Positions 1 to 64,000 of a stretch of DNA of 64,000 bases are shown one piece after another (within the stretch, counting starts at the first letter, position 1; each line of letters begins with the position of its first letter). Position numbers and translations under genes: made by a program. The notes below the pieces were generated by a model that made no database searches, was not told where the DNA came from, and saw nothing but the letters and a program-made list of their open reading frames with translations. Source of the DNA: Bacillota bacterium (lineage in GTDB: Bacteria; Bacillota; Sulfobacillia; Fermentithermobacillales; Fermentithermobacillaceae); assembly GCA_040766745.1 (NCBI GenBank), contig JAXGPX010000001.1, positions 432,065 to 496,064 on the forward strand. Reading direction: 5' to 3'.

Positions 1-114
1 TACATGAAGATCACAAAAATCCGAATCAAAATACTTACGGCCAGCACTGGGACTTTCCGAGACCTGTTTACCGGCAATCGGGTTATCGCACTTGTTCAGG
101 CACCTTTGATTCAA

Positions 115-417
115 TTAGTTCCTTGGGCCGACGATTAGTTTTATCGCAGTTCGTTCCTGCCCATCTATCATTATGTCGGTAAAGGCGGGAACACATACAA
201 GGTCGATGCCGCTAGGTGCCACAAACCCGCGAGCGATTGCAACGGCTTTTATGGCCTGGTTGATAGCACCGGCACCTATGCCTTGTATTTCGGCGTAACC
301 TCGCTCCCTAACAACTCCTGCTAATGCTCCTGCTACTGCATTGGGGTTTGATTTTGAGGAGACTTTAAGGACATCAACTGACGCGGTCTCTCGGCGATCT
401 GCGTTGGCTACTCCCAA
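115..417 (-). CDS. spoVS: Stage V sporulation protein S
   Basis: 100-aa ORF. The core LKVSSKSNPNAVAGALAGVVRERG...AIKAVAIARGFVAPSGIDLVCVPAFTDI...ERTAIKLIV matches the Bacillus SpoVS pattern. TTG start at 415-417 with GGAGGG 6 nt upstream. About 14 extra N-terminal residues compared with B. subtilis. Confidence 0.9.
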   Translation of the reverse strand: MGVANADRRETASVDVLKVSSKSNPNAVAGALAGVVRERGYAEIQGIGAGAINQAIKAVAIARGFVAPSGIDLVCVPAFTDIMIDGQERTAIKLIVGPRN

Positions 418-500
418 TGTTATCCCTCCACTTATAATAACTCAACTGCGGAAACTACCAATTTGTTACAATTAGGGTTGCCGAATCTTGGTGTATTTCC

Positions 501-529
501 ATTCTAATGGTAATCAATGTATTTGACAA
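501..529 (-). promoter_or_regulatory. Candidate sigma-A-type promoter for spoVS (TTGTCA-17 nt-TAGAAT)
   Basis: On the minus strand, TTGTCA (524-529) and TAGAAT (501-506) are separated by exactly 17 nt, about 85 nt upstream of the spoVS start. Confidence 0.3.
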
Positions 530-601
530 GGAGTTTTTGCGGTATTTGGAAGGAAGTAATGGCTAAGTCAAAACAAGTTCAGAGAAGCATTGCAGATTTC
601 C

Positions 602-1381
602 CTACTCCCTAATCAGGAGACGCTGGATCTTTTCTGCTTTTCCAGATGGGTTAATCACACAGAAAACTGCGGATAACTGCCTCTTGCCTTTGGCAGGCTC
701 GTGCCTTACAGGCAATTGGGTTAGGAAATGTTTTAAGATAATCTCTCGCTTTACTCCAATGACCCCTTCGTAGCTTCCTGTCATTCCTGCATCAGTAATA
801 TAGGCAGTCCCGTTAGGCAGTATTATATCGTCAGCTGTTTGGACATGGGTGTGAGTACCGAAAAATGAACTCACTCTTCCATCAACGTACCAGCCTGCTG
901 CCACCTTTTCAGATGACGCTTCACCGTGGAAATCTATGACTATGACAGGAGTGATTGTTCGTAATCTGCAAATCTCACTGTCCAGGATTCGAAACGGGCA
1001 ATCGAAATTTTGAGGGGAAAACACCCTTCCGCAGACGTTTATAACTCCTACTGAGGTGCTGTTTCGAGCCACATAAATCCCTGAACCTTTTCCGGGAATT
1101 CCAGGCGGGTAGTTCGCAGGCCTCAGAATTCTCTTGTCCGCATCTATCACCGGATAAATCTCTTTCTTGTCCCATATATGATTACCTGAAGTTATCACAT
1201 CTACGCCTGCAGAAAACATCTCATCGGCCGTCTCTCTTGTTAGGCCCGTCCCTCCGGCTGCATTCTCTCCGTTGGCTATTGTAAAGTCCACCTGGTATTC
1301 ATCGATGAGCTCAGGGAGTACAGTTTTTAAGTATGATCTGCCCGGCGAGCCGAATACATCTCCAACAAACAGTAAATTCAT
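602..1381 (-). CDS. ymdB: YmdB-family metallophosphoesterase (TIGR00282-type, 2',3'-cyclic-nucleotide phosphodiesterase-like)
   Basis: Motifs LFVGDVFGSPGR, ANGENAAGGTGLT, SGNHIWDKKE and GTHTHVQTAD are present. Synteny is rny-ymdB-spoVS as in Bacillus. The ATG at 1381 (MNLLFVGD) is preferred because GAGGT lies 5 nt upstream. The ORF track starts 4 codons earlier. Confidence 0.88.
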   Translation of the reverse strand: MNLLFVGDVFGSPGRSYLKTVLPELIDEYQVDFTIANGENAAGGTGLTRETADEMFSAGVDVITSGNHIWDKKEIYPVIDADKRILRPANYPPGIPGKGSGIYVARNSTSVGVINVCGRVFSPQNFDCPFRILDSEICRLRTITPVIVIDFHGEASSEKVAAGWYVDGRVSSFFGTHTHVQTADDIILPNGTAYITDAGMTGSYEGVIGVKREIILKHFLTQLPVRHEPAKGKRQLSAVFCVINPSGKAEKIQRLLIRE

Positions 1382-1389
1382 GGTATACC

Positions 1390-1938
1390 TCACTTATCGA
1401 AGACGAGTACTTTCTCTCCTTCGCGTAATGCAACAAGTTTTCTTGGGCACTGAATCTCCCTTACTTGATCCAGCATCTCTTGTAAGAAAAATCTGGCTGA
1501 CCATGAGAAATCGGTATCGTCGGTAATAGTTGAATCGTCAAGGGCTGACAAAACAGGAACATTTTCTGAAACCAGTGCTGCAGTAAGGCTTAGTTCCCCA
1601 GTAGATAATGAGGCTACGTCTCTCTCTACTTGGAATGAGCAAAACTCGTCCATGCCCTCCCAAGAGCAATTCACAAAGCCCTTTTTCAAGCCTTCCAGTC
1701 CAAGATATACGTCTATTGACTGGCGGTAAAGTCTCTCCAACCTAGCCTGCCGTGATTTGCTGATAGGACCTTGACACAGGAATACCAGACTCAACCCGCG
1801 TTTTTCCGGATCGAAAACAGCCCTCGATACCTGAGGAAAAGCCACCAGCAAGGTGGCAAGCACTTCAATATCCTTTTGGGAGACCCGATTGCGCTTGTTT
1901 CGGCGCTTCACTTTGTCAACGCCAATGTTATCACTCAT
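1390..1938 (-). CDS. Hypothetical protein (182 aa) encoded between rny and ymdB
   Basis: Clean ORF with an ATG start. Its TGA stop lies inside the ymdB Shine-Dalgarno sequence, 8 nt from the ymdB ATG. It has a basic N-terminus (KVKRRNKRNR) and an acidic central/C-terminal part. I recognise no family. Confidence 0.6.
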   Translation of the reverse strand: MSDNIGVDKVKRRNKRNRVSQKDIEVLATLLVAFPQVSRAVFDPEKRGLSLVFLCQGPISKSRQARLERLYRQSIDVYLGLEGLKKGFVNCSWEGMDEFCSFQVERDVASLSTGELSLTAALVSENVPVLSALDDSTITDDTDFSWSARFFLQEMLDQVREIQCPRKLVALREGEKVLVFDK

Positions 1939-2051
1939 GTCATCTACCTACTTCTAGGGCCCGGTTCGCCGAAACGCCCTTAATGCCCGGTTGTGTATTC
2001 CGAGCACCGGGCTTGCATGTAGCCGGGCCCGGCGCCCGGATTTTGCGGAAT

Positions 2052-3590
2052 TTACTTAGCGTAACCAACCGCCCTTGTTTCTCTGATAACAGTCACCTTA
2101 ATTTGCCCGGGATACTCAAGCTCTTTTTCAATTCTCTTAACAATATCCCGTGCCAGAGTAACTGAACCAAGGTCATCGATTCGTTCAGGCTTGACCATTA
2201 TTCTGATTTCGCGGCCTGCTTGTATGGCATACGATTTTTCTACACCGTCAAATGAATTGGCAATGTCTTCTAGTTTCTCCAACCGCTTAAGATACATCTC
2301 GAGGGTTTCTCTTCGAGCTCCTGGGCGCGCCGCCGATATGGCATCTGCTGCGGCCACCAAAAACGCCTCAACAGATTGGGGCTCTACATCGCCATGGTGA
2401 GCCTCAATGGCGCGTATTACATCATGGGATTCCCTGTACCTTCTGAGAAGGTTAACTCCTATGGCTACGTGGGAACCCTCAACCTCGTGATCAACGGCTT
2501 TTCCAATATCGTGCAGAAGCCCGGCACGCTTGGCCATTGTAACTTCAGCTCCGATTTCGGCAGCCATATTTGCAGCAAGTTGCGCAACTTCGATTGAATG
2601 CTTTAGTACATTCTGGCCGTAACTGGTCCTGAACCTCAATCTACCAAGCAGTTTGATAAGTTCAGGATGAAGTCCGTGGACACTAAGCTGAAGGGCTGCC
2701 TGTTCACCTTCTTGCTTAATGATAGTCTCTACGTCTTTTTGCGCCTTTTCTACCATTTCTTCTATACGTGCAGGGTGGATACGGCCGTCAGCCACGAGCC
2801 TTTCCAGGGCAAGACGGGCAACCTCTCTCCTTATCGGATCGAAACCTGACAGGATGACAGCTTCGGGGGTATCATCGATGATGAGTTCAATCCCTGTAAG
2901 AGTCTCAAGTGTCCTAATATTTCTACCCTCTCTACCTATTATCCTGCCTTTCATCTCATCGCTTGGCAGCTCAACTACTGACACGGTGTTCTCTGCAACG
3001 TGATCCGCAGCACACCTTTGGATGGCCAGGGCTACTATTGACCGGGACTTTTGCTCAGCCTCTTCCCTGGCCTGTGCTTCAGTGTCCCTGATTAGCCTGG
3101 CGCTTTCCTCTTTGAGAGTCTCCCTGACTTCTTGAAGAATCTTATCGCGGGCACTGTCTCTGGAAAGTCCGGAGATCCGTTCCAGTTCCTTCATGGATTC
3201 TTCCTGCAATCCTTCAAGAATCCGTTCCTTTTCGGCGAAGGCCTTCTCTTGCTTTGACAGGTTCTCTTCTCTTTGAATCATAGTTTCCTGCCTTCGTTCA
3301 AGAGATTCTTCTTTGTTTATCAGCCTGCGCTCAAGGCGTTGTATTTCCTGGCGCCTTTCGCGTACATCTTTGTCAACTTCATCCCTGATCTTTTGGGCGC
3401 TGTCCCTGGCCTCCAGAAGAATCTCTCTTTGCTTGGTTTCAGCGGCCTTGGTGGCCTGTTCCAATACTCTCTTAGCTTCAGCCTCGGCAGATTTGATCTT
3501 GGCCTCGCCGATCATGCGGCGAAGAAAGTATCCAACTACAGCCCCTGAAACGATAACTAATACATATACGATATACTGCAAAAACTGCAA
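2052..3590 (-). CDS. rny: Ribonuclease Y
   Basis: N-terminal TM helix and a long charged coiled coil. KH motif [15 protein letters not shown] and HD motif [15 protein letters not shown] start at 3588-3590 with GGAGGAGGTG upstream. Confidence 0.95.
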
Positions 3591-3607
3591 ATGCTGTCAC
3601 CTCCTCC

Positions 3608-3640
3608 GCAAACAGAAAATGCCGAGCAGTGCCCGGCATA
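3608..3640 (-). terminator. Terminator-like hairpin with U-tract immediately upstream of the rny RBS
   Basis: The minus strand reads ATGCCGGG-CACTG-CTCGGCAT (8 bp including one G-U, 3619-3639) followed by TTTCTGTTT. It ends about 10 nt before the rny SD. It could terminate recA-recX transcripts or act as an rny leader attenuator. Confidence 0.4.
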
Positions 3641-3844
3641 CTGGCTCAACTATACAAATACCTGGTTTTAGGGCCTATTCATACTGACTCGAAATAAGCC
3701 TCAAACTGAAATATGACTTTATATTCACAAGGCCATACATTCTAACGGCCCCTGAGTCTAGTCAAAATCATAGTTATTACTATCAGCTCGCAATGACACT
3801 GCCAATAAATAACCCAGGCATAAGATTAAACCAGTATCACACGC

Positions 3845-4315
3845 CTACTCTACGTCACCTGCCGGGCCAAATGTCCTGACTACCGAGAATATAGTTTCTC
3901 CGGTAAACCCCCGGCGTGAAAGCCACCTGGCCAGGCGTTCTGCGTCTTTCAATGTCCATTGGGATCTGCCCTTTGCATACTGTCTTGCGGCAGCATGCGC
4001 CAGGCATCTTTCGTCTAGTTCAGAATATACCTCTTGAACCAATGCTTCGACGAGTTCTTTGCTAAAGCGCCGTTTCTCAAGTTCGTAAAAGCACCGTCTC
4101 TTGCCACACGGGGCGTTTCGTACCATTGCCGCCAGAATATCCCTGGCAAGAACTATATCGTTAAGATAACCCCATTCCTCCAGCTTTTCAACACATGCCT
4201 CTATGTCATCTGGCATGAATCCTTTTCGCGAGAGCAAAAATCGCATTTGACCTGAACTGACTTGCCGCCTTGATAGGATGCTCAGGGCTGCATTCATAGG
4301 TGTTTTATTTCCCAT
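3845..4315 (-). CDS. recX: Recombination regulator RecX
   Basis: Helical-repeat protein directly downstream of recA. Start assigned to the ATG at 4315 ([14 protein letters not shown]...), which overlaps the recA 3' end by 11 nt. The longer ORF-track start at 4453 would lie deep inside recA. Confidence 0.8.
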
Positions 4316-5351
4316 CACCAACACCGGACTTGCGAGCCTTATCAGACTCACTGTTTTCCGGATTGAGTAAAGCCCTGATCTTCGCTTCAACCTCTTGGCT
4401 GACCTCAGGGTTGTTCTTGAAATACTGCCTGGCGGCTTCTTTGCCTTGTCCAAGGCGAGTATCTCCGTATGAATACCAGGTTCCGGTTCTGGTAACTATG
4501 TCCTGGGCGACACCTACATCTAGAAGTGAGCCCTCTTTGGAAATCCCTTCTCCGAAGATTATGTCAAATTCTGCATCTCTAAAAGGTGGCGATAACTTGT
4601 TTTTTACAACCCGTACCCTGGTTCTCGCGCCTATTGTTTCCTGGCCTTGTTTCAAGTTCTCGATTCTCCGCACATCAAGCCTCACAGACGAGTAGAACTT
4701 GAGAGCTCTCCCACCAGGGGTAACTTCAGGGTTTCCAAACATAATACCGATTTTCTCACGGATCTGGTTTATGAAAATGGCGGTTGACCTTGACTTTGAC
4801 ACCACTGCAGTAAGCTTCCTCAATGCTTGAGACATCAAACGTGCCTGGAGGCCTACATGGGAGTCTCCCATTTCGCCTTCGATTTCGGCACGAGGGGCCA
4901 AAGCCGCAACAGAGTCTACTACTACGCAGTCGACAGCACCGCTTCGTACAAGGGCTTCAACGATTTCAAGCGCCTGCTCACCTGTATCAGGCTGGGAAAT
5001 CAGCAGGTTGTCTATGTCAACCCCCAACCTTTGTGCATACATCGGATCCAGAGCGTGTTCAGCGTCTATAAATGCGGCAATTCCTCCCGCCTTCTGCGCC
5101 TCTGCGATAATATGCAGAGCGACGGTGGTTTTGCCTGAACCTTCAGGGCCATAAATCTCAACGATTCGCCCGCGAGGTATACCTCCGATTCCAAGAGCAA
5201 TGTCCAGCGCCAGGGCACCGGTTGGAATAACATCTACCGTCATCTTCTGAGAAGCTTCTCCGAATCTCATTATAGAGCCTTTGCCGAATTGCTTCTCTAT
5301 TTGAGCAACCGCCAACTCTAGGGCCTTTTCTTTTTCTAACATTAGTTTCAC
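4305..5351 (-). CDS. recA: Recombinase RecA
   Basis: Full-length RecA pattern: Walker [10 protein letters not shown], plus FIDAEHALD and [25 protein letters not shown]. Confidence 0.98.
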
Positions 5352-5394
5352 TCCTTAGAGTCGCCTTGACACCCTGGCAGTCCATTCCCAGTCA

Positions 5395-5423
5395 AGTATA
5401 ACATCAGGCAGAATACGGGGCAA
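5395..5423 (-). promoter_or_regulatory. Candidate recA promoter (TTGCCC-17 nt-TATACT)
   Basis: On the minus strand, -35 TTGCCC (5418-5423) and -10 TATACT (5395-5400) have a 17-nt spacer. The element sits directly downstream of the LexA-like box. Confidence 0.4.
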
Positions 5424-5429
5424 CGGAAT

Positions 5430-5443
5430 TACACATATGTTCG
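5430..5443 (-). promoter_or_regulatory. LexA (Cheo-type SOS) box upstream of recA
   Basis: The minus strand reads CGAACATATGTGT. The left half matches the Firmicute consensus CGAAC-N4-GTTCG perfectly and the right half is degenerate. The position just upstream of the -35 is typical for recA. Confidence 0.5.
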
Positions 5444-5445
5444 CT

Positions 5446-6078
5446 CTACTCTTGACCGGGAAATGGAAAACTTGCCAGTACCGAGTATACCGGCCCTTTA
5501 GGCGTCAACTGACTCTCCATTAAGAACACTTCTGAGGCTTGCCAGTGCAGTTCAGGGTTATTTCCGAATCTATGAAGATAACCCTTTTTGAAATCAGAGA
5601 ATGATTGGGCCCAAGGATCCTCATTGGCGCTGTAACCGGAGCCGGCCCGTTCTTTCCGCCTTGCCAGAGTTATGTGGGTTCGAAAAGGTTTGTTATCATG
5701 GAATCCCAGACGGGCCAACCCGGCCCGCAAGTCCCGGGCAAGTTTAATGATTTCGGTTTTCCCGTGGCCAATTCCGATGTACAGAACTCTGGGCAGGCCT
5801 TTTTCAGGAAAAGCTGAGGCTTCGCCCAGGGAAATACTGAAACCAGGAGTCCTGGCAGCTGATGTTTGAATCACGTCTCGGATTTCGGGAACCAGTGATC
5901 TCCTCACACCGTTGCCTAGAAATTGCAGTGTAATATGCAAATTCTCTGTTTGGACAAAGCGATAGTCCGGGAAAGACTTTATTGCTTCTGCGCGAAATGA
6001 TTGCAGAAATGCCTTGATGCCTGTCTGTACCGGAAGTGCCACAAAGCCTCGGAAACTATCTTCCTGCATTAGGTTCAC
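5446..6078 (-). CDS. thpR: RNA 2',3'-cyclic phosphodiesterase / 2'-5' RNA ligase family (ThpR/LigT)
   Basis: Two HxT/S motifs characteristic of the 2H phosphoesterase superfamily: HITLQFLG and HITLARRK. Confidence 0.8.
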   Translation of the reverse strand: MNLMQEDSFRGFVALPVQTGIKAFLQSFRAEAIKSFPDYRFVQTENLHITLQFLGNGVRRSLVPEIRDVIQTSAARTPGFSISLGEASAFPEKGLPRVLYIGIGHGKTEIIKLARDLRAGLARLGFHDNKPFRTHITLARRKERAGSGYSANEDPWAQSFSDFKKGYLHRFGNNPELHWQASEVFLMESQLTPKGPVYSVLASFPFPGQE

Positions 6079-6084
6079 ATCCTC

Positions 6085-7329
6085 TTATGTACGGTGTTCT
6101 GTCAGGAACCGGTACAGAGTGTACAGGGCTCGTTGGGCCGCGTATGCTTTGGTTCTTGACCTTGAACTTGGATGGACTATTTTGTCGACGCTTGTGCCTT
6201 TTTTGCTGCTGATGCCGATGTACACTGTGCCTACAGGTTCATCTGGGGTCCCCCCGTCAGGGCCTGCAAACCCTGTTGTGGCAAGTCCTAGGTCAGCTCC
6301 TGCCAGAAGGCGTATGCTTTCTGCCATGGACATTGCCACTTCCTGGTTTACTGCCTGATCTTTGTGCACGGCTTCAGGCGGAATCCCAAGTTGTGACATC
6401 TTAATCCCGGAGTCGTACGCAACCATACCCATCTTGAAGTACTTGGAACTACCGGGCACTTCGGTTATTCTGTGCGAGACCAGGCCGCCTGTTACAGACT
6501 CGGCTACGGCGAGTGTAAGCCCCTTTCTTCGCAAGAGCTTTCCAATGGCTTCCTCGAGAGTGTCGTCGTTTTTCCCATATATGTGATGGCCCAATCTGCG
6601 TCGCACTTCTTTTTCCATGGTTGAAATCAGGCCCATGGTCTCGGCTTCATTGTGGCCCCTTGCAGCAATTCTGAGCCTTACCTGGCCTGTACCTGTATAT
6701 GGTGCCAAGGATGGATTCTCGCTGGCCATCAAATCCTTTACTGCTTCTGCAACCTTAGATTCTGGCAGCCCCACTACATTGAGATTTACGTAGTGAATTG
6801 GCACCAGATCGTTAAAGTGCTGCCTTATGAGGGGGATCACATATGTCTCAAACATTGGCTTCATTTCAAAAGGAGGCCCGGGCAGCAGGACGGCCAGTTT
6901 GCCGTCAAAAAGTACTCCTTGGCCTGGGGCCGTGCCTGCCGGATTGTGAATGAAGAAACCGCCGGACACTATGTACGCCTGTTTCTTGTCGGAAATATCG
7001 CTTAGGCGCCTGCGTTTTGTGAACCATTCTTCAATACTCGCCCATGCTGTTTCATCAAATACAAGGGTTCGCTTCAACGCTGAAGCGAGGCAGTGGGCAG
7101 TCAGATCGTCTTCAGTAGGGCCCAGGCCTCCGGTAGCTATGATAATATCGGCCCGGCTTATTGACTCCTCAAAAGCCGAAAGGAGCCGGCCTGGGTTATC
7201 CCCCACTGTTATTCTTCTATACACGTTTACCCCAATATCTCTCAAACGTGATGACAGATACTGTGCATTGGTATCAGTAATCTCGCCTAGCAGAAGTTCG
7301 GTACCTATAGATATAATCTCGGCCTGCAA
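6085..7329 (-). CDS. cinA: Competence/damage-inducible protein CinA (MoCF-like domain plus nicotinamide-nucleotide amidohydrolase domain)
   Basis: N-terminus MQAEIISIGTELLLGEITDTNAQYLS, a C-terminal PncC-like domain (LAVAESVTGG) and 414 aa in length. Located upstream of recA as in Bacillus. Confidence 0.9.
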   Translation of the reverse strand: MQAEIISIGTELLLGEITDTNAQYLSSRLRDIGVNVYRRITVGDNPGRLLSAFEESISRADIIIATGGLGPTEDDLTAHCLASALKRTLVFDETAWASIEEWFTKRRRLSDISDKKQAYIVSGGFFIHNPAGTAPGQGVLFDGKLAVLLPGPPFEMKPMFETYVIPLIRQHFNDLVPIHYVNLNVVGLPESKVAEAVKDLMASENPSLAPYTGTGQVRLRIAARGHNEAETMGLISTMEKEVRRRLGHHIYGKNDDTLEEAIGKLLRRKGLTLAVAESVTGGLVSHRITEVPGSSKYFKMGMVAYDSGIKMSQLGIPPEAVHKDQAVNQEVAMSMAESIRLLAGADLGLATTGFAGPDGGTPDEPVGTVYIGISSKKGTSVDKIVHPSSRSRTKAYAAQRALYTLYRFLTEHRT

Positions 7330-7368
7330 CGCACCACCCCCGAAATGTACAGGAGTTTACACTCTCCC

Positions 7369-8895
7369 TTATACTTTACTTCTTCGGGCAGGTGGTTTCC
7401 TCCATCTCCAAGAAAGTCCCGCTGGAGAACCAAGGAAATTCTGCAATTCGGCGCCTGAAATTGATTCTTCTTCAAAAAGCCTGCGTGACAATGATACAAG
7501 AGCAGAATGATACTTCTTGATTATCCTTGAAGCCGACATTTCTGCCCTCTTAATTATGTCGTTAGCCGCCCGTGCAATAATCTCAGGAGGAGCTGTTTCT
7601 CTGTCTACAACTCCGATTGGCGACATGCCATACATTACTATTTTTTTGGCAAGGTCAAGGGCTCTTTGAAAGTCATTGCCCGCCCCTGTGCTCCTTGAAC
7701 CGAACAGCTGATCCTCTGCAATGGCTCCTGCAAGCAGGATCTGAATCTCTTCTTCAAGCACTTCCCTGGGATAAAGATACCTGTCTTCAGAAGGTGAGTG
7801 CCTCACAAAACCTAGGGCGTTTCCTCTGGGAGAGACTGTGACATGGGCCACAGATCCTGGCCGCACAACCTCGGCAACTACTGCATGGCCGGCTTCATGG
7901 GCACAAACCCGTTGCATTTCGCTGTCTGACGGGCGCCTTTCAAGTTTTTCCCCTAGAATTACCTTGTTCAGGGCTTCGGCCAGGTCGGCCGAGGATATGG
8001 CAACCCCACCTCTCCGTAAAGTCAGAATAGCTGCTTCATTACACAGGCTCTCAAGATGAGCTCCGGATAGCCCAAATGTCTCTCTGGCCAGGTTGTCCAG
8101 GCTGACATCACTCGAGAGGGGTTTGTTTCTTAGGTGGAGATTCAGAATCTCCAGCCGGCCGTCTTTATCGGGAAGATCAACTCTGACAGTGCGATCGAAC
8201 CGTCCGGGCCTTAGAATCGCAGGATCCAGCAGGTCCGGCCTGTTTGTTGCCGCCACCACAAGGATCCTTGTACCGTTGTCGAAAGTCAGTCCATCCATTT
8301 CTACCAGCAGCTGGTTGAGAGTCTGGTCGTATTCCAAATGTCCTGCCTGGGATCCGCGTTTGCCTGCCAAAACCTCAATCTCATCGATGAATATTATCGC
8401 TCCCGATCTGCCGCGGTCTTTGGCAAGCTTTCGGGCCCTGGAAAATAGGTCTCTTACTCTCTGAGCCCCTAGTCCGGCATAAACCTCAATGAACTCTGAC
8501 CCTGAAGCCGAAATGAATACAGAATCTGTGTAGTTTGCAGCTGCTTTTGCCAGAAGGGTTTTTCCGGTTCCCGGAGGGCCGGTTAGCAAAATTCCCTTTA
8601 GTGGGCGGATACCTAGCTTATTTGCTTTTTCATAGATTCTAAGAAATTCAAGTGCCTCTATGAGTTCCCTCTTGGCAACGTTCTGGCCTCCCACATCTTC
8701 GAACCTGACGTTAGGGCTTTCTCCAACAAGGGCGCCTACTTTTCGCCTTCCGAAGTCCTTGATTTGCCCACCTGATGTATAAAGAAAGTAGCCCAGGCCT
8801 CCAAGCAGAAGAACAGGCCATACGTTTACTTTGATTGCAATGAGGAAGGCCAGAACCCCCAATCCTATGCCGATAATGGCTTCTTGTTGTTTCAT
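7369..8895 (-). CDS. Short FtsH-like AAA+ zinc metalloprotease (no extracytoplasmic domain)
   Basis: Two adjacent TM helices are joined by a loop of about 2 residues. Walker A GPPGTGKT, Walker B IIFIDEIE, SRH ATNRPDLLDPAILRPGRFDR and M41 zinc site HEAGHAV are present. It is 508 aa, against about 600-650 for canonical FtsH. Confidence 0.85.
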   Translation of the reverse strand: MKQQEAIIGIGLGVLAFLIAIKVNVWPVLLLGGLGYFLYTSGGQIKDFGRRKVGALVGESPNVRFEDVGGQNVAKRELIEALEFLRIYEKANKLGIRPLKGILLTGPPGTGKTLLAKAAANYTDSVFISASGSEFIEVYAGLGAQRVRDLFSRARKLAKDRGRSGAIIFIDEIEVLAGKRGSQAGHLEYDQTLNQLLVEMDGLTFDNGTRILVVAATNRPDLLDPAILRPGRFDRTVRVDLPDKDGRLEILNLHLRNKPLSSDVSLDNLARETFGLSGAHLESLCNEAAILTLRRGGVAISSADLAEALNKVILGEKLERRPSDSEMQRVCAHEAGHAVVAEVVRPGSVAHVTVSPRGNALGFVRHSPSEDRYLYPREVLEEEIQILLAGAIAEDQLFGSRSTGAGNDFQRALDLAKKIVMYGMSPIGVVDRETAPPEIIARAANDIIKRAEMSASRIIKKYHSALVSLSRRLFEEESISGAELQNFLGSPAGLSWRWRKPPARRSKV

Positions 8896-9422
8896 AGTTC
8901 TGTGCCTCCTTTCCCTTCTTTAAGGTCTACAATTCGGTAAAGGTAGTTGTCTTCAAGGCGGAGCTGGACGTAGATTCTTCCGCCGTTTACAGTAAGCCTG
9001 AAACCATCTATTCCCGCCTGCTTCAAAACTGACGCTGACTCACGTGCCATTTCCCCGAAGTTCCCTCGTATCCTGGCTTCTTCAATGAAGTAGTGGATTG
9101 AGCCATAGGCTTCTTCCAGGGTTTCATTGGAAGCATCTTTAAGCACCAGTTCATAAGGCCGGCTACCAAGGATGTCACGGACAGTCTCTTCAATTCGCGA
9201 GTGAGCCAGCGATAGATCGTCAACATACTTGAGGCCTACTTTGACCACGGTTTTGTCTTGAGAAGCTGTGATTTCACTCCATATTACGTCGGCATCTTTT
9301 GCCAGGCGGTTCTCAAGGGGCTTTTTCAATCCTATGATCCGATAGGAGAAACTGGCAAGGCTTAGGCCCGAAAGTATCAAGAGAGCCCATAGCAGCACAT
9401 ATTTCCAGCGAACGTTTCTCAT
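8892..9422 (-). CDS. Hypothetical single-pass membrane protein translationally coupled to the FtsH-like gene
   Basis: The ATG at 9422 (MRNVRWKYVLLWALLILSGLSLA...) has GGAGGGGAGG upstream. Its stop overlaps the start of the AAA protease gene (ATGA). No recognisable family. Confidence 0.6.
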   Translation of the reverse strand: MRNVRWKYVLLWALLILSGLSLASFSYRIIGLKKPLENRLAKDADVIWSEITASQDKTVVKVGLKYVDDLSLAHSRIEETVRDILGSRPYELVLKDASNETLEEAYGSIHYFIEEARIRGNFGEMARESASVLKQAGIDGFRLTVNGGRIYVQLRLEDNYLYRIVDLKEGKGGTEL

Positions 9423-9590
9423 AAACAAAGCCCGCCTCCCCTCCTCTAGTGTAAAATACAAAATATACTGGCAGTTGACATAAGTATACCAACGATAGTC
9501 ACGTTGTTCGAAGGTATTACATGGGTCGGTGAGAATGGTATAGCAGGACAACCTGCATTTTCCTTCCAGAGTTCAAGCGTGTTGAGAAGA

Positions 9591-9625
9591 GGCAGCGCCC
9601 GGCGCGGATATTGCCGGGCGCTGGC
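9591..9625 (-). terminator. Strong GC hairpin downstream of the amidase gene (terminator-like, weak U-tract)
   Basis: An 11-bp perfect stem, CAGCGCCCGGC (9593-9603) / GCCGGGCGCTG (9613-9623), lies about 40 nt after the stop of the 9662-10564 gene. Confidence 0.4.
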
Positions 9626-9661
9626 ATTTGTGAATTGCGTCATCAGGGCTCATACCGGTTA

Positions 9662-10564
9662 CTAGCGGACGAGAAACTCTCCTATTCCCCTGGCAAGCCC
9701 TTTTGCAACCGAATCCTGAAACCAATTTTGCTTCAAGAGATTTACATCATTCCAGTTTGTCATGAACCCTACTTCAATTAGCGCAGCTGGCATGTAAGTG
9801 TGGTTGAGGACATAGTATGGGCCCATTTGAACATCGATGAACCTAAGGCCTGCAGCTGATGATACTCCGTTTGCCAGGGACTGTGCTAGCTTTTGGGATT
9901 CCCATGACCCATTCCTGTAAAAGCCCATGACACCTGATACTCCAGGGTCCCTGGGGTACGCATTGATATGTATGCTCACGAAAAGATCGGCGTCACGTGA
10001 GTTGGCTATGGAGACTCTTGCGAGCAGGTCGTCTGCAGGCGGAGACCAGTCACTGCCAGGTGAGTAGTCTCCGTACCTTGTCATTATCACAGCTGCGCCT
10101 TGCGACTCAAGGTAGTATCGTACTTTGGCCGCTATTGCCAGTGTGAAGGCCTTTTCTTTGTCCCCCCAATAGGATATGGCACCTGGCTCAGCTCCTCCGT
10201 GGCCTGGATCTATGACGATTACTCTCCCTTTCAGGGGGCCTGTCCCTCGAGACACATTGTTTGCCCTTTCAAGGGCAGTCCAGGTCAGCGGGCCAACTAT
10301 TCCGTCAGGAACCAGGCCTGAACTTCTTTGAAACGCAATTACTGCAGACTGGGTCTTTGGGCCGAAATCACCATCGACATAACCTGGGCTGAATCCTGCG
10401 TTTTGAAGATACTTCTGTAAAGTGGTTACGTTGTCTCCGTAGCTTCCCTTACGAAGGAGAGGAGCCGCGTAACCTCGAATAGGAACAATGAGACTTGCCA
10501 GCAGAAGTATGGCGGCAGCCGCAAGTATTGAGGTGGCAACCTTGTTGTGTGTAGATTTTGGCAT
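9662..10564 (-). CDS. N-acetylmuramoyl-L-alanine amidase with N-terminal peptidoglycan-binding domain
   Basis: Signal/TM segment, a PG_binding_1-like repeat (DGDFGPKTQSAVIAFQRSSGLVPDGIVGPLTW), then an Amidase_3 core (VIDPGHGG...SIHINA...EVGFMTN). Confidence 0.85.
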   Translation of the reverse strand: MPKSTHNKVATSILAAAAILLLASLIVPIRGYAAPLLRKGSYGDNVTTLQKYLQNAGFSPGYVDGDFGPKTQSAVIAFQRSSGLVPDGIVGPLTWTALERANNVSRGTGPLKGRVIVIDPGHGGAEPGAISYWGDKEKAFTLAIAAKVRYYLESQGAAVIMTRYGDYSPGSDWSPPADDLLARVSIANSRDADLFVSIHINAYPRDPGVSGVMGFYRNGSWESQKLAQSLANGVSSAAGLRFIDVQMGPYYVLNHTYMPAALIEVGFMTNWNDVNLLKQNWFQDSVAKGLARGIGEFLVR

Positions 10565-10681
10565 TAATGGTGACCTCCTGCTTCCTTGACATAACGTGGT
10601 TGTGTTTAGATACTACCTGATAAGGGACGGTTTATCACCAGGAAAAATATGGGGTGAGTTGGCCGAAGGGAGACTTGGCAG

Positions 10682-12973
10682 ATGGTGACAAGGAACGTAG
10701 AAGACGTACTGACTGATTTGCGACAGGATCCCAGGTTTTTGAGCTGCATTACTGCCTGGCATCATTTCCCTGCTACGGTTGGGGAATATCTTAATATTCC
10801 AGAGCAACTGCATCCTTCTTTGAAACAGGCATTGGAGAAGAAATCAGTACAGGCTCTATACTCTCACCAAAGAGAAGCCTACGACCGTGTCTGCAACGGC
10901 GAAGACATATGTGTTGTAACCCCGACAGCGTCAGGAAAAACCATGTGCTACAATTTGCCTGTGCTTGATGCTATCTTGAAGGATGACTCAGTAAGGGCAC
11001 TGTACATATTCCCCACAAAAGCCCTTGCCCAAGATCAATTGGCCGAAGTTGACGAGATGTGCAAACTTGGCAAGTTTGCAGTGAAGAGTTTTACTTTTGA
11101 CGGCGACACGCCAACCCAGAAAAGGCGGCTTGCGAAAGAAGTAGGGCAAATTATCATCACTAACCCGGACATGCTTCACCAGGCTATACTTCCCCACCAC
11201 CCTACCTGGGTAAGGCTTTTTGCGTCACTGAAATACATAGTCATTGATGAAATGCATAACTACAGGGGCGTATTTGGCAGCCACGTAGCTAATGTCCTGC
11301 GGCGCCTCAAACGGATTTGTAGGTTCTACGGTACATCGCCTCAGTTCATTCTGGCTTCTGCCACAATTGCAAATCCGGGTGAACTGGCCTCAGAACTTAC
11401 AGGGAGATCTGTTGCTGTGATCAGCAAGAACGGTGCACCGGCTACTGAAAAGGACTTCGTTTTCTATAACCCCCCTATCCTGAGTTCAGACGGCTCAATC
11501 AGGCAATCATCTGTAGACGCAGCAGCAAGGATTTCTTCCAGGTTTGTGAAAAACCAGATTCAGACGCTGGTTTTCGCAAGATCTAGAAAGTCTTGCGAAT
11601 TACTGGTTCAGTATCTTAGAGACTCATACAACAAGGAGTTTGAAAAGGACAAGATTCAGGGCTACCGTGGAGGCTACTTGCCCAATGAACGCAGAGCCAT
11701 TGAGAAGGGCCTTCGTAACGGGGACATATTAGGTGTAGCAGCTACTAATGCTCTGGAACTTGGAATCGATATAGGCAGGCTTGACGTAGTCGTAATGGCC
11801 GGTTATCCCGGAAACATAGCCAGTACCTGGCAGCAGGCAGGCAGAGCCGGCAGAAGGCAAGGAAAGTCGGCAGCGGTCCTGGTTGCAGGAGGGTCGCCTT
11901 TGGACCAGTTCATTATAAACAATCCTGATTACTTCTTTGAACAGAGCCCAGAGTATGCCCTGATAAACCCGAACAACCCGTATATCATTGGCCAGCACGT
12001 AAAATGTGCCGCTTACGAGCTTCCGTTCAGTGACAACCAAGATTCGCCTCCTGAGCTTGGAGGCGTCCAAATTGAGCATATCCTTGAACACCTGGCCGAT
12101 CAGAAGATCCTTCACAAAGGGCTGTCCAGATGGAACTGGTCATCAGACTCTTTTCCTGCAGCAGGAATAAGCTTGCGCTCGGCAACAAATGAAAACTTCG
12201 TCATAATAGATACTACCCATGGTACCCAGGTTATCGGTGAAGTTGATTGGGCTTCGGCTCCTATGCTAGTACACGACCAGGCTATATATATGCATAAAGG
12301 CCAGCAATACCACGTGATTAAGCTGGATTACCCGGCCAGAAAGGCTTACGTCAAAAAGGTTGATGTGGACTATTACACTGATGCCAATCTGGCTGTCGGA
12401 GTTAAGGTCATATCTATTGACAAGAGTCTTTCTAACATGTCTATAATGCCCAAGTTTGGCGAACTCTCAGTAACAGCCCTTGCCACAATCTATAAGAAGA
12501 TTAAGTTATATACCAATGAGAATGTCGGTTCCGGCGAGATTAGCCTTCCTGAGATGAATTTACATACTCAGGGGATGTGGTTCAGTATCCCTGACAGCCT
12601 TGCCGGCGGGATCGATCCCCATTCTGTTGGAGGTATACTATCCGGGATCGCAAATGTGCTCTTGAACATAGCCCCCCTCTTTCTGATGAGTGACAAGAGA
12701 GACCTGGGAGTGGCAGTAGAAGTTCGTTCGGCATACGACGGAAAACCTACTGTATACCTGTATGATTCCTATCCGGGAGGCATCGGCCTGGCCGAGAAGG
12801 CATTTCAGGTTATCTCCCATATACTGAAAGCGTCACTTGAGCTAATTTCATCTTGCCCATGCCTGGCAGGATGCCCTGGATGTGTTGGCCCTGAAGAGGA
12901 AGTAGGTACAGGTATTAAGGATTTGTGTATTCGGGTTCTTAAGGCTCTATGTGAAGAGGTGCAAGTTGACTAA
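10682..12973 (+). CDS. mrfA: DEAD/DEAH-box helicase with C-terminal DUF1998 zinc module (YprA/MrfA-like)
   Basis: Walker A TPTASGKT, DExH-like VIDEMHNYRG, motif VI QQAGRAGRR, and a C-terminal 4-Cys cluster CPCLAGCPGC. It is followed by a YprB-like exonuclease gene, as in B. subtilis yprA-yprB. Confidence 0.85.
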   Translation: MVTRNVEDVLTDLRQDPRFLSCITAWHHFPATVGEYLNIPEQLHPSLKQALEKKSVQALYSHQREAYDRVCNGEDICVVTPTASGKTMCYNLPVLDAILKDDSVRALYIFPTKALAQDQLAEVDEMCKLGKFAVKSFTFDGDTPTQKRRLAKEVGQIIITNPDMLHQAILPHHPTWVRLFASLKYIVIDEMHNYRGVFGSHVANVLRRLKRICRFYGTSPQFILASATIANPGELASELTGRSVAVISKNGAPATEKDFVFYNPPILSSDGSIRQSSVDAAARISSRFVKNQIQTLVFARSRKSCELLVQYLRDSYNKEFEKDKIQGYRGGYLPNERRAIEKGLRNGDILGVAATNALELGIDIGRLDVVVMAGYPGNIASTWQQAGRAGRRQGKSAAVLVAGGSPLDQFIINNPDYFFEQSPEYALINPNNPYIIGQHVKCAAYELPFSDNQDSPPELGGVQIEHILEHLADQKILHKGLSRWNWSSDSFPAAGISLRSATNENFVIIDTTHGTQVIGEVDWASAPMLVHDQAIYMHKGQQYHVIKLDYPARKAYVKKVDVDYYTDANLAVGVKVISIDKSLSNMSIMPKFGELSVTALATIYKKIKLYTNENVGSGEISLPEMNLHTQGMWFSIPDSLAGGIDPHSVGGILSGIANVLLNIAPLFLMSDKRDLGVAVEVRSAYDGKPTVYLYDSYPGGIGLAEKAFQVISHILKASLELISSCPCLAGCPGCVGPEEEVGTGIKDLCIRVLKALCEEVQVD

Positions 12974-14288
12974 CAGGGATATTGTAGAGAAACTCAGAAG
13001 CCTCATTAAGGAGATTCAAACAAGGGATCAGGCTCTAACCCAGGATGGCCCCCTTCTGTCTGCCCGAGATAGTTTGTCACCAGGCGGTAATTTTGCTGAA
13101 CCTTCTTCTGTTCAGTCAGAGTTCAGTAACCGGCAGTCAGCTGCCAGGGATATGTACCCTGCAAAGAAGGCGGAAGTAATCCGGAAGGACGGGTTCTCGA
13201 TATTGAGCACGTCTTATGGAGCAGGCTCTCTTCCCTGGTTCTATGAGCCGCCTTTAGATTCAGTATTACTTTTGGCAGGGGAAGAACGCCTGGCGAACAG
13301 CTCTGGCCTTACTAATCCCGGCCAGATGCTTTTCCTTGACCTTGAGACTACCGGCCTTTCAGGTGCCGGTACTGTTGCATTTCTAGCCGGTTTGGGCAGG
13401 TGGGAAAAAGGCGAGTTTGAGGTACGCCAGTTCTTCTTGAACGAGCGAGATTGTGAAGCAGTGATGCTTGAGGCAATCGCTGAGGAGATCAAAGACTCTC
13501 TGGTTCTTGTTACGTTCAATGGAAAAGCCTTCGATGTACCGGTAATCAGAAGCAGATTCATTATTAGTGGGCTCATTAAGGACTTCAATGAGTTTTCCTG
13601 CCACATCGACCTCTTCTCCTTAATCCGCAAGCTCGGAAGGCATCCTGTCTACGGCTTAAGCCTAAAAGAGTCTGTAAAGCGCTTTATCGGTGTGAGTCGC
13701 ATGAATGACATTCCGGGGCACATGATTCCTGCCCTATACTTCATATATGAGCAAGATAAGGATGTATCGGTCCTTGACCAGGTTTTTGAACACAATCGAA
13801 TGGATATCTTGGACATGGTTGGCCTTTTAAGAGTACTGGGCCAGGTGTTTTCAGGGCAGTATAGGCCGTACGGAGACCCGTCTGCTTTGTCCGGAGTCGG
13901 GAGATTTCACCTTAACCGCGGAGATCTGGATCTTGCCAGGCAATGCCTTGGTACGTCACTGGGCTGGCTTGGAGAAGCATCAGGTTCCAATGAGAAGAGG
14001 TCTCGGGATATGCGCCTTTTAGCAACGGTAATGAGAAAGCAAGGCGATTGGGATGCTGCTGCCGGCATTTGGAACGACTTGATAGGCGAGGGCGGCGTTG
14101 TACCCTATGATTACTTGTGGCTTGCAAGATACTACGAAATCTGTCACAAAGATGTGGCCAAGGCACTTGGCCTTGTCAAGGAATGTATTGCGCTGCTCCA
14201 GGAAAGACAATACCCTATTCCTGACGCCTTACTGTCAAGAAGCCGGCGTCTTGAGAAAATCGTTTCCAAGAAATCTGCTTCTGGTTGA
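12951..14288 (+). CDS. mrfB: RNase H-fold DEDD exonuclease with C-terminal TPR-like region (YprB/MrfB-like)
   Basis: Exo motifs LFLDLETTGLS, FNGKAFDVP and HNRMDILD. It overlaps the 3' end of the helicase gene. The start is either GTG 12951 or TTG 12966. Confidence 0.72.
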   Translation: MKRCKLTNRDIVEKLRSLIKEIQTRDQALTQDGPLLSARDSLSPGGNFAEPSSVQSEFSNRQSAARDMYPAKKAEVIRKDGFSILSTSYGAGSLPWFYEPPLDSVLLLAGEERLANSSGLTNPGQMLFLDLETTGLSGAGTVAFLAGLGRWEKGEFEVRQFFLNERDCEAVMLEAIAEEIKDSLVLVTFNGKAFDVPVIRSRFIISGLIKDFNEFSCHIDLFSLIRKLGRHPVYGLSLKESVKRFIGVSRMNDIPGHMIPALYFIYEQDKDVSVLDQVFEHNRMDILDMVGLLRVLGQVFSGQYRPYGDPSALSGVGRFHLNRGDLDLARQCLGTSLGWLGEASGSNEKRSRDMRLLATVMRKQGDWDAAAGIWNDLIGEGGVVPYDYLWLARYYEICHKDVAKALGLVKECIALLQERQYPIPDALLSRSRRLEKIVSKKSASG

Positions 14289-14386
14289 TAGTTGATAGCT
14301 GTTATACCTGGTTTCTTCCACTCATAAATATAAGCGACTGAGACTATTGCTTCTATTCCCCAAGTTGATTGAAAGGAGGGCCTGTC

Positions 14387-15115
14387 TTGCTTATCTATTT
14401 CAAGCCACTGGTTCGCCGAAGAGTCTTGCTGTTTCTTTCATTTGCTTTGATTGTGCTAGGCGCAAGGGCCGGGGTTTCTGTTCAGGACAAGGGCGCAGCC
14501 GCAAAAATCACGCCCCTGACGCGGGTAAACACAGCAGAACAGCATATCGGGGTTATGGTTGAAGTGTTCAAGGCCAATCCTGAGGCTGTAGAAGAATGTA
14601 TCTCGGTTTTTGAATCAGCCGGGATTAAGGCTACGTGGTTTTTCTCTGCCACCTTTGCAGAGAGCCACAGCGGCCTGGTTGGCCAGCTCGTGGATAAGGG
14701 CCACGAATTGGGCCTCTCAGGTACTGATGATAAGGCTATGGACCGGTTGAGCCCTGCAGAAATTAGGGATCGCCTGATTCGTTCCAGGGAAGCGCTTTTG
14801 AAATTGGGTACAGAACCAATGCCGTTTTTCCATGCCCCGTTGGGCCGTTTTAGCGATGAACTGGTGAACGAATCCTTTGAGCAAGGTTTTTACTTGGTCA
14901 AAGGTTCAATCGACGGCAAGTTGCTCAAAGGTAAGATCGATAACGCAGTTCAAAAGGTTGCAGCGTCTATTCGGGCCGGCGACATATTGATAGTCCGTAT
15001 AGGCAGCAAAGGGTTGATTCCTAAGGCTGAGTACATTGAGTCCCTTGCAGCACACCTGAAAGCCCAGGGTACTTCTATGGTAAGCCTGTCGAATCTGGTA
15101 AGGGGAATTCGTTGA
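14387..15115 (+). CDS. Polysaccharide deacetylase (NodB-homology) family protein with signal anchor
   Basis: N-terminal hydrophobic segment and a NodB-like core (ATWFFSATFAESH...ELGLSG...FHAPLGRF). TTG at 14387 is preferred because AAAGGAGGG lies 6 nt upstream. Confidence 0.7.
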   Translation: MLIYFKPLVRRRVLLFLSFALIVLGARAGVSVQDKGAAAKITPLTRVNTAEQHIGVMVEVFKANPEAVEECISVFESAGIKATWFFSATFAESHSGLVGQLVDKGHELGLSGTDDKAMDRLSPAEIRDRLIRSREALLKLGTEPMPFFHAPLGRFSDELVNESFEQGFYLVKGSIDGKLLKGKIDNAVQKVAASIRAGDILIVRIGSKGLIPKAEYIESLAAHLKAQGTSMVSLSNLVRGIR

Positions 15116-15137
15116 CTGCAACCTAATTGCCTGTTTC

Positions 15138-16313
15138 TTAGATGAGTCCCATGTGGCGAAAACGTATTGCTATGCTCAAGGCCAGGCGTGCCATGAGGCG
15201 CCAGGGAGTTCTGGGAAGAACCCAAACACCTGTGATTAGGTCAGAATAGCCAACGGCCTGGTCACTTAAGCAGAGGGTAGCCTGGCCCACTATTGTTCCC
15301 AAAGGGCAAGGAGCCTTAATTGAGCGAGGTAAGTTAATCTTAACGTCTACTTCTGGAGACTTCCTTGGCACGCAGGCATGCAAGTCCCTTGCGCATATGA
15401 TTGGCACGTATTTTTCAGTTGAATTTAATGCGGGCAAAGTAACAATTGTTGTACCTGCCCGTGCTATCTTGTCGAGTCTGTAGTTTTCAAATCCGAAGTT
15501 TAAGAGTTGAGAAGCGTCATACCATCTGTCATCGCTGTCAAGAACAACTGCGAGAAGACGCATTCCGTCCTTGGTCGCAGATGCCACAAGGCACTGCCCT
15601 GCCGCCTGGGTAGTCCCGGTTTTTACTCCATCTACACCTGGGTCTAGCCAAAGCAACCGATTCGTGTTGTAAAGGGACAGGACAACGTTTCTCTCAGCTT
15701 CGATGACATCTTTCTCTTTTGTGGCAACAAGGCTCTTGAAATATGGGTGCCTGAGGCAAGTTCTTGCTATAAGTGCCAGATCAAAGGCAGTAGTGTAGTG
15801 ATTTACGTCGCTAAGGCCGTGGGGATTCTGAAATCTTGTATTTATTGCCCCAATCTCTTTGGCCCTTTGGTTCATTAACACGAAAAACTCATCAGCACTA
15901 CCGTTTCCGATGTGCTCTGCTATTGCCCAAGCAGCATCATTGCCCGAGTTCAACATCAGCCCATAGAGTAAATCCTGAAGAGTGAATTTGTCGCCGGCCC
16001 TGAGTTCCATAGATGAGCCTGGCTGGGAAGCTGCTTCGCCTGAGACTTGAATCATATGCTCGAGCCGGCCGCGTTCCAGGGCTAGGAGAGCAGTCATCAT
16101 CTTGGTCAAGCTGGCAGGATACATCCTTGTAAACGCCTTTTGCTCAAACAGGATCGTACCTGTTTGCCATTCCATTAGGACTGCTGCCCTTGCAGATACG
16201 CTAGGAGGCGGTAATTCGCCTGGCTGAGCATAAGCATGGCACGCATAGGCGGAGAAAACCAGCACCGTCACGAAGCACATGACAACCAGTCTTGCCTTAT
16301 GGCCGTTCACCAT
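15138..16313 (-). CDS. D-alanyl-D-alanine carboxypeptidase (peptidase S11, low-MW PBP)
   Basis: Signal peptide plus the SxxK (PASLTKMMT), SxN (LNSGND) and KTG (VKTGTT) motifs. Confidence 0.88.
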   Translation of the reverse strand: MVNGHKARLVVMCFVTVLVFSAYACHAYAQPGELPPPSVSARAAVLMEWQTGTILFEQKAFTRMYPASLTKMMTALLALERGRLEHMIQVSGEAASQPGSSMELRAGDKFTLQDLLYGLMLNSGNDAAWAIAEHIGNGSADEFFVLMNQRAKEIGAINTRFQNPHGLSDVNHYTTAFDLALIARTCLRHPYFKSLVATKEKDVIEAERNVVLSLYNTNRLLWLDPGVDGVKTGTTQAAGQCLVASATKDGMRLLAVVLDSDDRWYDASQLLNFGFENYRLDKIARAGTTIVTLPALNSTEKYVPIICARDLHACVPRKSPEVDVKINLPRSIKAPCPLGTIVGQATLCLSDQAVGYSDLITGVWVLPRTPWRLMARLALSIAIRFRHMGLI

Positions 16314-16387
16314 AACATACCACCACTCCAGGTCTTGAGGATCAAGAACATCATATGGAAAGAGACGTGGTGGTATGATGATTGAAC

Positions 16388-17275
16388 CTACATTTCCTCG
16401 CTGTAACGGAAAATCAGATCCTTAACAGGGCCAAAAGGTCCTCCTTCTCCAAGTTCCTGGCCGTTTAGGCTAATTGTAAGGACCCAGGGTTTACCGGCTC
16501 TAACAGTGACTTCGTCTTGGCCTGACAATTCCAGGGTTTCTCCCGGCCCCATGGTTTTCTCGACTACAAGTTCTCCATCAGCCTGTACACTAATCCAGCA
16601 TTTTGCGTCTTCGCCTTGCATAGTCGTAAGGGTGATTTCCATAGGCGTCTTGTTGGTTTCAAACACAGTAAGTCCCTGGCTGGGATCAGACCTGGCAACT
16701 TTAATGTCCTCTTCGGGTTCGGGCAGAGGTTCATGTGGGCCAGGCTCAGTCTCCGGTTCCGACGCATTTCCGTTGCCCACATTTACTTTGGGAGGCGCCG
16801 GGCGCAGGTATCCCTGCCAGGCTTTTGAAACTCCCCAGATCGCCGCTACTATGAGAGCCAGTACAATGATGGCCTTAGCCGCCCCGCCATTGCTCCTGCT
16901 CCTTCGTCGCCTTGCCCGCCGTGCTTCTGATGGGCTTGCCTGCTGTTGAGGTGGCCTGGGACTTTCGGTAACTGCCCTCACCTGGCGGTGTACAGTATGC
17001 CTTTCGTTCGGGCTCTCACTGATTTCTAGGTACATTCTGGAAAATTCAAGTCCGTCCAGGCCTAGGAAATCTGCATAAGACTTGAGAAAGACCCGAAAAT
17101 ATGCTTTTCCTGGAGCAATCTTGTCGTTTCCTGCTTCTATAGCTGTTAAGTACTTAGAACGGATCTTGGTCTGTTCTTGTACTTCTTGGATAGATAACCC
17201 CAGGTGCTCTCTTTGGGCTTTGATTCTATTGCCCAATTCGGCTAACTTTCCCTGGCCGTTAGCATCTTCGGCCAT
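16388..17275 (-). CDS. rodZ: RodZ-like cytoskeleton/shape protein (XRE HTH, TM, Pro-rich linker, DUF4115-like C-terminus)
   Basis: N-terminal HTH (LGNRIKAQREHLGLSIQEVQEQTKIRSKYLTAIEAGN), a basic stretch followed by a TM helix, a P/E-rich linker and a beta-rich C-terminal domain. Confidence 0.7.
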   Translation of the reverse strand: MAEDANGQGKLAELGNRIKAQREHLGLSIQEVQEQTKIRSKYLTAIEAGNDKIAPGKAYFRVFLKSYADFLGLDGLEFSRMYLEISESPNERHTVHRQVRAVTESPRPPQQQASPSEARRARRRRSRSNGGAAKAIIVLALIVAAIWGVSKAWQGYLRPAPPKVNVGNGNASEPETEPGPHEPLPEPEEDIKVARSDPSQGLTVFETNKTPMEITLTTMQGEDAKCWISVQADGELVVEKTMGPGETLELSGQDEVTVRAGKPWVLTISLNGQELGEGGPFGPVKDLIFRYSEEM

Positions 17276-17294
17276 GACATTACCCCCTCCCTGC

Positions 17295-18611
17295 TCATGG
17301 CCTCAATCTGGTGATCATCCTTGGAAACGGGCTGGTCTCCCTCACATGTTCAAGTTTGCACAGCCACGCAACAACACGTTCAATTCCCATTCCAAAACCA
17401 CTGTGAGGTGTAGAGCCATATTTCCTTAGATCCAGATACCACTGGTAATCCTCTGGTGGAAGCTTATGTTCTTTGATTCTCTCCAAAAGGAGACTATAAT
17501 CATATATTCGTTCGCCGCCGCCTATTATCTCTCCGTAGCCTTCTGGCGCCAATAGGTCAGCGCCCAGGACAACCTCTGGGTTATTAGGATCAGGCTGCAT
17601 ATAGAAGGCCTTTATCTTGGTTGGGTAGTGTGTGACAAATACCGGCTTACCGTATTCAGATGCAATCTCGGTTTCATGGGGGGCTCCAAAATCCTCACCC
17701 CATGAAATGTCTATCCCTTTGGCCTGCAAAATTCCTACTGCTTCGGTATAAGTAATTCTGGGAAACGGAGGTTCAATGCAGGCAAGAGTTTCAGGGTCTC
17801 TGCCTACATCCCGCAACTCAGGCTCGTAGTTTTCCAACAGTTTCTTTACTACATAGGAAACCATTCTTTCCTCGAGGGCCAGCAGCTCATCGAACTGCAT
17901 GAAAGCAGCTTCTGGCTCAACCATCCAAAATTCAGTAAGGTGGCGGCGGGTCTTGGATTTCTCTGCCCTAAACGCAGGCCCAAAGCAGTAGACCTTCCCG
18001 AGGGACATAATTGCGGCTTCATTGTATAATTGGCCGCTTTGGCTCAGGTATGCTTTTTCTCCAAAGTATTCAGTGGAAAACAATGTAGTTGTGCCCTCAC
18101 ACGCTGAAGGTGTAAGGATTGGGGCATCTATGTTGATGTAACCTTCTTCATCCAGAAAATCGCGGCAATATTTCATTATCGCTGCTCTTATTGTAAGGAT
18201 AGCCCTTTGGCGTGGGGTTCGTATCCACAAATGCCTGTTATCAAGCAAGAACTCTACCCCATGCTCCTTAAGGCTGATGGGGTAATCCTCAAATGCTTCG
18301 GATATGACCTCGCAATTGGTAATACCAAGTTCGAAGCCACCAGGTGCCCTTGAGTCTTTCCTAATGGTACCTTCAATAATCAAAGAAGATTCTTGATTAA
18401 GCCTGTCCAGATGATCAAAAGCCTCATCCCCTATGTCTTTCCGTGACGCCACACATTGTATAATGCCTGTGCCATCTCTAAGTATGAGAAAGATGATTCT
18501 TCCAGAAGAACGTTTGTTATACAGCCATCCTTTCAGGCGTACTATGCTGTTTTCGTATGAGCCTACTTTGTTTATTGTGGTACCATGTATTGCTTCGTTC
18601 ATATCTGACAC
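17295..18611 (-). CDS. asnS: Asparagine--tRNA ligase
   Basis: 438-aa class IIb aaRS. The OB-fold N-terminus LKGWLYNKRSSGRIIFLILRDGTGIIQCV resembles Thermus/Firmicute AsnRS. Class II motifs 2 and 3 (FRAEKS...TRRHLTEFWMVEPE; GFGMGIERV) are present. Confidence 0.88.
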   Translation of the reverse strand: MSDMNEAIHGTTINKVGSYENSIVRLKGWLYNKRSSGRIIFLILRDGTGIIQCVASRKDIGDEAFDHLDRLNQESSLIIEGTIRKDSRAPGGFELGITNCEVISEAFEDYPISLKEHGVEFLLDNRHLWIRTPRQRAILTIRAAIMKYCRDFLDEEGYINIDAPILTPSACEGTTTLFSTEYFGEKAYLSQSGQLYNEAAIMSLGKVYCFGPAFRAEKSKTRRHLTEFWMVEPEAAFMQFDELLALEERMVSYVVKKLLENYEPELRDVGRDPETLACIEPPFPRITYTEAVGILQAKGIDISWGEDFGAPHETEIASEYGKPVFVTHYPTKIKAFYMQPDPNNPEVVLGADLLAPEGYGEIIGGGERIYDYSLLLERIKEHKLPPEDYQWYLDLRKYGSTPHSGFGMGIERVVAWLCKLEHVRETSPFPRMITRLRP

Positions 18612-18659
18612 TTCCTTCCTACATCTAGTGTAGCACTGAGAATGGCACCAGGTAAGGAT

Positions 18660-21356
18660 CTATGATAGACCGGTTTCAGTGCTTTGGAGTTCTTTCAAAA
18701 GCCTGCCTAGTTCGTCCATGGTTCTTCCGTAACCTGCCCAATCTCCGTTTCTAAGCTGGCTCTGAGCTTCTGTCCATAGCTCGTTTGCCCTCTTGATTAG
18801 GCCGGCCAGGTCTGTATCTTCTATTCCAGGGCCCTGGGGAGTCTCAACTACCGCCCCTAAAAGCTTGTTCAGGGCATCTTCCACTGTAGTTCCCATGACT
18901 ACCTTGCCTCCTGCGTACATCAAGATACGCTTGAGTTCAGGTATTTTGACTTTGTCAGCCTGAATATACAAGGGTTCTACATACAAGAATGAACCGTCCA
19001 TAGGAATTGTAAGAAGGTTTCCCCTGATTACCTGAGAACCAACTTGCCCCCAAAGTGTCATAGCTTCAGAAATGCCCGGGTTCTGTGCGATCAACGACTC
19101 GACCTGCATTGGCCCAGGTATATGTTTGTCTTTGGGCAATCTGTATAGAACCATTTCCCCATAGTGATCAGGGTCACACCTTACTGCGAGCCAGGCTGTC
19201 ATATTGGGCTTTCCCCTGGGCGTAAAAGGTGTAATCTGAATATATTCAGCTGCCGCTTCTCCGGGCAATGAAAGTACAAGGTAATAAGGTTCTACAGGCT
19301 TCTCCTGACTGCCGTAAATCTCAGCAGGAATCTCCCAGTAGTCTTCTTTATTATAGTAAACCTGAGGGTCTGTCATATGATAGGTAGTTAGCATTCTGGT
19401 TTGCACAGTGAACATATCTTGAGGAAACCGGATATGATTAAGCAGTTCTGTGGGCATTTCTCCCAGGGGTTTGATCAACCCCGGGAATATCTTCTCGTAT
19501 GTTTTTAGGATCGGGTCAGTGTCATCGGCTGCGTAAAATGTAACTTTGCCATTGTATGCGTCGACAACAACTTTGACTGCATTTCTCATGTAATTTACTC
19601 TCAAGACGCTGTCAGGTTGGCTGTAGGGGTAATTTGACGATACCGTATAGCCATCAATGAACCAGTGCAGCCTACCTTCGGCAAGGACCAGGTATGGGTC
19701 TTGATCATACAAGAAAAACGGCGCAATTGCCCTTGCTCTGTCTATAATGTTCCTGTTCATGATTACCCTTGATTCCGGTGACAGAGCTCCTGATACTAGA
19801 ATCTGGTAATCCCTAAATCTCGTCATAAAGGCAAGCTTCCTTAGAAAACCGCCTAACCTGATACCAGCTTCTCCTTTGTAGAACGTAGGTTCTATGGATT
19901 GAGAATCGAGTTTTGGGTAGTCAAACTCAGGTTCCTTAGTGTTGACGATCACGTAATGGTTGGTAAGCTCTCCGAAATACAGTTCAGGACGGTTGAGGGA
20001 AAGATCCGTCGTTGTCTTAGGCGGTACATCCATAAAATAGAATGCCGGCATACCTTCGCGGGTAACATCACGTGAAGGACTCATTACCATACCGTAGCCA
20101 TGAGTATATTTTAGGTGCAGGTTTACCCAGGTCCTGGCATCTGCAGGCAGTTGATTTATGTCCAGTTCCCTGGGTGAAAGCAAAACCTGCCGCAGGCTGC
20201 CGTTAACGGTATACCTGTCAATATCTACATCGTTGAACTTGTAGTACATTCGGATTTCCTGGACCTGGCTGAAAGTATCTTTCAGTACCCGGTAGTCCCA
20301 CAGCCTCAAGTTATCAATAGTGCCAGGGTTCTTCTCAACGTCGTCTCTGGTAAGCGAGTCATCTGCAGGATACTCGATAATGTCTATTTCATTCAGGCCA
20401 AAGGCATCTCTTGTAAATTGAATGTTCTTTTCAATGAAGGGGACTTCATAGGCGATTTCATTGGGTGATACAGTGAATTGCTGGATAAATGACGGATAGG
20501 CGTAACCTATCAAGAACGACATTACTACCAACCCTAGCGCCGCATAGCCAATCCAGCGGAAATTCCGCATCATGAGCCCAAGCAATGAGAAGGCGACTCC
20601 TATTAGGGCGGCCGCTATCAGCCCCTTGTATGCCGGTACCTGGGCGTGGATGTCGGTATAAGAGGCTCCGAAGGCAACTCCCCTTGGAGAGTACATTAGG
20701 TTCCATATGTTGATCTTGTAGTACCAGGCTCTCAAGGCAAATAGGATGGCTGCCAGGACTGAAATGTGTATACGTGCACGTTTTGCTGCCAGTACTCTTC
20801 TGCCTCCAAAACGCAAATCGCCAAAGATAAAGTAGATTACGCCCGAAAGGATCAAAGCTGCAATAAAAGCAACCCACAGGTGCTGCTGCAGGAGGCTAAT
20901 AAAGGGTAGGTTGAAAATGTAGAAACCTACGTCCTTGCCGAAAAAAGGGTCATTTATGTTAAATGGAGTGGCATTCAAATGAGCCAGGATCATATGCCAC
21001 TGGTTATAGCCTGACAAACCTCCAAGGATTCCTACTATGACGGAAGCCAGTAGGATCCAGCGGACGATTCTTTCAGGGGCTCGAATGGGAACGGGCATGA
21101 TTAGCCCTCCCACTATGTTTAGGTCGCGTCTCTGCCATACGGCTGCCAGCAAGTTCGTAAAGGCTACCAGGAAAAAGATCAGTCCGCCTGCAAGAGCCAC
21201 GAGCCACCTTGCCCTTACAATAGTCCAAAATACAGAACTATAGCCTACTTCACTAAACCACAACACATCGGTATAGAACTTGGCTATACCGGTTGAAGCC
21301 AATGCTATGGCTACAGCTATACCTATAAGAATCCAAAACCATCTCTGCGCAGGCAT
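18660..21356 (-). CDS. UPF0182-family large polytopic membrane protein (898 aa)
   Basis: About 7 N-terminal TM helices followed by a large soluble region. The overall pattern (WFSEVGY..., YYKFNDVDIDRY, HLKYTHGYGMV) matches the conserved uncharacterised UPF0182 family. Confidence 0.8.
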   Translation of the reverse strand: MPAQRWFWILIGIAVAIALASTGIAKFYTDVLWFSEVGYSSVFWTIVRARWLVALAGGLIFFLVAFTNLLAAVWQRRDLNIVGGLIMPVPIRAPERIVRWILLASVIVGILGGLSGYNQWHMILAHLNATPFNINDPFFGKDVGFYIFNLPFISLLQQHLWVAFIAALILSGVIYFIFGDLRFGGRRVLAAKRARIHISVLAAILFALRAWYYKINIWNLMYSPRGVAFGASYTDIHAQVPAYKGLIAAALIGVAFSLLGLMMRNFRWIGYAALGLVVMSFLIGYAYPSFIQQFTVSPNEIAYEVPFIEKNIQFTRDAFGLNEIDIIEYPADDSLTRDDVEKNPGTIDNLRLWDYRVLKDTFSQVQEIRMYYKFNDVDIDRYTVNGSLRQVLLSPRELDINQLPADARTWVNLHLKYTHGYGMVMSPSRDVTREGMPAFYFMDVPPKTTTDLSLNRPELYFGELTNHYVIVNTKEPEFDYPKLDSQSIEPTFYKGEAGIRLGGFLRKLAFMTRFRDYQILVSGALSPESRVIMNRNIIDRARAIAPFFLYDQDPYLVLAEGRLHWFIDGYTVSSNYPYSQPDSVLRVNYMRNAVKVVVDAYNGKVTFYAADDTDPILKTYEKIFPGLIKPLGEMPTELLNHIRFPQDMFTVQTRMLTTYHMTDPQVYYNKEDYWEIPAEIYGSQEKPVEPYYLVLSLPGEAAAEYIQITPFTPRGKPNMTAWLAVRCDPDHYGEMVLYRLPKDKHIPGPMQVESLIAQNPGISEAMTLWGQVGSQVIRGNLLTIPMDGSFLYVEPLYIQADKVKIPELKRILMYAGGKVVMGTTVEDALNKLLGAVVETPQGPGIEDTDLAGLIKRANELWTEAQSQLRNGDWAGYGRTMDELGRLLKELQSTETGLS

Positions 21357-21379
21357 TCGGGAATCAAGCCCCCTTCCTT

Positions 21380-22735
21380 TTATGCTCTGTCAGCAAGAGT
21401 CCGTTCCCACATGTCCAGATATTCTTGTTTTGTCATAAGCGGTTGGAATTCATCAACTATTCGCCTTCCGCGGGCTGCATCGTTCCACAAGAGGTCTATT
21501 GCTGTAAGCGCAAGAAGATTGGCCGGCAGTACATAGGCAGTTTCCGGATCATCAACCACATATTCTTCAGAATGGCCTGCACCCTTAGCACCCCCGCATG
21601 ATGGATGAATAGCAGGCAGTATATGCATTATGTCTCCTATGTCTGAGGATCCTGCGCCATGGCTGCCTGTATCTATCATATGTTCTCCCACTAGGCTTGC
21701 AGCATTTGCTCTAAATACTTCGTCCAAGGCCTGGCAGCTGCGCCTGGGCAGGTAACCTGGGATGTCGTCGATTTCCACTACCGCTCCTATGGCATGTGCC
21801 CCTGACTTTAGGGCTCTTGTTACTTTCTTGTTTGCATCCATGATTGCCTCAAGAGATTTTCCCCTTACATATGTCTCCATCCTGACGTCTGCCGGAATGA
21901 CGTTAACAAGATCTCCGCCTTTTGTGATAATTGGATGTACCCTTATATGATCTTCGTCTCTAAATGTCTCTCTTTGCAGGTGAATTCCCATGAGCCCCAG
22001 AAGCGCCGCATTGAGGGCATTGATCCCTACATGGGGCGCCGCCCCTGCGTGGGACTCTTTGCCCTTGTACCGTATGAGCTTGCCGACAAAACCATTGGAA
22101 GTTCCACCTACTATGACTTTCTTGTCGGGCCCAAGGGCGGCCATATGAATCATCATTGCCATGTCTACGTCATCAAAGAATCCTTTGGCCAGAAGTTCTT
22201 GCTTACCTCCAAGGAACTGTATCTTGCCACCTTTCCTTAGCTTCTGCCTGTATTCTACTTCCACATACTCTTCAGCCGGCACTCCCAGAAAAGTAACCTT
22301 ACCGGAAAGGAATTCCATAGCACCCGAGTTTACGAGGCCTATGGCTGAACCTATCATTGAGGCCACCTGCCCGTTGTGGCCGCATGCATGTGCTGCACCT
22401 GTTAGAGGGTCTGCGTTTGGGTGGCCCGGACATACAACGGCGTCAAGTTCTCCCATAATGCATAGGTTTGGCCCGTCTTTCCCTGAAGGCAGTACTCCGG
22501 AAACACCGGTTATCCCAAGGCCGTCTTGTATTTCAAGATTCAGTTTGGAAAATGCTTGCTTTACGAGATTTGAAGTCCTGACCTCCTTATAGCCAAGTTC
22601 CGGATGAGCCATTATATCTTGTCCCAGATCTATAATTTTCTTCCGGTTTTTGTCTATTTCGTCAAGGACTATCTCTTTTAGTTTTTCTTTAGTCATGTAA
22701 TAATGTGCCTGCCTTTCATCTACTGTGGCGTACAT
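21380..22735 (-). CDS. M20-family amidohydrolase/peptidase
   Basis: Metal-binding pattern of M20D-type amidohydrolases (AHACGHNG..., GVPAEE...). The start is uncertain: ATG 22735 or ATG 22696. Confidence 0.78.
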   Translation of the reverse strand: MYATVDERQAHYYMTKEKLKEIVLDEIDKNRKKIIDLGQDIMAHPELGYKEVRTSNLVKQAFSKLNLEIQDGLGITGVSGVLPSGKDGPNLCIMGELDAVVCPGHPNADPLTGAAHACGHNGQVASMIGSAIGLVNSGAMEFLSGKVTFLGVPAEEYVEVEYRQKLRKGGKIQFLGGKQELLAKGFFDDVDMAMMIHMAALGPDKKVIVGGTSNGFVGKLIRYKGKESHAGAAPHVGINALNAALLGLMGIHLQRETFRDEDHIRVHPIITKGGDLVNVIPADVRMETYVRGKSLEAIMDANKKVTRALKSGAHAIGAVVEIDDIPGYLPRRSCQALDEVFRANAASLVGEHMIDTGSHGAGSSDIGDIMHILPAIHPSCGGAKGAGHSEEYVVDDPETAYVLPANLLALTAIDLLWNDAARGRRIVDEFQPLMTKQEYLDMWERTLADRA

Positions 22736-22789
22736 ATACGTCTTTCTATTTGGGCCCTTGTGTTTCCTCCAAAGCCAAACATAATCTTA

Positions 22790-22819
22790 GAGCGCCTGGT
22801 TTGTGCCGGCCAGGCGCTC
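22790..22819 (-). terminator. 10-bp GC hairpin between hutU and the M20 gene
   Basis: GAGCGCCTGG (22790-22799) pairs with CCAGGCGCTC (22810-22819). There is no clear U-tract on either strand. Confidence 0.35.
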
Positions 22820-22872
22820 TAAAAGTTCCCTGTAGAGAAGCAAGCTATACCAGGTATATCCTGTATGCCCTT

Positions 22873-24516
22873 TTACTTCAACATAGGCATGGCAATTTGG
22901 CCTCGTTTTGCCGTTTCAATGGCCTTTTCATATCCGGCATCAGCATGGCGGACAACACCCATTCCAGGGTCAGTGTTCAGTACTCTTCTAAGTCTCCAAT
23001 CAGCATCTTCAGTTCCGTCAGCTACAACCACCATTCCAGCGTGAATCGATAGTCCGATACCGACTCCGCCTCCGTGGTGTACAGAAATCCAGCTGGCTCC
23101 TGATACCGCATTAACCAGGGCGTTTAGAATGGGCCAGTCTGCAATGGCATCAGAGCCGTCTTTCATCCCCTCGGTTTCACGGTAAGGCGATGCAACAGAC
23201 CCAGTATCCAGGTGATCTCTGCCAATTACAATCGGAGCTTTGAGAATGCCATCTCTTACCATTTCATTAATCTTCAGGCCGAACTTGACCCGTTCACCAT
23301 AACCAAGCCAGCATACTCTTGATGGAAGCCCCTCAAAGGGCACGTCCTTTTCAGCCTTTGTGATCCAGCGCCTTAGACTCCTGTTTTCAGGGAACAGCTC
23401 TAAGACTGCCTGATCAGTCTTGAGGATATCTTCAGGGTCACCGGATAAAGCCGCCCATCTGAATGGGCCCCTTCCCTCACAGAACAATGGCCGGATGTAC
23501 GCCGGGACAAATCCGGGATACGCAAAGGCGTCTTTGAATCCGGCTTCCAGGGCTTGCCCTCTTAGGTTGTTGCCGTAGTCAAATACTATAGAACCACGGT
23601 TCTGCATTTCAACCATGGCTTCACAATGACGTCTCATTGATTCCATTGAACGTTTTAGATACTCACTATGATTCTCTTTCCTCAAAACAAGGGCTTCTTG
23701 GAAGCTCATGCCTCCGGGAACATACCCGTTAAGAGGATCGTGGGCTGAGGTTTGGTCAGTTACTACGTCGGGCATAATACCTCGCTTGACAAGTTCAGGA
23801 TGGATGTCAGACGCGTTTCCTTCGAGGGCTATTGAAAGAGGCTTACCCTCAGCCATGGCTTGCCTGGCCATGGCAATGGCATCGTCAAGGTTCTTTGCTA
23901 CGGTATCTACATAGCCGATGTCATGCCGCCTCTTAATACGTGCAGGTTCCACCTCGACAATAATGCCTACACCTTCGTTCATTGTAATTGCCAGGGGCTG
24001 GGCACCCCCCATTCCACCCAGTCCTGCAGTCAAAACCAGCCTACCTTTAAGAGTGCCTCCAAAATGCCTGTCTGCAAGTGAAGCAAGGGTTTCGTATGTA
24101 CCCTGAAGTATTCCTTGAGTGCCAATGTATATCCAGCTTCCGGCAGTCATTTGGCCATACATAGTCAAGCCCTTTGCCTCAAGTTTCCAGAAATCTTCCC
24201 AGGTTGCCCAATGAGGCACCAACATTGCGTTGGAAATAAGCACTCTTGGTGCAAATTTATGAGTCGGGAAAACCGCCACAGGCTTTCCGGATTGCACAAG
24301 GAGAGTTTCTTCATTTCCAAGGTCACGAAGTGCATTCACAATGGCTTCATAGCAGTCCCAGTTCCTGGCGGCTTTGCCTGTCCCTCCGTATACAATAAGC
24401 TCGTCAGGTTTTTCAGCATTCTCAAGGTTATTCATAAGCATACGAAGGGCAGCTTCTTGTTGCCATCCTTTACAACTGAGAGCAGTACCTCTGGGAGCCT
24501 TAATGGAATTCTTCAT
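22873..24516 (-). CDS. hutU: Urocanate hydratase
   Basis: 547 aa, with the NAD-binding [12 protein letters not shown] motif and the conserved C-terminal pattern HADAGYE. Confidence 0.95.
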
Positions 24517-24589
24517 AAAGCAGCGTCCTCCCTTTCAGTTGCACATGAATAGGGCCTCTTGGCCTATTCCTTATTCTTACTATGTTCCA

Positions 24590-25393
24590 TCACCTAATAA
24601 ATTTCTCGACTATTTCAAGAACTCCTTCAGCAAACTCGTGGCCGGAGACATAAGGTACATTTCTTTTAACCAGTTCATGAGCGTTTTTGACAGCGGCTTT
24701 CATTCCGGACCACATAAGCATGTCAAGGTCATTCAGCCCGTCGCCAATGGAAAGGACCTCATTTCTGTAGATGTCCATAGATCCGGCAAGGAATTCAAGG
24801 GCCTTGGCCTTTGATACTCCCGGCGGTTGAATTTCCAGCAAATGTGGTAGGCTCTTGAGCACGGCAATTTTTGGTTGCCATCGTGAGTGCAATTCTGACA
24901 ATATACGATCAGCCTTTTCAGGAGGCACTCTCAGGACAATTTGAGTTGGGTGCCCCTGGATCTCTCTTGTAGAATCAACAGTCCTTATGACATAGCCCAA
25001 AACCTCAGAATACCTTGCTGTTTCAGGCCCTTTCACATCTGTGTACATATGTTTCCCTACCAGGAAGTAAAAAGGGTAACCAAGCTTCTTAAGATCCAGA
25101 GCAATATTCTGAGCTACCCCTCTGTCTATGGTTTTTTCATATATTGGCGGCTCTCCAATCCGGGCAATAAGAGCGCCGCCGTTTGTAATCGCCGGTTCAT
25201 CTAGGCCCAGGGCCTCAAGGTACTTTTCTGCAGCGCCAAAGGCCCTTCCGGTTGCCGCTGTAACCCTGATTCCGCGTTTGCGGCAAAAATCAAGGGCCTG
25301 TCTGGCCACGTCAATGCCATGACCTCCAGGCCCTATAAGTGTTCCGTCAATGTCGCATGCTACCAGCCTTATTCTTTGTTTTCCGGTACCCAT
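24590..25393 (-). CDS. Cof-type HAD-IIB phosphatase
   Basis: HAD motif I ACDIDGTL and motif IV GDGLNDLDM. The ATG at 25393 has AGGAGG 9 nt upstream. Confidence 0.8.
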   Translation of the reverse strand: MGTGKQRIRLVACDIDGTLIGPGGHGIDVARQALDFCRKRGIRVTAATGRAFGAAEKYLEALGLDEPAITNGGALIARIGEPPIYEKTIDRGVAQNIALDLKKLGYPFYFLVGKHMYTDVKGPETARYSEVLGYVIRTVDSTREIQGHPTQIVLRVPPEKADRILSELHSRWQPKIAVLKSLPHLLEIQPPGVSKAKALEFLAGSMDIYRNEVLSIGDGLNDLDMLMWSGMKAAVKNAHELVKRNVPYVSGHEFAEGVLEIVEKFIR

Positions 25394-25439
25394 GGCAATT
25401 CGCCTCCTGTTTCCTCCCAAGGCCTGTTTACCCCGCTGC

Positions 25440-25808
25440 CTATTGCTTTGCCATGTTAATGATTCTTGGCCCTAGTTTCTCTATGGTTTTTTGCATTTCC
25501 ATGGCTATTTGCCCAACGTCCTCTGTGTTGTAGACGACAGACATGTAGTAAATGCAGTCGCCTTTTATGCCAAAGAAGCCTGGCCCTCCCATTTCCCCGT
25601 TTCGCCTCAACAGATAGTCCATAAGAGCCAGTGACGTCTCACGTCTTCCCCAGAGTTTCATGACAGGCAGTTCTAATATGGCACGTTCATCACAGGCTCG
25701 AACGGAAATTTCGCAACAGCCTTTTTCGATCTTGATATAGCCTGAATTCTGATCTGTAACAGAAAACCCCATTTCCCTGAAGGTTTCTGCACTAAACAAG
25801 GTATTCAC
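25440..25808 (-). CDS. Hypothetical small cytoplasmic protein (possibly YbjN/T3SS-chaperone-like fold)
   Basis: 122-aa ORF with a GTG start and GGAGAGGTG 7 nt upstream. The family assignment is only an impression. Confidence 0.5.
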   Translation of the reverse strand: MNTLFSAETFREMGFSVTDQNSGYIKIEKGCCEISVRACDERAILELPVMKLWGRRETSLALMDYLLRRNGEMGGPGFFGIKGDCIYYMSVVYNTEDVGQIAMEMQKTIEKLGPRIINMAKQ

Positions 25809-25879
25809 ATGTTGTCACCTCTCCTGAATATTGAACCCGATCCAGTATAGACGATATACTGGAATTTGCGAGGTGGGCC

Positions 25880-27604
25880 ATGTTGGACGGAATATCACTC
25901 TATGCTATACGCCGTGATCTCGAAAGATACCTTCCCATGAAGGTGCAGAAAATCTACCACCCTTCTGGGAAGGAACTGCTTTTTGCCTTGTGGAGCAGGG
26001 AGGCAAAGGGTGATCTTGTAGTATCCCAGGAAGGAAATGTCCCGTTTCTAGGGTTTGTCAGCCAGAGGCCTGAGATGCCCAAAGTTGCGTCGGGGATATG
26101 CATTGGCCTTAGAAATCGCCTTGAAGGTGGAGTATTACACCAAGTCCGCCAGGAAGGTATGGATAGAATCATCTACTGCGACTTTACCGGCCACGATGAT
26201 TTTGGTTCTCCTGTTGAATACACTCTTGTCCTTGATGGAGCAGGCAGCGGTGGCGGCATTGGCCTTCTTGAAAATGGAACTGTGATATTGGCGATTCCTA
26301 CCAGGAACCGCCGGTTTGATCCAGGTGAGCCATATGTCCCACCTGAATCAGGCAAGTGGAATCTACTATCTGAAAGTGATATGTCAGATCTAGCCTCTGA
26401 GATTTGCAGCAAGCAAGAGCCCGCGTATAAGAGTCTCGTTTCGCACATCGACGGCCTGGGAAAGGACCTCGCCCTTAGCATAGTGGCGAAAATGGGCCTC
26501 TCCCGAGGCGAGCCTTTTGCTCCCGACAATAGGCTGAGCTTGTGTGATATCCTTACCGAAATACGAAATTCCCTGGTTTCAGCGAGTTTCTGCCCTGCAC
26601 TTTACTTTCGGCAGTCAGGAGAGCCTGTATTTGGAGTTTTTCCTTTGTACCACCTTGAGCGAGGGGAGGATTTCGGCTCTTTGTTTGAAGGTGTTGCTGC
26701 ATACAGGGCTTATGCGGCCCATTTTAGCGAGTATACTGTTTTGGAATCACGGGTTAGGTCTATTCACAAGGCGATTAAGAATAAGGTCATGTCCAGATTC
26801 ATGGCCCAGAAACAGGATTTAGATAAGGCACTGGAATTTGAGAAATTCAGGATTTGGGCTGAACTTATAAACTCAACAGGTAAGGAACTTCCCGGCGGAC
26901 ATGATGAAATCAAGGTGCTTAATTACTATAAGGAACCTCCTGAGGAAATCTACATCCCTCTCGACCCAAGATTTTCATCACGAGAAAATGCCAGAAGGTA
27001 CTACTCGAAATATGCCAAACTCAAGAGAACTCAGAAGGTTTTAGAAACTTCACTGAAAGAAGCAGCAGCCAGGTTTGAGCGGTTGTCAGTAATAGAGGGC
27101 CTTCTTGACCGGGAAAATGATGTAGATAGTTTGCTCCTCATCCAGGAACAGCTTGTGAAAGTCGCCCGTGAGGCGGATGTAAGGATTCCCAGGGCCAGGC
27201 GAAGGACAGAAACAAAGATATCCAAACACAGGGTTCCTGCCCACGGCCCCAAGGAGTCAGTGGACATGATACACGGTGCTGATGGCGCTATTGCGTATGC
27301 CGGCACCAATGCCAGGGCTAACGATTATCTTGTAAGGCACGTGAGGAAACCAGGTGACATATGGCTCCATGCAAAAGGTATGCGCGGAGCCCATGTTCTG
27401 CTTCGAATTTCCCCCGGCAATGTCTTGACCGCAGATCATCTAGATTGGGCTGCAGGCATAGCCGCCCAGAGGTCAGAAGCTGCAGGGGCAGGAAAGGTTG
27501 AAGTTGACTGGGTTGACGCTGCAAATGTCAGGAAACCCGGAGGGAGCCCCCCGGGTTTCGTAACGTACAAGGGTGCAAAGACACTTGTAGTCAAAATTGT
27601 CTAG
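25880..27604 (+). CDS. rqcH: Ribosome quality-control protein RqcH (NFACT family, fibronectin-binding protein A-like)
   Basis: NFACT-N domain, a central coiled coil and a C-terminal NFACT-R/DUF814 domain (DIWLHAKGMRGAHVLL). 574 aa, typical of Firmicute RqcH. Confidence 0.85.
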   Translation: MLDGISLYAIRRDLERYLPMKVQKIYHPSGKELLFALWSREAKGDLVVSQEGNVPFLGFVSQRPEMPKVASGICIGLRNRLEGGVLHQVRQEGMDRIIYCDFTGHDDFGSPVEYTLVLDGAGSGGGIGLLENGTVILAIPTRNRRFDPGEPYVPPESGKWNLLSESDMSDLASEICSKQEPAYKSLVSHIDGLGKDLALSIVAKMGLSRGEPFAPDNRLSLCDILTEIRNSLVSASFCPALYFRQSGEPVFGVFPLYHLERGEDFGSLFEGVAAYRAYAAHFSEYTVLESRVRSIHKAIKNKVMSRFMAQKQDLDKALEFEKFRIWAELINSTGKELPGGHDEIKVLNYYKEPPEEIYIPLDPRFSSRENARRYYSKYAKLKRTQKVLETSLKEAAARFERLSVIEGLLDRENDVDSLLLIQEQLVKVAREADVRIPRARRRTETKISKHRVPAHGPKESVDMIHGADGAIAYAGTNARANDYLVRHVRKPGDIWLHAKGMRGAHVLLRISPGNVLTADHLDWAAGIAAQRSEAAGAGKVEVDWVDAANVRKPGGSPPGFVTYKGAKTLVVKIV

Positions 27605-28572
27605 CTGCGCCTGCCATCATCTTTGTTACTTCCGGAATCCTGGGTTGTTTGGGCCTCCGGCTTCCAGGCCGCCCCTACAAGGGTTTGCAAAGCACTTATG
27701 CCATGTGAATCGCAGTATTGCTCAAGCCCTTTGACTATTTTAATTGGGGCCGCAGGATCTACCAAGACACCGGTTCCAACGGCAACGGCTGATGCTCCTG
27801 CCATGATGAACTCCAGGGCATCATCGGAAGTTGATACTCCTCCCATTCCGATAACAGGTACAGAAACGGCCTGGGAGACTTCCCACACACACCTAAGCGC
27901 TACAGGCTTTATGGCAGGGCCTGACAGGCCTCCTTTGATATTTCCCAATACAGGTTTCCTGGCTCTTATGTCTATGGCCATTCCTACCAGAGTGTTAACT
28001 AAGGAAATGACGTCTGCCCCGCCTTCTGCAGCCGCCCGTGCAATTGCACCTATGTCCTGGACATTGGGAGTTAGTTTCACAATCAGCGGCCCGTCCCAGT
28101 TATGCCTCACTGCCCTGGTTGCTCTGTAGCAAGACCTGGGGTCAGTACCAAAGGCCATGCCTCCTGCACTCACATTTGGGCATGAAACGTTGACTTCTAT
28201 GGCAGATACATGAGGAGAGCCGGAAAACATACGGGAAATCTCGGCAAATTCGTCGTAGGAGTCTCCAGAAATGTTAACGATAATTGGCACACCGAACCGG
28301 GCCAGCCAGGGCAGTTTCTCATCGATTACGGCTCTTGCGCCCGGGTTTTCAAGGCCAATGGAATTAAGGAGTCCGTAAGGGGTCTCGCAAATTCTTGGAG
28401 GTGCATTTCCCTTCCTTGGGCGTAAGGTAGTCCCTTTGACGGTTACAGCCCCAAACCAGCCAATATCCCCTGCCCGGGCGTATTCTTCGCCGTAGCCAAA
28501 CACACCCGAGGCCGCAATAACAGGGTTCTTGATAACCAGGCCGGCTAAATTACATGACAGATCCATCCTCAC
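27601..28572 (-). CDS. pyrD: Dihydroorotate dehydrogenase B, catalytic subunit
   Basis: Class 1B DHODH pattern (NPVIAASGVFGYG, GLENPG, NVSCPN, GGV). It is coupled (ATGA) to the upstream pyrK. Confidence 0.93.
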   Translation of the reverse strand: MRMDLSCNLAGLVIKNPVIAASGVFGYGEEYARAGDIGWFGAVTVKGTTLRPRKGNAPPRICETPYGLLNSIGLENPGARAVIDEKLPWLARFGVPIIVNISGDSYDEFAEISRMFSGSPHVSAIEVNVSCPNVSAGGMAFGTDPRSCYRATRAVRHNWDGPLIVKLTPNVQDIGAIARAAAEGGADVISLVNTLVGMAIDIRARKPVLGNIKGGLSGPAIKPVALRCVWEVSQAVSVPVIGMGGVSTSDDALEFIMAGASAVAVGTGVLVDPAAPIKIVKGLEQYCDSHGISALQTLVGAAWKPEAQTTQDSGSNKDDGRRS

Positions 28573-29402
28573 TCACTCTCCAGGTCAACGTTGTCTGCGA
28601 GAAACACCGGGCCGTCTGTGCATACATGATAGTATCCTTCCTTAGAGGCGCCGGAAGCTCTGGCGGCGCATCCCTGACACAATCCATAACCGCAAGCCAT
28701 TCGTTCTTCAAGGGAGATAAAGAGCGGGGCTCCCACTTTTCTGAAGATTTGCTTGACCTGTTTGAGCATAGGTTTCGGCCCGCAGGCAATTGCCGCTGTA
28801 TCTTCTGCCCGGCAATGGCTTTGCCCAAGGGGTAACAAGTGTTCTTTCAGCAAATCTGTGGCCAGTCCTTTTACGCCCTCGCTTCCGTCTTCAGTAGCCA
28901 GGAATACCTGGCAGCCTTTGTTTCTCAAGCAAGCTGTATCCATGAGTTGGTTTGCAGATTTTACACCATAGAATAGCAATACGTTTGTGCCCTTTTTCCG
29001 GGCAATTGATGCAAGGGGCAAGAGAGGAGCCAGCCCGGTTCCGCCTGCGATCAAAACAAGGTTACTTCTGCATTCCAACTTGCTCATATCCATGCCGTTC
29101 CCAAGAGGGCCCAAGACGTTGACAGTCTGCCCCGGTGTCCACTCAGACATTATCCTGGTGCCAAGCCCGACTACAGCCCATGTTATTTCGATGGCCCCTG
29201 TTTCTGAATCGATTGCAGACAAGCCAAAAGGCCTTCTTAGTAAGGGGGCCCCCTCTTCTCTTACCATTACGTTCACAAACTGCATGGGCTTTGACCTTGA
29301 AGCAATTTGCGGCGCGTGTAAAATGGCTTTATATACATTTCCTTGAGCCTTATCTATGGAGATCAGCCGGGCCTTTACATCGAATACTTCCCTGGAACTC
29401 AT
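28569..29402 (-). CDS. pyrK: Dihydroorotate dehydrogenase B, electron-transfer subunit
   Basis: FAD/NAD-binding ferredoxin-reductase fold plus the 2Fe-2S cysteines CGYGLCQGCA...C. The ATG at 29402 overlaps the pyrC stop (ATGA). The longer ORF-track start would overlap pyrC by 79 nt. Confidence 0.9.
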   Translation of the reverse strand: MSSREVFDVKARLISIDKAQGNVYKAILHAPQIASRSKPMQFVNVMVREEGAPLLRRPFGLSAIDSETGAIEITWAVVGLGTRIMSEWTPGQTVNVLGPLGNGMDMSKLECRSNLVLIAGGTGLAPLLPLASIARKKGTNVLLFYGVKSANQLMDTACLRNKGCQVFLATEDGSEGVKGLATDLLKEHLLPLGQSHCRAEDTAAIACGPKPMLKQVKQIFRKVGAPLFISLEERMACGYGLCQGCAARASGASKEGYYHVCTDGPVFLADNVDLESE

Positions 29403-30703
29403 ACTGTCAATCTCCTGTTCACCATAACGATTCTCCCGCCTACAATGGTTGCATGGGCCGCCCCTGTTAGCCTCCATCCTGCAAACGGAGTATTCTTGCC
29501 TCTGGACATAAATCGCCTGGGATCAATAGAGTGTTCACATGCGGGGTCTATGATTGTGATGTCAGCCGCAGACCCTTCAGATAGGGATCCTCCTGGAACT
29601 CCCAGGATTCTCGCTGGATTCAGGCTCATGGTCTCAGCCATTTTCATCCAATCAATTAAACCCGGTAGGACAAGTTTGTCGATTACAAGTCCAACTGATG
29701 TCTCAAGGCCGCTTATGCCAAAGTCAGCATAGTCGTACTCGACCCATTTGTCGTCAATATGGTGAGGTGCATGGTCACTGGCTATGGCATCTATTGTACC
29801 GTCTGACAGGCCCAGAAGAAGGGCTTCTACATCTTCTTTGCTCCTAAGCGGTGGGTTTACTTTGGTGTTCGTATCGTAACCCGATTCAATGACCAGGTCT
29901 TCTGTGAGTACCAGGTGGTGAGGTGTAACCTCACATGTAACGTTTATTCCTTTGGCTTTTGCTAACCTTACCAGGCCGACAGAGTTCTTGGTTGAAATAT
30001 GGGCAAGGTGAAGCCGGCCTCCGGTAAGCCTGGCCATAAGAATGTCCCTGGCTATTGCAACTTCTTCAGATTCTCCGGGTACGCCTCTCAATCCTGATAT
30101 GGTTGAAACCAGCCCGTAGTTGATTTGCCCGTTTTCTGATAGGGATTCGTCCTCAGGGTGGTCGATTAGCACAGCATCAAAGGATTTCAAGTATTCCAGG
30201 GCGCAACGGAGGACTTCTGCGCTGGCTACAGGAGATCCGTCGTCGGAAAATGCAACTGCTCCTGCTGCGTTCATTTCGCCCATCTCTGCCAGTTCTTTTC
30301 CTGCCCGGTTCTTGGTGACTGCTCCAATTGGGTATACCCTTACCAAACCAGACTTTCTGGCCCTTTCTGCGATCTTGGACACTACTGAGTCATTGTCGCA
30401 TGCAGGCTCTGTATTTGGCATACACGCAACTGCAGTGAAACCGCCCATTGCTGCTGCCTGTGTACCGCTTTCTATGTCTTCTTTATATTCAAATCCAGGC
30501 TCCCGAAGGTGCACATGCATATCAATCAAGCCAGGCATGACGATTTTCCCTGTTGCATCAAGGACTGCTATGCCATTCTCAGGGGCCAGGCTTTCTGCTA
30601 TTTTCGAGACTTTCCCATCGAGTATCAGCACATCAAGTTCTTGGTCAGTATGGGTTGACGGGTCTATTACCCTTCCCCCTTTGATTAGTAGATCATTTGC
30701 CAT
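29399..30703 (-). CDS. pyrC: Dihydroorotase
   Basis: Metal motif DMHVHLREPG and the downstream SDHAPH motif. 434 aa. Confidence 0.93.
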   Translation of the reverse strand: MANDLLIKGGRVIDPSTHTDQELDVLILDGKVSKIAESLAPENGIAVLDATGKIVMPGLIDMHVHLREPGFEYKEDIESGTQAAAMGGFTAVACMPNTEPACDNDSVVSKIAERARKSGLVRVYPIGAVTKNRAGKELAEMGEMNAAGAVAFSDDGSPVASAEVLRCALEYLKSFDAVLIDHPEDESLSENGQINYGLVSTISGLRGVPGESEEVAIARDILMARLTGGRLHLAHISTKNSVGLVRLAKAKGINVTCEVTPHHLVLTEDLVIESGYDTNTKVNPPLRSKEDVEALLLGLSDGTIDAIASDHAPHHIDDKWVEYDYADFGISGLETSVGLVIDKLVLPGLIDWMKMAETMSLNPARILGVPGGSLSEGSAADITIIDPACEHSIDPRRFMSRGKNTPFAGWRLTGAAHATIVGGRIVMVNRRLTV

Positions 30704-31626
30704 TACTCTCTACCTCCCAGGATGAGATAAAGAACTGCCATTCTTATGGCTACACCGCTGGTTACCTGGTCCAATATTACTGATTTTGTTGAGTCTGCAA
30801 GATCAGTGGTTATTTCAACTCCCCGGTTCATAGGGCCCGGGTGCATGATTATGGCATCATCCTTAGCGTAAGCAAATTTTTGCCTATCAAGGCCGAAAAA
30901 GTCACGGTACTCCCGTTTTGACGGGAACAGGCTCTTGGTTTGACGTTCTAGCTGTAACCTGAGCACGTATACGACGTCTGCACCTTCTATAGCCTCTTCA
31001 GGCCTGGAGAATGCTTTGACTCCCAGAGACTCAATCTCAGGAGGGAGCAATGTTGACGGCCCTGCCACAGATACTTCCGCACCCATCTTGGTAAGGCCGA
31101 ATATGTTTGACCGGGCAACCCTTGAGTGTGCGATGTCGCCGAGTATTGCCACTTTGAGGCCTCTGATTCCTGGCTTGTAATCAAGTACAGTAAAAATGTC
31201 TAATAGCCCTTGTGTAGGGTGTTCATGCATTCCGTCTCCTGCATTTACTACAGGGACATCGAGGACTTTCGAAAGAAAGTGGCAGGAACCTGAAACGCTG
31301 TGCCTCATTATCACAAGGTCTACACCCATAACTTCCAGGTTTCTGGCTGTATCTGCAAGTGTTTCACCCTTTTTTACTGAGGAGGTAGCAGTAGAAATCG
31401 AGACTGCGTCTGCCGACATGTACCTTGCCGCAAGCTCAAATGATGTCTTGGTTCTGGTAGAATTTTCGTAAAACAATGTGCATATTACTTTTCCACGCAA
31501 GGTGGGGACTTTCTTTATTGGACGTGAGAGAATTTCTTTAAGAGAGCGGGCTGTAGACAGTACTGATTCCATGTCTTCAGGCGTCATCTCTCGTAAGGAT
31601 AGAAGGTCCTTTCCCCTAAGTGACAA
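30703..31626 (-). CDS. pyrB: Aspartate carbamoyltransferase catalytic subunit
   Basis: Motifs [13 protein letters not shown] and the HPGP region (HPGPMNRG) are present. Confidence 0.95.
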
Positions 31627-31689
31627 ATCTGTGACCCTCCCACTGAATCAGAATTGGTTCTGTGTTCTATGGTTGCACCAAACAGGTGC

Positions 31690-32280
<591 letters not shown>

Positions 32281-32327
32281 TTAAAACAGTTCTAGTTAAG
32301 TATCCCCTTAGGACTAAAAATCCTAAC

Positions 32328-32425
32328 TAAAAAGAAAAATCTCCGCTGGGCTTGTTTCCCGCAGAGAGTCTTCTCATTTAGTTTCGCCTCCTTTTCGCCT
32401 CTCGGGGCCAAATTAAAGGACCGGC
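32328..32425 (-). promoter_or_regulatory. PyrR-dependent transcription attenuator (binding loop plus intrinsic terminator)
   Basis: The minus strand has GGCCCCGAGAGGCGAAAAGG (32391-32410), which resembles the PyrR binding consensus (..CCAGAGAGGC..). This is followed by a 9-bp bulged stem CTCTGCGGG/GCCCAGCGGAG (32341-32369) and ATTTTTCTTTTT. Confidence 0.55.
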
Positions 32426-32562
32426 AATATTAACTTGTCCAGCCGAATGATAATGCAAGATAAGCCAGAGCGTCAAGAGTTTCTTAGTGCTTTTTTCATG
32501 AAATGGTCGGGGAGCCCGTTTTCATGGCTCCCCGTAATATCTCTTATATAGTTAAAGGGCTG

Positions 32563-35500
32563 CTATGGCTCTACCCGTTTGACAGAGATGATTGCCTGGT
32601 GGCCGTTAATATCCCACCTGTCGCCGTCGATTTCACCAGATGCAAGATCAAGGTTGTCACAAAGGGTGTCACCCTTAATGTAATCCAAATGCCTCTTCAC
32701 AGCGCAAATGACGTCTTCGTCGCTGGAAATGGCCATGTTGATGTGGTCGGTAACGTTGAATCCAAGGTTTCTGCGCATGGTCTGAACCTTAGAGACTATC
32801 TCCCTTGCGATACCTTCCCATTCAAGATCCTGGCCTATTTCTGTATCCAAAATAACGAAGGTGTCGTTTTCGACCTCTACAGCAAACCCTTCTCTGGCTT
32901 TGATCCGAATATCAATGTCTTCTTTGTCTAGTACTACCTGCCGGCCATCAATTGTGGCCGGAAATTTGCCCTGGGTTTCAACTATTCTTGCTACCTCGGC
33001 AGCATCTGCATGGCCAAGGGCGCCTATGATTCCCCTGAGGTGTTTTCCGTATTTTGGGCCTGCTACAGGAAGATTCGGCCTTACTTCGTAGGACACATAG
33101 TCACTCATGGTGCTTACGTACTCGATTTCTTTGACATTGAGTTCTTCTTTAACCAGCTCTTCCATGCTGCCCAGTACGCCGTGGTGCTTTTCGTTAACCA
33201 TCAACTTGCGAAGCGGCTGCCTGACTTTTATCTGTACCTTGTTTCTGATGGACCTGCCAAGGGATACCAGAGTGATCACAAGGCCCATCCTCTCTTCCAG
33301 TTCAGAGTCTATTAGCGCTTCATTTACTTCAGGGTATGCTTCAAAATGAACTGATTCCAGGGCTTTTCCCCCGGTCAGGTTGAGATAGATGTCTTCTGAG
33401 ATAAAAGGAGCAAAAGGCGCCATGAGCTTAGACAACGCAAGAAGCACTTCATACAACGTAAGGTATGCCGATTTCTTATCTGTATCGAACTCATTGGACC
33501 AGAATCGTTCACGGCTCCTTCGAACATGCCAGTTGCTGACTTCATCAATAAGAAATGCCCCTATACTCCTTACAATCTTTGTGAGCTCATACTCAGGCAT
33601 GTTTTCGTTAACCTGTTTGATTAGGGTATTTAGCCTAGAGATAATCCAGCGATCGATCTCGGGCCTGTCTTTGACAGGGATATTCAATGCAGCCGGGTTC
33701 AGCTTATCTATGTTGGCATACATGACGAAAAACGAGTACACATTAATAAGAGTTCCAAAAAACCGGGAAGCCACTTCCCTTATGCCATCTTCGTCAAACC
33801 TGGTAGGAACCCAGGGGGGCGAGACAGCCAGAAGGTACCATCTTAACGTGTCAGCCCCAAACTTATCTATGAGCTGCCAGGGATCTACAGTATTCCCTTT
33901 GGATTTTGACATTTTCTGCCCGTGTTTGTCCAGGACTAAATCGTTAACCAGGACTTCCTTGTAAGCCGGTTCATCAAACAAGAATGTTGATATGGCCAAA
34001 AGTGAGTAGAACCAGCCTCTTGTTTGATCCAACCCTTCACAGATAAAATCTGCAGGGAAAAGATTCTTAAAATCCTCTTTATGCTCGAATGGGTAGTGCC
34101 ATTGGGCGTATGGCATTGAACCTGAGTCAAACCAGCAATCAATGACTTCAGGTGTTCTCTCCATGCGGCCTCCACACGAGCACTTGAGGTATATGTTGTC
34201 TACATAAGGCCTGTGAAGATCCACGGCCTTGACGTCAAGGGGCTCAATTGCATATCTTGCCAGTTCCTCCCTGGATCCTATGGACTGCAACTTGCCGCAT
34301 TTTTCGCATTTCCAGATATTAAGGGGGGTTCCCCAGTACCTGTTGCGTGAAAGTGACCAGTCTACAAGGTTCTCCAGCCAGTTGCCAAAGCGGCCTGAGC
34401 CTATATGGTCCGGAAACCATTTTATCTTCTCATTATTTGCAATCAGCCTGTCCTGGAATTTGGTTGTTTCGATATACCAGGATTTTCTGGCGTAGTACAA
34501 AAGCGGCGTATCGCACCTCCAGCAGTGAGGGTAAGAGTGAATAATCCGCTCGGTTTCAAACAGCTTGCCATCGCGCCTGAGCTTTCTTGTGATTTCCCTG
34601 TCAGCATCCTTCACGAACATTCCTGCCCAATCGCTCACAGAATCTACGAATTTGCCCTGTTCATCTACAAGGTGCAGCATGGGCAAACCGTATTCCTGGC
34701 ATACCTTGTAGTCATCTTCTCCGTATGCTGGGGCAATATGAACCAATCCTGTGCCGTTGTCGGTGGAGACATAGTCTGCACATGTTACATAGAAAGCTTT
34801 GGAATCAGGTATCACAAAAGGAAACAGCTGTTCATATTCTAGGAACTCCATTTCCTTTCCCGGAAATTCCCCTATGATTTCAGGATTTTCCCCAAAAATT
34901 GCAGCAGCCCGTTCCTTGACCACATAATATACGTCACCTTCATGCAAAATTTTGACATAGGTGTAATTGGGATTGACTGCTACACCTACGTTGGAAGGAA
35001 GTGTCCAGGGTGTGGTCGTCCATACCAAGAGGTATTCGTTATCCTTGCCCTTGGCCTTCAATTTCACATAAATTGAATCCACACTTTCTTCTTTGTATCC
35101 TTGAGCCACTTCATGGGATGCAAGGGGAGTACCGCAACGAGGGCAATAGGGCATAACCTTGTGCCCTTCGTAAATCAACCCTGCGTCAAAGAATTTCTTT
35201 AGAATCCACCACACAGTTTCTATATAGTCATTATCCAAAGTCACATATGGGTCATCCATGTCAATCCAGTAAGCTATCCGTTCAGTCAGTTTTCGCCATT
35301 CTTTCTCGTATGTGAAGACAGACTGGCGGCATTTCTTATTGAACGGTTCAATTCCGTAGTCCTCTATTTCCTGTTTAGACGATATGCCAAGCTGCTTCTC
35401 TACCTCGATCTCCACAGGAAGCCCGTGGGTATCCCACCCTGCCTTCCGCTTGACCTGGTAGCCCTGCATAGTCTTGTAGCGGCATACTGTATCTTTTAGG

Positions 35501-35694
35501 GTCCTGGCCAGAACATGGTGGATTCCAGGCCGTCCGTTGGCCGTAGGCGGACCCTCGTAAAATATGAACTGGGGCCTTCCTTCACGAATCGATACACTCC
35601 TGGCAGATATGTCGTTTGAGTTCCAGTAATCGAGGACGGCGTTTTCAGTATCGTTCACCGGCCTTTTCGGGTCCACTTCTTTGAAGTTTCCCAT
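32563..35694 (-). CDS. ileS: Isoleucine--tRNA ligase, type 2 (eukaryote-like)
   Basis: About 1040 aa, with an N-terminus typical of IleRS2 (FIFYEGPPTANGRPGIHHVLARTLKD) and KMSKS (GQKMSKSKGN). The ATG at 35694 has GGAGGT 7 nt upstream. Confidence 0.95.
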   Translation of the reverse strand: MGNFKEVDPKRPVNDTENAVLDYWNSNDISARSVSIREGRPQFIFYEGPPTANGRPGIHHVLARTLKDTVCRYKTMQGYQVKRKAGWDTHGLPVEIEVEKQLGISSKQEIEDYGIEPFNKKCRQSVFTYEKEWRKLTERIAYWIDMDDPYVTLDNDYIETVWWILKKFFDAGLIYEGHKVMPYCPRCGTPLASHEVAQGYKEESVDSIYVKLKAKGKDNEYLLVWTTTPWTLPSNVGVAVNPNYTYVKILHEGDVYYVVKERAAAIFGENPEIIGEFPGKEMEFLEYEQLFPFVIPDSKAFYVTCADYVSTDNGTGLVHIAPAYGEDDYKVCQEYGLPMLHLVDEQGKFVDSVSDWAGMFVKDADREITRKLRRDGKLFETERIIHSYPHCWRCDTPLLYYARKSWYIETTKFQDRLIANNEKIKWFPDHIGSGRFGNWLENLVDWSLSRNRYWGTPLNIWKCEKCGKLQSIGSREELARYAIEPLDVKAVDLHRPYVDNIYLKCSCGGRMERTPEVIDCWFDSGSMPYAQWHYPFEHKEDFKNLFPADFICEGLDQTRGWFYSLLAISTFLFDEPAYKEVLVNDLVLDKHGQKMSKSKGNTVDPWQLIDKFGADTLRWYLLAVSPPWVPTRFDEDGIREVASRFFGTLINVYSFFVMYANIDKLNPAALNIPVKDRPEIDRWIISRLNTLIKQVNENMPEYELTKIVRSIGAFLIDEVSNWHVRRSRERFWSNEFDTDKKSAYLTLYEVLLALSKLMAPFAPFISEDIYLNLTGGKALESVHFEAYPEVNEALIDSELEERMGLVITLVSLGRSIRNKVQIKVRQPLRKLMVNEKHHGVLGSMEELVKEELNVKEIEYVSTMSDYVSYEVRPNLPVAGPKYGKHLRGIIGALGHADAAEVARIVETQGKFPATIDGRQVVLDKEDIDIRIKAREGFAVEVENDTFVILDTEIGQDLEWEGIAREIVSKVQTMRRNLGFNVTDHINMAISSDEDVICAVKRHLDYIKGDTLCDNLDLASGEIDGDRWDINGHQAIISVKRVEP

Positions 35695-35735
35695 GGTCAT
35701 TACCTCCAAGTGTTGCTTTCATAATCATGTCCAAA

Positions 35736-36045
35736 TAAAAAATCGCCCCGAAAGGGACGACTCGTGCCGTGGTACCACCCACTTTAGCCGCAGGCCATGA
35801 AACGCTTCAAAATTCAGCGGTGGCAGACGCTGCATTTCACAGGTTCCGCATACCTCACGGCTTACTGGCGGCTCACTCTTACGCCCTGTAACGTGGGCAA
35901 AACGGGTTAGCTTACTGCGTTTTTCAGCTACCGGCTCAGGGGTGATATTCGAAAGGGCTTTGCACCGGCTTTCCACCAGACGCCGGCTCTCTGAGGCCAG
36001 TCCCCAACTACTCGTCCCCGTCACTGCCTTTGGCCAGATAAGTAT
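35736..36045 (-). promoter_or_regulatory. T-box riboswitch leader, isoleucine-specific (ATC specifier)
   Basis: Read on the minus strand. AGAGA box and GGTGGAAAG are present. The specifier-loop context is GAATATCACC, with ATC at 35944-35946. The T-box sequence is AAAGTGGGTGGTACCACGG (35766-35785). The terminator is TCGTCCC-TTTC-GGGGCGA plus TTTTTT (35736-35762). Confidence 0.88.
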
Positions 36046-36195
36046 TTTGATAATACTACTATATGTTGTACAACAAGTCGAGCTTTCAATCAAATAATGG
36101 ATGTTACCCGCACGTGCTTTGAGTTTTAATGGATTTCTATACACATGTGGCATATTGCAGAGAACAACGATTAACATATGTTCGGGGAAATAAGA

Positions 36196-36280
36196 TGGTG
36201 TCGGGAGCGGGAATCGAACCCGCACGGGATTGCCCATACGCCCCTCAAACGTACGCGTCTGCCTGTTCCGCCATCCCGAC
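36196..36280 (-). tRNA. tRNA-Leu (anticodon GAG)
   Basis: Hand-folded cloverleaf. Acceptor stem GTCGGGA/TCCCGAC, anticodon stem TACGT/GCGTA with loop TTGAGGG, a long variable arm, T-arm GCGGGTTCGATTCCCGC, and an encoded CCA. Confidence 0.9.
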
Positions 36281-36471
36281 ACACTTGGGTAAATCAGCAA
36301 GTTATACTATACCTCCACGTTCCGCAGGTGTCAACCGGTTTTGAACCGGGTCAGAGCCGCACTTTTACACTAATTGCAGTACCTCGAAGGATTCCGGGCC
36401 ATCACCGTCGAAGGAAGATGGTCAAAGAGTATCATGTGGCAGTAATAGATTCACTAATGAGGAGCAATTTT

Positions 36472-38397
36472 ATGAACTCCAGAGAGATTTTGCTAGAAAG
36501 TATATTTGACGTCCTCCGGGAAGGCGTTATTGTGGTGGAGGAAGACGGTACCATCCTTTTGGCAAATCAGCGGTCCAGGGCTCTTTTGGGGCTTGATGAA
36601 CCCAGGGGCCCGGGACACGATTCAGGAAATGCTGTACCAGGTGACATTGTGCTTTTTGCTAACAGCTCTCTTGGAGCCGATGACGGCGGAATGTCTCCAA
36701 GAGACTTGTCGCTGTTGGGCATTTCTTCACAGTCTGTAATGCCTGGAGATGCACTGGTGGCAATTGGCGTGCTCAACGGCCCTCCCGGTTCAGGGATTTA
36801 TGCCAACAGGAGCCAACCCTCACCTGAACCTCTTGTTATTGATCGTTTATGGCCTGGCAAGGACGGCAAGAGCCACAAGCTGTCTGTGCGGCTGTCCAGC
36901 GCCGACAAAAAGGCAACTTTAAGTGTAGACGGTACTAAATTTGATTTTGATTACAGAATTACCATAGCTCACATGGCAATTCTCGACCCGGAAACCCTGA
37001 ATGTAAAATTTTATCAAACCCTGGGGTATACGGCCAGGGGTGAAGAGGCAAAGAAAATCCTGATTGGTGGCAATTTTAGGGCTAAACAGCCGGGTAGAAC
37101 CGCTATGGAAGTTGTTGGTGAGAAAATCTGGAAGATATGTCCTGACGGCCTGGATGGTTCAGATGTAATACGGGTATTTTCTGGGGCAGTGTCTCATATC
37201 GGCCCTAAAGAAGGGTGTATAAATGGTATTCCGTTAAGATATGCTGTTACACCCATACGTCTTCCCGATTGGCCCCAGAAGCTTGTCTGTATTCTGCTTA
37301 CCGACCTTGTAGAGGTTAAGGAGTTAGAAGAGCGGGCAGACGGGATGCTGAACTACGCTTCTGTGTTAAGGATGAAACTGGGTAAGTCTCCTTCCCTGCA
37401 TCCGGCGTTTTCGCGAGTAGTTGGCAGGAGTCCCGCTATACGTCAGTGTGTTGCCCTTACAGAGAAAATTGCATCGGCAAGATGTAACGTTCTCCTCTTG
37501 GGCGAAAGCGGAACCGGCAAGAATCTTTTTGCACGGGCTATTCACCAAGCTTCAAACAGGTACAGGGGCCCTTTTGTGATAGTCAATTGTGCTGCAATTC
37601 CACCTTCACTAATGGAGAGCGAGCTTTTTGGGTACGCCCCCGGTTCTTTTACAGGGGCCCTCAGGACCGGTAAGAAAGGCAAATTCCAGGAAGCCAACGG
37701 CGGAACCTTGCTCCTTGACGAGATTGCTGAACTTGATTTGTCCTGTCAAGCCAAGCTGCTCCATGCCATAGAAGAGGGTACTATTCAGCCACTGGGCTCT
37801 AGTTCGGCTCACAAAGTTGACGTTCGTATCGTTGCCGCCACAAATCAGAACCTGGCTGAGTTTGTGGCCGAGGGCAGGTTTAGAGAGGATCTTTACTACA
37901 GGCTGAATGTGTTTTCCATAGAGATTCCCCCGTTGCGGGAACGGCCTGAGGATATTGCCGAGCTTGTAGAGACCTTCCTTCAGACGTTTTCTGCAATGTA
38001 CGGGAAACGATTGCGTGTCACTGAGGCTTGTTTCCGCACTCTTTTGGCATATACGTGGCCGGGCAACGTAAGAGAGTTAGAGAATGCACTAGAGCGGGCG
38101 GCAGCCTTAACAGACGACGGGGTCATCGACCTAAGGTATATGCCTCCCCATATTCAGGTTGATGATTTCTCGAGGACAGTGGAAATCCCTTCTGTTTTCC
38201 CGTTGTCTTTGGAAGAAGCAAGGAAAGACGCTGAGAGAAACGCAATGCTTCAGGCCATAAGGTACTGCAATGGCAACCACACAAAGGCAATGAAGATTCT
38301 AAAGATAGGCCGCACTACGTTCTACCAGAAACTGAAGGAGCTTAATGTAGCTCCGGACCTGCGCCTGAGTTTCGATGATCCAAAGGTTATGAGCTAA
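36472..38397 (+). CDS. Sigma-54-dependent transcriptional activator (bacterial enhancer-binding protein) with atypical N-terminal sensor region
   Basis: AAA+ core with Walker A GESGTGKN, a GAFTGA-type loop ESELFGYAPGSFTGA, an R-finger region and a C-terminal Fis-type HTH. The ATG at 36472 has GAGGAG 7 nt upstream. The longer ORF-track start would run through the tRNA-Leu gene. Confidence 0.85.
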   Translation: MNSREILLESIFDVLREGVIVVEEDGTILLANQRSRALLGLDEPRGPGHDSGNAVPGDIVLFANSSLGADDGGMSPRDLSLLGISSQSVMPGDALVAIGVLNGPPGSGIYANRSQPSPEPLVIDRLWPGKDGKSHKLSVRLSSADKKATLSVDGTKFDFDYRITIAHMAILDPETLNVKFYQTLGYTARGEEAKKILIGGNFRAKQPGRTAMEVVGEKIWKICPDGLDGSDVIRVFSGAVSHIGPKEGCINGIPLRYAVTPIRLPDWPQKLVCILLTDLVEVKELEERADGMLNYASVLRMKLGKSPSLHPAFSRVVGRSPAIRQCVALTEKIASARCNVLLLGESGTGKNLFARAIHQASNRYRGPFVIVNCAAIPPSLMESELFGYAPGSFTGALRTGKKGKFQEANGGTLLLDEIAELDLSCQAKLLHAIEEGTIQPLGSSSAHKVDVRIVAATNQNLAEFVAEGRFREDLYYRLNVFSIEIPPLRERPEDIAELVETFLQTFSAMYGKRLRVTEACFRTLLAYTWPGNVRELENALERAAALTDDGVIDLRYMPPHIQVDDFSRTVEIPSVFPLSLEEARKDAERNAMLQAIRYCNGNHTKAMKILKIGRTTFYQKLKELNVAPDLRLSFDDPKVMS

Positions 38398-38406
38398 AAA
38401 CCGGGC

Positions 38407-38613
38407 CTATTCTTGCTTACGGCTGACATAGGACGCAACGGCAGAGAAGACAGCAAGAATCGTCAGAGTATTAGCAACGTTTCTGTTGAAAACTCCCGAC
38501 CGCCCGAGATAACTTGAGATAAGGGCCAGCAAGGCAAGGGCAGGCCCTACCCAGGGTTTTAGAAAGAAATCCATAAACAGTCTGCCCCCTTTCGTTGATA
38601 CATTCTTCGCCAT
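38407..38613 (-). CDS. Hypothetical small two-TM membrane protein (68 aa)
   Basis: The ORF has two hydrophobic segments and lies upstream of the patatin gene on the same strand. No family recognised. Confidence 0.4.
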   Translation of the reverse strand: MAKNVSTKGGRLFMDFFLKPWVGPALALLALISSYLGRSGVFNRNVANTLTILAVFSAVASYVSRKQE

Positions 38614-38651
38614 GTGTCCACTAAATTCTCTCTTCGGCAGATGTTTACCTG

Positions 38652-39566
38652 CTAACTGATGAGCTCAAGCCAGCGGCCGATGTTTCTCTTTGCACATGCC
38701 CTGCCTGACTCGATGAGCTGCTTGAAATCAGCCGGTGTAGGAAAACCGATATCCCATACTTCAGGCTGCAGAGTAAGCGATGCGTGTTCTCTCAGATGTG
38801 CTACTGTAGTACCCCGTGAAGCCAGGTTGAAGCTCCTGGTAAGTATCGAAAATATTCCCCTGGCGTGTTGGGGCCTATCTATATAGGAGCCGAGATCCAC
38901 AGCGAGCACTTCTCCGGCTCCCATCCTCCTAACCTCGTACGCAGGTACCATCTCCCTGACTCCTCCGTCAACCAGCTCCATGCTACCAAGAGTCTTCGGT
39001 GCAAATACACCTGGCAAGGAGGAACTGGCTCGAACAGCAGTGGAAAGGGAAGCATTGGCTACATACCGCCTTTCCCTATTGAGCACGGTTTTCATGGGCT
39101 GATCCGTATTGGTAAATACCACAATATCCCCTGATATCAGGTCGCACGAAACGATAGATAGCGGGATCGTGACGTCTGAAAGCCTCTTGCCACCTGTAAG
39201 CTTATCTATTGCTGATTCCAGCCAATTACCGTTGAGGAATCCTGAAAGGCCCATTGCAGAGGCCGGGCCTGTTACCGAACTGCCTGCGCCCATAAGAGAT
39301 GCCAGGGTTTGCAGCGCACCTTCATGATCAATAAGCAGCTCACTAACCGTAGCGTCAAAGTCACCGGGTGTTTTTGAGGACGCCCATAGGCTTGCCACGA
39401 TTGCCCCGGCGCTTGTTCCTGCAACAAAGCCAGGCCTTAGTCCATGGGATTCAAGAACTTCAAGGACCCCAATATGGGCAAATCCGTAGATTCCTCCTGC
39501 ACCAAGAGCAAGACCCCAAGTTTTCACTTCTGAACCACCCCATACTAAAACTATGTTTAATTCCAT
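38652..39566 (-). CDS. Patatin-like phospholipase
   Basis: Oxyanion glycine-rich motif GLALGAGGIYG, nucleophile elbow GTSAG and catalytic Asp in LVDGGV. Confidence 0.85.
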   Translation of the reverse strand: MELNIVLVWGGSEVKTWGLALGAGGIYGFAHIGVLEVLESHGLRPGFVAGTSAGAIVASLWASSKTPGDFDATVSELLIDHEGALQTLASLMGAGSSVTGPASAMGLSGFLNGNWLESAIDKLTGGKRLSDVTIPLSIVSCDLISGDIVVFTNTDQPMKTVLNRERRYVANASLSTAVRASSSLPGVFAPKTLGSMELVDGGVREMVPAYEVRRMGAGEVLAVDLGSYIDRPQHARGIFSILTRSFNLASRGTTVAHLREHASLTLQPEVWDIGFPTPADFKQLIESGRACAKRNIGRWLELIS

Positions 39567-39666
39567 TCAGGTGCTATGGAGTTTGAACAAGTGATTGGAT
39601 CATGGAGGAAAAGAGCGGTATACGGCAAAATATACATTATCTGTTGACAGCAAAGGAGAATGGATT

Positions 39667-40740
39667 GTGGACACAAAAACGGAACTGCCCGGGAAATTGC
39701 ATACAAAGACAAAAGAACCATACAGCCGCAGAAGGGCTTTATTGCTTCTTGCAGTGACCCTGGGAGTTTCCCTAATGTTTTCACTGCATCTCTCAGGATG
39801 TACAAGGCGTGCCACGCCCCCGCCTGTGGCTGTTGATCCCGCCCCAGGCCCGGAAACGCCCCCTTCAGAGCCTGAGGCACCTGAAGTGGAGCATCTTGAA
39901 GGCTTGTTTCTGGTCAGTATCGGGAACAATCCAAGCGGTAGGCCACCATCAGGCCTTAAAGAGGCGGCTGTGGTGTTTGAAGTTCCGGCTGAAGGCGGAA
40001 TAACCCGGCTTATGGCCGGCTTTAGCACGAAAGTGGGCAAAATCGGGCCGGTAAGAAGTGCTAGAAAACCTCTGGTTCAATTAGCTGTAGGGTTTGATAC
40101 TCCATTTGCCCATTGCGGAGGATCTGACGACAGTTTCGAGATAATCAGGACTAACAACACCAAGAGCATGGATGATATCTATTCTGCCGGTGAATGTTTC
40201 TGGAGAAGTAATGACAGGTCTGCCCCGGATAACTTGTATACCTCTACAGATAAGCTGATACAGGGTGCTGCCAAGCGAAGTTTTGGAGTTTCCATTCCTG
40301 ATTTCTACCAGGTAGGCACTTTATCGGGTGCGCCGGCTCTGTACATAGCACATGAGTTCTCTAATAGCACCAAATATCCTAACCTGGTCGAGTACCGGTA
40401 TCAATCGTCATCATATGTTCGCTTGATAAATGGACAGGAGCACGTAAATGATAATGGCGAATCTATTGCTCCGGCGGCCCTGGTATTCTTACAAGTCAAA
40501 ACAACATATCCCACAGGAAAAGCCATAGAAGTTGATATGGACGTTACCGGCCAGGGAAAGGCCCTGTTTTTCTCAAACGGCGTAATGTGTGAAGGCACCT
40601 GGGAGAAACCGTCGTTGAAAGATCCTATACGGCTCAATGTAGGCAGCAACGGAGCAGGCCTGGAGGAAGGGATGATATGGATTCATCTTGTACCTGACCT
40701 GGCAAAGGTAGTAGTTAGCGAATCTCTTGATCACAGGTAA
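39667..40740 (+). CDS. DUF3048-family lipoprotein
   Basis: Lipobox LSGC, a Pro-rich linker, then the conserved core (AAVVFEVPAEGGITRLMA...GPVRSAR...). GTG 39667 has AAAGGAGA 7 nt upstream. Confidence 0.72.
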   Translation: MDTKTELPGKLHTKTKEPYSRRRALLLLAVTLGVSLMFSLHLSGCTRRATPPPVAVDPAPGPETPPSEPEAPEVEHLEGLFLVSIGNNPSGRPPSGLKEAAVVFEVPAEGGITRLMAGFSTKVGKIGPVRSARKPLVQLAVGFDTPFAHCGGSDDSFEIIRTNNTKSMDDIYSAGECFWRSNDRSAPDNLYTSTDKLIQGAAKRSFGVSIPDFYQVGTLSGAPALYIAHEFSNSTKYPNLVEYRYQSSSYVRLINGQEHVNDNGESIAPAALVFLQVKTTYPTGKAIEVDMDVTGQGKALFFSNGVMCEGTWEKPSLKDPIRLNVGSNGAGLEEGMIWIHLVPDLAKVVVSESLDHR

Positions 40741-40877
40741 AAAAGTATTCAAAGAAGGGCCGTCAGAAAGAAGGAAGGCAGGGTCTGAATATAGAAGTAG
40801 TGACTTTGGCATGTTCGCTTTTATGAATAGCCGGTTGATAATTACGGCTAAAAGTAACTAATCGGAGGTCCTCAAAC

Positions 40878-41765
40878 ATGGAAAGAATCAGAGTATGCGT
40901 TGTAGGTTACGGCAACGTAGGCAAAGAAGCAGTTGAGTGTGTGAAACAGGCTCCCGACATGGAACTTGCAGGTGTAGTTGAGGTTCTGGATGTCCCCAAT
41001 CCAGGCGTTCCCCTCGTCAAGCGTGTTGAGGATTTAGAGCGAGTAGACGTAGCCGTGATGACTATTCCCTCCCGCCTGGTTCCCAAAGTAGCCCCTTCAT
41101 ATCTTGAAAAAGGTATTAACACTGTGGATGGCTACGATATTCACGGTGATTCAATGGTTGCTCTACGAAAGCAGCTTGACAAGTGTGCCAAAGAGAACGG
41201 CCGGGCTGCAGTGATAGGCTCAGGATGGGATCCAGGTACTGACTCGGTTGTTCGCATGCTGTTCATGGCTATAGCTCCACACGGCATTACGTACACGAAT
41301 TTCGGCCCTGGTATGAGCATGGGACACAGTGTAGCCGCCAAATCAATACCAGGAGTGAAAGATGCAATGTCCTTGACCCTCCCAGCAGGGTATGGGCAGC
41401 ACAACCGTGACGTTTATGTGCAACTTGAAGAAGGCGCTGATTTCCAGGAAATCGCAGCAAAGATCAAGGCTGACCCATATTTTGTCAACGACGTTACAAG
41501 GGTCACTCAGGTTGACGATGTGGCCAAGGTCAAGGTCATGGGCCACGGCGTTAGGCTAGAGAGAATGGGCAGTTCAGGCACGGCCCACAATCAAACCCTT
41601 GAGTTGAAGCTGAGGCTTACCAATCCTTCAGCCACTGCTCAGATCATGGTTTCTGCAGCCCGTGCTTCTATGCGCCTCAATCCGGGGTGCTATGTTCTCG
41701 GAGAGATTCCTCCTATAGATCTCCTGCCAGGTGATCGTGAGACTCTGGTCAAGAATTTGATCTAG
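40878..41765 (+). CDS. ddh: meso-Diaminopimelate D-dehydrogenase
   Basis: N-terminal Rossmann motif VVGYGNVGK, a length of about 295 aa and an internal GWDPG motif typical of Ddh. GGAGG RBS. Confidence 0.82.
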   Translation: MERIRVCVVGYGNVGKEAVECVKQAPDMELAGVVEVLDVPNPGVPLVKRVEDLERVDVAVMTIPSRLVPKVAPSYLEKGINTVDGYDIHGDSMVALRKQLDKCAKENGRAAVIGSGWDPGTDSVVRMLFMAIAPHGITYTNFGPGMSMGHSVAAKSIPGVKDAMSLTLPAGYGQHNRDVYVQLEEGADFQEIAAKIKADPYFVNDVTRVTQVDDVAKVKVMGHGVRLERMGSSGTAHNQTLELKLRLTNPSATAQIMVSAARASMRLNPGCYVLGEIPPIDLLPGDRETLVKNLI

Positions 41766-41778
41766 CAGAAATTCTGGT

Positions 41779-41819
41779 GAGTTCGGTAGCCTTCATGGTA
41801 TATCTAGGCTACCGAACTC
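41779..41819 (+). terminator. 13-bp hairpin downstream of ddh
   Basis: GAGTTCGGTAGCC (41779-41791) pairs with GGCTACCGAACTC (41807-41819), 14 nt after the ddh stop. No strong U-tract. Confidence 0.45.
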
Positions 41820-41954
41820 CACCATAAGTTCAAGGGTGAACAGTGCCGCAGAACCGTGGTTTTCGACTGGCTATCCTCCCCGGCTGTCAAAGGATATACG
41901 AGTAACAGGGCCAAAGGGTTAGAGGCCCTTTCATTGTGATTCGTCAGTCTACAG

Positions 41955-42908
41955 CTAGGGTGTCAGTACTGTTCCGGTTTCTCCCCTGGCTGCTTCCTCG
42001 GCTCTATCCAAAGAGGCAATTACTGCGTATTTTCCGCCATTTTGGATAAATCGTATGATTGACCGGATTTTAGGGCCCATGCTTCCGGCCAGAAAATGGC
42101 CTTCGCCCAAATACCCCGTAAGGCCTTGTACTGTTACACGGCCTAGCCAGGTCTGGCCTCGGGTTGTATAATCCAGAGCTGCGCCATTTACATCGGTGAG
42201 GATCATCAGGCTGTCTGCTCCAAGAGATGAAGCAAGCCTTTCGGTGCTAAGGTCTTTTTCAATCACGGCTTCCACGCCCTGGAGGGATCCATCCTTACCC
42301 ATGAAGACCGGAATGCCTCCCCCGCCGCTGCAGATAACAATATGGCCTTGCTCGACCAATGTCTTGATGGACGGAGTCTCAACTATATATTTGGGTTCAG
42401 GAGAGGGTACTACCCTTCTCCAACCTCGCCCTGCATCTTCAATCCACGTTTCTCCGTACTCCCTTATTCTTTCTTGAGCTTTTTCTTCTCCGTAAAAGGG
42501 GCCTACAGGTTTCGTTGGATTGCTAAAGGCAGGATCGTTTAGGTCTACCAGGGTTTGAGTAACAATTGTGGCTACAGGCATCTCGAGATTTCGCTGTCTG
42601 AGGGCGTTTCGCATGTACATCTGCAGCATGTAGCCGATCATCCCCTGGCTCTGGGCACCACAGATATCCATAGGCATATCTGGGACTCTATTTCGGCCTG
42701 CTTCGTTTTGAATGAGGATGTTACCGACCTGTGGCCCGTTACCGTGGGTAATCACCAGCCGGTACCCTTGTTGAACAAGATTAGCTAGCTGGTTTGCAGT
42801 TCTTTCTACGTTTCTTCTTTGATCCCTGGCTGTACCCTTATCGCCTTTTTGCAGAATAGCGTTTCCACCCAGGGCAACTACCATTGTTTGCATTATGTTT
42901 GCCTCCAA
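41955..42908 (-). CDS. arcC: Carbamate kinase
   Basis: Amino-acid kinase fold with a typical carbamate kinase N-terminus (VVALGGNAIL...ITHGNGPQVG) and C-terminus. About 310 aa. Confidence 0.9.
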   Translation of the reverse strand: MEANIMQTMVVALGGNAILQKGDKGTARDQRRNVERTANQLANLVQQGYRLVITHGNGPQVGNILIQNEAGRNRVPDMPMDICGAQSQGMIGYMLQMYMRNALRQRNLEMPVATIVTQTLVDLNDPAFSNPTKPVGPFYGEEKAQERIREYGETWIEDAGRGWRRVVPSPEPKYIVETPSIKTLVEQGHIVICSGGGGIPVFMGKDGSLQGVEAVIEKDLSTERLASSLGADSLMILTDVNGAALDYTTRGQTWLGRVTVQGLTGYLGEGHFLAGSMGPKIRSIIRFIQNGGKYAVIASLDRAEEAARGETGTVLTP

Positions 42909-42919
42909 GAGGTAAGTGA

Positions 42920-44140
42920 TTATGCTTTACCAAGAGCCCTCAATAAGGAACGTGCTATTAAGTCCCATATTACTCTGAAGAAATTCCCTTTTGGAACATC
43001 GTCTTTGGCTGTCAGTTCCATCCTCCCTATTTCCTGGCCTTCGCAGGTAAATACTACTTCACCGATCTTCATGCCCTTGTGGACTGGGGCTTCAAGTTCT
43101 GTATCAAGAACCACCTCGTAGGTCACCTTGTCTTCCTTGCCTTTTTCGACTGTCGCCCCAAGTCCAGCCGGGGCTATCGCTTCGGCCCATTTGCCCTTAC
43201 CTTTCCATATCCGGGCCTTGCCCATACCTGTGTTTGGCTCTGCCACTTTAACATAAGAGAAGTTCTTGTACGCATAGTCAAGCATTGAACTTACCAGAGC
43301 AGATCTTTCCTTTTCGCCTGCATCAATTGATTTTCCTCTTGCAGATCCTAGAATGACGGCTATGGTGTAAAATCCGTCTCTGTCTGCCAGAGCCACCATG
43401 TTGAAACCTGCGCGGGTAGTAAACCCTGTCTTTAGCCCGTAGACTCCGGGATATGACCAGAGGAGCCTATTTCTGTTGAACTGTGTAATGGGCTTTTCTC
43501 CCGGAGGAGTATAGGTGAATTCTTTAAGTGAATGGAACTGCATAGCTTCTGGGAATCTCGCCTGGTATGCGCTGACCAGAGTGAGAAGGTCATGGGCAGA
43601 CACTCGATTATCATCAGAAAGCCCATGGGGATCTACGAAATGGGTATCAGTAAGCCCTAGAGACTGTGCTTGGAGATTCATTCTGTCTACAAACGAGGTT
43701 ACGTTCCCTGAAATATGTTCTGCCAACGCTACACATGCGTCATTACCTGATGCAATAGTAATTCCCTGTATCAGATCACTTACTCTTGCTTTGGTTCCAA
43801 CCAGCAAGAACATTTTTGAACCGCCGGTTCGCCATGCATCTTCTGATATTGAGACTTCATCATCGAAAGACAGCTTTCCCTGGGAAATCTCATCAAAAGC
43901 AATGAATAAGGTCATGATTTTTGTAAGGCTTGCGGGAACTTGGGGACTGTGAATATCTTTTGACATGAACACCCTGCCTGTCTTGAGGTCAGCAAGCAGG
44001 TAGCTGTCTGCGGCTATCTCGGGAGGTTCAGGTGCTGCGTATGCCGCCCCGTAGCCGAAAAACAAGGGAAAAATAAGTTGGAAGACAAAAGTAAGTACAG
44101 ATACAACAATCAAACTTGAACCTGGTTTTGATCTAGACAT
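42920..44140 (-). CDS. D-alanyl-D-alanine carboxypeptidase (peptidase S11) with C-terminal PBP5-like domain
   Basis: SxxK (PASLTKIMT), SxN (IASGND) and KTG (LKTGFT) motifs, plus a signal anchor. Confidence 0.88.
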   Translation of the reverse strand: MSRSKPGSSLIVVSVLTFVFQLIFPLFFGYGAAYAAPEPPEIAADSYLLADLKTGRVFMSKDIHSPQVPASLTKIMTLFIAFDEISQGKLSFDDEVSISEDAWRTGGSKMFLLVGTKARVSDLIQGITIASGNDACVALAEHISGNVTSFVDRMNLQAQSLGLTDTHFVDPHGLSDDNRVSAHDLLTLVSAYQARFPEAMQFHSLKEFTYTPPGEKPITQFNRNRLLWSYPGVYGLKTGFTTRAGFNMVALADRDGFYTIAVILGSARGKSIDAGEKERSALVSSMLDYAYKNFSYVKVAEPNTGMGKARIWKGKGKWAEAIAPAGLGATVEKGKEDKVTYEVVLDTELEAPVHKGMKIGEVVFTCEGQEIGRMELTAKDDVPKGNFFRVIWDLIARSLLRALGKA

Positions 44141-44190
44141 GGCCCTCTACCTCCAGTACATGTTATACCATATCGAGGGGGAGTTCTGAA

Positions 44191-44643
44191 ATGTATCTTG
44201 TGTCATCTTGCTTATGTGGTAATCACTGCCGTTACAATGGCTCTGCAGGGGATCTTAAGCGGTATCATGCCATTCAAAGGTTTCTGGCTCAAGGGCTGGC
44301 AGTGCCTGTGTGCCCTGAGGTTCTGGGAGGCCTGGCCGTTCCACGCCAACCAGCCGAGATTTGCGGCGGAACAGGGGCAGGTGTGCTTCAAGGCAAATCA
44401 AGAGTGGTGAACGCAACCGGAGACGACGTGACTGCTAACTACGTTTCAGGCGCCTGGAGAAGTCTTCTGATTGGCCTTGAAACAGGCTGCACCAAGGCAG
44501 TTCTAAAAGCAAGAAGCCCGGCATGCGGCGCAGGCTTAATATACGATGGCAAATTTCAGAAAAACCTCATACTAGGAGACGGGGTTCTTGCTGCCTTATT
44601 GAAAGCCCATGGGTTTATTGTATTTAGTGACGAAGATTTCTGA
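44191..44643 (+). CDS. DUF523-family Cys-rich protein (TudS-like fold)
   Basis: Pattern VSSCLCGNHCRYNG...CPEVLGGLAVPRQPAE...ARSPACG is typical of DUF523. GGGGGAG RBS. Confidence 0.75.
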   Translation: MYLVSSCLCGNHCRYNGSAGDLKRYHAIQRFLAQGLAVPVCPEVLGGLAVPRQPAEICGGTGAGVLQGKSRVVNATGDDVTANYVSGAWRSLLIGLETGCTKAVLKARSPACGAGLIYDGKFQKNLILGDGVLAALLKAHGFIVFSDEDF

Positions 44644-44695
44644 AGTACTGAATAGCCATTCGAAAGGCCAAAACTAAAACGAACCGGAAATGAAA

Positions 44696-44782
44696 TGGTG
44701 CCGAAGGTGGGATTTGAACCCACACAGGCGTACGCCTACGGCGCCCTGAACACCGCGTGTCTGCCTATTCCACCACTTCGGC
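44696..44782 (-). tRNA. tRNA-Leu (anticodon CAG)
   Basis: Hand-folded cloverleaf. Acceptor stem GCCGAAG/CTTCGGC, anticodon stem CGGTG/CGCCG with loop TTCAGGG, a long variable arm, T-arm GTGGGTTCAAATCCCAC, and an encoded CCA. Confidence 0.9.
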
Positions 44783-44794
44783 ACGTCAAAGGAT

Positions 44795-44823
44795 AGTTTA
44801 GCATAGGAATTTACTGTTTACAA
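44795..44823 (-). promoter_or_regulatory. Candidate promoter of tRNA-Leu(CAG) (TTGTAA-17 nt-TAAACT)
   Basis: On the minus strand, -35 is at 44818-44823 and -10 at 44795-44800. The -10 ends 12 nt upstream of the mature tRNA 5' end. Confidence 0.4.
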
Positions 44824-44881
44824 CCGGTTATTCAGTTCTAGCACAATTGTTATAGTTGAAAAGGAGTCTGCAAATTCGTGT

Positions 44882-44910
44882 TTGCATTTTGTCAGGCAGT
44901 ATCTGAGAAT
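44882..44910 (+). promoter_or_regulatory. Candidate promoter (TTGCAT-17 nt-GAGAAT) preceding the structured element
   Basis: -35 TTGCAT (44882-44887) and -10 GAGAAT (44905-44910). This predicts a transcription start near 44917, at the start of the GC-rich element. Confidence 0.3.
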
Positions 44911-44917
44911 CTGAAGA

Positions 44918-45140
44918 AGGAGTCAGGAGGACTCACATCATAAACCCCGCCATGCCGTGAACCCGGAAGGCATTGAACCTGCCCTCAGCAGGTGGGTGCC
45001 CTCCTGTGTGCTTCTGTGCTTTCGCTCGAAGGCGACCTGCACTCCGCCCATCAGCGTCCAGGCTCCCTGTGTCACGGTGTTGGCTCAATCTTCACCGTGA
45101 TTCACGCACATAGCAGGGTGTGCTGCAGACAATGTCTTTT
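44918..45140 (+). ncRNA. Unclassified GC-rich structured RNA candidate (leader of folT or independent sRNA)
   Basis: About 220 nt, visibly much more GC-rich than the AT-rich flanks, with no ORF of 60 aa or more in any frame. Nested helices are listed in the corresponding finding. G-U pairs favour the plus strand. Confidence 0.35.
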
Positions 45141-45338
45141 GGCAACTTGATTCTAACACTGGTACAGGCTGCTTTGCAATAGTCAGAAAATATAGGCATG
45201 TGGTGTAGTCACAAACCACCTTCTTCCACTCTTCAGATGACCACAAGCCGATTTATGTAGCCTTGAACATCTGATATACTTGTCTGGCAGACGAACACAA
45301 GCATAATTTCAAGAACCGAAACCAAAAGGGGTGGGTTT

Positions 45339-45893
45339 GTGAAACGCACACGTTCTCTGGCTATTACAGGCCTCTTGATAGCTTTATCTGTGATTTTGAC
45401 CAGATTTGCGTCTTTCAGAGTGGCCATTGGCGGAGTAGAAGGAATCAGGATAGGGTTCGGGTCAATGCCCAACATTGTTGCAGGAATTGTCCTTGGCCCA
45501 TGGCACGGAGCCATATCCGGTGCTTTTTCAGATATTTTGGGCTTCATGCTTAGCCCCATGGGCGGTGGGTATATGCCCCATTTTACTTTGTCATCGGCAC
45601 TCATGGGTGCTATTCCAGGAATGGTATTTAGGCTTTTCAATCAAAGTAGGGAGCGGTCTCAGGCCTCGATTCTTCATCTTGGTATATCTGTTTTATGCGG
45701 GATTGGGGTTGTATCGTGCGGACTTACGCCATACTTCCTCCATTCGCTATTCGGAATGGACTACCGGGTGATCATGCCTCCGAGAATATTGGCCGGAGCC
45801 ATCGAGACACTGACTTACTCTATGGTACTCAAGACTATATACAGTCCGGTAACAAGGATTACATTGAAAACTCATGCATCTGCATACAAGTAA
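45339..45893 (+). CDS. folT: ECF transporter S component, folate family (FolT-like)
   Basis: Six-TM small protein whose pattern LIALSVILTRF...IGFGSMPNIVAGIVLGPWHGAISGAFSDILGF...PHFTLSSALMGAIPG resembles FolT. GTG start with AAAAGGGGTGG upstream. No ecfA/ecfT genes nearby, as is usual for group II ECF systems. Confidence 0.7.
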   Translation: MKRTRSLAITGLLIALSVILTRFASFRVAIGGVEGIRIGFGSMPNIVAGIVLGPWHGAISGAFSDILGFMLSPMGGGYMPHFTLSSALMGAIPGMVFRLFNQSRERSQASILHLGISVLCGIGVVSCGLTPYFLHSLFGMDYRVIMPPRILAGAIETLTYSMVLKTIYSPVTRITLKTHASAYK

Positions 45894-45903
45894 AGTAAAC
45901 GGT

Positions 45904-45941
45904 AACGGCCGGTTCAAACACAAATCTGTGTTCCGGCCGTT
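45904..45941. terminator. Bidirectional terminator-like hairpin between convergent folT and polC
   Basis: AACGGCCGG (45904-45912) pairs with CCGGCCGTT (45933-45941). An inner AACACA/TGTGTT extension is also present. Confidence 0.45.
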
Positions 45942-45990
45942 TGTGTGGTTCTCTCCGGAGTAGTTGCTCCAAAACCCATGCCAACTTTAA

Positions 45991-48900
45991 TCAGAACAGG
46001 GCCAACTGGGCAGTTTCTGACAACCCATCGAAGAGCCCGTGTTCCCTCATTGCCTCACATACTTTCTTTCCAAGGCCTGTCCTTCTTCTGAAATCTTCAA
46101 CAGAGTCGAACTGGCCGTCGTCTCTTGCCCTGACAATAGCCATAGCAGCCTGGTTTCCCAGGCCCGGAATCGAGGTAAACGGCGGAATGAGTTCTGAGCC
46201 TTCCGGTATGTATCTCGTGGGTTGTGACACATAAAGGTCATGTTTTCCGAATGAGAAGCCTCTTTCCACCATTTCCAGGGCCAGTTCAAGGGCTCCGGCA
46301 ACATCTTGTTCTCTGGCCGTTGAATTGGGGTTTCCATTGACTTTTTGTATGTACTCTTGCCAATCTCTAGGGTCAAGATACATAAAGTCTGTGGTCAGAG
46401 AAGCGCCTGCAAATGAAAAATATGTTGAATAGTAAGCCAGAGGGTGATGGACCTTAAAGTATGCTATTCTGAACGAGTTTGTCACGTACGCTGCGGCATG
46501 GGCCTTTGGGAAAAGGTAACTGATCTTCTTACATGATTCAATATACCAGTCAGGCACTGATACTGCTTTCATTTTGTCTATGTCATCACCTGAAAGCGGT
46601 TTGCCCTTTCTTACTTTCTCGGCTATTCCGAAAGCCGATGCCGGCTCTACACCAAGCTTCATCAAGTGCAAAAATATATCTTCGCGAGAGGCTATCACTT
46701 GATCGAGAGTGGCAACCTTGTCTCTGATCAGATCCCGGGCGTTATTAGCCCACACATCGGTTCCGTGGGAAAGCCCTGAAATCCTGACCAGGTCGGCAAA
46801 GCATTTTGGCTTTGTTTCAGACAGCATGTTCCGGACAAACCTGGTCCCGAATTCGGGAATTCCAATAACTTTATCTTGGTCGTCGCCTGAAAACAGTTTG
46901 AGGGTGTCCGGGTCGTTCATAGGTATTTTCGTTGGATCGACGCCTGTCAGCTCATGAAGGATCTTGAGCACAGTGGGATCGTCGTGGCCTAGAATATCGA
47001 CTTTGACCAGGTGCCCGGAGATGGAATTGTAGTCAAAGTGGGTGGTTATAGACCCTGAGTTCCGGTCGTCCGCAGGGTACTGCAGGGGTGTGAAATCAAG
47101 AACATCCATGCCCTTTGGTATAACCATGACTCCCCCTGGGTGCTGGCCGGTTGTACGTTTTACTCCCTCGATTCCCTTTGACAGCCTTACTTCTTCAGCT
47201 CGCCTAAATACTTTGCCTTTGCTTTCGGCATAGTGTTTCACAAAACCGAATGCTGTTTTCCTTGCAATTGTCCCAATAGTTCCAGCCCTGAACACATTTT
47301 TGTCGCCTAGCAGTTCAGAAGCAAATTTGAACATCTCACCTTGCTCTTCCCCTGAAAAGTTCAGGTCGATGTCAGGTACTTTTTCTCCTGTAAACCCCAT
47401 AAAAGTTTCAAATGGTATGTCCTGGCCGTCCCTTACAAGTTCCTCGCCACATTCAGGGCATTTCATAGAGGGCAAATCAAATCCCGATCCACATGATCCA
47501 TCTTGGATGAATGTATTCCAGTGGCATTTCGGGCACACATAATGTGGCGGCAGAGGATTGACTTCTGTGATCCCGGTAAACATGGCCACCAACGATGAAC
47601 CTACAGAGCCACGGGACCCTACAAGATATCCGTCTCTCATAGATTTTTTAACCATTTTTATGGCGATAAGGTACAGAGAAGAAAATCCGTTTCCTATGAT
47701 GGCAGACAGTTCCTTATCTATGCGCTTTCGGACAATATCGGGCAGATTCTTGCCAAATACTTGTTTTGCTCCTGCCTCAGTTAGTTCTTTCAAGATTTCA
47801 TCAGAGTTCTCTAAAATCGGATAGAAGAAACCTTCTGGAATTGGAGTCACGTTTTCTATTGAATTAGCTATGGCCTGAGGATTGGTGATTACCACTTCCC
47901 TGGCCGCTTCTTTGCCCAAATATGATTCAACTTCTGATAGGAATTCACCGGTTGTTCTCAGATACAGAGGTACTGGCCTTTCGCCGTTTTCGCCCATGCC
48001 TTTACCTGAAAGGAGCAAGGTTCTGTATATCTCGTCTTCCGGGTCCACGTAGTGGACGTCGCCTGTGGCTACGCAGGGTTTGCCTAGTTTCTTGCTCAGA
48101 TCGTAGATTCTGCGGTTGATCTTGATTAGGCCTTCTTCACCTGAGACAGCTCCTGTCTCTATAAGGAATGAGTTATTGGTCAGAGGTTGAATTTCAAGGT
48201 AATCGTAAAAAGCGGCGATCTTCTCCAACTCCTGATCGGCCTTTCCAGACAAAACCGCTCTATATAGCTCGCCTGCTTCGCAAGCCGACCCAATGATTAA
48301 GCCCTCTCTCCTATCGGATAGAATCTGCCTTGGTATCCTAGGAGTTCTGTAAAAATGTTTAAGATGGGATATAGTCACCAGTTCATATAGGTTTCTAAGG
48401 CCTTGTTTGTTCTTTGCCAGCAAAATAATGTGGAATGCTTGTCCCTTTTCATCATCTTCGACCAGGTAGCCTTCTAACCCGAACAGTATTTTGATGCCAT
48501 ACTTTTTCCCCAGGTGGAATGCTTCAGGAAAAGCTTGTATTATCCCGTGGTCTGTAACTGCCATCGCCTGGTGCCCCCACCGTGCAGCAGTCGCTACAGC
48601 CTTATCTAGTTCCAGGACTGAGTCTAGGGCACTCATCTTTGTGTGCAGATGGAGTTCAACACGCTTTTCCGGAGATGGATCTTGCCTCAACTCAGGAACG
48701 GTTGCGCAAAGATCATTACACATGAGTACAGGTTCAGAGTCCAGACGGTCAAGCCTGGCCCGACCCCTAGCCAGTACCCAGGTACCTTCTTTGATTTCGT
48801 CTATTTTTCCTTCCTTTGGGAAGATTCTTACATTGATTGAATCGGAGTTGTCTGCTAGTACAAAGGACCCGTAAATATCGCCTGACTGGGCCTGTCTCCA

Positions 48901-49380
48901 TGATATTTCAACTACCTGGCCCATTACAGTTATGCTGTCCCTTTCGCCTCCTGTTACGTCGCTTATAGGCACAGGGTCAGTGCGTATTGCCCTGCCAAGG
49001 AACACTCCATCTTCTGACGGACTAGTATTCCTTGATTTACTGTCATGGGATTTTGGGGCCTCTTCTGCGAAGCACTTTTGATAATCCTCACACAGCTCCC
49101 AGCATACCGTTTCAAGCTCAGGATACCTCTTCCTTAATTCCTGTCCTATACGAGTTAGGCACAGTTCAAATTCCTCTTTTGATAGATCAGACGCCACCTT
49201 TGCCCATTTCTTCTCATCAAGCACATCGAGAGATACAGACCAGGCAGAATCACCTGTATTGACCGCAATATATACTACTTCGAGATACTTCAGTACTTCA
49301 CTTGGCTGTAATTCCAAGGATTGAGCAATGTTAAGCAAACTAAGGTGCTCACGTGAAGGTGTTACTACAAAACGGCTCAA
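45991..49380 (-). CDS. polC: DNA polymerase III PolC-type alpha subunit, lacking the 3'-5' exonuclease insertion
   Basis: OB domain and PHP motifs (ELHLHTKMS, VTDHG, GLEGY, FHIILL, GDVHY). Zn-finger CPKCHW...CPECG, catalytic KVPDIDLNFSG, GQHPGG, GTRFVR, SHGTDVW and KAHAAAY are present, with a C-terminal HhH and LALF tail. Probable TTG start at 49380, where GGAGGGAG lies 4 nt upstream and the codon overlaps the ispG TGA. The ORF-track ATG is at 49398. No ETTG/DEDD motifs anywhere. About 1130 aa, against my recollection of about 1430 for canonical PolC. Confidence 0.9.
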   Translation of the reverse strand: MSRFVVTPSREHLSLLNIAQSLELQPSEVLKYLEVVYIAVNTGDSAWSVSLDVLDEKKWAKVASDLSKEEFELCLTRIGQELRKRYPELETVCWELCEDYQKCFAEEAPKSHDSKSRNTSPSEDGVFLGRAIRTDPVPISDVTGGERDSITVMGQVVEISWRQAQSGDIYGSFVLADNSDSINVRIFPKEGKIDEIKEGTWVLARGRARLDRLDSEPVLMCNDLCATVPELRQDPSPEKRVELHLHTKMSALDSVLELDKAVATAARWGHQAMAVTDHGIIQAFPEAFHLGKKYGIKILFGLEGYLVEDDEKGQAFHIILLAKNKQGLRNLYELVTISHLKHFYRTPRIPRQILSDRREGLIIGSACEAGELYRAVLSGKADQELEKIAAFYDYLEIQPLTNNSFLIETGAVSGEEGLIKINRRIYDLSKKLGKPCVATGDVHYVDPEDEIYRTLLLSGKGMGENGERPVPLYLRTTGEFLSEVESYLGKEAAREVVITNPQAIANSIENVTPIPEGFFYPILENSDEILKELTEAGAKQVFGKNLPDIVRKRIDKELSAIIGNGFSSLYLIAIKMVKKSMRDGYLVGSRGSVGSSLVAMFTGITEVNPLPPHYVCPKCHWNTFIQDGSCGSGFDLPSMKCPECGEELVRDGQDIPFETFMGFTGEKVPDIDLNFSGEEQGEMFKFASELLGDKNVFRAGTIGTIARKTAFGFVKHYAESKGKVFRRAEEVRLSKGIEGVKRTTGQHPGGVMVIPKGMDVLDFTPLQYPADDRNSGSITTHFDYNSISGHLVKVDILGHDDPTVLKILHELTGVDPTKIPMNDPDTLKLFSGDDQDKVIGIPEFGTRFVRNMLSETKPKCFADLVRISGLSHGTDVWANNARDLIRDKVATLDQVIASREDIFLHLMKLGVEPASAFGIAEKVRKGKPLSGDDIDKMKAVSVPDWYIESCKKISYLFPKAHAAAYVTNSFRIAYFKVHHPLAYYSTYFSFAGASLTTDFMYLDPRDWQEYIQKVNGNPNSTAREQDVAGALELALEMVERGFSFGKHDLYVSQPTRYIPEGSELIPPFTSIPGLGNQAAMAIVRARDDGQFDSVEDFRRRTGLGKKVCEAMREHGLFDGLSETAQLALF

Positions 49381-50471
49381 TTTACTCCCTCCGGACATTC
49401 CACGTATCTTTTTGCAAGTTCTAGAAGGGCATCTACGATCTCATCAGTGGCTACCCTTCTAATTACTTTGCCCCGTGAGAACAAAATGCCTCCTCCCCGC
49501 CCGCAGGCAACTCCGATATCTGCTTCCCTTGCTTCACCAGGGCCATTAACCGGGCAGCCCATGACAGCCACTTTGATTGGAGCGTCTAGCCCTCGTAAGC
49601 TTTTGGAGACTTGCTCAGCAATTGGGATCAAGTCTACCTGGGTTCGTCCGCATGTAGGGCATGATATTATCTCTGGACCAAATGTCCTTGCTTCCATAGA
49701 TTGCAGAATATCTTTTGCAGCACTTACTTCCAGGCATGGATCGCCTGTCAGAGAGACTCTCACAGTATCTCCTATTCCAAGGGCGATCAAGGTACCGATA
49801 CCTGCAGCTGATCTTGCTATGCCTGAAGCTCCGGGGCCTGCTTCTGTGATTCCAATATGAAAGGGCCACCGGGTGTATTCAGCCATGAGTTTGTATGCTC
49901 GAACAGTATCTTTCACCCGCGACGATTTCAGCGACAGCACTATGCCTTGGATTCCGCTGTCTTCAAGATACGCCAGGTGTCTTCTGGCGCTTTCTACCAT
50001 GGCTTCAGGGCTCGGAGCACCGTAACGGGCGAGAATGTCTTTTTCAAGAGAGCCTGAGTTTACTCCCAGCCTTATTGAGGCCCCTAAGGACCTGGCTTTC
50101 CTGGCTACAGCCAGCAAAGGTTCCCTGCCGCCGATATTGCCTGGGTTAACTCTGACTTTGTGTGCGCCTGCTTCAAGAGACGCCAGCGCTAGTTTATAGT
50201 CGAAATGAATGTCTGCCACTATTGGGCAAGATACTCTTTTCGTAATTTCTGCAATAGCCTTGGCTGCATCATCATCAACTACGGCTACGCGAACGATTTC
50301 GGCGCCGCAGGCCACGGCTTTTCGTATCTGAGCTACAGTGGTATCAACATCTCTGGTATCGCACTTGGTCATTGTTTGAACTGAAATCGGGCCATTTCCA
50401 CCTATGGTAATATCTCCACACTTAACAGGCGCAGTTTCCCTCCGGTCAAACAAGTAAATAGAATTAGTCAT
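49377..50471 (-). CDS. ispG: 4-hydroxy-3-methylbut-2-en-1-yl diphosphate synthase
   Basis: TIM-barrel N-domain (VQTMT, RVAV) and C-terminal 4Fe-4S cysteines (ISCPTCGRT...GCPVNGPGE). The ATG at 50471 has AGGTGA 4 nt upstream. Confidence 0.93.
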   Translation of the reverse strand: MTNSIYLFDRRETAPVKCGDITIGGNGPISVQTMTKCDTRDVDTTVAQIRKAVACGAEIVRVAVVDDDAAKAIAEITKRVSCPIVADIHFDYKLALASLEAGAHKVRVNPGNIGGREPLLAVARKARSLGASIRLGVNSGSLEKDILARYGAPSPEAMVESARRHLAYLEDSGIQGIVLSLKSSRVKDTVRAYKLMAEYTRWPFHIGITEAGPGASGIARSAAGIGTLIALGIGDTVRVSLTGDPCLEVSAAKDILQSMEARTFGPEIISCPTCGRTQVDLIPIAEQVSKSLRGLDAPIKVAVMGCPVNGPGEAREADIGVACGRGGGILFSRGKVIRRVATDEIVDALLELAKRYVECPEGVN

Positions 50472-50541
50472 ATTATCACCTGTCAGCAAATATATAGGCG
50501 GCAAGTTGAGCACCGGTTAAGAGCCTCTCCCCCGGTAATGC

Positions 50542-51573
50542 CTATCCTATCAGACGTATAATGTCTTTATATGTGATTACAAGAAATAAGACCATCAACA
50601 AGAAGAACCCGACGAAGTGGACAAAACTTTCCTTGTCAGGGTCTATCGGTTTGCCTCTCAGGGCTTCAATTCCTGCAAATAAGAGCCTGCTGCCGTCAAG
50701 GGCTGGAATTGGCAGAAGATTTATAAGGCCAAGGTTTGCTGAAAGGGCGCCGACCATATAAAGGAGCTGGCCAAACCCGTGCCTTGCGGCCTCTCCCAGG
50801 AGCTGACTTATTCCTACTGGGCCAGTTACCTCTGGGGCGATTTTTCCCACAATCATGCCGATAATACCGGTTATCCATGCTGAGGATACGTAGAAAGTCT
50901 CGAGAAATCCTTCTTTTATGCCATGCAAGATACCTAAGCGTGTATATACTACGCCAGACCTAACCCCTATGACACCTGTTCCGGATACGTCTATAGGAAT
51001 CATTGTCACAGTAATCACTTCGTTTCCTCTTTGCACTGTGACTTTGGTGGGAATCCCAGCCCTGGTTTGAACAACCTGTACCATGTCCTGCCATTCGTTT
51101 ACAGGAATATCCTCGACCTGTACTACCCTGTCCCCTGCAAGTATTCCTGTGTCGTAAGCAGGATACCCTGGTACTACCTCTGCAATCTGTGTTGTTGGGC
51201 GGCCAAAACCGACAAAAGAAAATACCAGAAAGAAGGCTATGGTGGCCACCAAAAGGTTCATCAGAGGCCCGGCAAACAGAATTAAGGCTCTTTTGCCAGG
51301 AGATAGCGAGTACAGCAGCCGTTCTTTGGGAATATGCGTGTCCTCTTCTTTTTCACTGCCTTCTTCACCTGCGAAACGCACAAATCCTCCCAAAGGGATA
51401 ATGCGCCATGAAAACTTGGTCTCATCTGATTGCTTGGAAAATATCTTAGGGCCAAAACCAATGCTAAATTCGTGAATGTATACTCCCAGCAGTTTTCCTG
51501 CCACGAAATGCCCTAATTCGTGGAAAATGACCAAAACCCCTAACCATATAAGAGCTAATACTGTCTCGCGCAA
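50542..51573 (-). CDS. rseP: RIP site-2 zinc metalloprotease RseP/RasP
   Basis: HELGHF zinc motif, a single PDZ domain and NLLPIPALDG. Confidence 0.88.
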   Translation of the reverse strand: MRETVLALIWLGVLVIFHELGHFVAGKLLGVYIHEFSIGFGPKIFSKQSDETKFSWRIIPLGGFVRFAGEEGSEKEEDTHIPKERLLYSLSPGKRALILFAGPLMNLLVATIAFFLVFSFVGFGRPTTQIAEVVPGYPAYDTGILAGDRVVQVEDIPVNEWQDMVQVVQTRAGIPTKVTVQRGNEVITVTMIPIDVSGTGVIGVRSGVVYTRLGILHGIKEGFLETFYVSSAWITGIIGMIVGKIAPEVTGPVGISQLLGEAARHGFGQLLYMVGALSANLGLINLLPIPALDGSRLLFAGIEALRGKPIDPDKESFVHFVGFFLLMVLFLVITYKDIIRLIG

Positions 51574-51577
51574 AATG

Positions 51578-52786
51578 TCACCTTCCCATAATCATATGTA
51601 TGGTTTTCCTGGTCTCAGACTCTGCCCATAAGGCTTCTTGTTCAAGAATTTCAACAGAATCAGGGCTCTTTGGTTGATACCTATCCAAAACCGTTTTCAA
51701 TATTATATATATTTTCGTGAAAGGAACTCTCCCGGCCAGGAATTCTCGTACAACAATTTCATCGGCCATAGAAAGCACACATGGAGCCGTCCCGCCTATT
51801 CTTCCGGCTTCATACCCAAGTCCAAGGCATGGAAACCGCTCAAAGTCAGGTTCGTGAAAAGTGAGCGTCCCAAGGGCCGGCCCCAGGGGCAGCGTAACAC
51901 CGCCCTGCCTTTCAGGATAGTTCAGGGCGTACGCTATGGGAAGCCGCATGTCGGGCCTTCCCAGCTGGGCCATTGTACTTCCGTCTTTGAACGTAACCAG
52001 TGAATGCACAATACTTTCTCTGTGAATCGTTACCTTGATTTTATCGTACCCTATGCCAAACAGATAATGAGCCTCCATAACCTCCAAGGTCTTGTTGAAA
52101 AGAGTTGCAGAATCAACTGTGACTTTAGGGCCCATTTTCCATGTAGGATGCTTAAGGGCGTCATCAGGGCCTATTCTCTCCAATTCTGCCAGGCCTAGAT
52201 CCCTAAAAGCACCGCCTGAGGCTGTCAGAATAATGTGATCAATGTCAAGCCGGTTCTCTCCCCTTAGGCACTGGAAAATGGCAGAATGCTCAGAATCCAC
52301 CGGTATTATGGAATTGGGGCCTTGCTCTAGAAACGGCCTAATGAGCTCGCCTGCGGAAACCAGTGATTCTTTACCGGTTAAAGCCACTTGCTTGCCGCCA
52401 TGCAACGAAGCTAGAAGGGGCCTAATACCTTCGAAGCCTGGAATTGCATGAAGCACTGTATCAGCCTCAGGGAGTGAGGCTATCTGGCATAAACCTTCTT
52501 GTCCAAAGAATACTTCCAAGTTTTCAAGGCCCATGGCGTTCTTATTTCGATTAGCTTCACGGGCAGCGCTCTCATTGGACAGGGCAACTTTCCTTATACC
52601 CAGTATCTTTGCTTGTCTTAGCACCGTTCGCCAATTGGTGCCGGCCGCCAACCCAACAGCTTTGAGATTTGGATTACCCATGATAACATCTATTGCCTGT
52701 GAGCCCACGGATCCTGTTGATCCCAGAACAGAGACGGTTTTCAGCGTCCTGCACCACCTTCGTGAGGAATGACTTCTGCAGCCCAT
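51578..52786 (-). CDS. dxr: 1-deoxy-D-xylulose 5-phosphate reductoisomerase
   Basis: The NADPH motif LGSTGSVG comes early in the protein and the Dxr core follows. The start is ambiguous: ATG 52786 without an SD, or CTG 52744 with GAAGGTGG upstream. The ORF-track start at 53014 is an artefact of an open frame across the upstream gene. Confidence 0.9.
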   Translation of the reverse strand: MGCRSHSSRRWCRTLKTVSVLGSTGSVGSQAIDVIMGNPNLKAVGLAAGTNWRTVLRQAKILGIRKVALSNESAAREANRNKNAMGLENLEVFFGQEGLCQIASLPEADTVLHAIPGFEGIRPLLASLHGGKQVALTGKESLVSAGELIRPFLEQGPNSIIPVDSEHSAIFQCLRGENRLDIDHIILTASGGAFRDLGLAELERIGPDDALKHPTWKMGPKVTVDSATLFNKTLEVMEAHYLFGIGYDKIKVTIHRESIVHSLVTFKDGSTMAQLGRPDMRLPIAYALNYPERQGGVTLPLGPALGTLTFHEPDFERFPCLGLGYEAGRIGGTAPCVLSMADEIVVREFLAGRVPFTKIYIILKTVLDRYQPKSPDSVEILEQEALWAESETRKTIHMIMGR

Positions 52787-53778
52787 AGGCCCAAGATCAG
52801 TATGGCTGTAAGGGGCCCGTAGATTATGCCGATTGCCCCAAATAGTCGGAAGCCCAGGTATATTGAAAACAGGGTAACCAGCGGATGCAGCCCCATTTCT
52901 CTGCCTACAAGCTGAGTCTGGATTACTTGCCTGACAAACGATACGGCTGCATATAGAATCAGGAGCCCTATTCCGGTAGATAATTGGCCCCAGATTACAT
53001 GGTACAGTATCCATGGAAAATATATCAGGCCCGGGCCTATTACCGGAAGTATATCCAGTACTGCAAGCAAAATCCCCAGGCCTACTGCGTAGCGGGTATT
53101 CAGCAAGCTAAGGCCTACTATGTTGACCGTCATGGTCAAAAGCACCAATAGAACCTGAGATCTTACTACCGCAGCAATGCCCGACAAGATAGTGCTCTCT
53201 ACGTTTCTGAAACTCATAAAAGTCTTCTCTGGAAGAAGACGCCTGAATGCTTCTGATATGTTATTTCTGTCTTTGATTAGAAAATACGTGCTAATGATTG
53301 TGAAAACCATTGATACTGAAAATGCGGGAAGCCCTTTTACTACACCACCGGCACCTGTGACTACTGCAGACAGCAGGCTGTACAGGCTGTTCCATTGATC
53401 CTGGGCAAGCCTGGCCAGAGGTTCAGGGAGTTTCTGCGAGAACTCGCCTGCAAATCTGAGGACATCTCCAAGTATCTTGTTGAACTCTCCGTAATACTGT
53501 GGGAAGTATCCGTAGAGATCGGCGATTTCCTGCGTAAGCCTGGTTACGCCCCAGGAAAGAATAAGTCCAAGCCCAACCGCCAATAGCATGATAGATGTGA
53601 AAGCCGCCCATCCCCTGCCCATCCTTGTACGTTTAGTCAAGAATGATACCAACGGGTCAAGAAGGAATGCCAGAAAAGCACCTAAGACAAAAGGAAGGAC
53701 ATAAGGCATTGCATATTTCAGGAACAGGAATATGCCGATTAAGAGAAATACTATATACCACACACTTTTCCAGGTCAC
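52741..53778 (-). CDS. AI-2E/UPF0118 family membrane transporter (YtvI-like sporulation integral membrane protein)
   Basis: About 8 TM helices with PerM/YtvI-like topology. GGAGGG is followed by TTG (53781) and GTG (53778) start candidates, just after the cdsA stop. Confidence 0.72.
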   Translation of the reverse strand: MTWKSVWYIVFLLIGIFLFLKYAMPYVLPFVLGAFLAFLLDPLVSFLTKRTRMGRGWAAFTSIMLLAVGLGLILSWGVTRLTQEIADLYGYFPQYYGEFNKILGDVLRFAGEFSQKLPEPLARLAQDQWNSLYSLLSAVVTGAGGVVKGLPAFSVSMVFTIISTYFLIKDRNNISEAFRRLLPEKTFMSFRNVESTILSGIAAVVRSQVLLVLLTMTVNIVGLSLLNTRYAVGLGILLAVLDILPVIGPGLIYFPWILYHVIWGQLSTGIGLLILYAAVSFVRQVIQTQLVGREMGLHPLVTLFSIYLGFRLFGAIGIIYGPLTAILILGLWAAEVIPHEGGAGR

Positions 53779-53794
53779 CAAGCACCCTCCTGTT

Positions 53795-54577
53795 CTAGAA
53801 ATCGAAAAGCAATTTAGATAGCCCTTGGAGCAAAACACCTGCTACGCCAGCAAACAGAAGACTGTCGAACCTATCCAGGAATCCACCATGGCCTGGGATG
53901 GCTCTTCCTGAGTCTTTTACTTTGCAGTATCGTTTGAAGGCAGATTCTACAAGATCCCCAATGCCAGCCATTACTCCAATAAACATCCCTGAGAAAATAC
54001 TGAAATACAGAGGTAACCCCATGTACCGGCCCCACAGCGCACTAATAATCATGCCGGAACCCATGCCGAATGCAGCTCCTTCCCAGGACTTGCCAGGGCT
54101 GATCTTAGGAGCGATTTTATGCCTCCCAAACGCCCTCCCTCCAAAGTATGCTCCTACATCGGTGGCCCATGTAGTGAACAAGACCAGAAAAGCCCATTCC
54201 CTGCCGCCAGGGCCGGACCTGAGAAAACCTAGAACGCCAAAAAGCCCGCCTATGTAAACAGCACCTGCAACACTGAATGCAGCCGGTGGCATTCCTCTTT
54301 TCAATGACACTGATAACAATACAAGACACCCAATGATGATTGATGAAAGGAAAAGGTCTACCCGGTTAAAAGACCCACTTAGGGCGATTACAGTGGACAC
54401 AGGCACAAATAGAAACCCCAGATCAAACCCTGTACCTTTGAGCATTCTCCGGAATTCTTCTGCGGAACAGCCGGCCAGCACAGTTGTCAGAGCCAAAAAA
54501 CCAATACCGCCTGTGTAAAAGGCTAAAGCGGCCAGGGGAGCCAGCACCAAGGCAGAAAGGACCCTTTCCTTTAGCAC
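53795..54577 (-). CDS. cdsA: Phosphatidate cytidylyltransferase
   Basis: Polytopic protein with the C-terminal CTP-transferase signature SAFKRYCKVKDSGRAIPGHGGFLDRFDS. Confidence 0.9.
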   Translation of the reverse strand: MLKERVLSALVLAPLAALAFYTGGIGFLALTTVLAGCSAEEFRRMLKGTGFDLGFLFVPVSTVIALSGSFNRVDLFLSSIIIGCLVLLSVSLKRGMPPAAFSVAGAVYIGGLFGVLGFLRSGPGGREWAFLVLFTTWATDVGAYFGGRAFGRHKIAPKISPGKSWEGAAFGMGSGMIISALWGRYMGLPLYFSIFSGMFIGVMAGIGDLVESAFKRYCKVKDSGRAIPGHGGFLDRFDSLLFAGVAGVLLQGLSKLLFDF

Positions 54578-55347
54578 GAGCCATCACCTTCTTGATTACT
54601 CACATCCCCGAACCTGCGTTCGCGTGAGGAATACTCAACAACGGCTTTGTAAAGGTCAATAGGCCCAAAATCCGGCCACAATACATCGGTGAACACCAAT
54701 TCTGAATACGCCCCTTGCCATAAAAGGAAGTTGGACAGCCGTTTTTCGCCCGAAGTCCGAATAATGAGATCAGGGTCAGGTACCCCCTTGGTATACAGCA
54801 AATCTGCGAAATCACCCTCTGACAATTCTTTGGGAATGTCATGCTTGTCCCTTTTAACAAGCTGCTCTGCCAGTTTTAGCGACGCATCAATTATCTCCTG
54901 CCGTCCACCGTAGTTTATGGCCAAATAGAGTTTCAAGCGGGTTCCGGCTTTCGTCTCCCTGATGACTTCTGACAAAGATTGGACCACAGGCATAGGCATA
55001 CTTCGCCACCTGCCTACCGGAATCACCTGAATTCCATTGTCCAACAGCTCTCTCTTATGTTTTCGAGTGTAGTCTATTACAAGGTTGAACAGAAATTGAA
55101 TTTCATCATAGGGCCGTTTCCAGTTTTCTGTAGAAAACACAAACAACGTGCAGTGTTCAATGCCAAGTTTAACAAGGGCAGGAATACAGCGCGTAATGCT
55201 TTCAACTCCTGCCCTGTGGCCTTCTTGCCGTTTTAGGCCCTGCCTCTGGGCCCAGCGGCCATTTCCGTCCATGATGATCCCTATATGGTTGGGGATCTTC
55301 CCTGCACTTGCCCTGGAGAGCCAAAATTCTTCATCCAGAGATTTCAC
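54571..55347 (-). CDS. uppS: Undecaprenyl diphosphate synthase
   Basis: HIGIIMDGNGRWA, FSTENWKRP and RTSGEKRLSNFLLWQ. Confidence 0.94.
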   Translation of the reverse strand: MKSLDEEFWLSRASAGKIPNHIGIIMDGNGRWAQRQGLKRQEGHRAGVESITRCIPALVKLGIEHCTLFVFSTENWKRPYDEIQFLFNLVIDYTRKHKRELLDNGIQVIPVGRWRSMPMPVVQSLSEVIRETKAGTRLKLYLAINYGGRQEIIDASLKLAEQLVKRDKHDIPKELSEGDFADLLYTKGVPDPDLIIRTSGEKRLSNFLLWQGAYSELVFTDVLWPDFGPIDLYKAVVEYSSRERRFGDVSNQEGDGSC

Positions 55348-55904
55348 ACTTCCATTACCTCGGCTTCTTTTGCTGATGTAACGTCATCAACAATTTTCAC
55401 GTACTTGTCGGTAAGCTTTTGTATTTTATCCTGGATACGCCTAGACTCGTCTTCTGAAATCTCTTTGTCTTTTTCAGCTTGCTTGATTTCGTCTATGGCA
55501 TCTCGTCTTATGTTTCGTACCAGGACTTTCTGGCCTTCTGAGTCTTTTTTCAAAGACTTAATCAGTTCCTGGCGCCTGTCTCCTGAAAGTGGAGGAATTG
55601 TCACCCTTATTACACTTCCATCGTTTACAGGCATTGCTCCCAGATCTGATTTCTGAATTGCTTTCTCTATGTTTCCAAGGAGTTTCTTGTCCCAGGGCTG
55701 AACCACAAGGGTCCTGGGAGGAGCGACTCCAATCGAGCCTACCTGGTTTATTGGTGTGGGAATCCCATAATAGTCGACAACTACCTTTTCCAGGAGCAAA
55801 GGTGTAGCCCGCCCGGCTCTCATAGAGGCCAGGTCCTTCTTATACGCATCGATTACTTTCTTCATCCTGTCCTCTGCCTGAGTCATCAGGGTTTTTTCGT
55901 CCAT
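55344..55904 (-). CDS. frr: Ribosome recycling factor
   Basis: Typical RRF pattern (RAGRATPLLLEKVVVDYYG, PPLSGDRRQELIK). The ATG at 55904 has GGGGAGGGA 5 nt upstream. Confidence 0.94.
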   Translation of the reverse strand: MDEKTLMTQAEDRMKKVIDAYKKDLASMRAGRATPLLLEKVVVDYYGIPTPINQVGSIGVAPPRTLVVQPWDKKLLGNIEKAIQKSDLGAMPVNDGSVIRVTIPPLSGDRRQELIKSLKKDSEGQKVLVRNIRRDAIDEIKQAEKDKEISEDESRRIQDKIQKLTDKYVKIVDDVTSAKEAEVMEV

Positions 55905-55905
55905 G

Positions 55906-56658
55906 TCATTCCCTCCCCACAATTGTTCCTACTTTTACTCCCATCACTGCCTTCTCAATGTTACCATATACATCCATGTCAAAAACAATAAGAGGTATAC
56001 GGTTGTCCATACAAAGAGTAGTGGCAGTTGCATCCATTACTCGCAGGCGGCGGTTAATGACTTCAAGATAATCAAGTTGGTCGAACTTTATGGCGTCAGG
56101 ATTCAGGTTGGGGTCTGAATCATAGACTCCGTCTGTGCCCTGTTTTCCCATTAGTATGGCTTCTGCACCAATCTCAGCAGCCCTTAAGGCTGCTGTCGTA
56201 TCCGTAGAGAAATATGGATTGCCGGAGCCTGCACCAAATATCACGATTCTGCCCATCTTAAGGTGATGGATGGCTTTTCGCCTGATATATGGCTCTGCCA
56301 CTTCCCTCATGTCTATGGCTGTCATAAGCCTTGTCTCCAGCCCCAGTTTCTCAAGCCTTTCCTGAAGGGCCATACAGTTGAGAACTGTAGCCAACATCCC
56401 CATATAGTCTGAGGTAGCTCGATCCATACCTTCTTTTTCGCCTTTGGCGCCTCGCCAGAAGTTGCCGCCTCCGACAACCACAGATATTTGGACTCCCTTT
56501 TCAGATACATCCTTTATTTGACGGGCCATTGAGTCAACAACGTCAAGATCGAGCCCAAAACCTGTGGGCCCTGCGAAAGCCTCTCCTGACAGTTTGAGGA
56601 TGACCCTATGGTATTTCAGGTGTCTTCCATCGTTACGGCAGCTGTCTGGTTGTTCCAC
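55906..56658 (-). CDS. pyrH: UMP kinase
   Basis: [23 protein letters not shown] and [15 protein letters not shown]. Confidence 0.95.
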
Positions 56659-56664
56659 CGAATC

Positions 56665-57264
56665 TCACTGTCCTCCCAGTTCGAAGCGGGCAAATCGTCC
56701 CACAACGATGTTTTCGCCTAACAGTGCAATGGCTTCATTAATGATATCCCGTATCTTCTTGGAATCGTCTCTTATGAAAGGCTGCTCTAGCAAGCAAATC
56801 CCTTCATAGAATTTGGCGATTCTGCCTTCGATGATCTTGTTCATAACGGCTTCAGGTTTGCCTTCGGCCTTAGCCTTCTCACGTTCAATGGCGATTTCAT
56901 GATTCACAAGTTCCTCGGGAACATTGTCTTTGGAGACATATTGAGGATTAGCCATGGCAATATGCATGGAGATTTGCCTTGCAAGCTCTTGGAATTGATC
57001 AGTGCGTGCGACAAAGTCTGTCTCGCAGTTGAGCTCCAGAAGTACGCCAACTCTGTGGTTATGGTGAATGTAAGACACAATTCTACCCTGTTCTGCGGCA
57101 CGGCTGGCTTTTTTGGCTGCCTGGGCAAGGCCCTTTTTCCTCAGCAGATCAATGGCCTTATCCATATCGCCACCTGTTTCTTCAAGGGCTCTCTTACAGT
57201 CCATCATACCTGCGCCGGTTCTTGCGCGCAGCTCTTTAATCATATCAACTGTTACCTCAGCCAC
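56665..57264 (-). CDS. tsf: Elongation factor Ts (short form)
   Basis: UBA-like N-terminus VTVDMIKELRARTGAGMMDCKRAL. GTG 57264 is preferred because AGAGGAG lies 8 nt upstream. Confidence 0.93.
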   Translation of the reverse strand: MAEVTVDMIKELRARTGAGMMDCKRALEETGGDMDKAIDLLRKKGLAQAAKKASRAAEQGRIVSYIHHNHRVGVLLELNCETDFVARTDQFQELARQISMHIAMANPQYVSKDNVPEELVNHEIAIEREKAKAEGKPEAVMNKIIEGRIAKFYEGICLLEQPFIRDDSKKIRDIINEAIALLGENIVVGRFARFELGGQ

Positions 57265-57269
57265 ATTTA

Positions 57270-57971
57270 TCACTCCTCTTGCACCTGGACTCCTTGTTTT
57301 CCTTCCAATATTGCGTCAGACATCTTGGAGCATATGAGCTTGACGGAACGAATTGCATCGTCGTTCCCGGGGATAACATAGTCTACTTCCTCTGGGTCGC
57401 AGTTTGTATCGACAATGGCTACTACCGGAATACCAATGCGTCGCGCCTCAAGGGTAGCAATTCGTTCTTTTCTTGGGTCAACTACGAAAAGCGCATCAGG
57501 CAGCTTCTGCATTCCCTTTATTCCGTTGAAATGCTTTTCCAGCCTTTCTTTTTCTTTTAAGAGAATCGCGTTTTCCTTCTTCGGTAGTTGATCCAGATAC
57601 CCGGTACTCTCCCATTCTTCCAACTCCAGAAGCCTTTCAATTCGCTTCCTGATAGTCACAAAGTTAGTGAGTGTACCACCTAGCCACCTTTGGTTGACGT
57701 AGAACTCCCCACATCTCTTAGCTTCGTTTTCTACAGCTTCCTGAGCTTGCTTTTTGGTTCCGACAAAAAGGATACGGCCGTTATCCATGGCTATGCTTCT
57801 CAGGAAATCATAGGCTTCTTCTATCATGCGGACAGTTTTTTGAAGATCGATGATGTAGATACCGTTGCGTTCGATAAAGATGTAAGGTTTCATCTTTGGG
57901 TTCCAGCGGCGTGTTTGATGGCCAAAATGCACGCCTGCTTCCAGTAGTTGTTTCATAGAAACGACTGACAA
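57270..57971 (-). CDS. rpsB: 30S ribosomal protein S2
   Basis: With the TTG start at 57971 the N-terminus is (M)[26 protein letters not shown], which mirrors B. subtilis S2. GGAGGTG lies 9 nt upstream. Confidence 0.96.
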
Positions 57972-57983
57972 TGTAATATACAC

Positions 57984-58088
57984 CTCCGTGGTTCAACCGC
58001 CGCCATCACCAAGGGGGCCCCTAATTGGGCAGGCACCACGGTGTTATGATGGCGTGAGTGTTTAATTTTTACCTCACGTAGTATACCA
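57984..58088 (-). promoter_or_regulatory. rpsB promoter (extended -10 TGgTATACT) and structured 5' leader
   Basis: Minus strand has TGGTATACT (58080-58088). The leader contains hairpin CGTGAG/CTCACG (58053-58078) and long-range helix CGCCATCA/TGATGGCG (58001-08/58047-54). A CCGTGG/CCACGG pairing abuts the SD. Confidence 0.35.
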
Positions 58089-58100
58089 CATTCCAGGAAA

Positions 58101-58418
58101 CTATGCTCCGTGTATATCCAGGATTTTTCCTTTTGTGGGATGGGGAGATGTTTTCTCTCTCTTGTTTCTGCCGTGTTTGTGTTTTCCGGTTAAAGAACCT
58201 TCTGTGGCTGAGCCCTGGCTGTCTTGTGTATCAGTATCTACCGTTGTTTCGGCAACCTCAGAACTTTCTGAAACGATCTTGGTTTTTTCAGCAATTTCCC
58301 TTGAAAAGGCCAGTGACTGTACCTGAGTCTGCATGTCGCCCTGTCTGGCGGCAGTGTCGGCCAGTTTTGCTATGTCTGGGGACTTGGGAAGCCCGGCTAC
58401 AGCGTCAATCGGTCTCAT
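58101..58418 (-). CDS. Hypothetical small protein (105 aa) at the end of the flagellar/sigD block
   Basis: The ATG at 58418 has GGAGTGAGG 4 nt upstream and overlaps the last 14 nt of the DUF342 gene. The middle of the protein is acidic and the tail is strongly basic (KHKHGRNKREK). No family recognised. Confidence 0.5.
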   Translation of the reverse strand: MRPIDAVAGLPKSPDIAKLADTAARQGDMQTQVQSLAFSREIAEKTKIVSESSEVAETTVDTDTQDSQGSATEGSLTGKHKHGRNKREKTSPHPTKGKILDIHGA

Positions 58419-59778
58419 TGTGCCTCACTCCGACTTCAACCTTATGTTCCGGGCAGGAGAATTCAACTGTATCAAGCCCTGCTGCCACAGTAGTGCCTGG
58501 CAGCACCAGTTTAGCACGGAAATACCCTTGCCCGGATTTCTTAATGGAATTCTCCAACGATGCCAGTCTTGCATAGAGCTCCTTTTCTCTATCTTCGAAG
58601 AGTACGCCCATTCTTTGAAGGCGAAGATTATCGAGTTCAAGTTGATCTTGTTTCGCTCTCCGGCTGATGCCGGTGCGCTTGATCCTGCTTATTTCGGCTC
58701 TTAGTGCAGATATCTCCTTCTTGAGCCTTGCCAACTCTCTGCGTATTTTAGGGCTGGCACCTACTTCAACTACAGTTGAAATGCCCATGGTTGAACCGGC
58801 GGAATAGGCTGATACGCCAATCCCGGCCCTGATTAGCCCCCCTACTATGCGGCCTCTATCTTTACTGAGTTTCAGTTCTCGCTCGGTTTCCACAACGCTG
58901 TGCATAATCGATTCAGCAATAGCAACGTCACCATAAGCACGAACTACAGAGTTTTCACAGAACCTGGCAGATACCGATCCACCGGACTCTACAATCTCCC
59001 CAGGGGCATTTATCCCCCCCTCAACAGCAATACTTCCCGCACACGACGCTGAACCAGACAAGTTGCCTGTTACAATCAAAGATCCCCATGATGAAACCTG
59101 GAATCCCTGAAGTACATCGCCTTTTACCGTGAGGTTTCCAGGAAAGGCAATGTTGCCTGTTTCAGGGCCTATGTTCCCTATAACCTCAAAGCGGCCCATT
59201 ATTCCGGGTATCTGGTTGTCGACATATGGAACACCTGACGTAGACGCTATTATGTATTTACCATCCCTTGAAGGCGAAGAATTCGGGCCGCACCTAAGAA
59301 ACGGCTTTTGAGCAAAGTAAGGGATTTTCTCTCCTGTGACAGTCAACCCGAGACTGCACTTATCAAGATTTCTGACAAAGGCTAGAACTCCTCCTACCCT
59401 TACTGCTCCACGGGCCAAAATCTTATTCCACTCGTCTCTGAAGTTCGGGCCTACTCTCAGTGAGTTAGGAGGCTTGCCCTGGGATTGGCCGAACTTCAAG
59501 ACTATCCTTGGTGGGATCGTACCTTTGCCCGGCTGTTCGTCATGGGGTGGAAGCCCCCAGGCTACTTTATACGGAGTACCCTCATTGCTCAGGAGGCATG
59601 CACGAATTGCAGCGTCAGAAATTCCGAAAACCACACCATGGTTCCTAAGCGCCTCTTTAACGCCGGTAAGGGACCAACAATTAATGTCTTCAAGGGTTAT
59701 CCAGGCAGACATCTTATCCTCAGAGATAGTCACTTGTATGCGTTTTTCGATGCACATTTCCGAGTCCTCCGTCTTCAA
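58405..59778 (-). CDS. DUF342 / FapA-family (flagellar assembly protein A-like) protein
   Basis: A beta-helix-like repeat region (GNIAFPGNLTVKGDV..., GSIAVEGGINAPG...) is followed by a C-terminal coiled coil. Its position directly after fliA is common for FapA-like genes. Confidence 0.78.
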   Translation of the reverse strand: MKTEDSEMCIEKRIQVTISEDKMSAWITLEDINCWSLTGVKEALRNHGVVFGISDAAIRACLLSNEGTPYKVAWGLPPHDEQPGKGTIPPRIVLKFGQSQGKPPNSLRVGPNFRDEWNKILARGAVRVGGVLAFVRNLDKCSLGLTVTGEKIPYFAQKPFLRCGPNSSPSRDGKYIIASTSGVPYVDNQIPGIMGRFEVIGNIGPETGNIAFPGNLTVKGDVLQGFQVSSWGSLIVTGNLSGSASCAGSIAVEGGINAPGEIVESGGSVSARFCENSVVRAYGDVAIAESIMHSVVETERELKLSKDRGRIVGGLIRAGIGVSAYSAGSTMGISTVVEVGASPKIRRELARLKKEISALRAEISRIKRTGISRRAKQDQLELDNLRLQRMGVLFEDREKELYARLASLENSIKKSGQGYFRAKLVLPGTTVAAGLDTVEFSCPEHKVEVGVRHNETD

Positions 59779-59790
59779 GCTATCTGGTTA

Positions 59791-60552
59791 TCATGGGTTT
59801 GCTGAGAAGGAACCTCTGAGTCTGATTACGGCCTTGGTATGGAGCTGTGAAATTCTGGACGGAGAGACGTTCATTATCTTGGCGATTTCCTTTACAGTAA
59901 GGCCTTCATAGTAATACAGAGAGACAACCAATCTTTCTCGTTCAGGCAGCCTCTCAATGGCTTTGGCCAGAGATTCTTTCCTCAAGATCCACTCGGTTTC
60001 ATCAAGAGGATCGGGAGACTTGTCATCTCGGATCTCCGGCGAACGAAAAGTAGTCTCTCCGTCATCTTGATTGCCCCATACATCCTCAAGGGACAGTATT
60101 GCAGATGATGTCATGTCCCGTAACCTCTGGTTGTAGTCTTGGAGGGGTATGTCCAGTTCAGCGGCGATTTCGGAGTCAGAGGCCGACCGGCCGAGGCGGT
60201 TTTCAAGGTTCCTGGTAGTCTCTTCAATGGCCCGGTTCCTGTGGCGAACTGACACAGGAACCCAATCCATGGACCTCAGGCCGTCTATCATGGCTCCTCG
60301 AATCCTGGCAATTGCATATGTTTCAAACTTAACTCCTCTTTGAGGGTCGAACCGTTCCATTGCGTCAAGAAGCCCGAGGCTCCCATATCCTATAAGGTCG
60401 CCTTCATCAACGTTTTTAGGTAGGTTTATTGCTACCCTTCCGGCCACATATTTCACTAGCGGCGCGTAATGGGTTATCAGATTATCCCTGGCAAGCTTGT
60501 CCTTGAGCATTTTATAGCCACGCCACAGATCATCAAGCCTTTTTGGGTCCAT
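59791..60552 (-). CDS. fliA: Flagellar sigma factor FliA/SigD (sigma-28)
   Basis: Sigma-70 family regions 2, 3 and 4 (LITHYAPLVKYVA, YGSLGLLDAMERFD, LTVKEIAKIMNVSPSRISQLH). The ATG at 60552 lies just after the PilZ gene stop. Confidence 0.9.
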   Translation of the reverse strand: MDPKRLDDLWRGYKMLKDKLARDNLITHYAPLVKYVAGRVAINLPKNVDEGDLIGYGSLGLLDAMERFDPQRGVKFETYAIARIRGAMIDGLRSMDWVPVSVRHRNRAIEETTRNLENRLGRSASDSEIAAELDIPLQDYNQRLRDMTSSAILSLEDVWGNQDDGETTFRSPEIRDDKSPDPLDETEWILRKESLAKAIERLPERERLVVSLYYYEGLTVKEIAKIMNVSPSRISQLHTKAVIRLRGSFSANP

Positions 60553-60553
60553 G

Positions 60554-60943
60554 CTATTTGACTTCACCGTGATGTCTCTCCAATCCATCGGTTAGAACAA
60601 CCTGAGCTATTCTATCTCTGTCTTTTGTGGCAACTGACACAAACATAACCGCGGCCTGTGCCTTGCCATTACCCTTGGTAAGCAGTCTGACTACCTCTCC
60701 AATACCAAATACCGGCCCCCCGGGAATGACCAGTTCAAACTCAATCAAGTCGCCTGGCCCGAGTCCTTGAACGTCCATTGGTACCGCGGCCCCGCCTGCT
60801 GAAAGGTTCAGGGTCGACGAATATTGCCAGTCACCCTCTTGATGCCCTGCGGCCCCCTGGGGAATTTTCCTGTACCAAAAAGGATAGTTAGCCTCTGCAC
60901 GGAAATTGAATCGTTTTTGAGCGAAATCACCTTGCTTATTCAC
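60554..60943 (-). CDS. PilZ-domain c-di-GMP receptor (flagellar brake-type context)
   Basis: An RxxxR motif (RFNFR) and a D/NxSxxG motif (NLSAGG). Located between flhA and fliA. Confidence 0.78.
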   Translation of the reverse strand: MNKQGDFAQKRFNFRAEANYPFWYRKIPQGAAGHQEGDWQYSSTLNLSAGGAAVPMDVQGLGPGDLIEFELVIPGGPVFGIGEVVRLLTKGNGKAQAAVMFVSVATKDRDRIAQVVLTDGLERHHGEVK

Positions 60944-62981
60944 TGCTTATCACCCTGACTGCTTCAATATTGGCTCTGTCGTCCAGTTCCTCATATGCAA
61001 CAACCGATATGTCCGGAACTACCCTTGATGCAATTTCGTATACCTGGCTTCGGCACGCTGCCGATGTAAGAAGCACAGGCCTTGGAGCCCGCCTTACCAC
61101 TTCGTTCATACCTGCCTGAATCGACTGCATGATTAGGGAAAGCCTTTCAGAGGAAAGGGCAACATAGGGGCCTCGGTCGCCTCTCCGGGTAGCTTCCAAT
61201 ATTTCATGTTCCAGAGCCGGATCCAGTGTAGCTACAGGAAACGGCCCTTTATCAAGGCCGATTTTTGTGGTAATCAATCTGGCGAGGCTTTCTCGTACCC
61301 GCATTGTCAGATAGTCTGAGTCTTTGGATATTCTTGCGGCATCAGCAATACTTTCTATGATTGTTACCAGGTCCCTGACTGGCACCCCTTCTCTCAGAAG
61401 GTTCTGAAGGACTTTTTGAACGTCTCCAAGTGAGACAAGGTTAGGGATCGTCTCGTCAACACATGAGGCGTCTTCGGCCTTAACAAGGTCTATTAACCGC
61501 TGAGTCTCTTGTCTGGTCAGAAGCAAGTAGGCGTTTTTTCTAAGCACCTCGGTAAGGTGGGTGGCCATTACTGCTGAAGACTCAATGACTGTATAGCCTG
61601 AGGTTTCAGCTTTTTCCCTTTCGGCCTTGGGAATCCACACTACGTCAAGGCCGAATGCCGGTTCTTTACCCGGAATACCCTGTAGTTTGCTGCCGGAAGG
61701 AGCCCCTTCGATGGCCATGAGTCGATCAGGGTACACTTCACCTGTACCGATTTCCACACCTCTAAGGTTTATGCAGTAAGCATTAGGAGCCAACCCTGCA
61801 AAGTTATCCCTGACCCGTACTACAGGTATCAGTATGCCCAATTCAGACGCAAGCTGCCTTCTGACCATAACGATTCTGTCAATAAGGTCGCCTCCTTGAG
61901 AAGGATCGGCTACCGGCAGCAAAGCGAGTCCAAATTCGATTTCAAGCGGATCTACTTTAATTAGGCTCGATGCTGCCTCAGGGCTCTTTTGCTCCTCAAG
62001 CTCTTTTCTGTAGGCTTCTTCCCTTTCTACAGTCTCCTGAGAAACTTTGGATCGAAGAACGGACCTGCCAAGAAACAGCCAGGTTGCCCCCAGTGAAATA
62101 AGTGAGAACTTGGGTAGGCCTGGCACCAGGCTTAGTATGATAAGGGCCCATCCTGTCATTGAAAGCACTTTAGGGGACGATGTAATCTGGCTCACAACGT
62201 CGCTACTTAGGTTTTCTCTCGAAGCGCTCCTTGTTACAATGATGCCTGTAGCACTGGATATTACTAGCGCAGGAAGCTGGCTGACCAATCCGTCGCCTAC
62301 AGTTAGCAAGGCATACCTGTGCCATGCCTCTGCCGCAGGCAAACCATGTTGCAGCATACCCACGCCAAAACCGCCAAGGAGGTTTACCGCCGTTATGACA
62401 AGGCCGGCAATGGCATCTCCTTTTACGAACTTAGACGCACCGTCCATGGCTCCGTAGAAGTCGGCCTCCTGTTCAATTGCCCTCCGGCGTTTCCGTGCAT
62501 CATCTTCTGTGATCAGCCCTGAGTTTAAATCTGCGTCAATGGACATTTGTTTTCCCGGCATGGCATCAAGGGTAAACCGGGCTGCCACTTCTGCAACCCT
62601 CTCGGCTCCTTTTGTGATGACTACAAACTGAATGATTACGAGTATGAGGAAAATGACCAGGCCTACTACCTCATTCCCGCCTACGACAAACTGGCCGAAA
62701 GCTTGAATGATACGCCCTGCCTCGTACCGCAAGAGGATAAGCCTGGTTGAAGATACATTAAGGGCTAATCGGAATAATGTCATGATGAGTAACAGCGATG
62801 GGAATACAGAGAATTCCAAAGGTTCCCTTGTGTACATTGTCAATAGCAAAATGGCTATGGCTATGCTGAAATTGGCGGCTATTAGAATGTCAAGCAAGAA
62901 CGGAGGAAGCGGTACCACCATCATGGCCACTATTAGAACCACCAATATTGATACGATACTGTCTTTTCCCTTACTCAACAT
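60936..62981 (-). CDS. flhA: Flagellar type III export protein FlhA
   Basis: 681 aa with an N-terminal 8-TM domain, the FHIPEP signature region (GAMDGASKFVKGDAIAG) and a C-terminal cytoplasmic domain. Confidence 0.96.
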   Translation of the reverse strand: MLSKGKDSIVSILVVLIVAMMVVPLPPFLLDILIAANFSIAIAILLLTMYTREPLEFSVFPSLLLIMTLFRLALNVSSTRLILLRYEAGRIIQAFGQFVVGGNEVVGLVIFLILVIIQFVVITKGAERVAEVAARFTLDAMPGKQMSIDADLNSGLITEDDARKRRRAIEQEADFYGAMDGASKFVKGDAIAGLVITAVNLLGGFGVGMLQHGLPAAEAWHRYALLTVGDGLVSQLPALVISSATGIIVTRSASRENLSSDVVSQITSSPKVLSMTGWALIILSLVPGLPKFSLISLGATWLFLGRSVLRSKVSQETVEREEAYRKELEEQKSPEAASSLIKVDPLEIEFGLALLPVADPSQGGDLIDRIVMVRRQLASELGILIPVVRVRDNFAGLAPNAYCINLRGVEIGTGEVYPDRLMAIEGAPSGSKLQGIPGKEPAFGLDVVWIPKAEREKAETSGYTVIESSAVMATHLTEVLRKNAYLLLTRQETQRLIDLVKAEDASCVDETIPNLVSLGDVQKVLQNLLREGVPVRDLVTIIESIADAARISKDSDYLTMRVRESLARLITTKIGLDKGPFPVATLDPALEHEILEATRRGDRGPYVALSSERLSLIMQSIQAGMNEVVRRAPRPVLLTSAACRSQVYEIASRVVPDISVVAYEELDDRANIEAVRVISSE

Positions 62982-64000
62982 TAAATTCCCTCCACAGGGG
63001 CTCTACCTGATACCTGGTATACATAGGCTAAGACCTGGGCTACGGCCTGGTACAGTTCTTCAGGGATAAGGTCACCAATATCTGCTGCCCTGTACAATGC
63101 CTGGGCTAAAGGAGGGTCTTCCATTATGTAGATATTGCTCTCTTCAGCCAGGGCTCGTATTCTAAGAGCCAAATTATCCAGGCCTTTTGCCACAACTTTA
63201 GGGGCAGGGTCTTGTTCCATGTCGTATTTGAGTGCCACTGCATAGTGGGTGGGGTTAACTAGGACTACATCAGCTGAAGGCACTTCCTGCATCATTCTTC
63301 GCATGGCAATCCTCCGCTGCCTTTGCCTGATGGCCTGCCTCACTTCGGGCTTGCCTTCAGTATCCTTCATTTCTTCTCTAATCTCCTGATGGCTCATCAT
63401 AAGGCTCTTTTCGTATTCCCACCACTGGTACACATAGTCCAGGGCCCCGATTGCGATTAGCGCTATGCTTGAGTTAATCAAGATCCTCTCAATTGCCCTT
63501 GCTACGATTGCAGTTGATTGCGGTAGGTCAGCAATCATCAGTGCAGATAGCTGGGGCCATACAGACTTGATGGTCCTCCAGGTTACCATGCTAACCAGAA
63601 GAATCTTTGCTATCGATCTTCCAAGTGCCTGAAGAGACCTTCTCGAAAAAATCCGTTTGAACCCCTCCAAAGGATTGAGGCGCTTAAAATCGGGAAGCAG
63701 CAGGTTAGGGTTTGCTGAGAACCCTACCTGAAGAACAGAGGCACCGATTCCGAATACTGTAGCTGCTGCCATTACCGGAAGGCTTGCCAGGCCAAATGTA
63801 AGAAGTACATCGGCCATTGCTTTCGACGCCCACTCTATGCTTGGCTCAGGGGGTATTGAAGCTGACCATATTTCAGATGACTTTCTGGTTATCAGTCCCG
63901 TGCTGAATTTCAGGCTTAATTTCAGAGCGATCACAGCACAAAAGATGCTTACAGCCGAAGTGAGATCTTGGCTGGAAAATACCTGTCCCTTATCCCTGGC
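62981..64000 (-). CDS. flhB: Flagellar type III export protein FlhB (5' end beyond the window)
   Basis: The frame stays open to position 64000 and reads ARDKGQVFSSQDLTSAV, typical of the FlhB N-region. The NPTH autocleavage site (VLVNPTHYAVALKY) is present. Confidence 0.9.
   Translation of the reverse strand, partial: ARDKGQVFSSQDLTSAVSIFCAVIALKLSLKFSTGLITRKSSEIWSASIPPEPSIEWASKAMADVLLTFGLASLPVMAAATVFGIGASVLQVGFSANPNLLLPDFKRLNPLEGFKRIFSRRSLQALGRSIAKILLVSMVTWRTIKSVWPQLSALMIADLPQSTAIVARAIERILINSSIALIAIGALDYVYQWWEYEKSLMMSHQEIREEMKDTEGKPEVRQAIRQRQRRIAMRRMMQEVPSADVVLVNPTHYAVALKYDMEQDPAPKVVAKGLDNLALRIRALAEESNIYIMEDPPLAQALYRAADIGDLIPEELYQAVAQVLAYVYQVSGRAPVEGI

Follow-up and report, generated by a model that had tools for sequence, protein, structure and literature searches.

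The window (the whole stretch of DNA analysed, 64 kb in length) harbours a gene for a PolC-type DNA polymerase III that adjoins ispG, rseP and dxr on the minus strand:

45991..49380, minus strand: polC, exo-less PolC-type DNA polymerase III (ORF and PolC equivalogs)
49377-50513, minus strand: ispG (NCBIfam equivalog above cut-off)
50542-51573, minus strand: rseP (NCBIfam equivalog above cut-off)
51578 to about 52747, minus strand: dxr (NCBIfam equivalog above cut-off; the listed ORF over-extends to 53014)

Upstream, beyond dxr, a gene for an AI-2E family transporter is followed by cdsA-uppS-frr-pyrH-tsf-rpsB. The first-pass annotation had taken the order dxr-rseP-ispG-polC to mark the canonical replicase locus, and the assignment of ispG, rseP and dxr above curated equivalog cut-offs agrees with this. 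The same order is found in ten further loci (L001-L010), of which L001-L008, among them that of the complete genome CP062796.1, likewise carry an exo-less polC, while L009 and L010 carry an exo-containing one. No second C-family polymerase is encoded in the 64-kb window or in the 10-kb flanks of L001-L008.

The longest polC reading frame (45991..49398, minus strand) is uninterrupted and encodes 1135 aa from an ATG at 49398, in line with the continuous ORF of about 1130 aa read earlier. The probable start is a TTG at 49380, giving a product of 1129 aa. It is preceded at a distance of 8-12 nt by a GGAGG Shine-Dalgarno sequence and overlaps the TGA stop of ispG as TTGA; alignment with the N-termini of PolC homologs begins at residue 7, and the identical database protein (P0001) has 1129 aa. 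Residue numbers given here refer to the 1135-aa frame, i.e., 6 has to be subtracted for the probable product. Both NCBIfam PolC equivalogs recognize the protein above their cut-offs (NF001688, 1348.5 vs 873 bits; TIGR01405, 1249.4 vs 1043.45 bits), and the domain order of PolC is kept according to Pfam, with the OB fold on the N-terminal side of PHP, followed by the Pol3 core and (HhH)2:

49078..49380, minus strand: N-terminal domain, residues 7-107, the probable NTD subdomain I of PolC (hhalign)
48934..49077, minus strand: linker, residues 108-155, in part disordered and with a conserved pre-OB segment at its end (model and alignment)
48703..48933, minus strand: OB-fold domain, residues 156-232, placed ahead of PHP as usual in PolC (PF01336 at 156-217)
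48019..48663, minus strand: PHP domain, about residues 246-460, uninterrupted (Pfam and ligand motif)
48436..48459, minus strand: junction loop EDDEKGQA, residues 314-321, in place of the ~200-aa DnaQ-like exonuclease insert
46597..47796, minus strand: polymerase core (palm/thumb/fingers), residues 535-934 (Pfam DNA_pol3_alpha 535-804, finger 809-934)
47449..47535, minus strand: four-cysteine zinc finger, C622, C625, C647 and C650 (invariant columns)
46015..46230, minus strand: tandem helix-hairpin-helix domain, residues 1057-1128 (Pfam HHH_6)
45994..46008, minus strand: C-terminal beta-clamp-binding motif QLALF, residues 1131-1135 (conserved columns)

The catalytic residues D676, D678 and D801 are invariant in 249 PolCs, and the four zinc-finger cysteines are present in all 125 exo-less PolCs examined. 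Residues Q1131, L1134 and F1135 of the clamp motif are at least 90 % conserved, QL[SAT]LF being the most frequent form of this motif among PolCs. Since polymerase triad, zinc finger, HhH domain and clamp tail are intact, the protein should still act as a clamp-tethered replicase.

The N-terminal part is reduced. Ahead of the OB fold, which is built of beta strands across residues 156-232 in the AlphaFold model, the protein has 155 residues as compared to 224-273 in 14 of 15 exo-containing PolCs aligned, bearing out a shortening suspected from the sequence before. Profile comparison (hhalign) of the N-termini of the clade formed by this PolC and its close orthologs with long PolC N-termini matches positions 4-99 to 2-86 of 235 (probability 95.6 %) and leaves the rest of the long NTD unmatched. 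Pfam NI and NII were both undetectable in the protein at E<=1, and the N-terminal domain is modelled confidently (pLDDT about 86-93). Judged from these alignments, NTD subdomain II (~100 aa) has apparently also been lost in the clade. The linker contains a stretch with pLDDT <50 (residues 113-129), and residues 102-150 align to 206-256 of the full-length PolC 9QPC.

PolC typically carries a DnaQ-like DEDDh exonuclease as an insertion within PHP, an architecture present in 86 % of these proteins. The first-pass annotation had described the present polC as devoid of this domain, and this is confirmed. Profile searches matched PHP and DNA_pol3_alpha but no RNase_T, even at E<=1, and Pfam PHP covers one continuous stretch (residues 248-403, profile positions 1-161 of 164). 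The NCBIfam equivalogs match in two stretches, the second of which relates residues 318-1135 to profile positions 611-1444. An HMM constructed from 15 PolC exonuclease domains found no match at E<=10 among all six-frame ORFs of the window, and the string ETTG is absent from the entire protein, as already remarked. Finally, alignment (MAFFT) with five exo-containing PolCs places a gap of 200 columns (199-200 residues) between D316 and E317 and thereby defines the boundaries of the deletion; correspondingly, residues 102-316 align to 206-432 of 9QPC and residues 317-1135 to 635-1471. The two PHP halves are thus fused directly, as proposed, by the 8-residue loop EDDEKGQA, which lies within Y311-A321 (YLVEDDEKGQA; 48436-48468, minus strand). 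In the AlphaFold model (mean pLDDT 89.2) strands 303-313 and 322-328 flank this loop, the block having a pLDDT of 85. That another part of the protein might conceal a divergent or hidden exonuclease is rejected on the basis of Pfam at E<=1, the custom HMM and the model, which contains no extra domain.

The gap might be considered an artefact of a collapsed assembly, or a sign that this copy is a pseudogene or a paralog, since a paralogous exo-less polC is known from another lineage, where P0243 lies in tandem with an exo-containing polC. In the present clade, however, all 41 orthologs (57-82 % identical) share a like junction, with 11-12 residues between E309 and H323, and the exo-less form is therefore lineage-wide. 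As these sequences were drawn from independent NCBI, JGI, ENA and Logan assemblies, with one complete genome among them, assembly collapse is rejected. A decaying paralog is likewise rejected: the frame is unbroken and at the canonical locus, functional residues are invariant, dN/dS amounts to 0.07 against the ortholog of locus L007, and the window and the flanks of L001-L008 are free of a second C-family polymerase. Comparison with more distant orthologs yields saturation at synonymous sites and a pN of 0.20-0.25. An artefact is thus extremely improbable, and we regard the exo-less architecture as read, together with its authenticity, as practically certain.

Exo-less PolCs as such are not new. 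Timinskas et al. (2014, PMC3919608) counted proteins without the Exo insert within the PolC group, where they make up 6 % of all PolCs and 16 % of those in PolC+DnaE1 systems, described them from Clostridia and Negativicutes, and found them 'surprising'. Thus, of the earlier notion of an uncharacterised variant, the implied novelty does not hold, whereas the lack of characterisation stands insofar as we found no paper in the literature on the biochemistry of a natural exo-less PolC. The protein described here is a fresh example of an already known variant, sharing with those of Clostridia and Negativicutes the absence of Exo from PHP as well as the conserved metal site and clamp motif (PMC3919608). 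New are the host class and the apparent absence of NTD subdomain II, in both of which it differs from them. Among named organisms, Ca. Fermentithermobacillus carboniphilus and Ca. Fermentithermobacillaceae are closest to the uncultured host; NCBI places them in the class Candidatus Fermentithermobacillia, separate from Clostridia and Negativicutes. Exo-less PolCs abound in public data and are common among related anaerobes: of the 120 closest homologs, 105 are of this form, as are about 33 of the 150 best-ranking representatives of 50 %-identity clusters.

Where bacteria use PolC, the fidelity of replication is normally attributed to its fused DEDDh exonuclease, which raises the question of what proofreads for an exo-less PolC. 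The question has been recognized since 2014, and we found no experimental answer to it in the literature. Two mechanisms appear reasonable, namely proofreading by the PHP domain or by a trans-acting DnaQ. The nine PHP ligand positions are all filled, as pointed out before (H250, H252, D259, H284, E309, H323, C373, D447 and H449), and the resulting HHDHEHCDH fits the definition of an 'active' PHP motif by nine metal-coordinating residues, HHDHEH[C/H]DH (PMC12926913). The domain can also be aligned with PHP of Taq and Mtb DnaE1. Because all nine metal ligands are present, PHP is the most likely 3'-5' proofreader. In this reading, the ~200-aa DnaQ-like (DEDDh) exonuclease was lost from the PHP loop during evolution, an 8-residue hairpin loop closes the PHP barrel, and 3'-5' proofreading would proceed in cis at the trinuclear metal centre of PHP, as it does in DnaE1 of M. 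tuberculosis and Pol III alpha of Thermus. PHP activity requires an intact ligand set, which by itself does not suffice. Geobacillus PolC (Gka) is reported to display no PHP exonuclease activity, which was attributed to an asparagine at ligand 8 (PMC5636811); 9QPC has asparagine at the same position. No report of PHP exonuclease activity was found in the literature for any PolC.

The state of the PHP site was compared across diverse PolC representatives of 50 %-identity clusters. An intact site is carried by 22 of 23 exo-less representatives versus 55 of 99 exo-containing ones (Fisher, p = 1.9e-4, phylogeny ignored), and also by all ten representatives with a decayed insert, the addition of which lowers p to 3.5e-6 (phylogeny again ignored). 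The sole exo-less representative with a dead PHP site, P0243, adjoins a full exo-containing polC. Moreover, the nine ligands are invariant in more than 100 exo-less PolCs. In Clostridial exo-containing PolCs, however, the site is intact in 15 of 15 cases; an intact PHP site is therefore the background of this group and not a specific compensation for the loss of the exonuclease. The survey supports PHP proofreading but is not proof of it. On balance, we lean slightly towards a PHP domain that is catalytically active and performs proofreading in this PolC.

Should proofreading instead be provided in trans by a separately encoded DnaQ/epsilon-like exonuclease, in a split form comparable to alpha-epsilon of E. 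coli, the abundance of stand-alone DnaQ homologs (on average more than three per proteome, PMC12926913) would offer candidates, the more so as the search for dnaQ covered 64 kb of the genome only; DnaE1 co-occurring with PolC also retains a conserved putative epsilon-binding surface (PMC3919608). Yet no ORF of the window, nor any lying up to 10 kb from polC at the eight orthologous loci L001-L008, matches the PolC-exonuclease HMM, no PolC-epsilon complex is known, and the exo-less state goes along with an intact PHP site. The sole gene of DnaQ fold in the window (12951-14288) was set aside as a candidate: its product combines RNase_H_2 with TPR, resembles MrfB and is encoded next to an MrfA-type helicase gene, and thus fits a repair nuclease. 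We consider proofreading in trans by DnaQ unlikely. Much the same applies to a PolC with a reduced role that lacks proofreading of its own, bulk synthesis or proofreading in trans being taken over by a co-resident DnaE1 with active PHP. Timinskas et al. raised this possibility for PolC+DnaE1 organisms, in whose genomes alone exo-less PolCs occur, and some Clostridia manage with DnaE1 alone (PMC3919608); the apparent absence of NTD subdomain II as well could reflect a simplified role. Against this, polC is under strong purifying selection (dN/dS as above) at its canonical locus, catalytic, zinc-finger and clamp-binding residues are all kept, and invariance of the nine PHP ligands would be unexpected for an unused site, which makes a PolC without own proofreading rather improbable.

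We therefore favour, with moderate confidence, a functional, orthologous replicative PolC, from an uncultured Bacillota lineage related to Candidatus Fermentithermobacillus, that has lost its DnaQ-like exonuclease and in which the PHP domain proofreads. Whether this can be generalized, in that PHP is the sole cis proofreader of this and other exo-less PolC lineages and the DnaQ insert was repeatedly lost or decayed essentially only in the presence of an intact PHP site, is evenly balanced. Exo-less PolCs are not united in a single group. The core of some is 71 % identical to that of an exo-containing PolC, as compared to 58 % at most with the present clade, Fitch parsimony on an NJ tree requires 19 state changes, and PolCs with inserts (137-286 aa) in which catalytic residues have been lost also occur. 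An exo-less ancestral state of PolC is thus disfavoured by distance-based analyses of a biased sample, which are not decisive.

The present PolC leaves the current view of replisome diversity unaltered. It adds a clear-cut and strongly conserved case from a lineage of class rank outside Clostridia and Negativicutes, and the survey contributes comparative evidence that the exo insert is wholly lost or decayed almost exclusively in PolCs whose PHP metal site is intact. If the general reading of PHP as sole cis proofreader holds true, proofreading in PolC would be interchangeable between two unrelated nucleases, and natural exo-less PolCs would represent a direct system to demonstrate it for PHP. 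The compact 1129-aa enzyme, from a probably thermophile-related lineage, would be a convenient candidate for such tests.

Canonical PolC (B. subtilis type; 9QPC) is an ortholog with the same type of locus, core, zinc finger, HhH domain and clamp motif, but differs by its ~200-aa DEDDh exonuclease in PHP, a two-subdomain NTD and an often incomplete PHP site (disrupted in 44 of 99 exo-containing representatives). Nearly the same domain content is found in the engineered Geobacillus kaustophilus PolC delta-N delta-Exo (3F2B/3F2C), which served for crystallography, as anticipated by the first-pass annotation: 3F2B is the best PDB match by sequence (residues 151-1135) and also the best Foldseek match of the AlphaFold model (TM 0.93, target-normalised; rmsd 2.9 A). 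The engineered S. aureus PolC-delta-N-delta-Exo (PMC3656037) likewise comes near in domain content. Unlike the natural protein, which retains its N-terminal domain and all nine PHP ligands, these engineered forms are laboratory deletions closed by an artificial linker; asparagine occupies ligand 8 of their PHP site, which is reported to be inactive (PMC5636811).

M. tuberculosis DnaE1 (5LEW; PMC5636811) and Thermus Pol III alpha (2HPI) share with the present PolC an uninterrupted PHP domain with a nine-residue trinuclear metal site and the absence of a fused DEDDh exonuclease. Being of the DnaE type, they differ by a C-terminal OB fold and by lacking the PolC zinc finger, and identity is about 20-22 %. 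PHP exonuclease activity has been demonstrated for both, whereas that of the present PolC is predicted from its sequence. Counting against PHP proofreading, the loop beside the PHP site comprises only 8 residues in the present PolC, where it is acidic, as compared to 18 in Taq and 29 in Mtb DnaE1. In the latter, this loop lines the primer-entry groove.

The polC gene of the window encodes a PolC whose PHP domain is a single unbroken unit, as is evident from the following features (residue numbering of the 1135-aa ORF):

45991..49398, minus strand: polC ORF, continuous, 1135 aa
48436-48468, minus strand: flagged segment within polC, encoding Y311-A321 (YLVEDDEKGQA)
Residues 156-217: OB fold (Pfam)
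Residues 248-403: PHP domain (Pfam), profile positions 1-161 of 164 in one unbroken stretch
Residues 535-804: DNA_pol3_alpha (Pfam)
Residues 809-934: finger domain (Pfam)
Residues 1057-1128: HHH_6 (Pfam)

The first-pass annotation had proposed that the DnaQ-like DEDDh exonuclease (exo), inserted in the PHP domain of canonical PolC, is missing at the flagged segment. Indeed, the Pfam search matched PHP and DNA_pol3_alpha but not RNase_T, even at E<=1, a gap of 200 columns (199-200 residues) opens at D316/E317 when the protein is aligned by MAFFT with five exo-containing PolCs, and alignment to the full-length PolC structure 9QPC pairs residues 102-316 with 206-432 and residues 317-1135 with 635-1471. 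Scores exceed the curated cut-offs of both NCBIfam PolC equivalogs (NF001688, 1348.5 vs 873; TIGR01405, 1249.4 vs 1043), with the equivalog match split into two pieces, the second aligning residues 318-1135 to profile positions 611-1444. The top PDB match is 3F2B, an engineered delta-exo Geobacillus PolC, onto which an AlphaFold2 model (64 homologs, mean pLDDT 89.2) superimposes with a target-normalised TM of 0.93; an 8-residue loop connects strands 303-313 and 322-328 in this model, and the earlier structural interpretation was confirmed. No variation is seen at the catalytic aspartates D676, D678 and D801 or at the four cysteines of the zinc finger, and the protein ends in the conserved clamp motif QLALF.

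The exo-less form is lineage-wide, being shared by a clade of 41 sequences (57-82 % identical; NCBI, JGI, ENA and Logan assemblies), none of which matches PF00929 and all of which space ligands E309 and H323 by 11-12 residues; many contigs carry individual clusters. A one-genome-per-species scan yielded eight exo-less relatives (L001-L008), one of them the complete Candidatus Fermentithermobacillus carboniphilus genome (70 % identity) and another a MAG from Ca. Fermentithermobacillaceae. The synteny claimed to mark the canonical locus also held: polC lies immediately downstream of dxr-rseP-ispG in all eight, as in the window, and occupies the same locus in the exo-containing Clostridiales genomes L009 and L010, while dxr, rseP and ispG of the window all exceed their NCBIfam equivalog cut-offs. 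Farther upstream, an AI-2E family transporter gene is followed by cdsA-uppS-frr-pyrH-tsf-rpsB:

51578-53014, minus strand: dxr ORF as called, 478 aa, over-extended
52741-53838, minus strand: AI-2E family transporter gene, between cdsA and dxr

The predicted true dxr start is near 52747, since Dxr models match only from residue ~91.

Comparison of polC with an 89 %-identical ortholog gave a dN/dS of 0.07; with more distant orthologs pN is 0.20-0.25, synonymous sites being saturated. Clade conservation, orthology, selection, retained functional residues and structure together exclude two explanations for practical purposes, namely an assembly collapse (the junction is common to 41 sequences from several assembly sources) and a decaying paralog (canonical locus, low dN/dS, functional residues kept). 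In the closest genome (L007, AnMBR.bin277, 89 % identity), polC at 9980-13404 falls into two ORFs that overlap, with ispG and rseP broken up as well, probably by assembly indel errors rather than pseudogenisation.

Translation of polC probably starts at the TTG at 49380, which is preceded by a GGAGG Shine-Dalgarno sequence (-12 to -8), agrees with homolog N-termini (MS.v.V) and gives the 1129 aa of an identical database protein. The alternative ATG at 49398 falls within ispG. The TTG overlaps the ispG stop codon (TTGA), which points to coupled translation of ispG and polC. The OB fold is preceded by 155 residues, compared with 224-273 in 14 of 15 aligned exo-containing PolCs. In profile-profile comparison, positions 4-99 matched the long N-terminal domain (NTD) only within its first 86 positions out of 235 (probability 95.6 %), and disorder is predicted for residues 113-129. 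Because the match is limited to this part and the residue count is short, the clade appears to keep NTD subdomain I without subdomain II. About 140-170 aa precede the OB fold throughout the Fermentithermobacillaceae-related clade (P0002-P0042), whereas the NTD is complete in other exo-less clades, whose proteins measure 1220-1243 aa. Two missing parts, the exo insert (200 aa) and some 100 aa of NTD, account for the shortfall relative to the ~1440-aa canonical PolC.

All nine PHP ligand positions named in the annotation are filled, reading HHDHEHCDH, a pattern used as criterion for an "active" PHP domain in a 2026 survey (PMC12926913). The eighth ligand is D (ATGDVHY) in the window PolC but N (ATGNVHY) in the Geobacillus and 9QPC PolCs; according to Banos-Mateos et al. 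(PMC5636811), Gka PolC lacks PHP exonuclease activity owing to this N. The same authors located the DEDD exonuclease of PolC in a loop beside the PHP active site; this loop has a length of 29 (Mtb DnaE1), 18 (Taq) or 9 (E. coli) residues, as compared to 8 in the window PolC.

Exo-less PolCs are scattered rather than forming one group; in the conserved core, some share 71 % identity with an exo-containing PolC but no more than 58 % with the query clade. When 249 PolCs were arranged in a neighbour-joining tree, 19 state changes were required under Fitch parsimony, and junction spacers vary from 10 to 30 residues between exo-less clades. Ten further PolCs (P0132, P0134, P0139, P0140, P0155, P0168, P0185, P0219, P0223, P0250) have an insert of 137-286 aa at the site of exo, and it scores below 25 bits with a custom PolC-exo HMM; Pfam RNase_T matched none of seven checked inserts (P0132-P0219), and the catalytic D-x-E is replaced wherever the motif is alignable (e.g., FVSIHIGTTGD vs canonical FVVFDLETTG). 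These inserts look like decayed DEDDh domains. Scattered groups, state changes, varied spacers and decayed inserts together suggest that exo was repeatedly decayed and deleted, a conclusion that is provisional given distance-based trees and sampling skewed towards the query.

PHP nonad intactness was compared across 132 full-length proteins, each representing one 50 %-identity cluster:

Recognisable exo insert: PHP intact in 55/99
137-286-aa insert without match to exo models: PHP intact in 10/10
No insert: PHP intact in 22/23

With kinship of the sequences ignored, Fisher's test gave p = 1.9e-4 for no insert vs exo insert and p = 3.5e-6 after adding the decayed-insert proteins. The sole no-insert protein with a destroyed PHP site (P0243, HRSLENSDQ), thus lacking both, is evidently an extra copy, since it adjoins an exo-containing polC in the tandem locus L011:

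3702-7904: 1400-aa exo-containing PolC
8001-11537: 1178-aa P0243, immediately downstream

Resolvase and Cas12f1-like TNB genes surround this pair. Given these proportions and the extra-copy status of P0243, loss of DEDDh is, judged from sequence, tolerated almost only with an intact PHP site.

This pattern fits proofreading in cis by the PHP domain, short of demonstration, and we slightly favour the view that the window PolC would proofread in this way. Proofreading by a trans-acting DnaQ encoded elsewhere in the genome seems unlikely; no DnaQ-like ORF turned up in the window or, for the eight related loci, within 10 kb of polC. The window yielded a single gene for a DnaQ-fold nuclease; it belongs to what looks like an mrfAB-type repair pair, and its product matched no NCBIfam model:

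10682-14288, plus strand: MrfA-like helicase gene (763 aa; DEAD, Helicase_C and MrfA Zn-binding domains), then an overlapping RNase_H_2 (PF13482) and TPR gene (445 aa)

Similarly improbable is a PolC devoid of own proofreading beside a proofreading DnaE1, a possibility raised by Timinskas et al. (PMC3919608); the window and the regions within 10 kb of polC in the eight related loci contain no second C-family polymerase. For PHP proofreading in PolC, the comparative pattern provides a sharper, directly testable hypothesis.

Novelty of the window PolC is low, since the exo-less architecture was already reported by Timinskas et al. in 2014, exclusively from PolC+DnaE1 genomes (16 % of PolCs in such systems) of Clostridia and Negativicutes, besides one extra copy in Thermotogae (PMC3919608). 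The host range is modestly widened, the nearest named relatives of the window organism belonging to NCBI class Candidatus Fermentithermobacillia. Further holders are the cultured Zhaonella formicivorans (WP_227766605.1) and MAGs of Thermoclostridium, Syntrophothermus, Peptococcaceae, Zhaonellaceae and Limnochordales. Literature searches retrieved no paper on biochemical characterisation of a natural exo-less PolC; kinetic and structural studies used engineered exo deletions (PMC3656037).

Just upstream of the rpsB-tsf-pyrH-frr cluster, the window contains flagellar genes (58405-62981), which suggest a motile organism:

58405-59778, minus strand: FapA-like flagellar gene
60936-62981, minus strand: FlhA/FHIPEP flagellar gene
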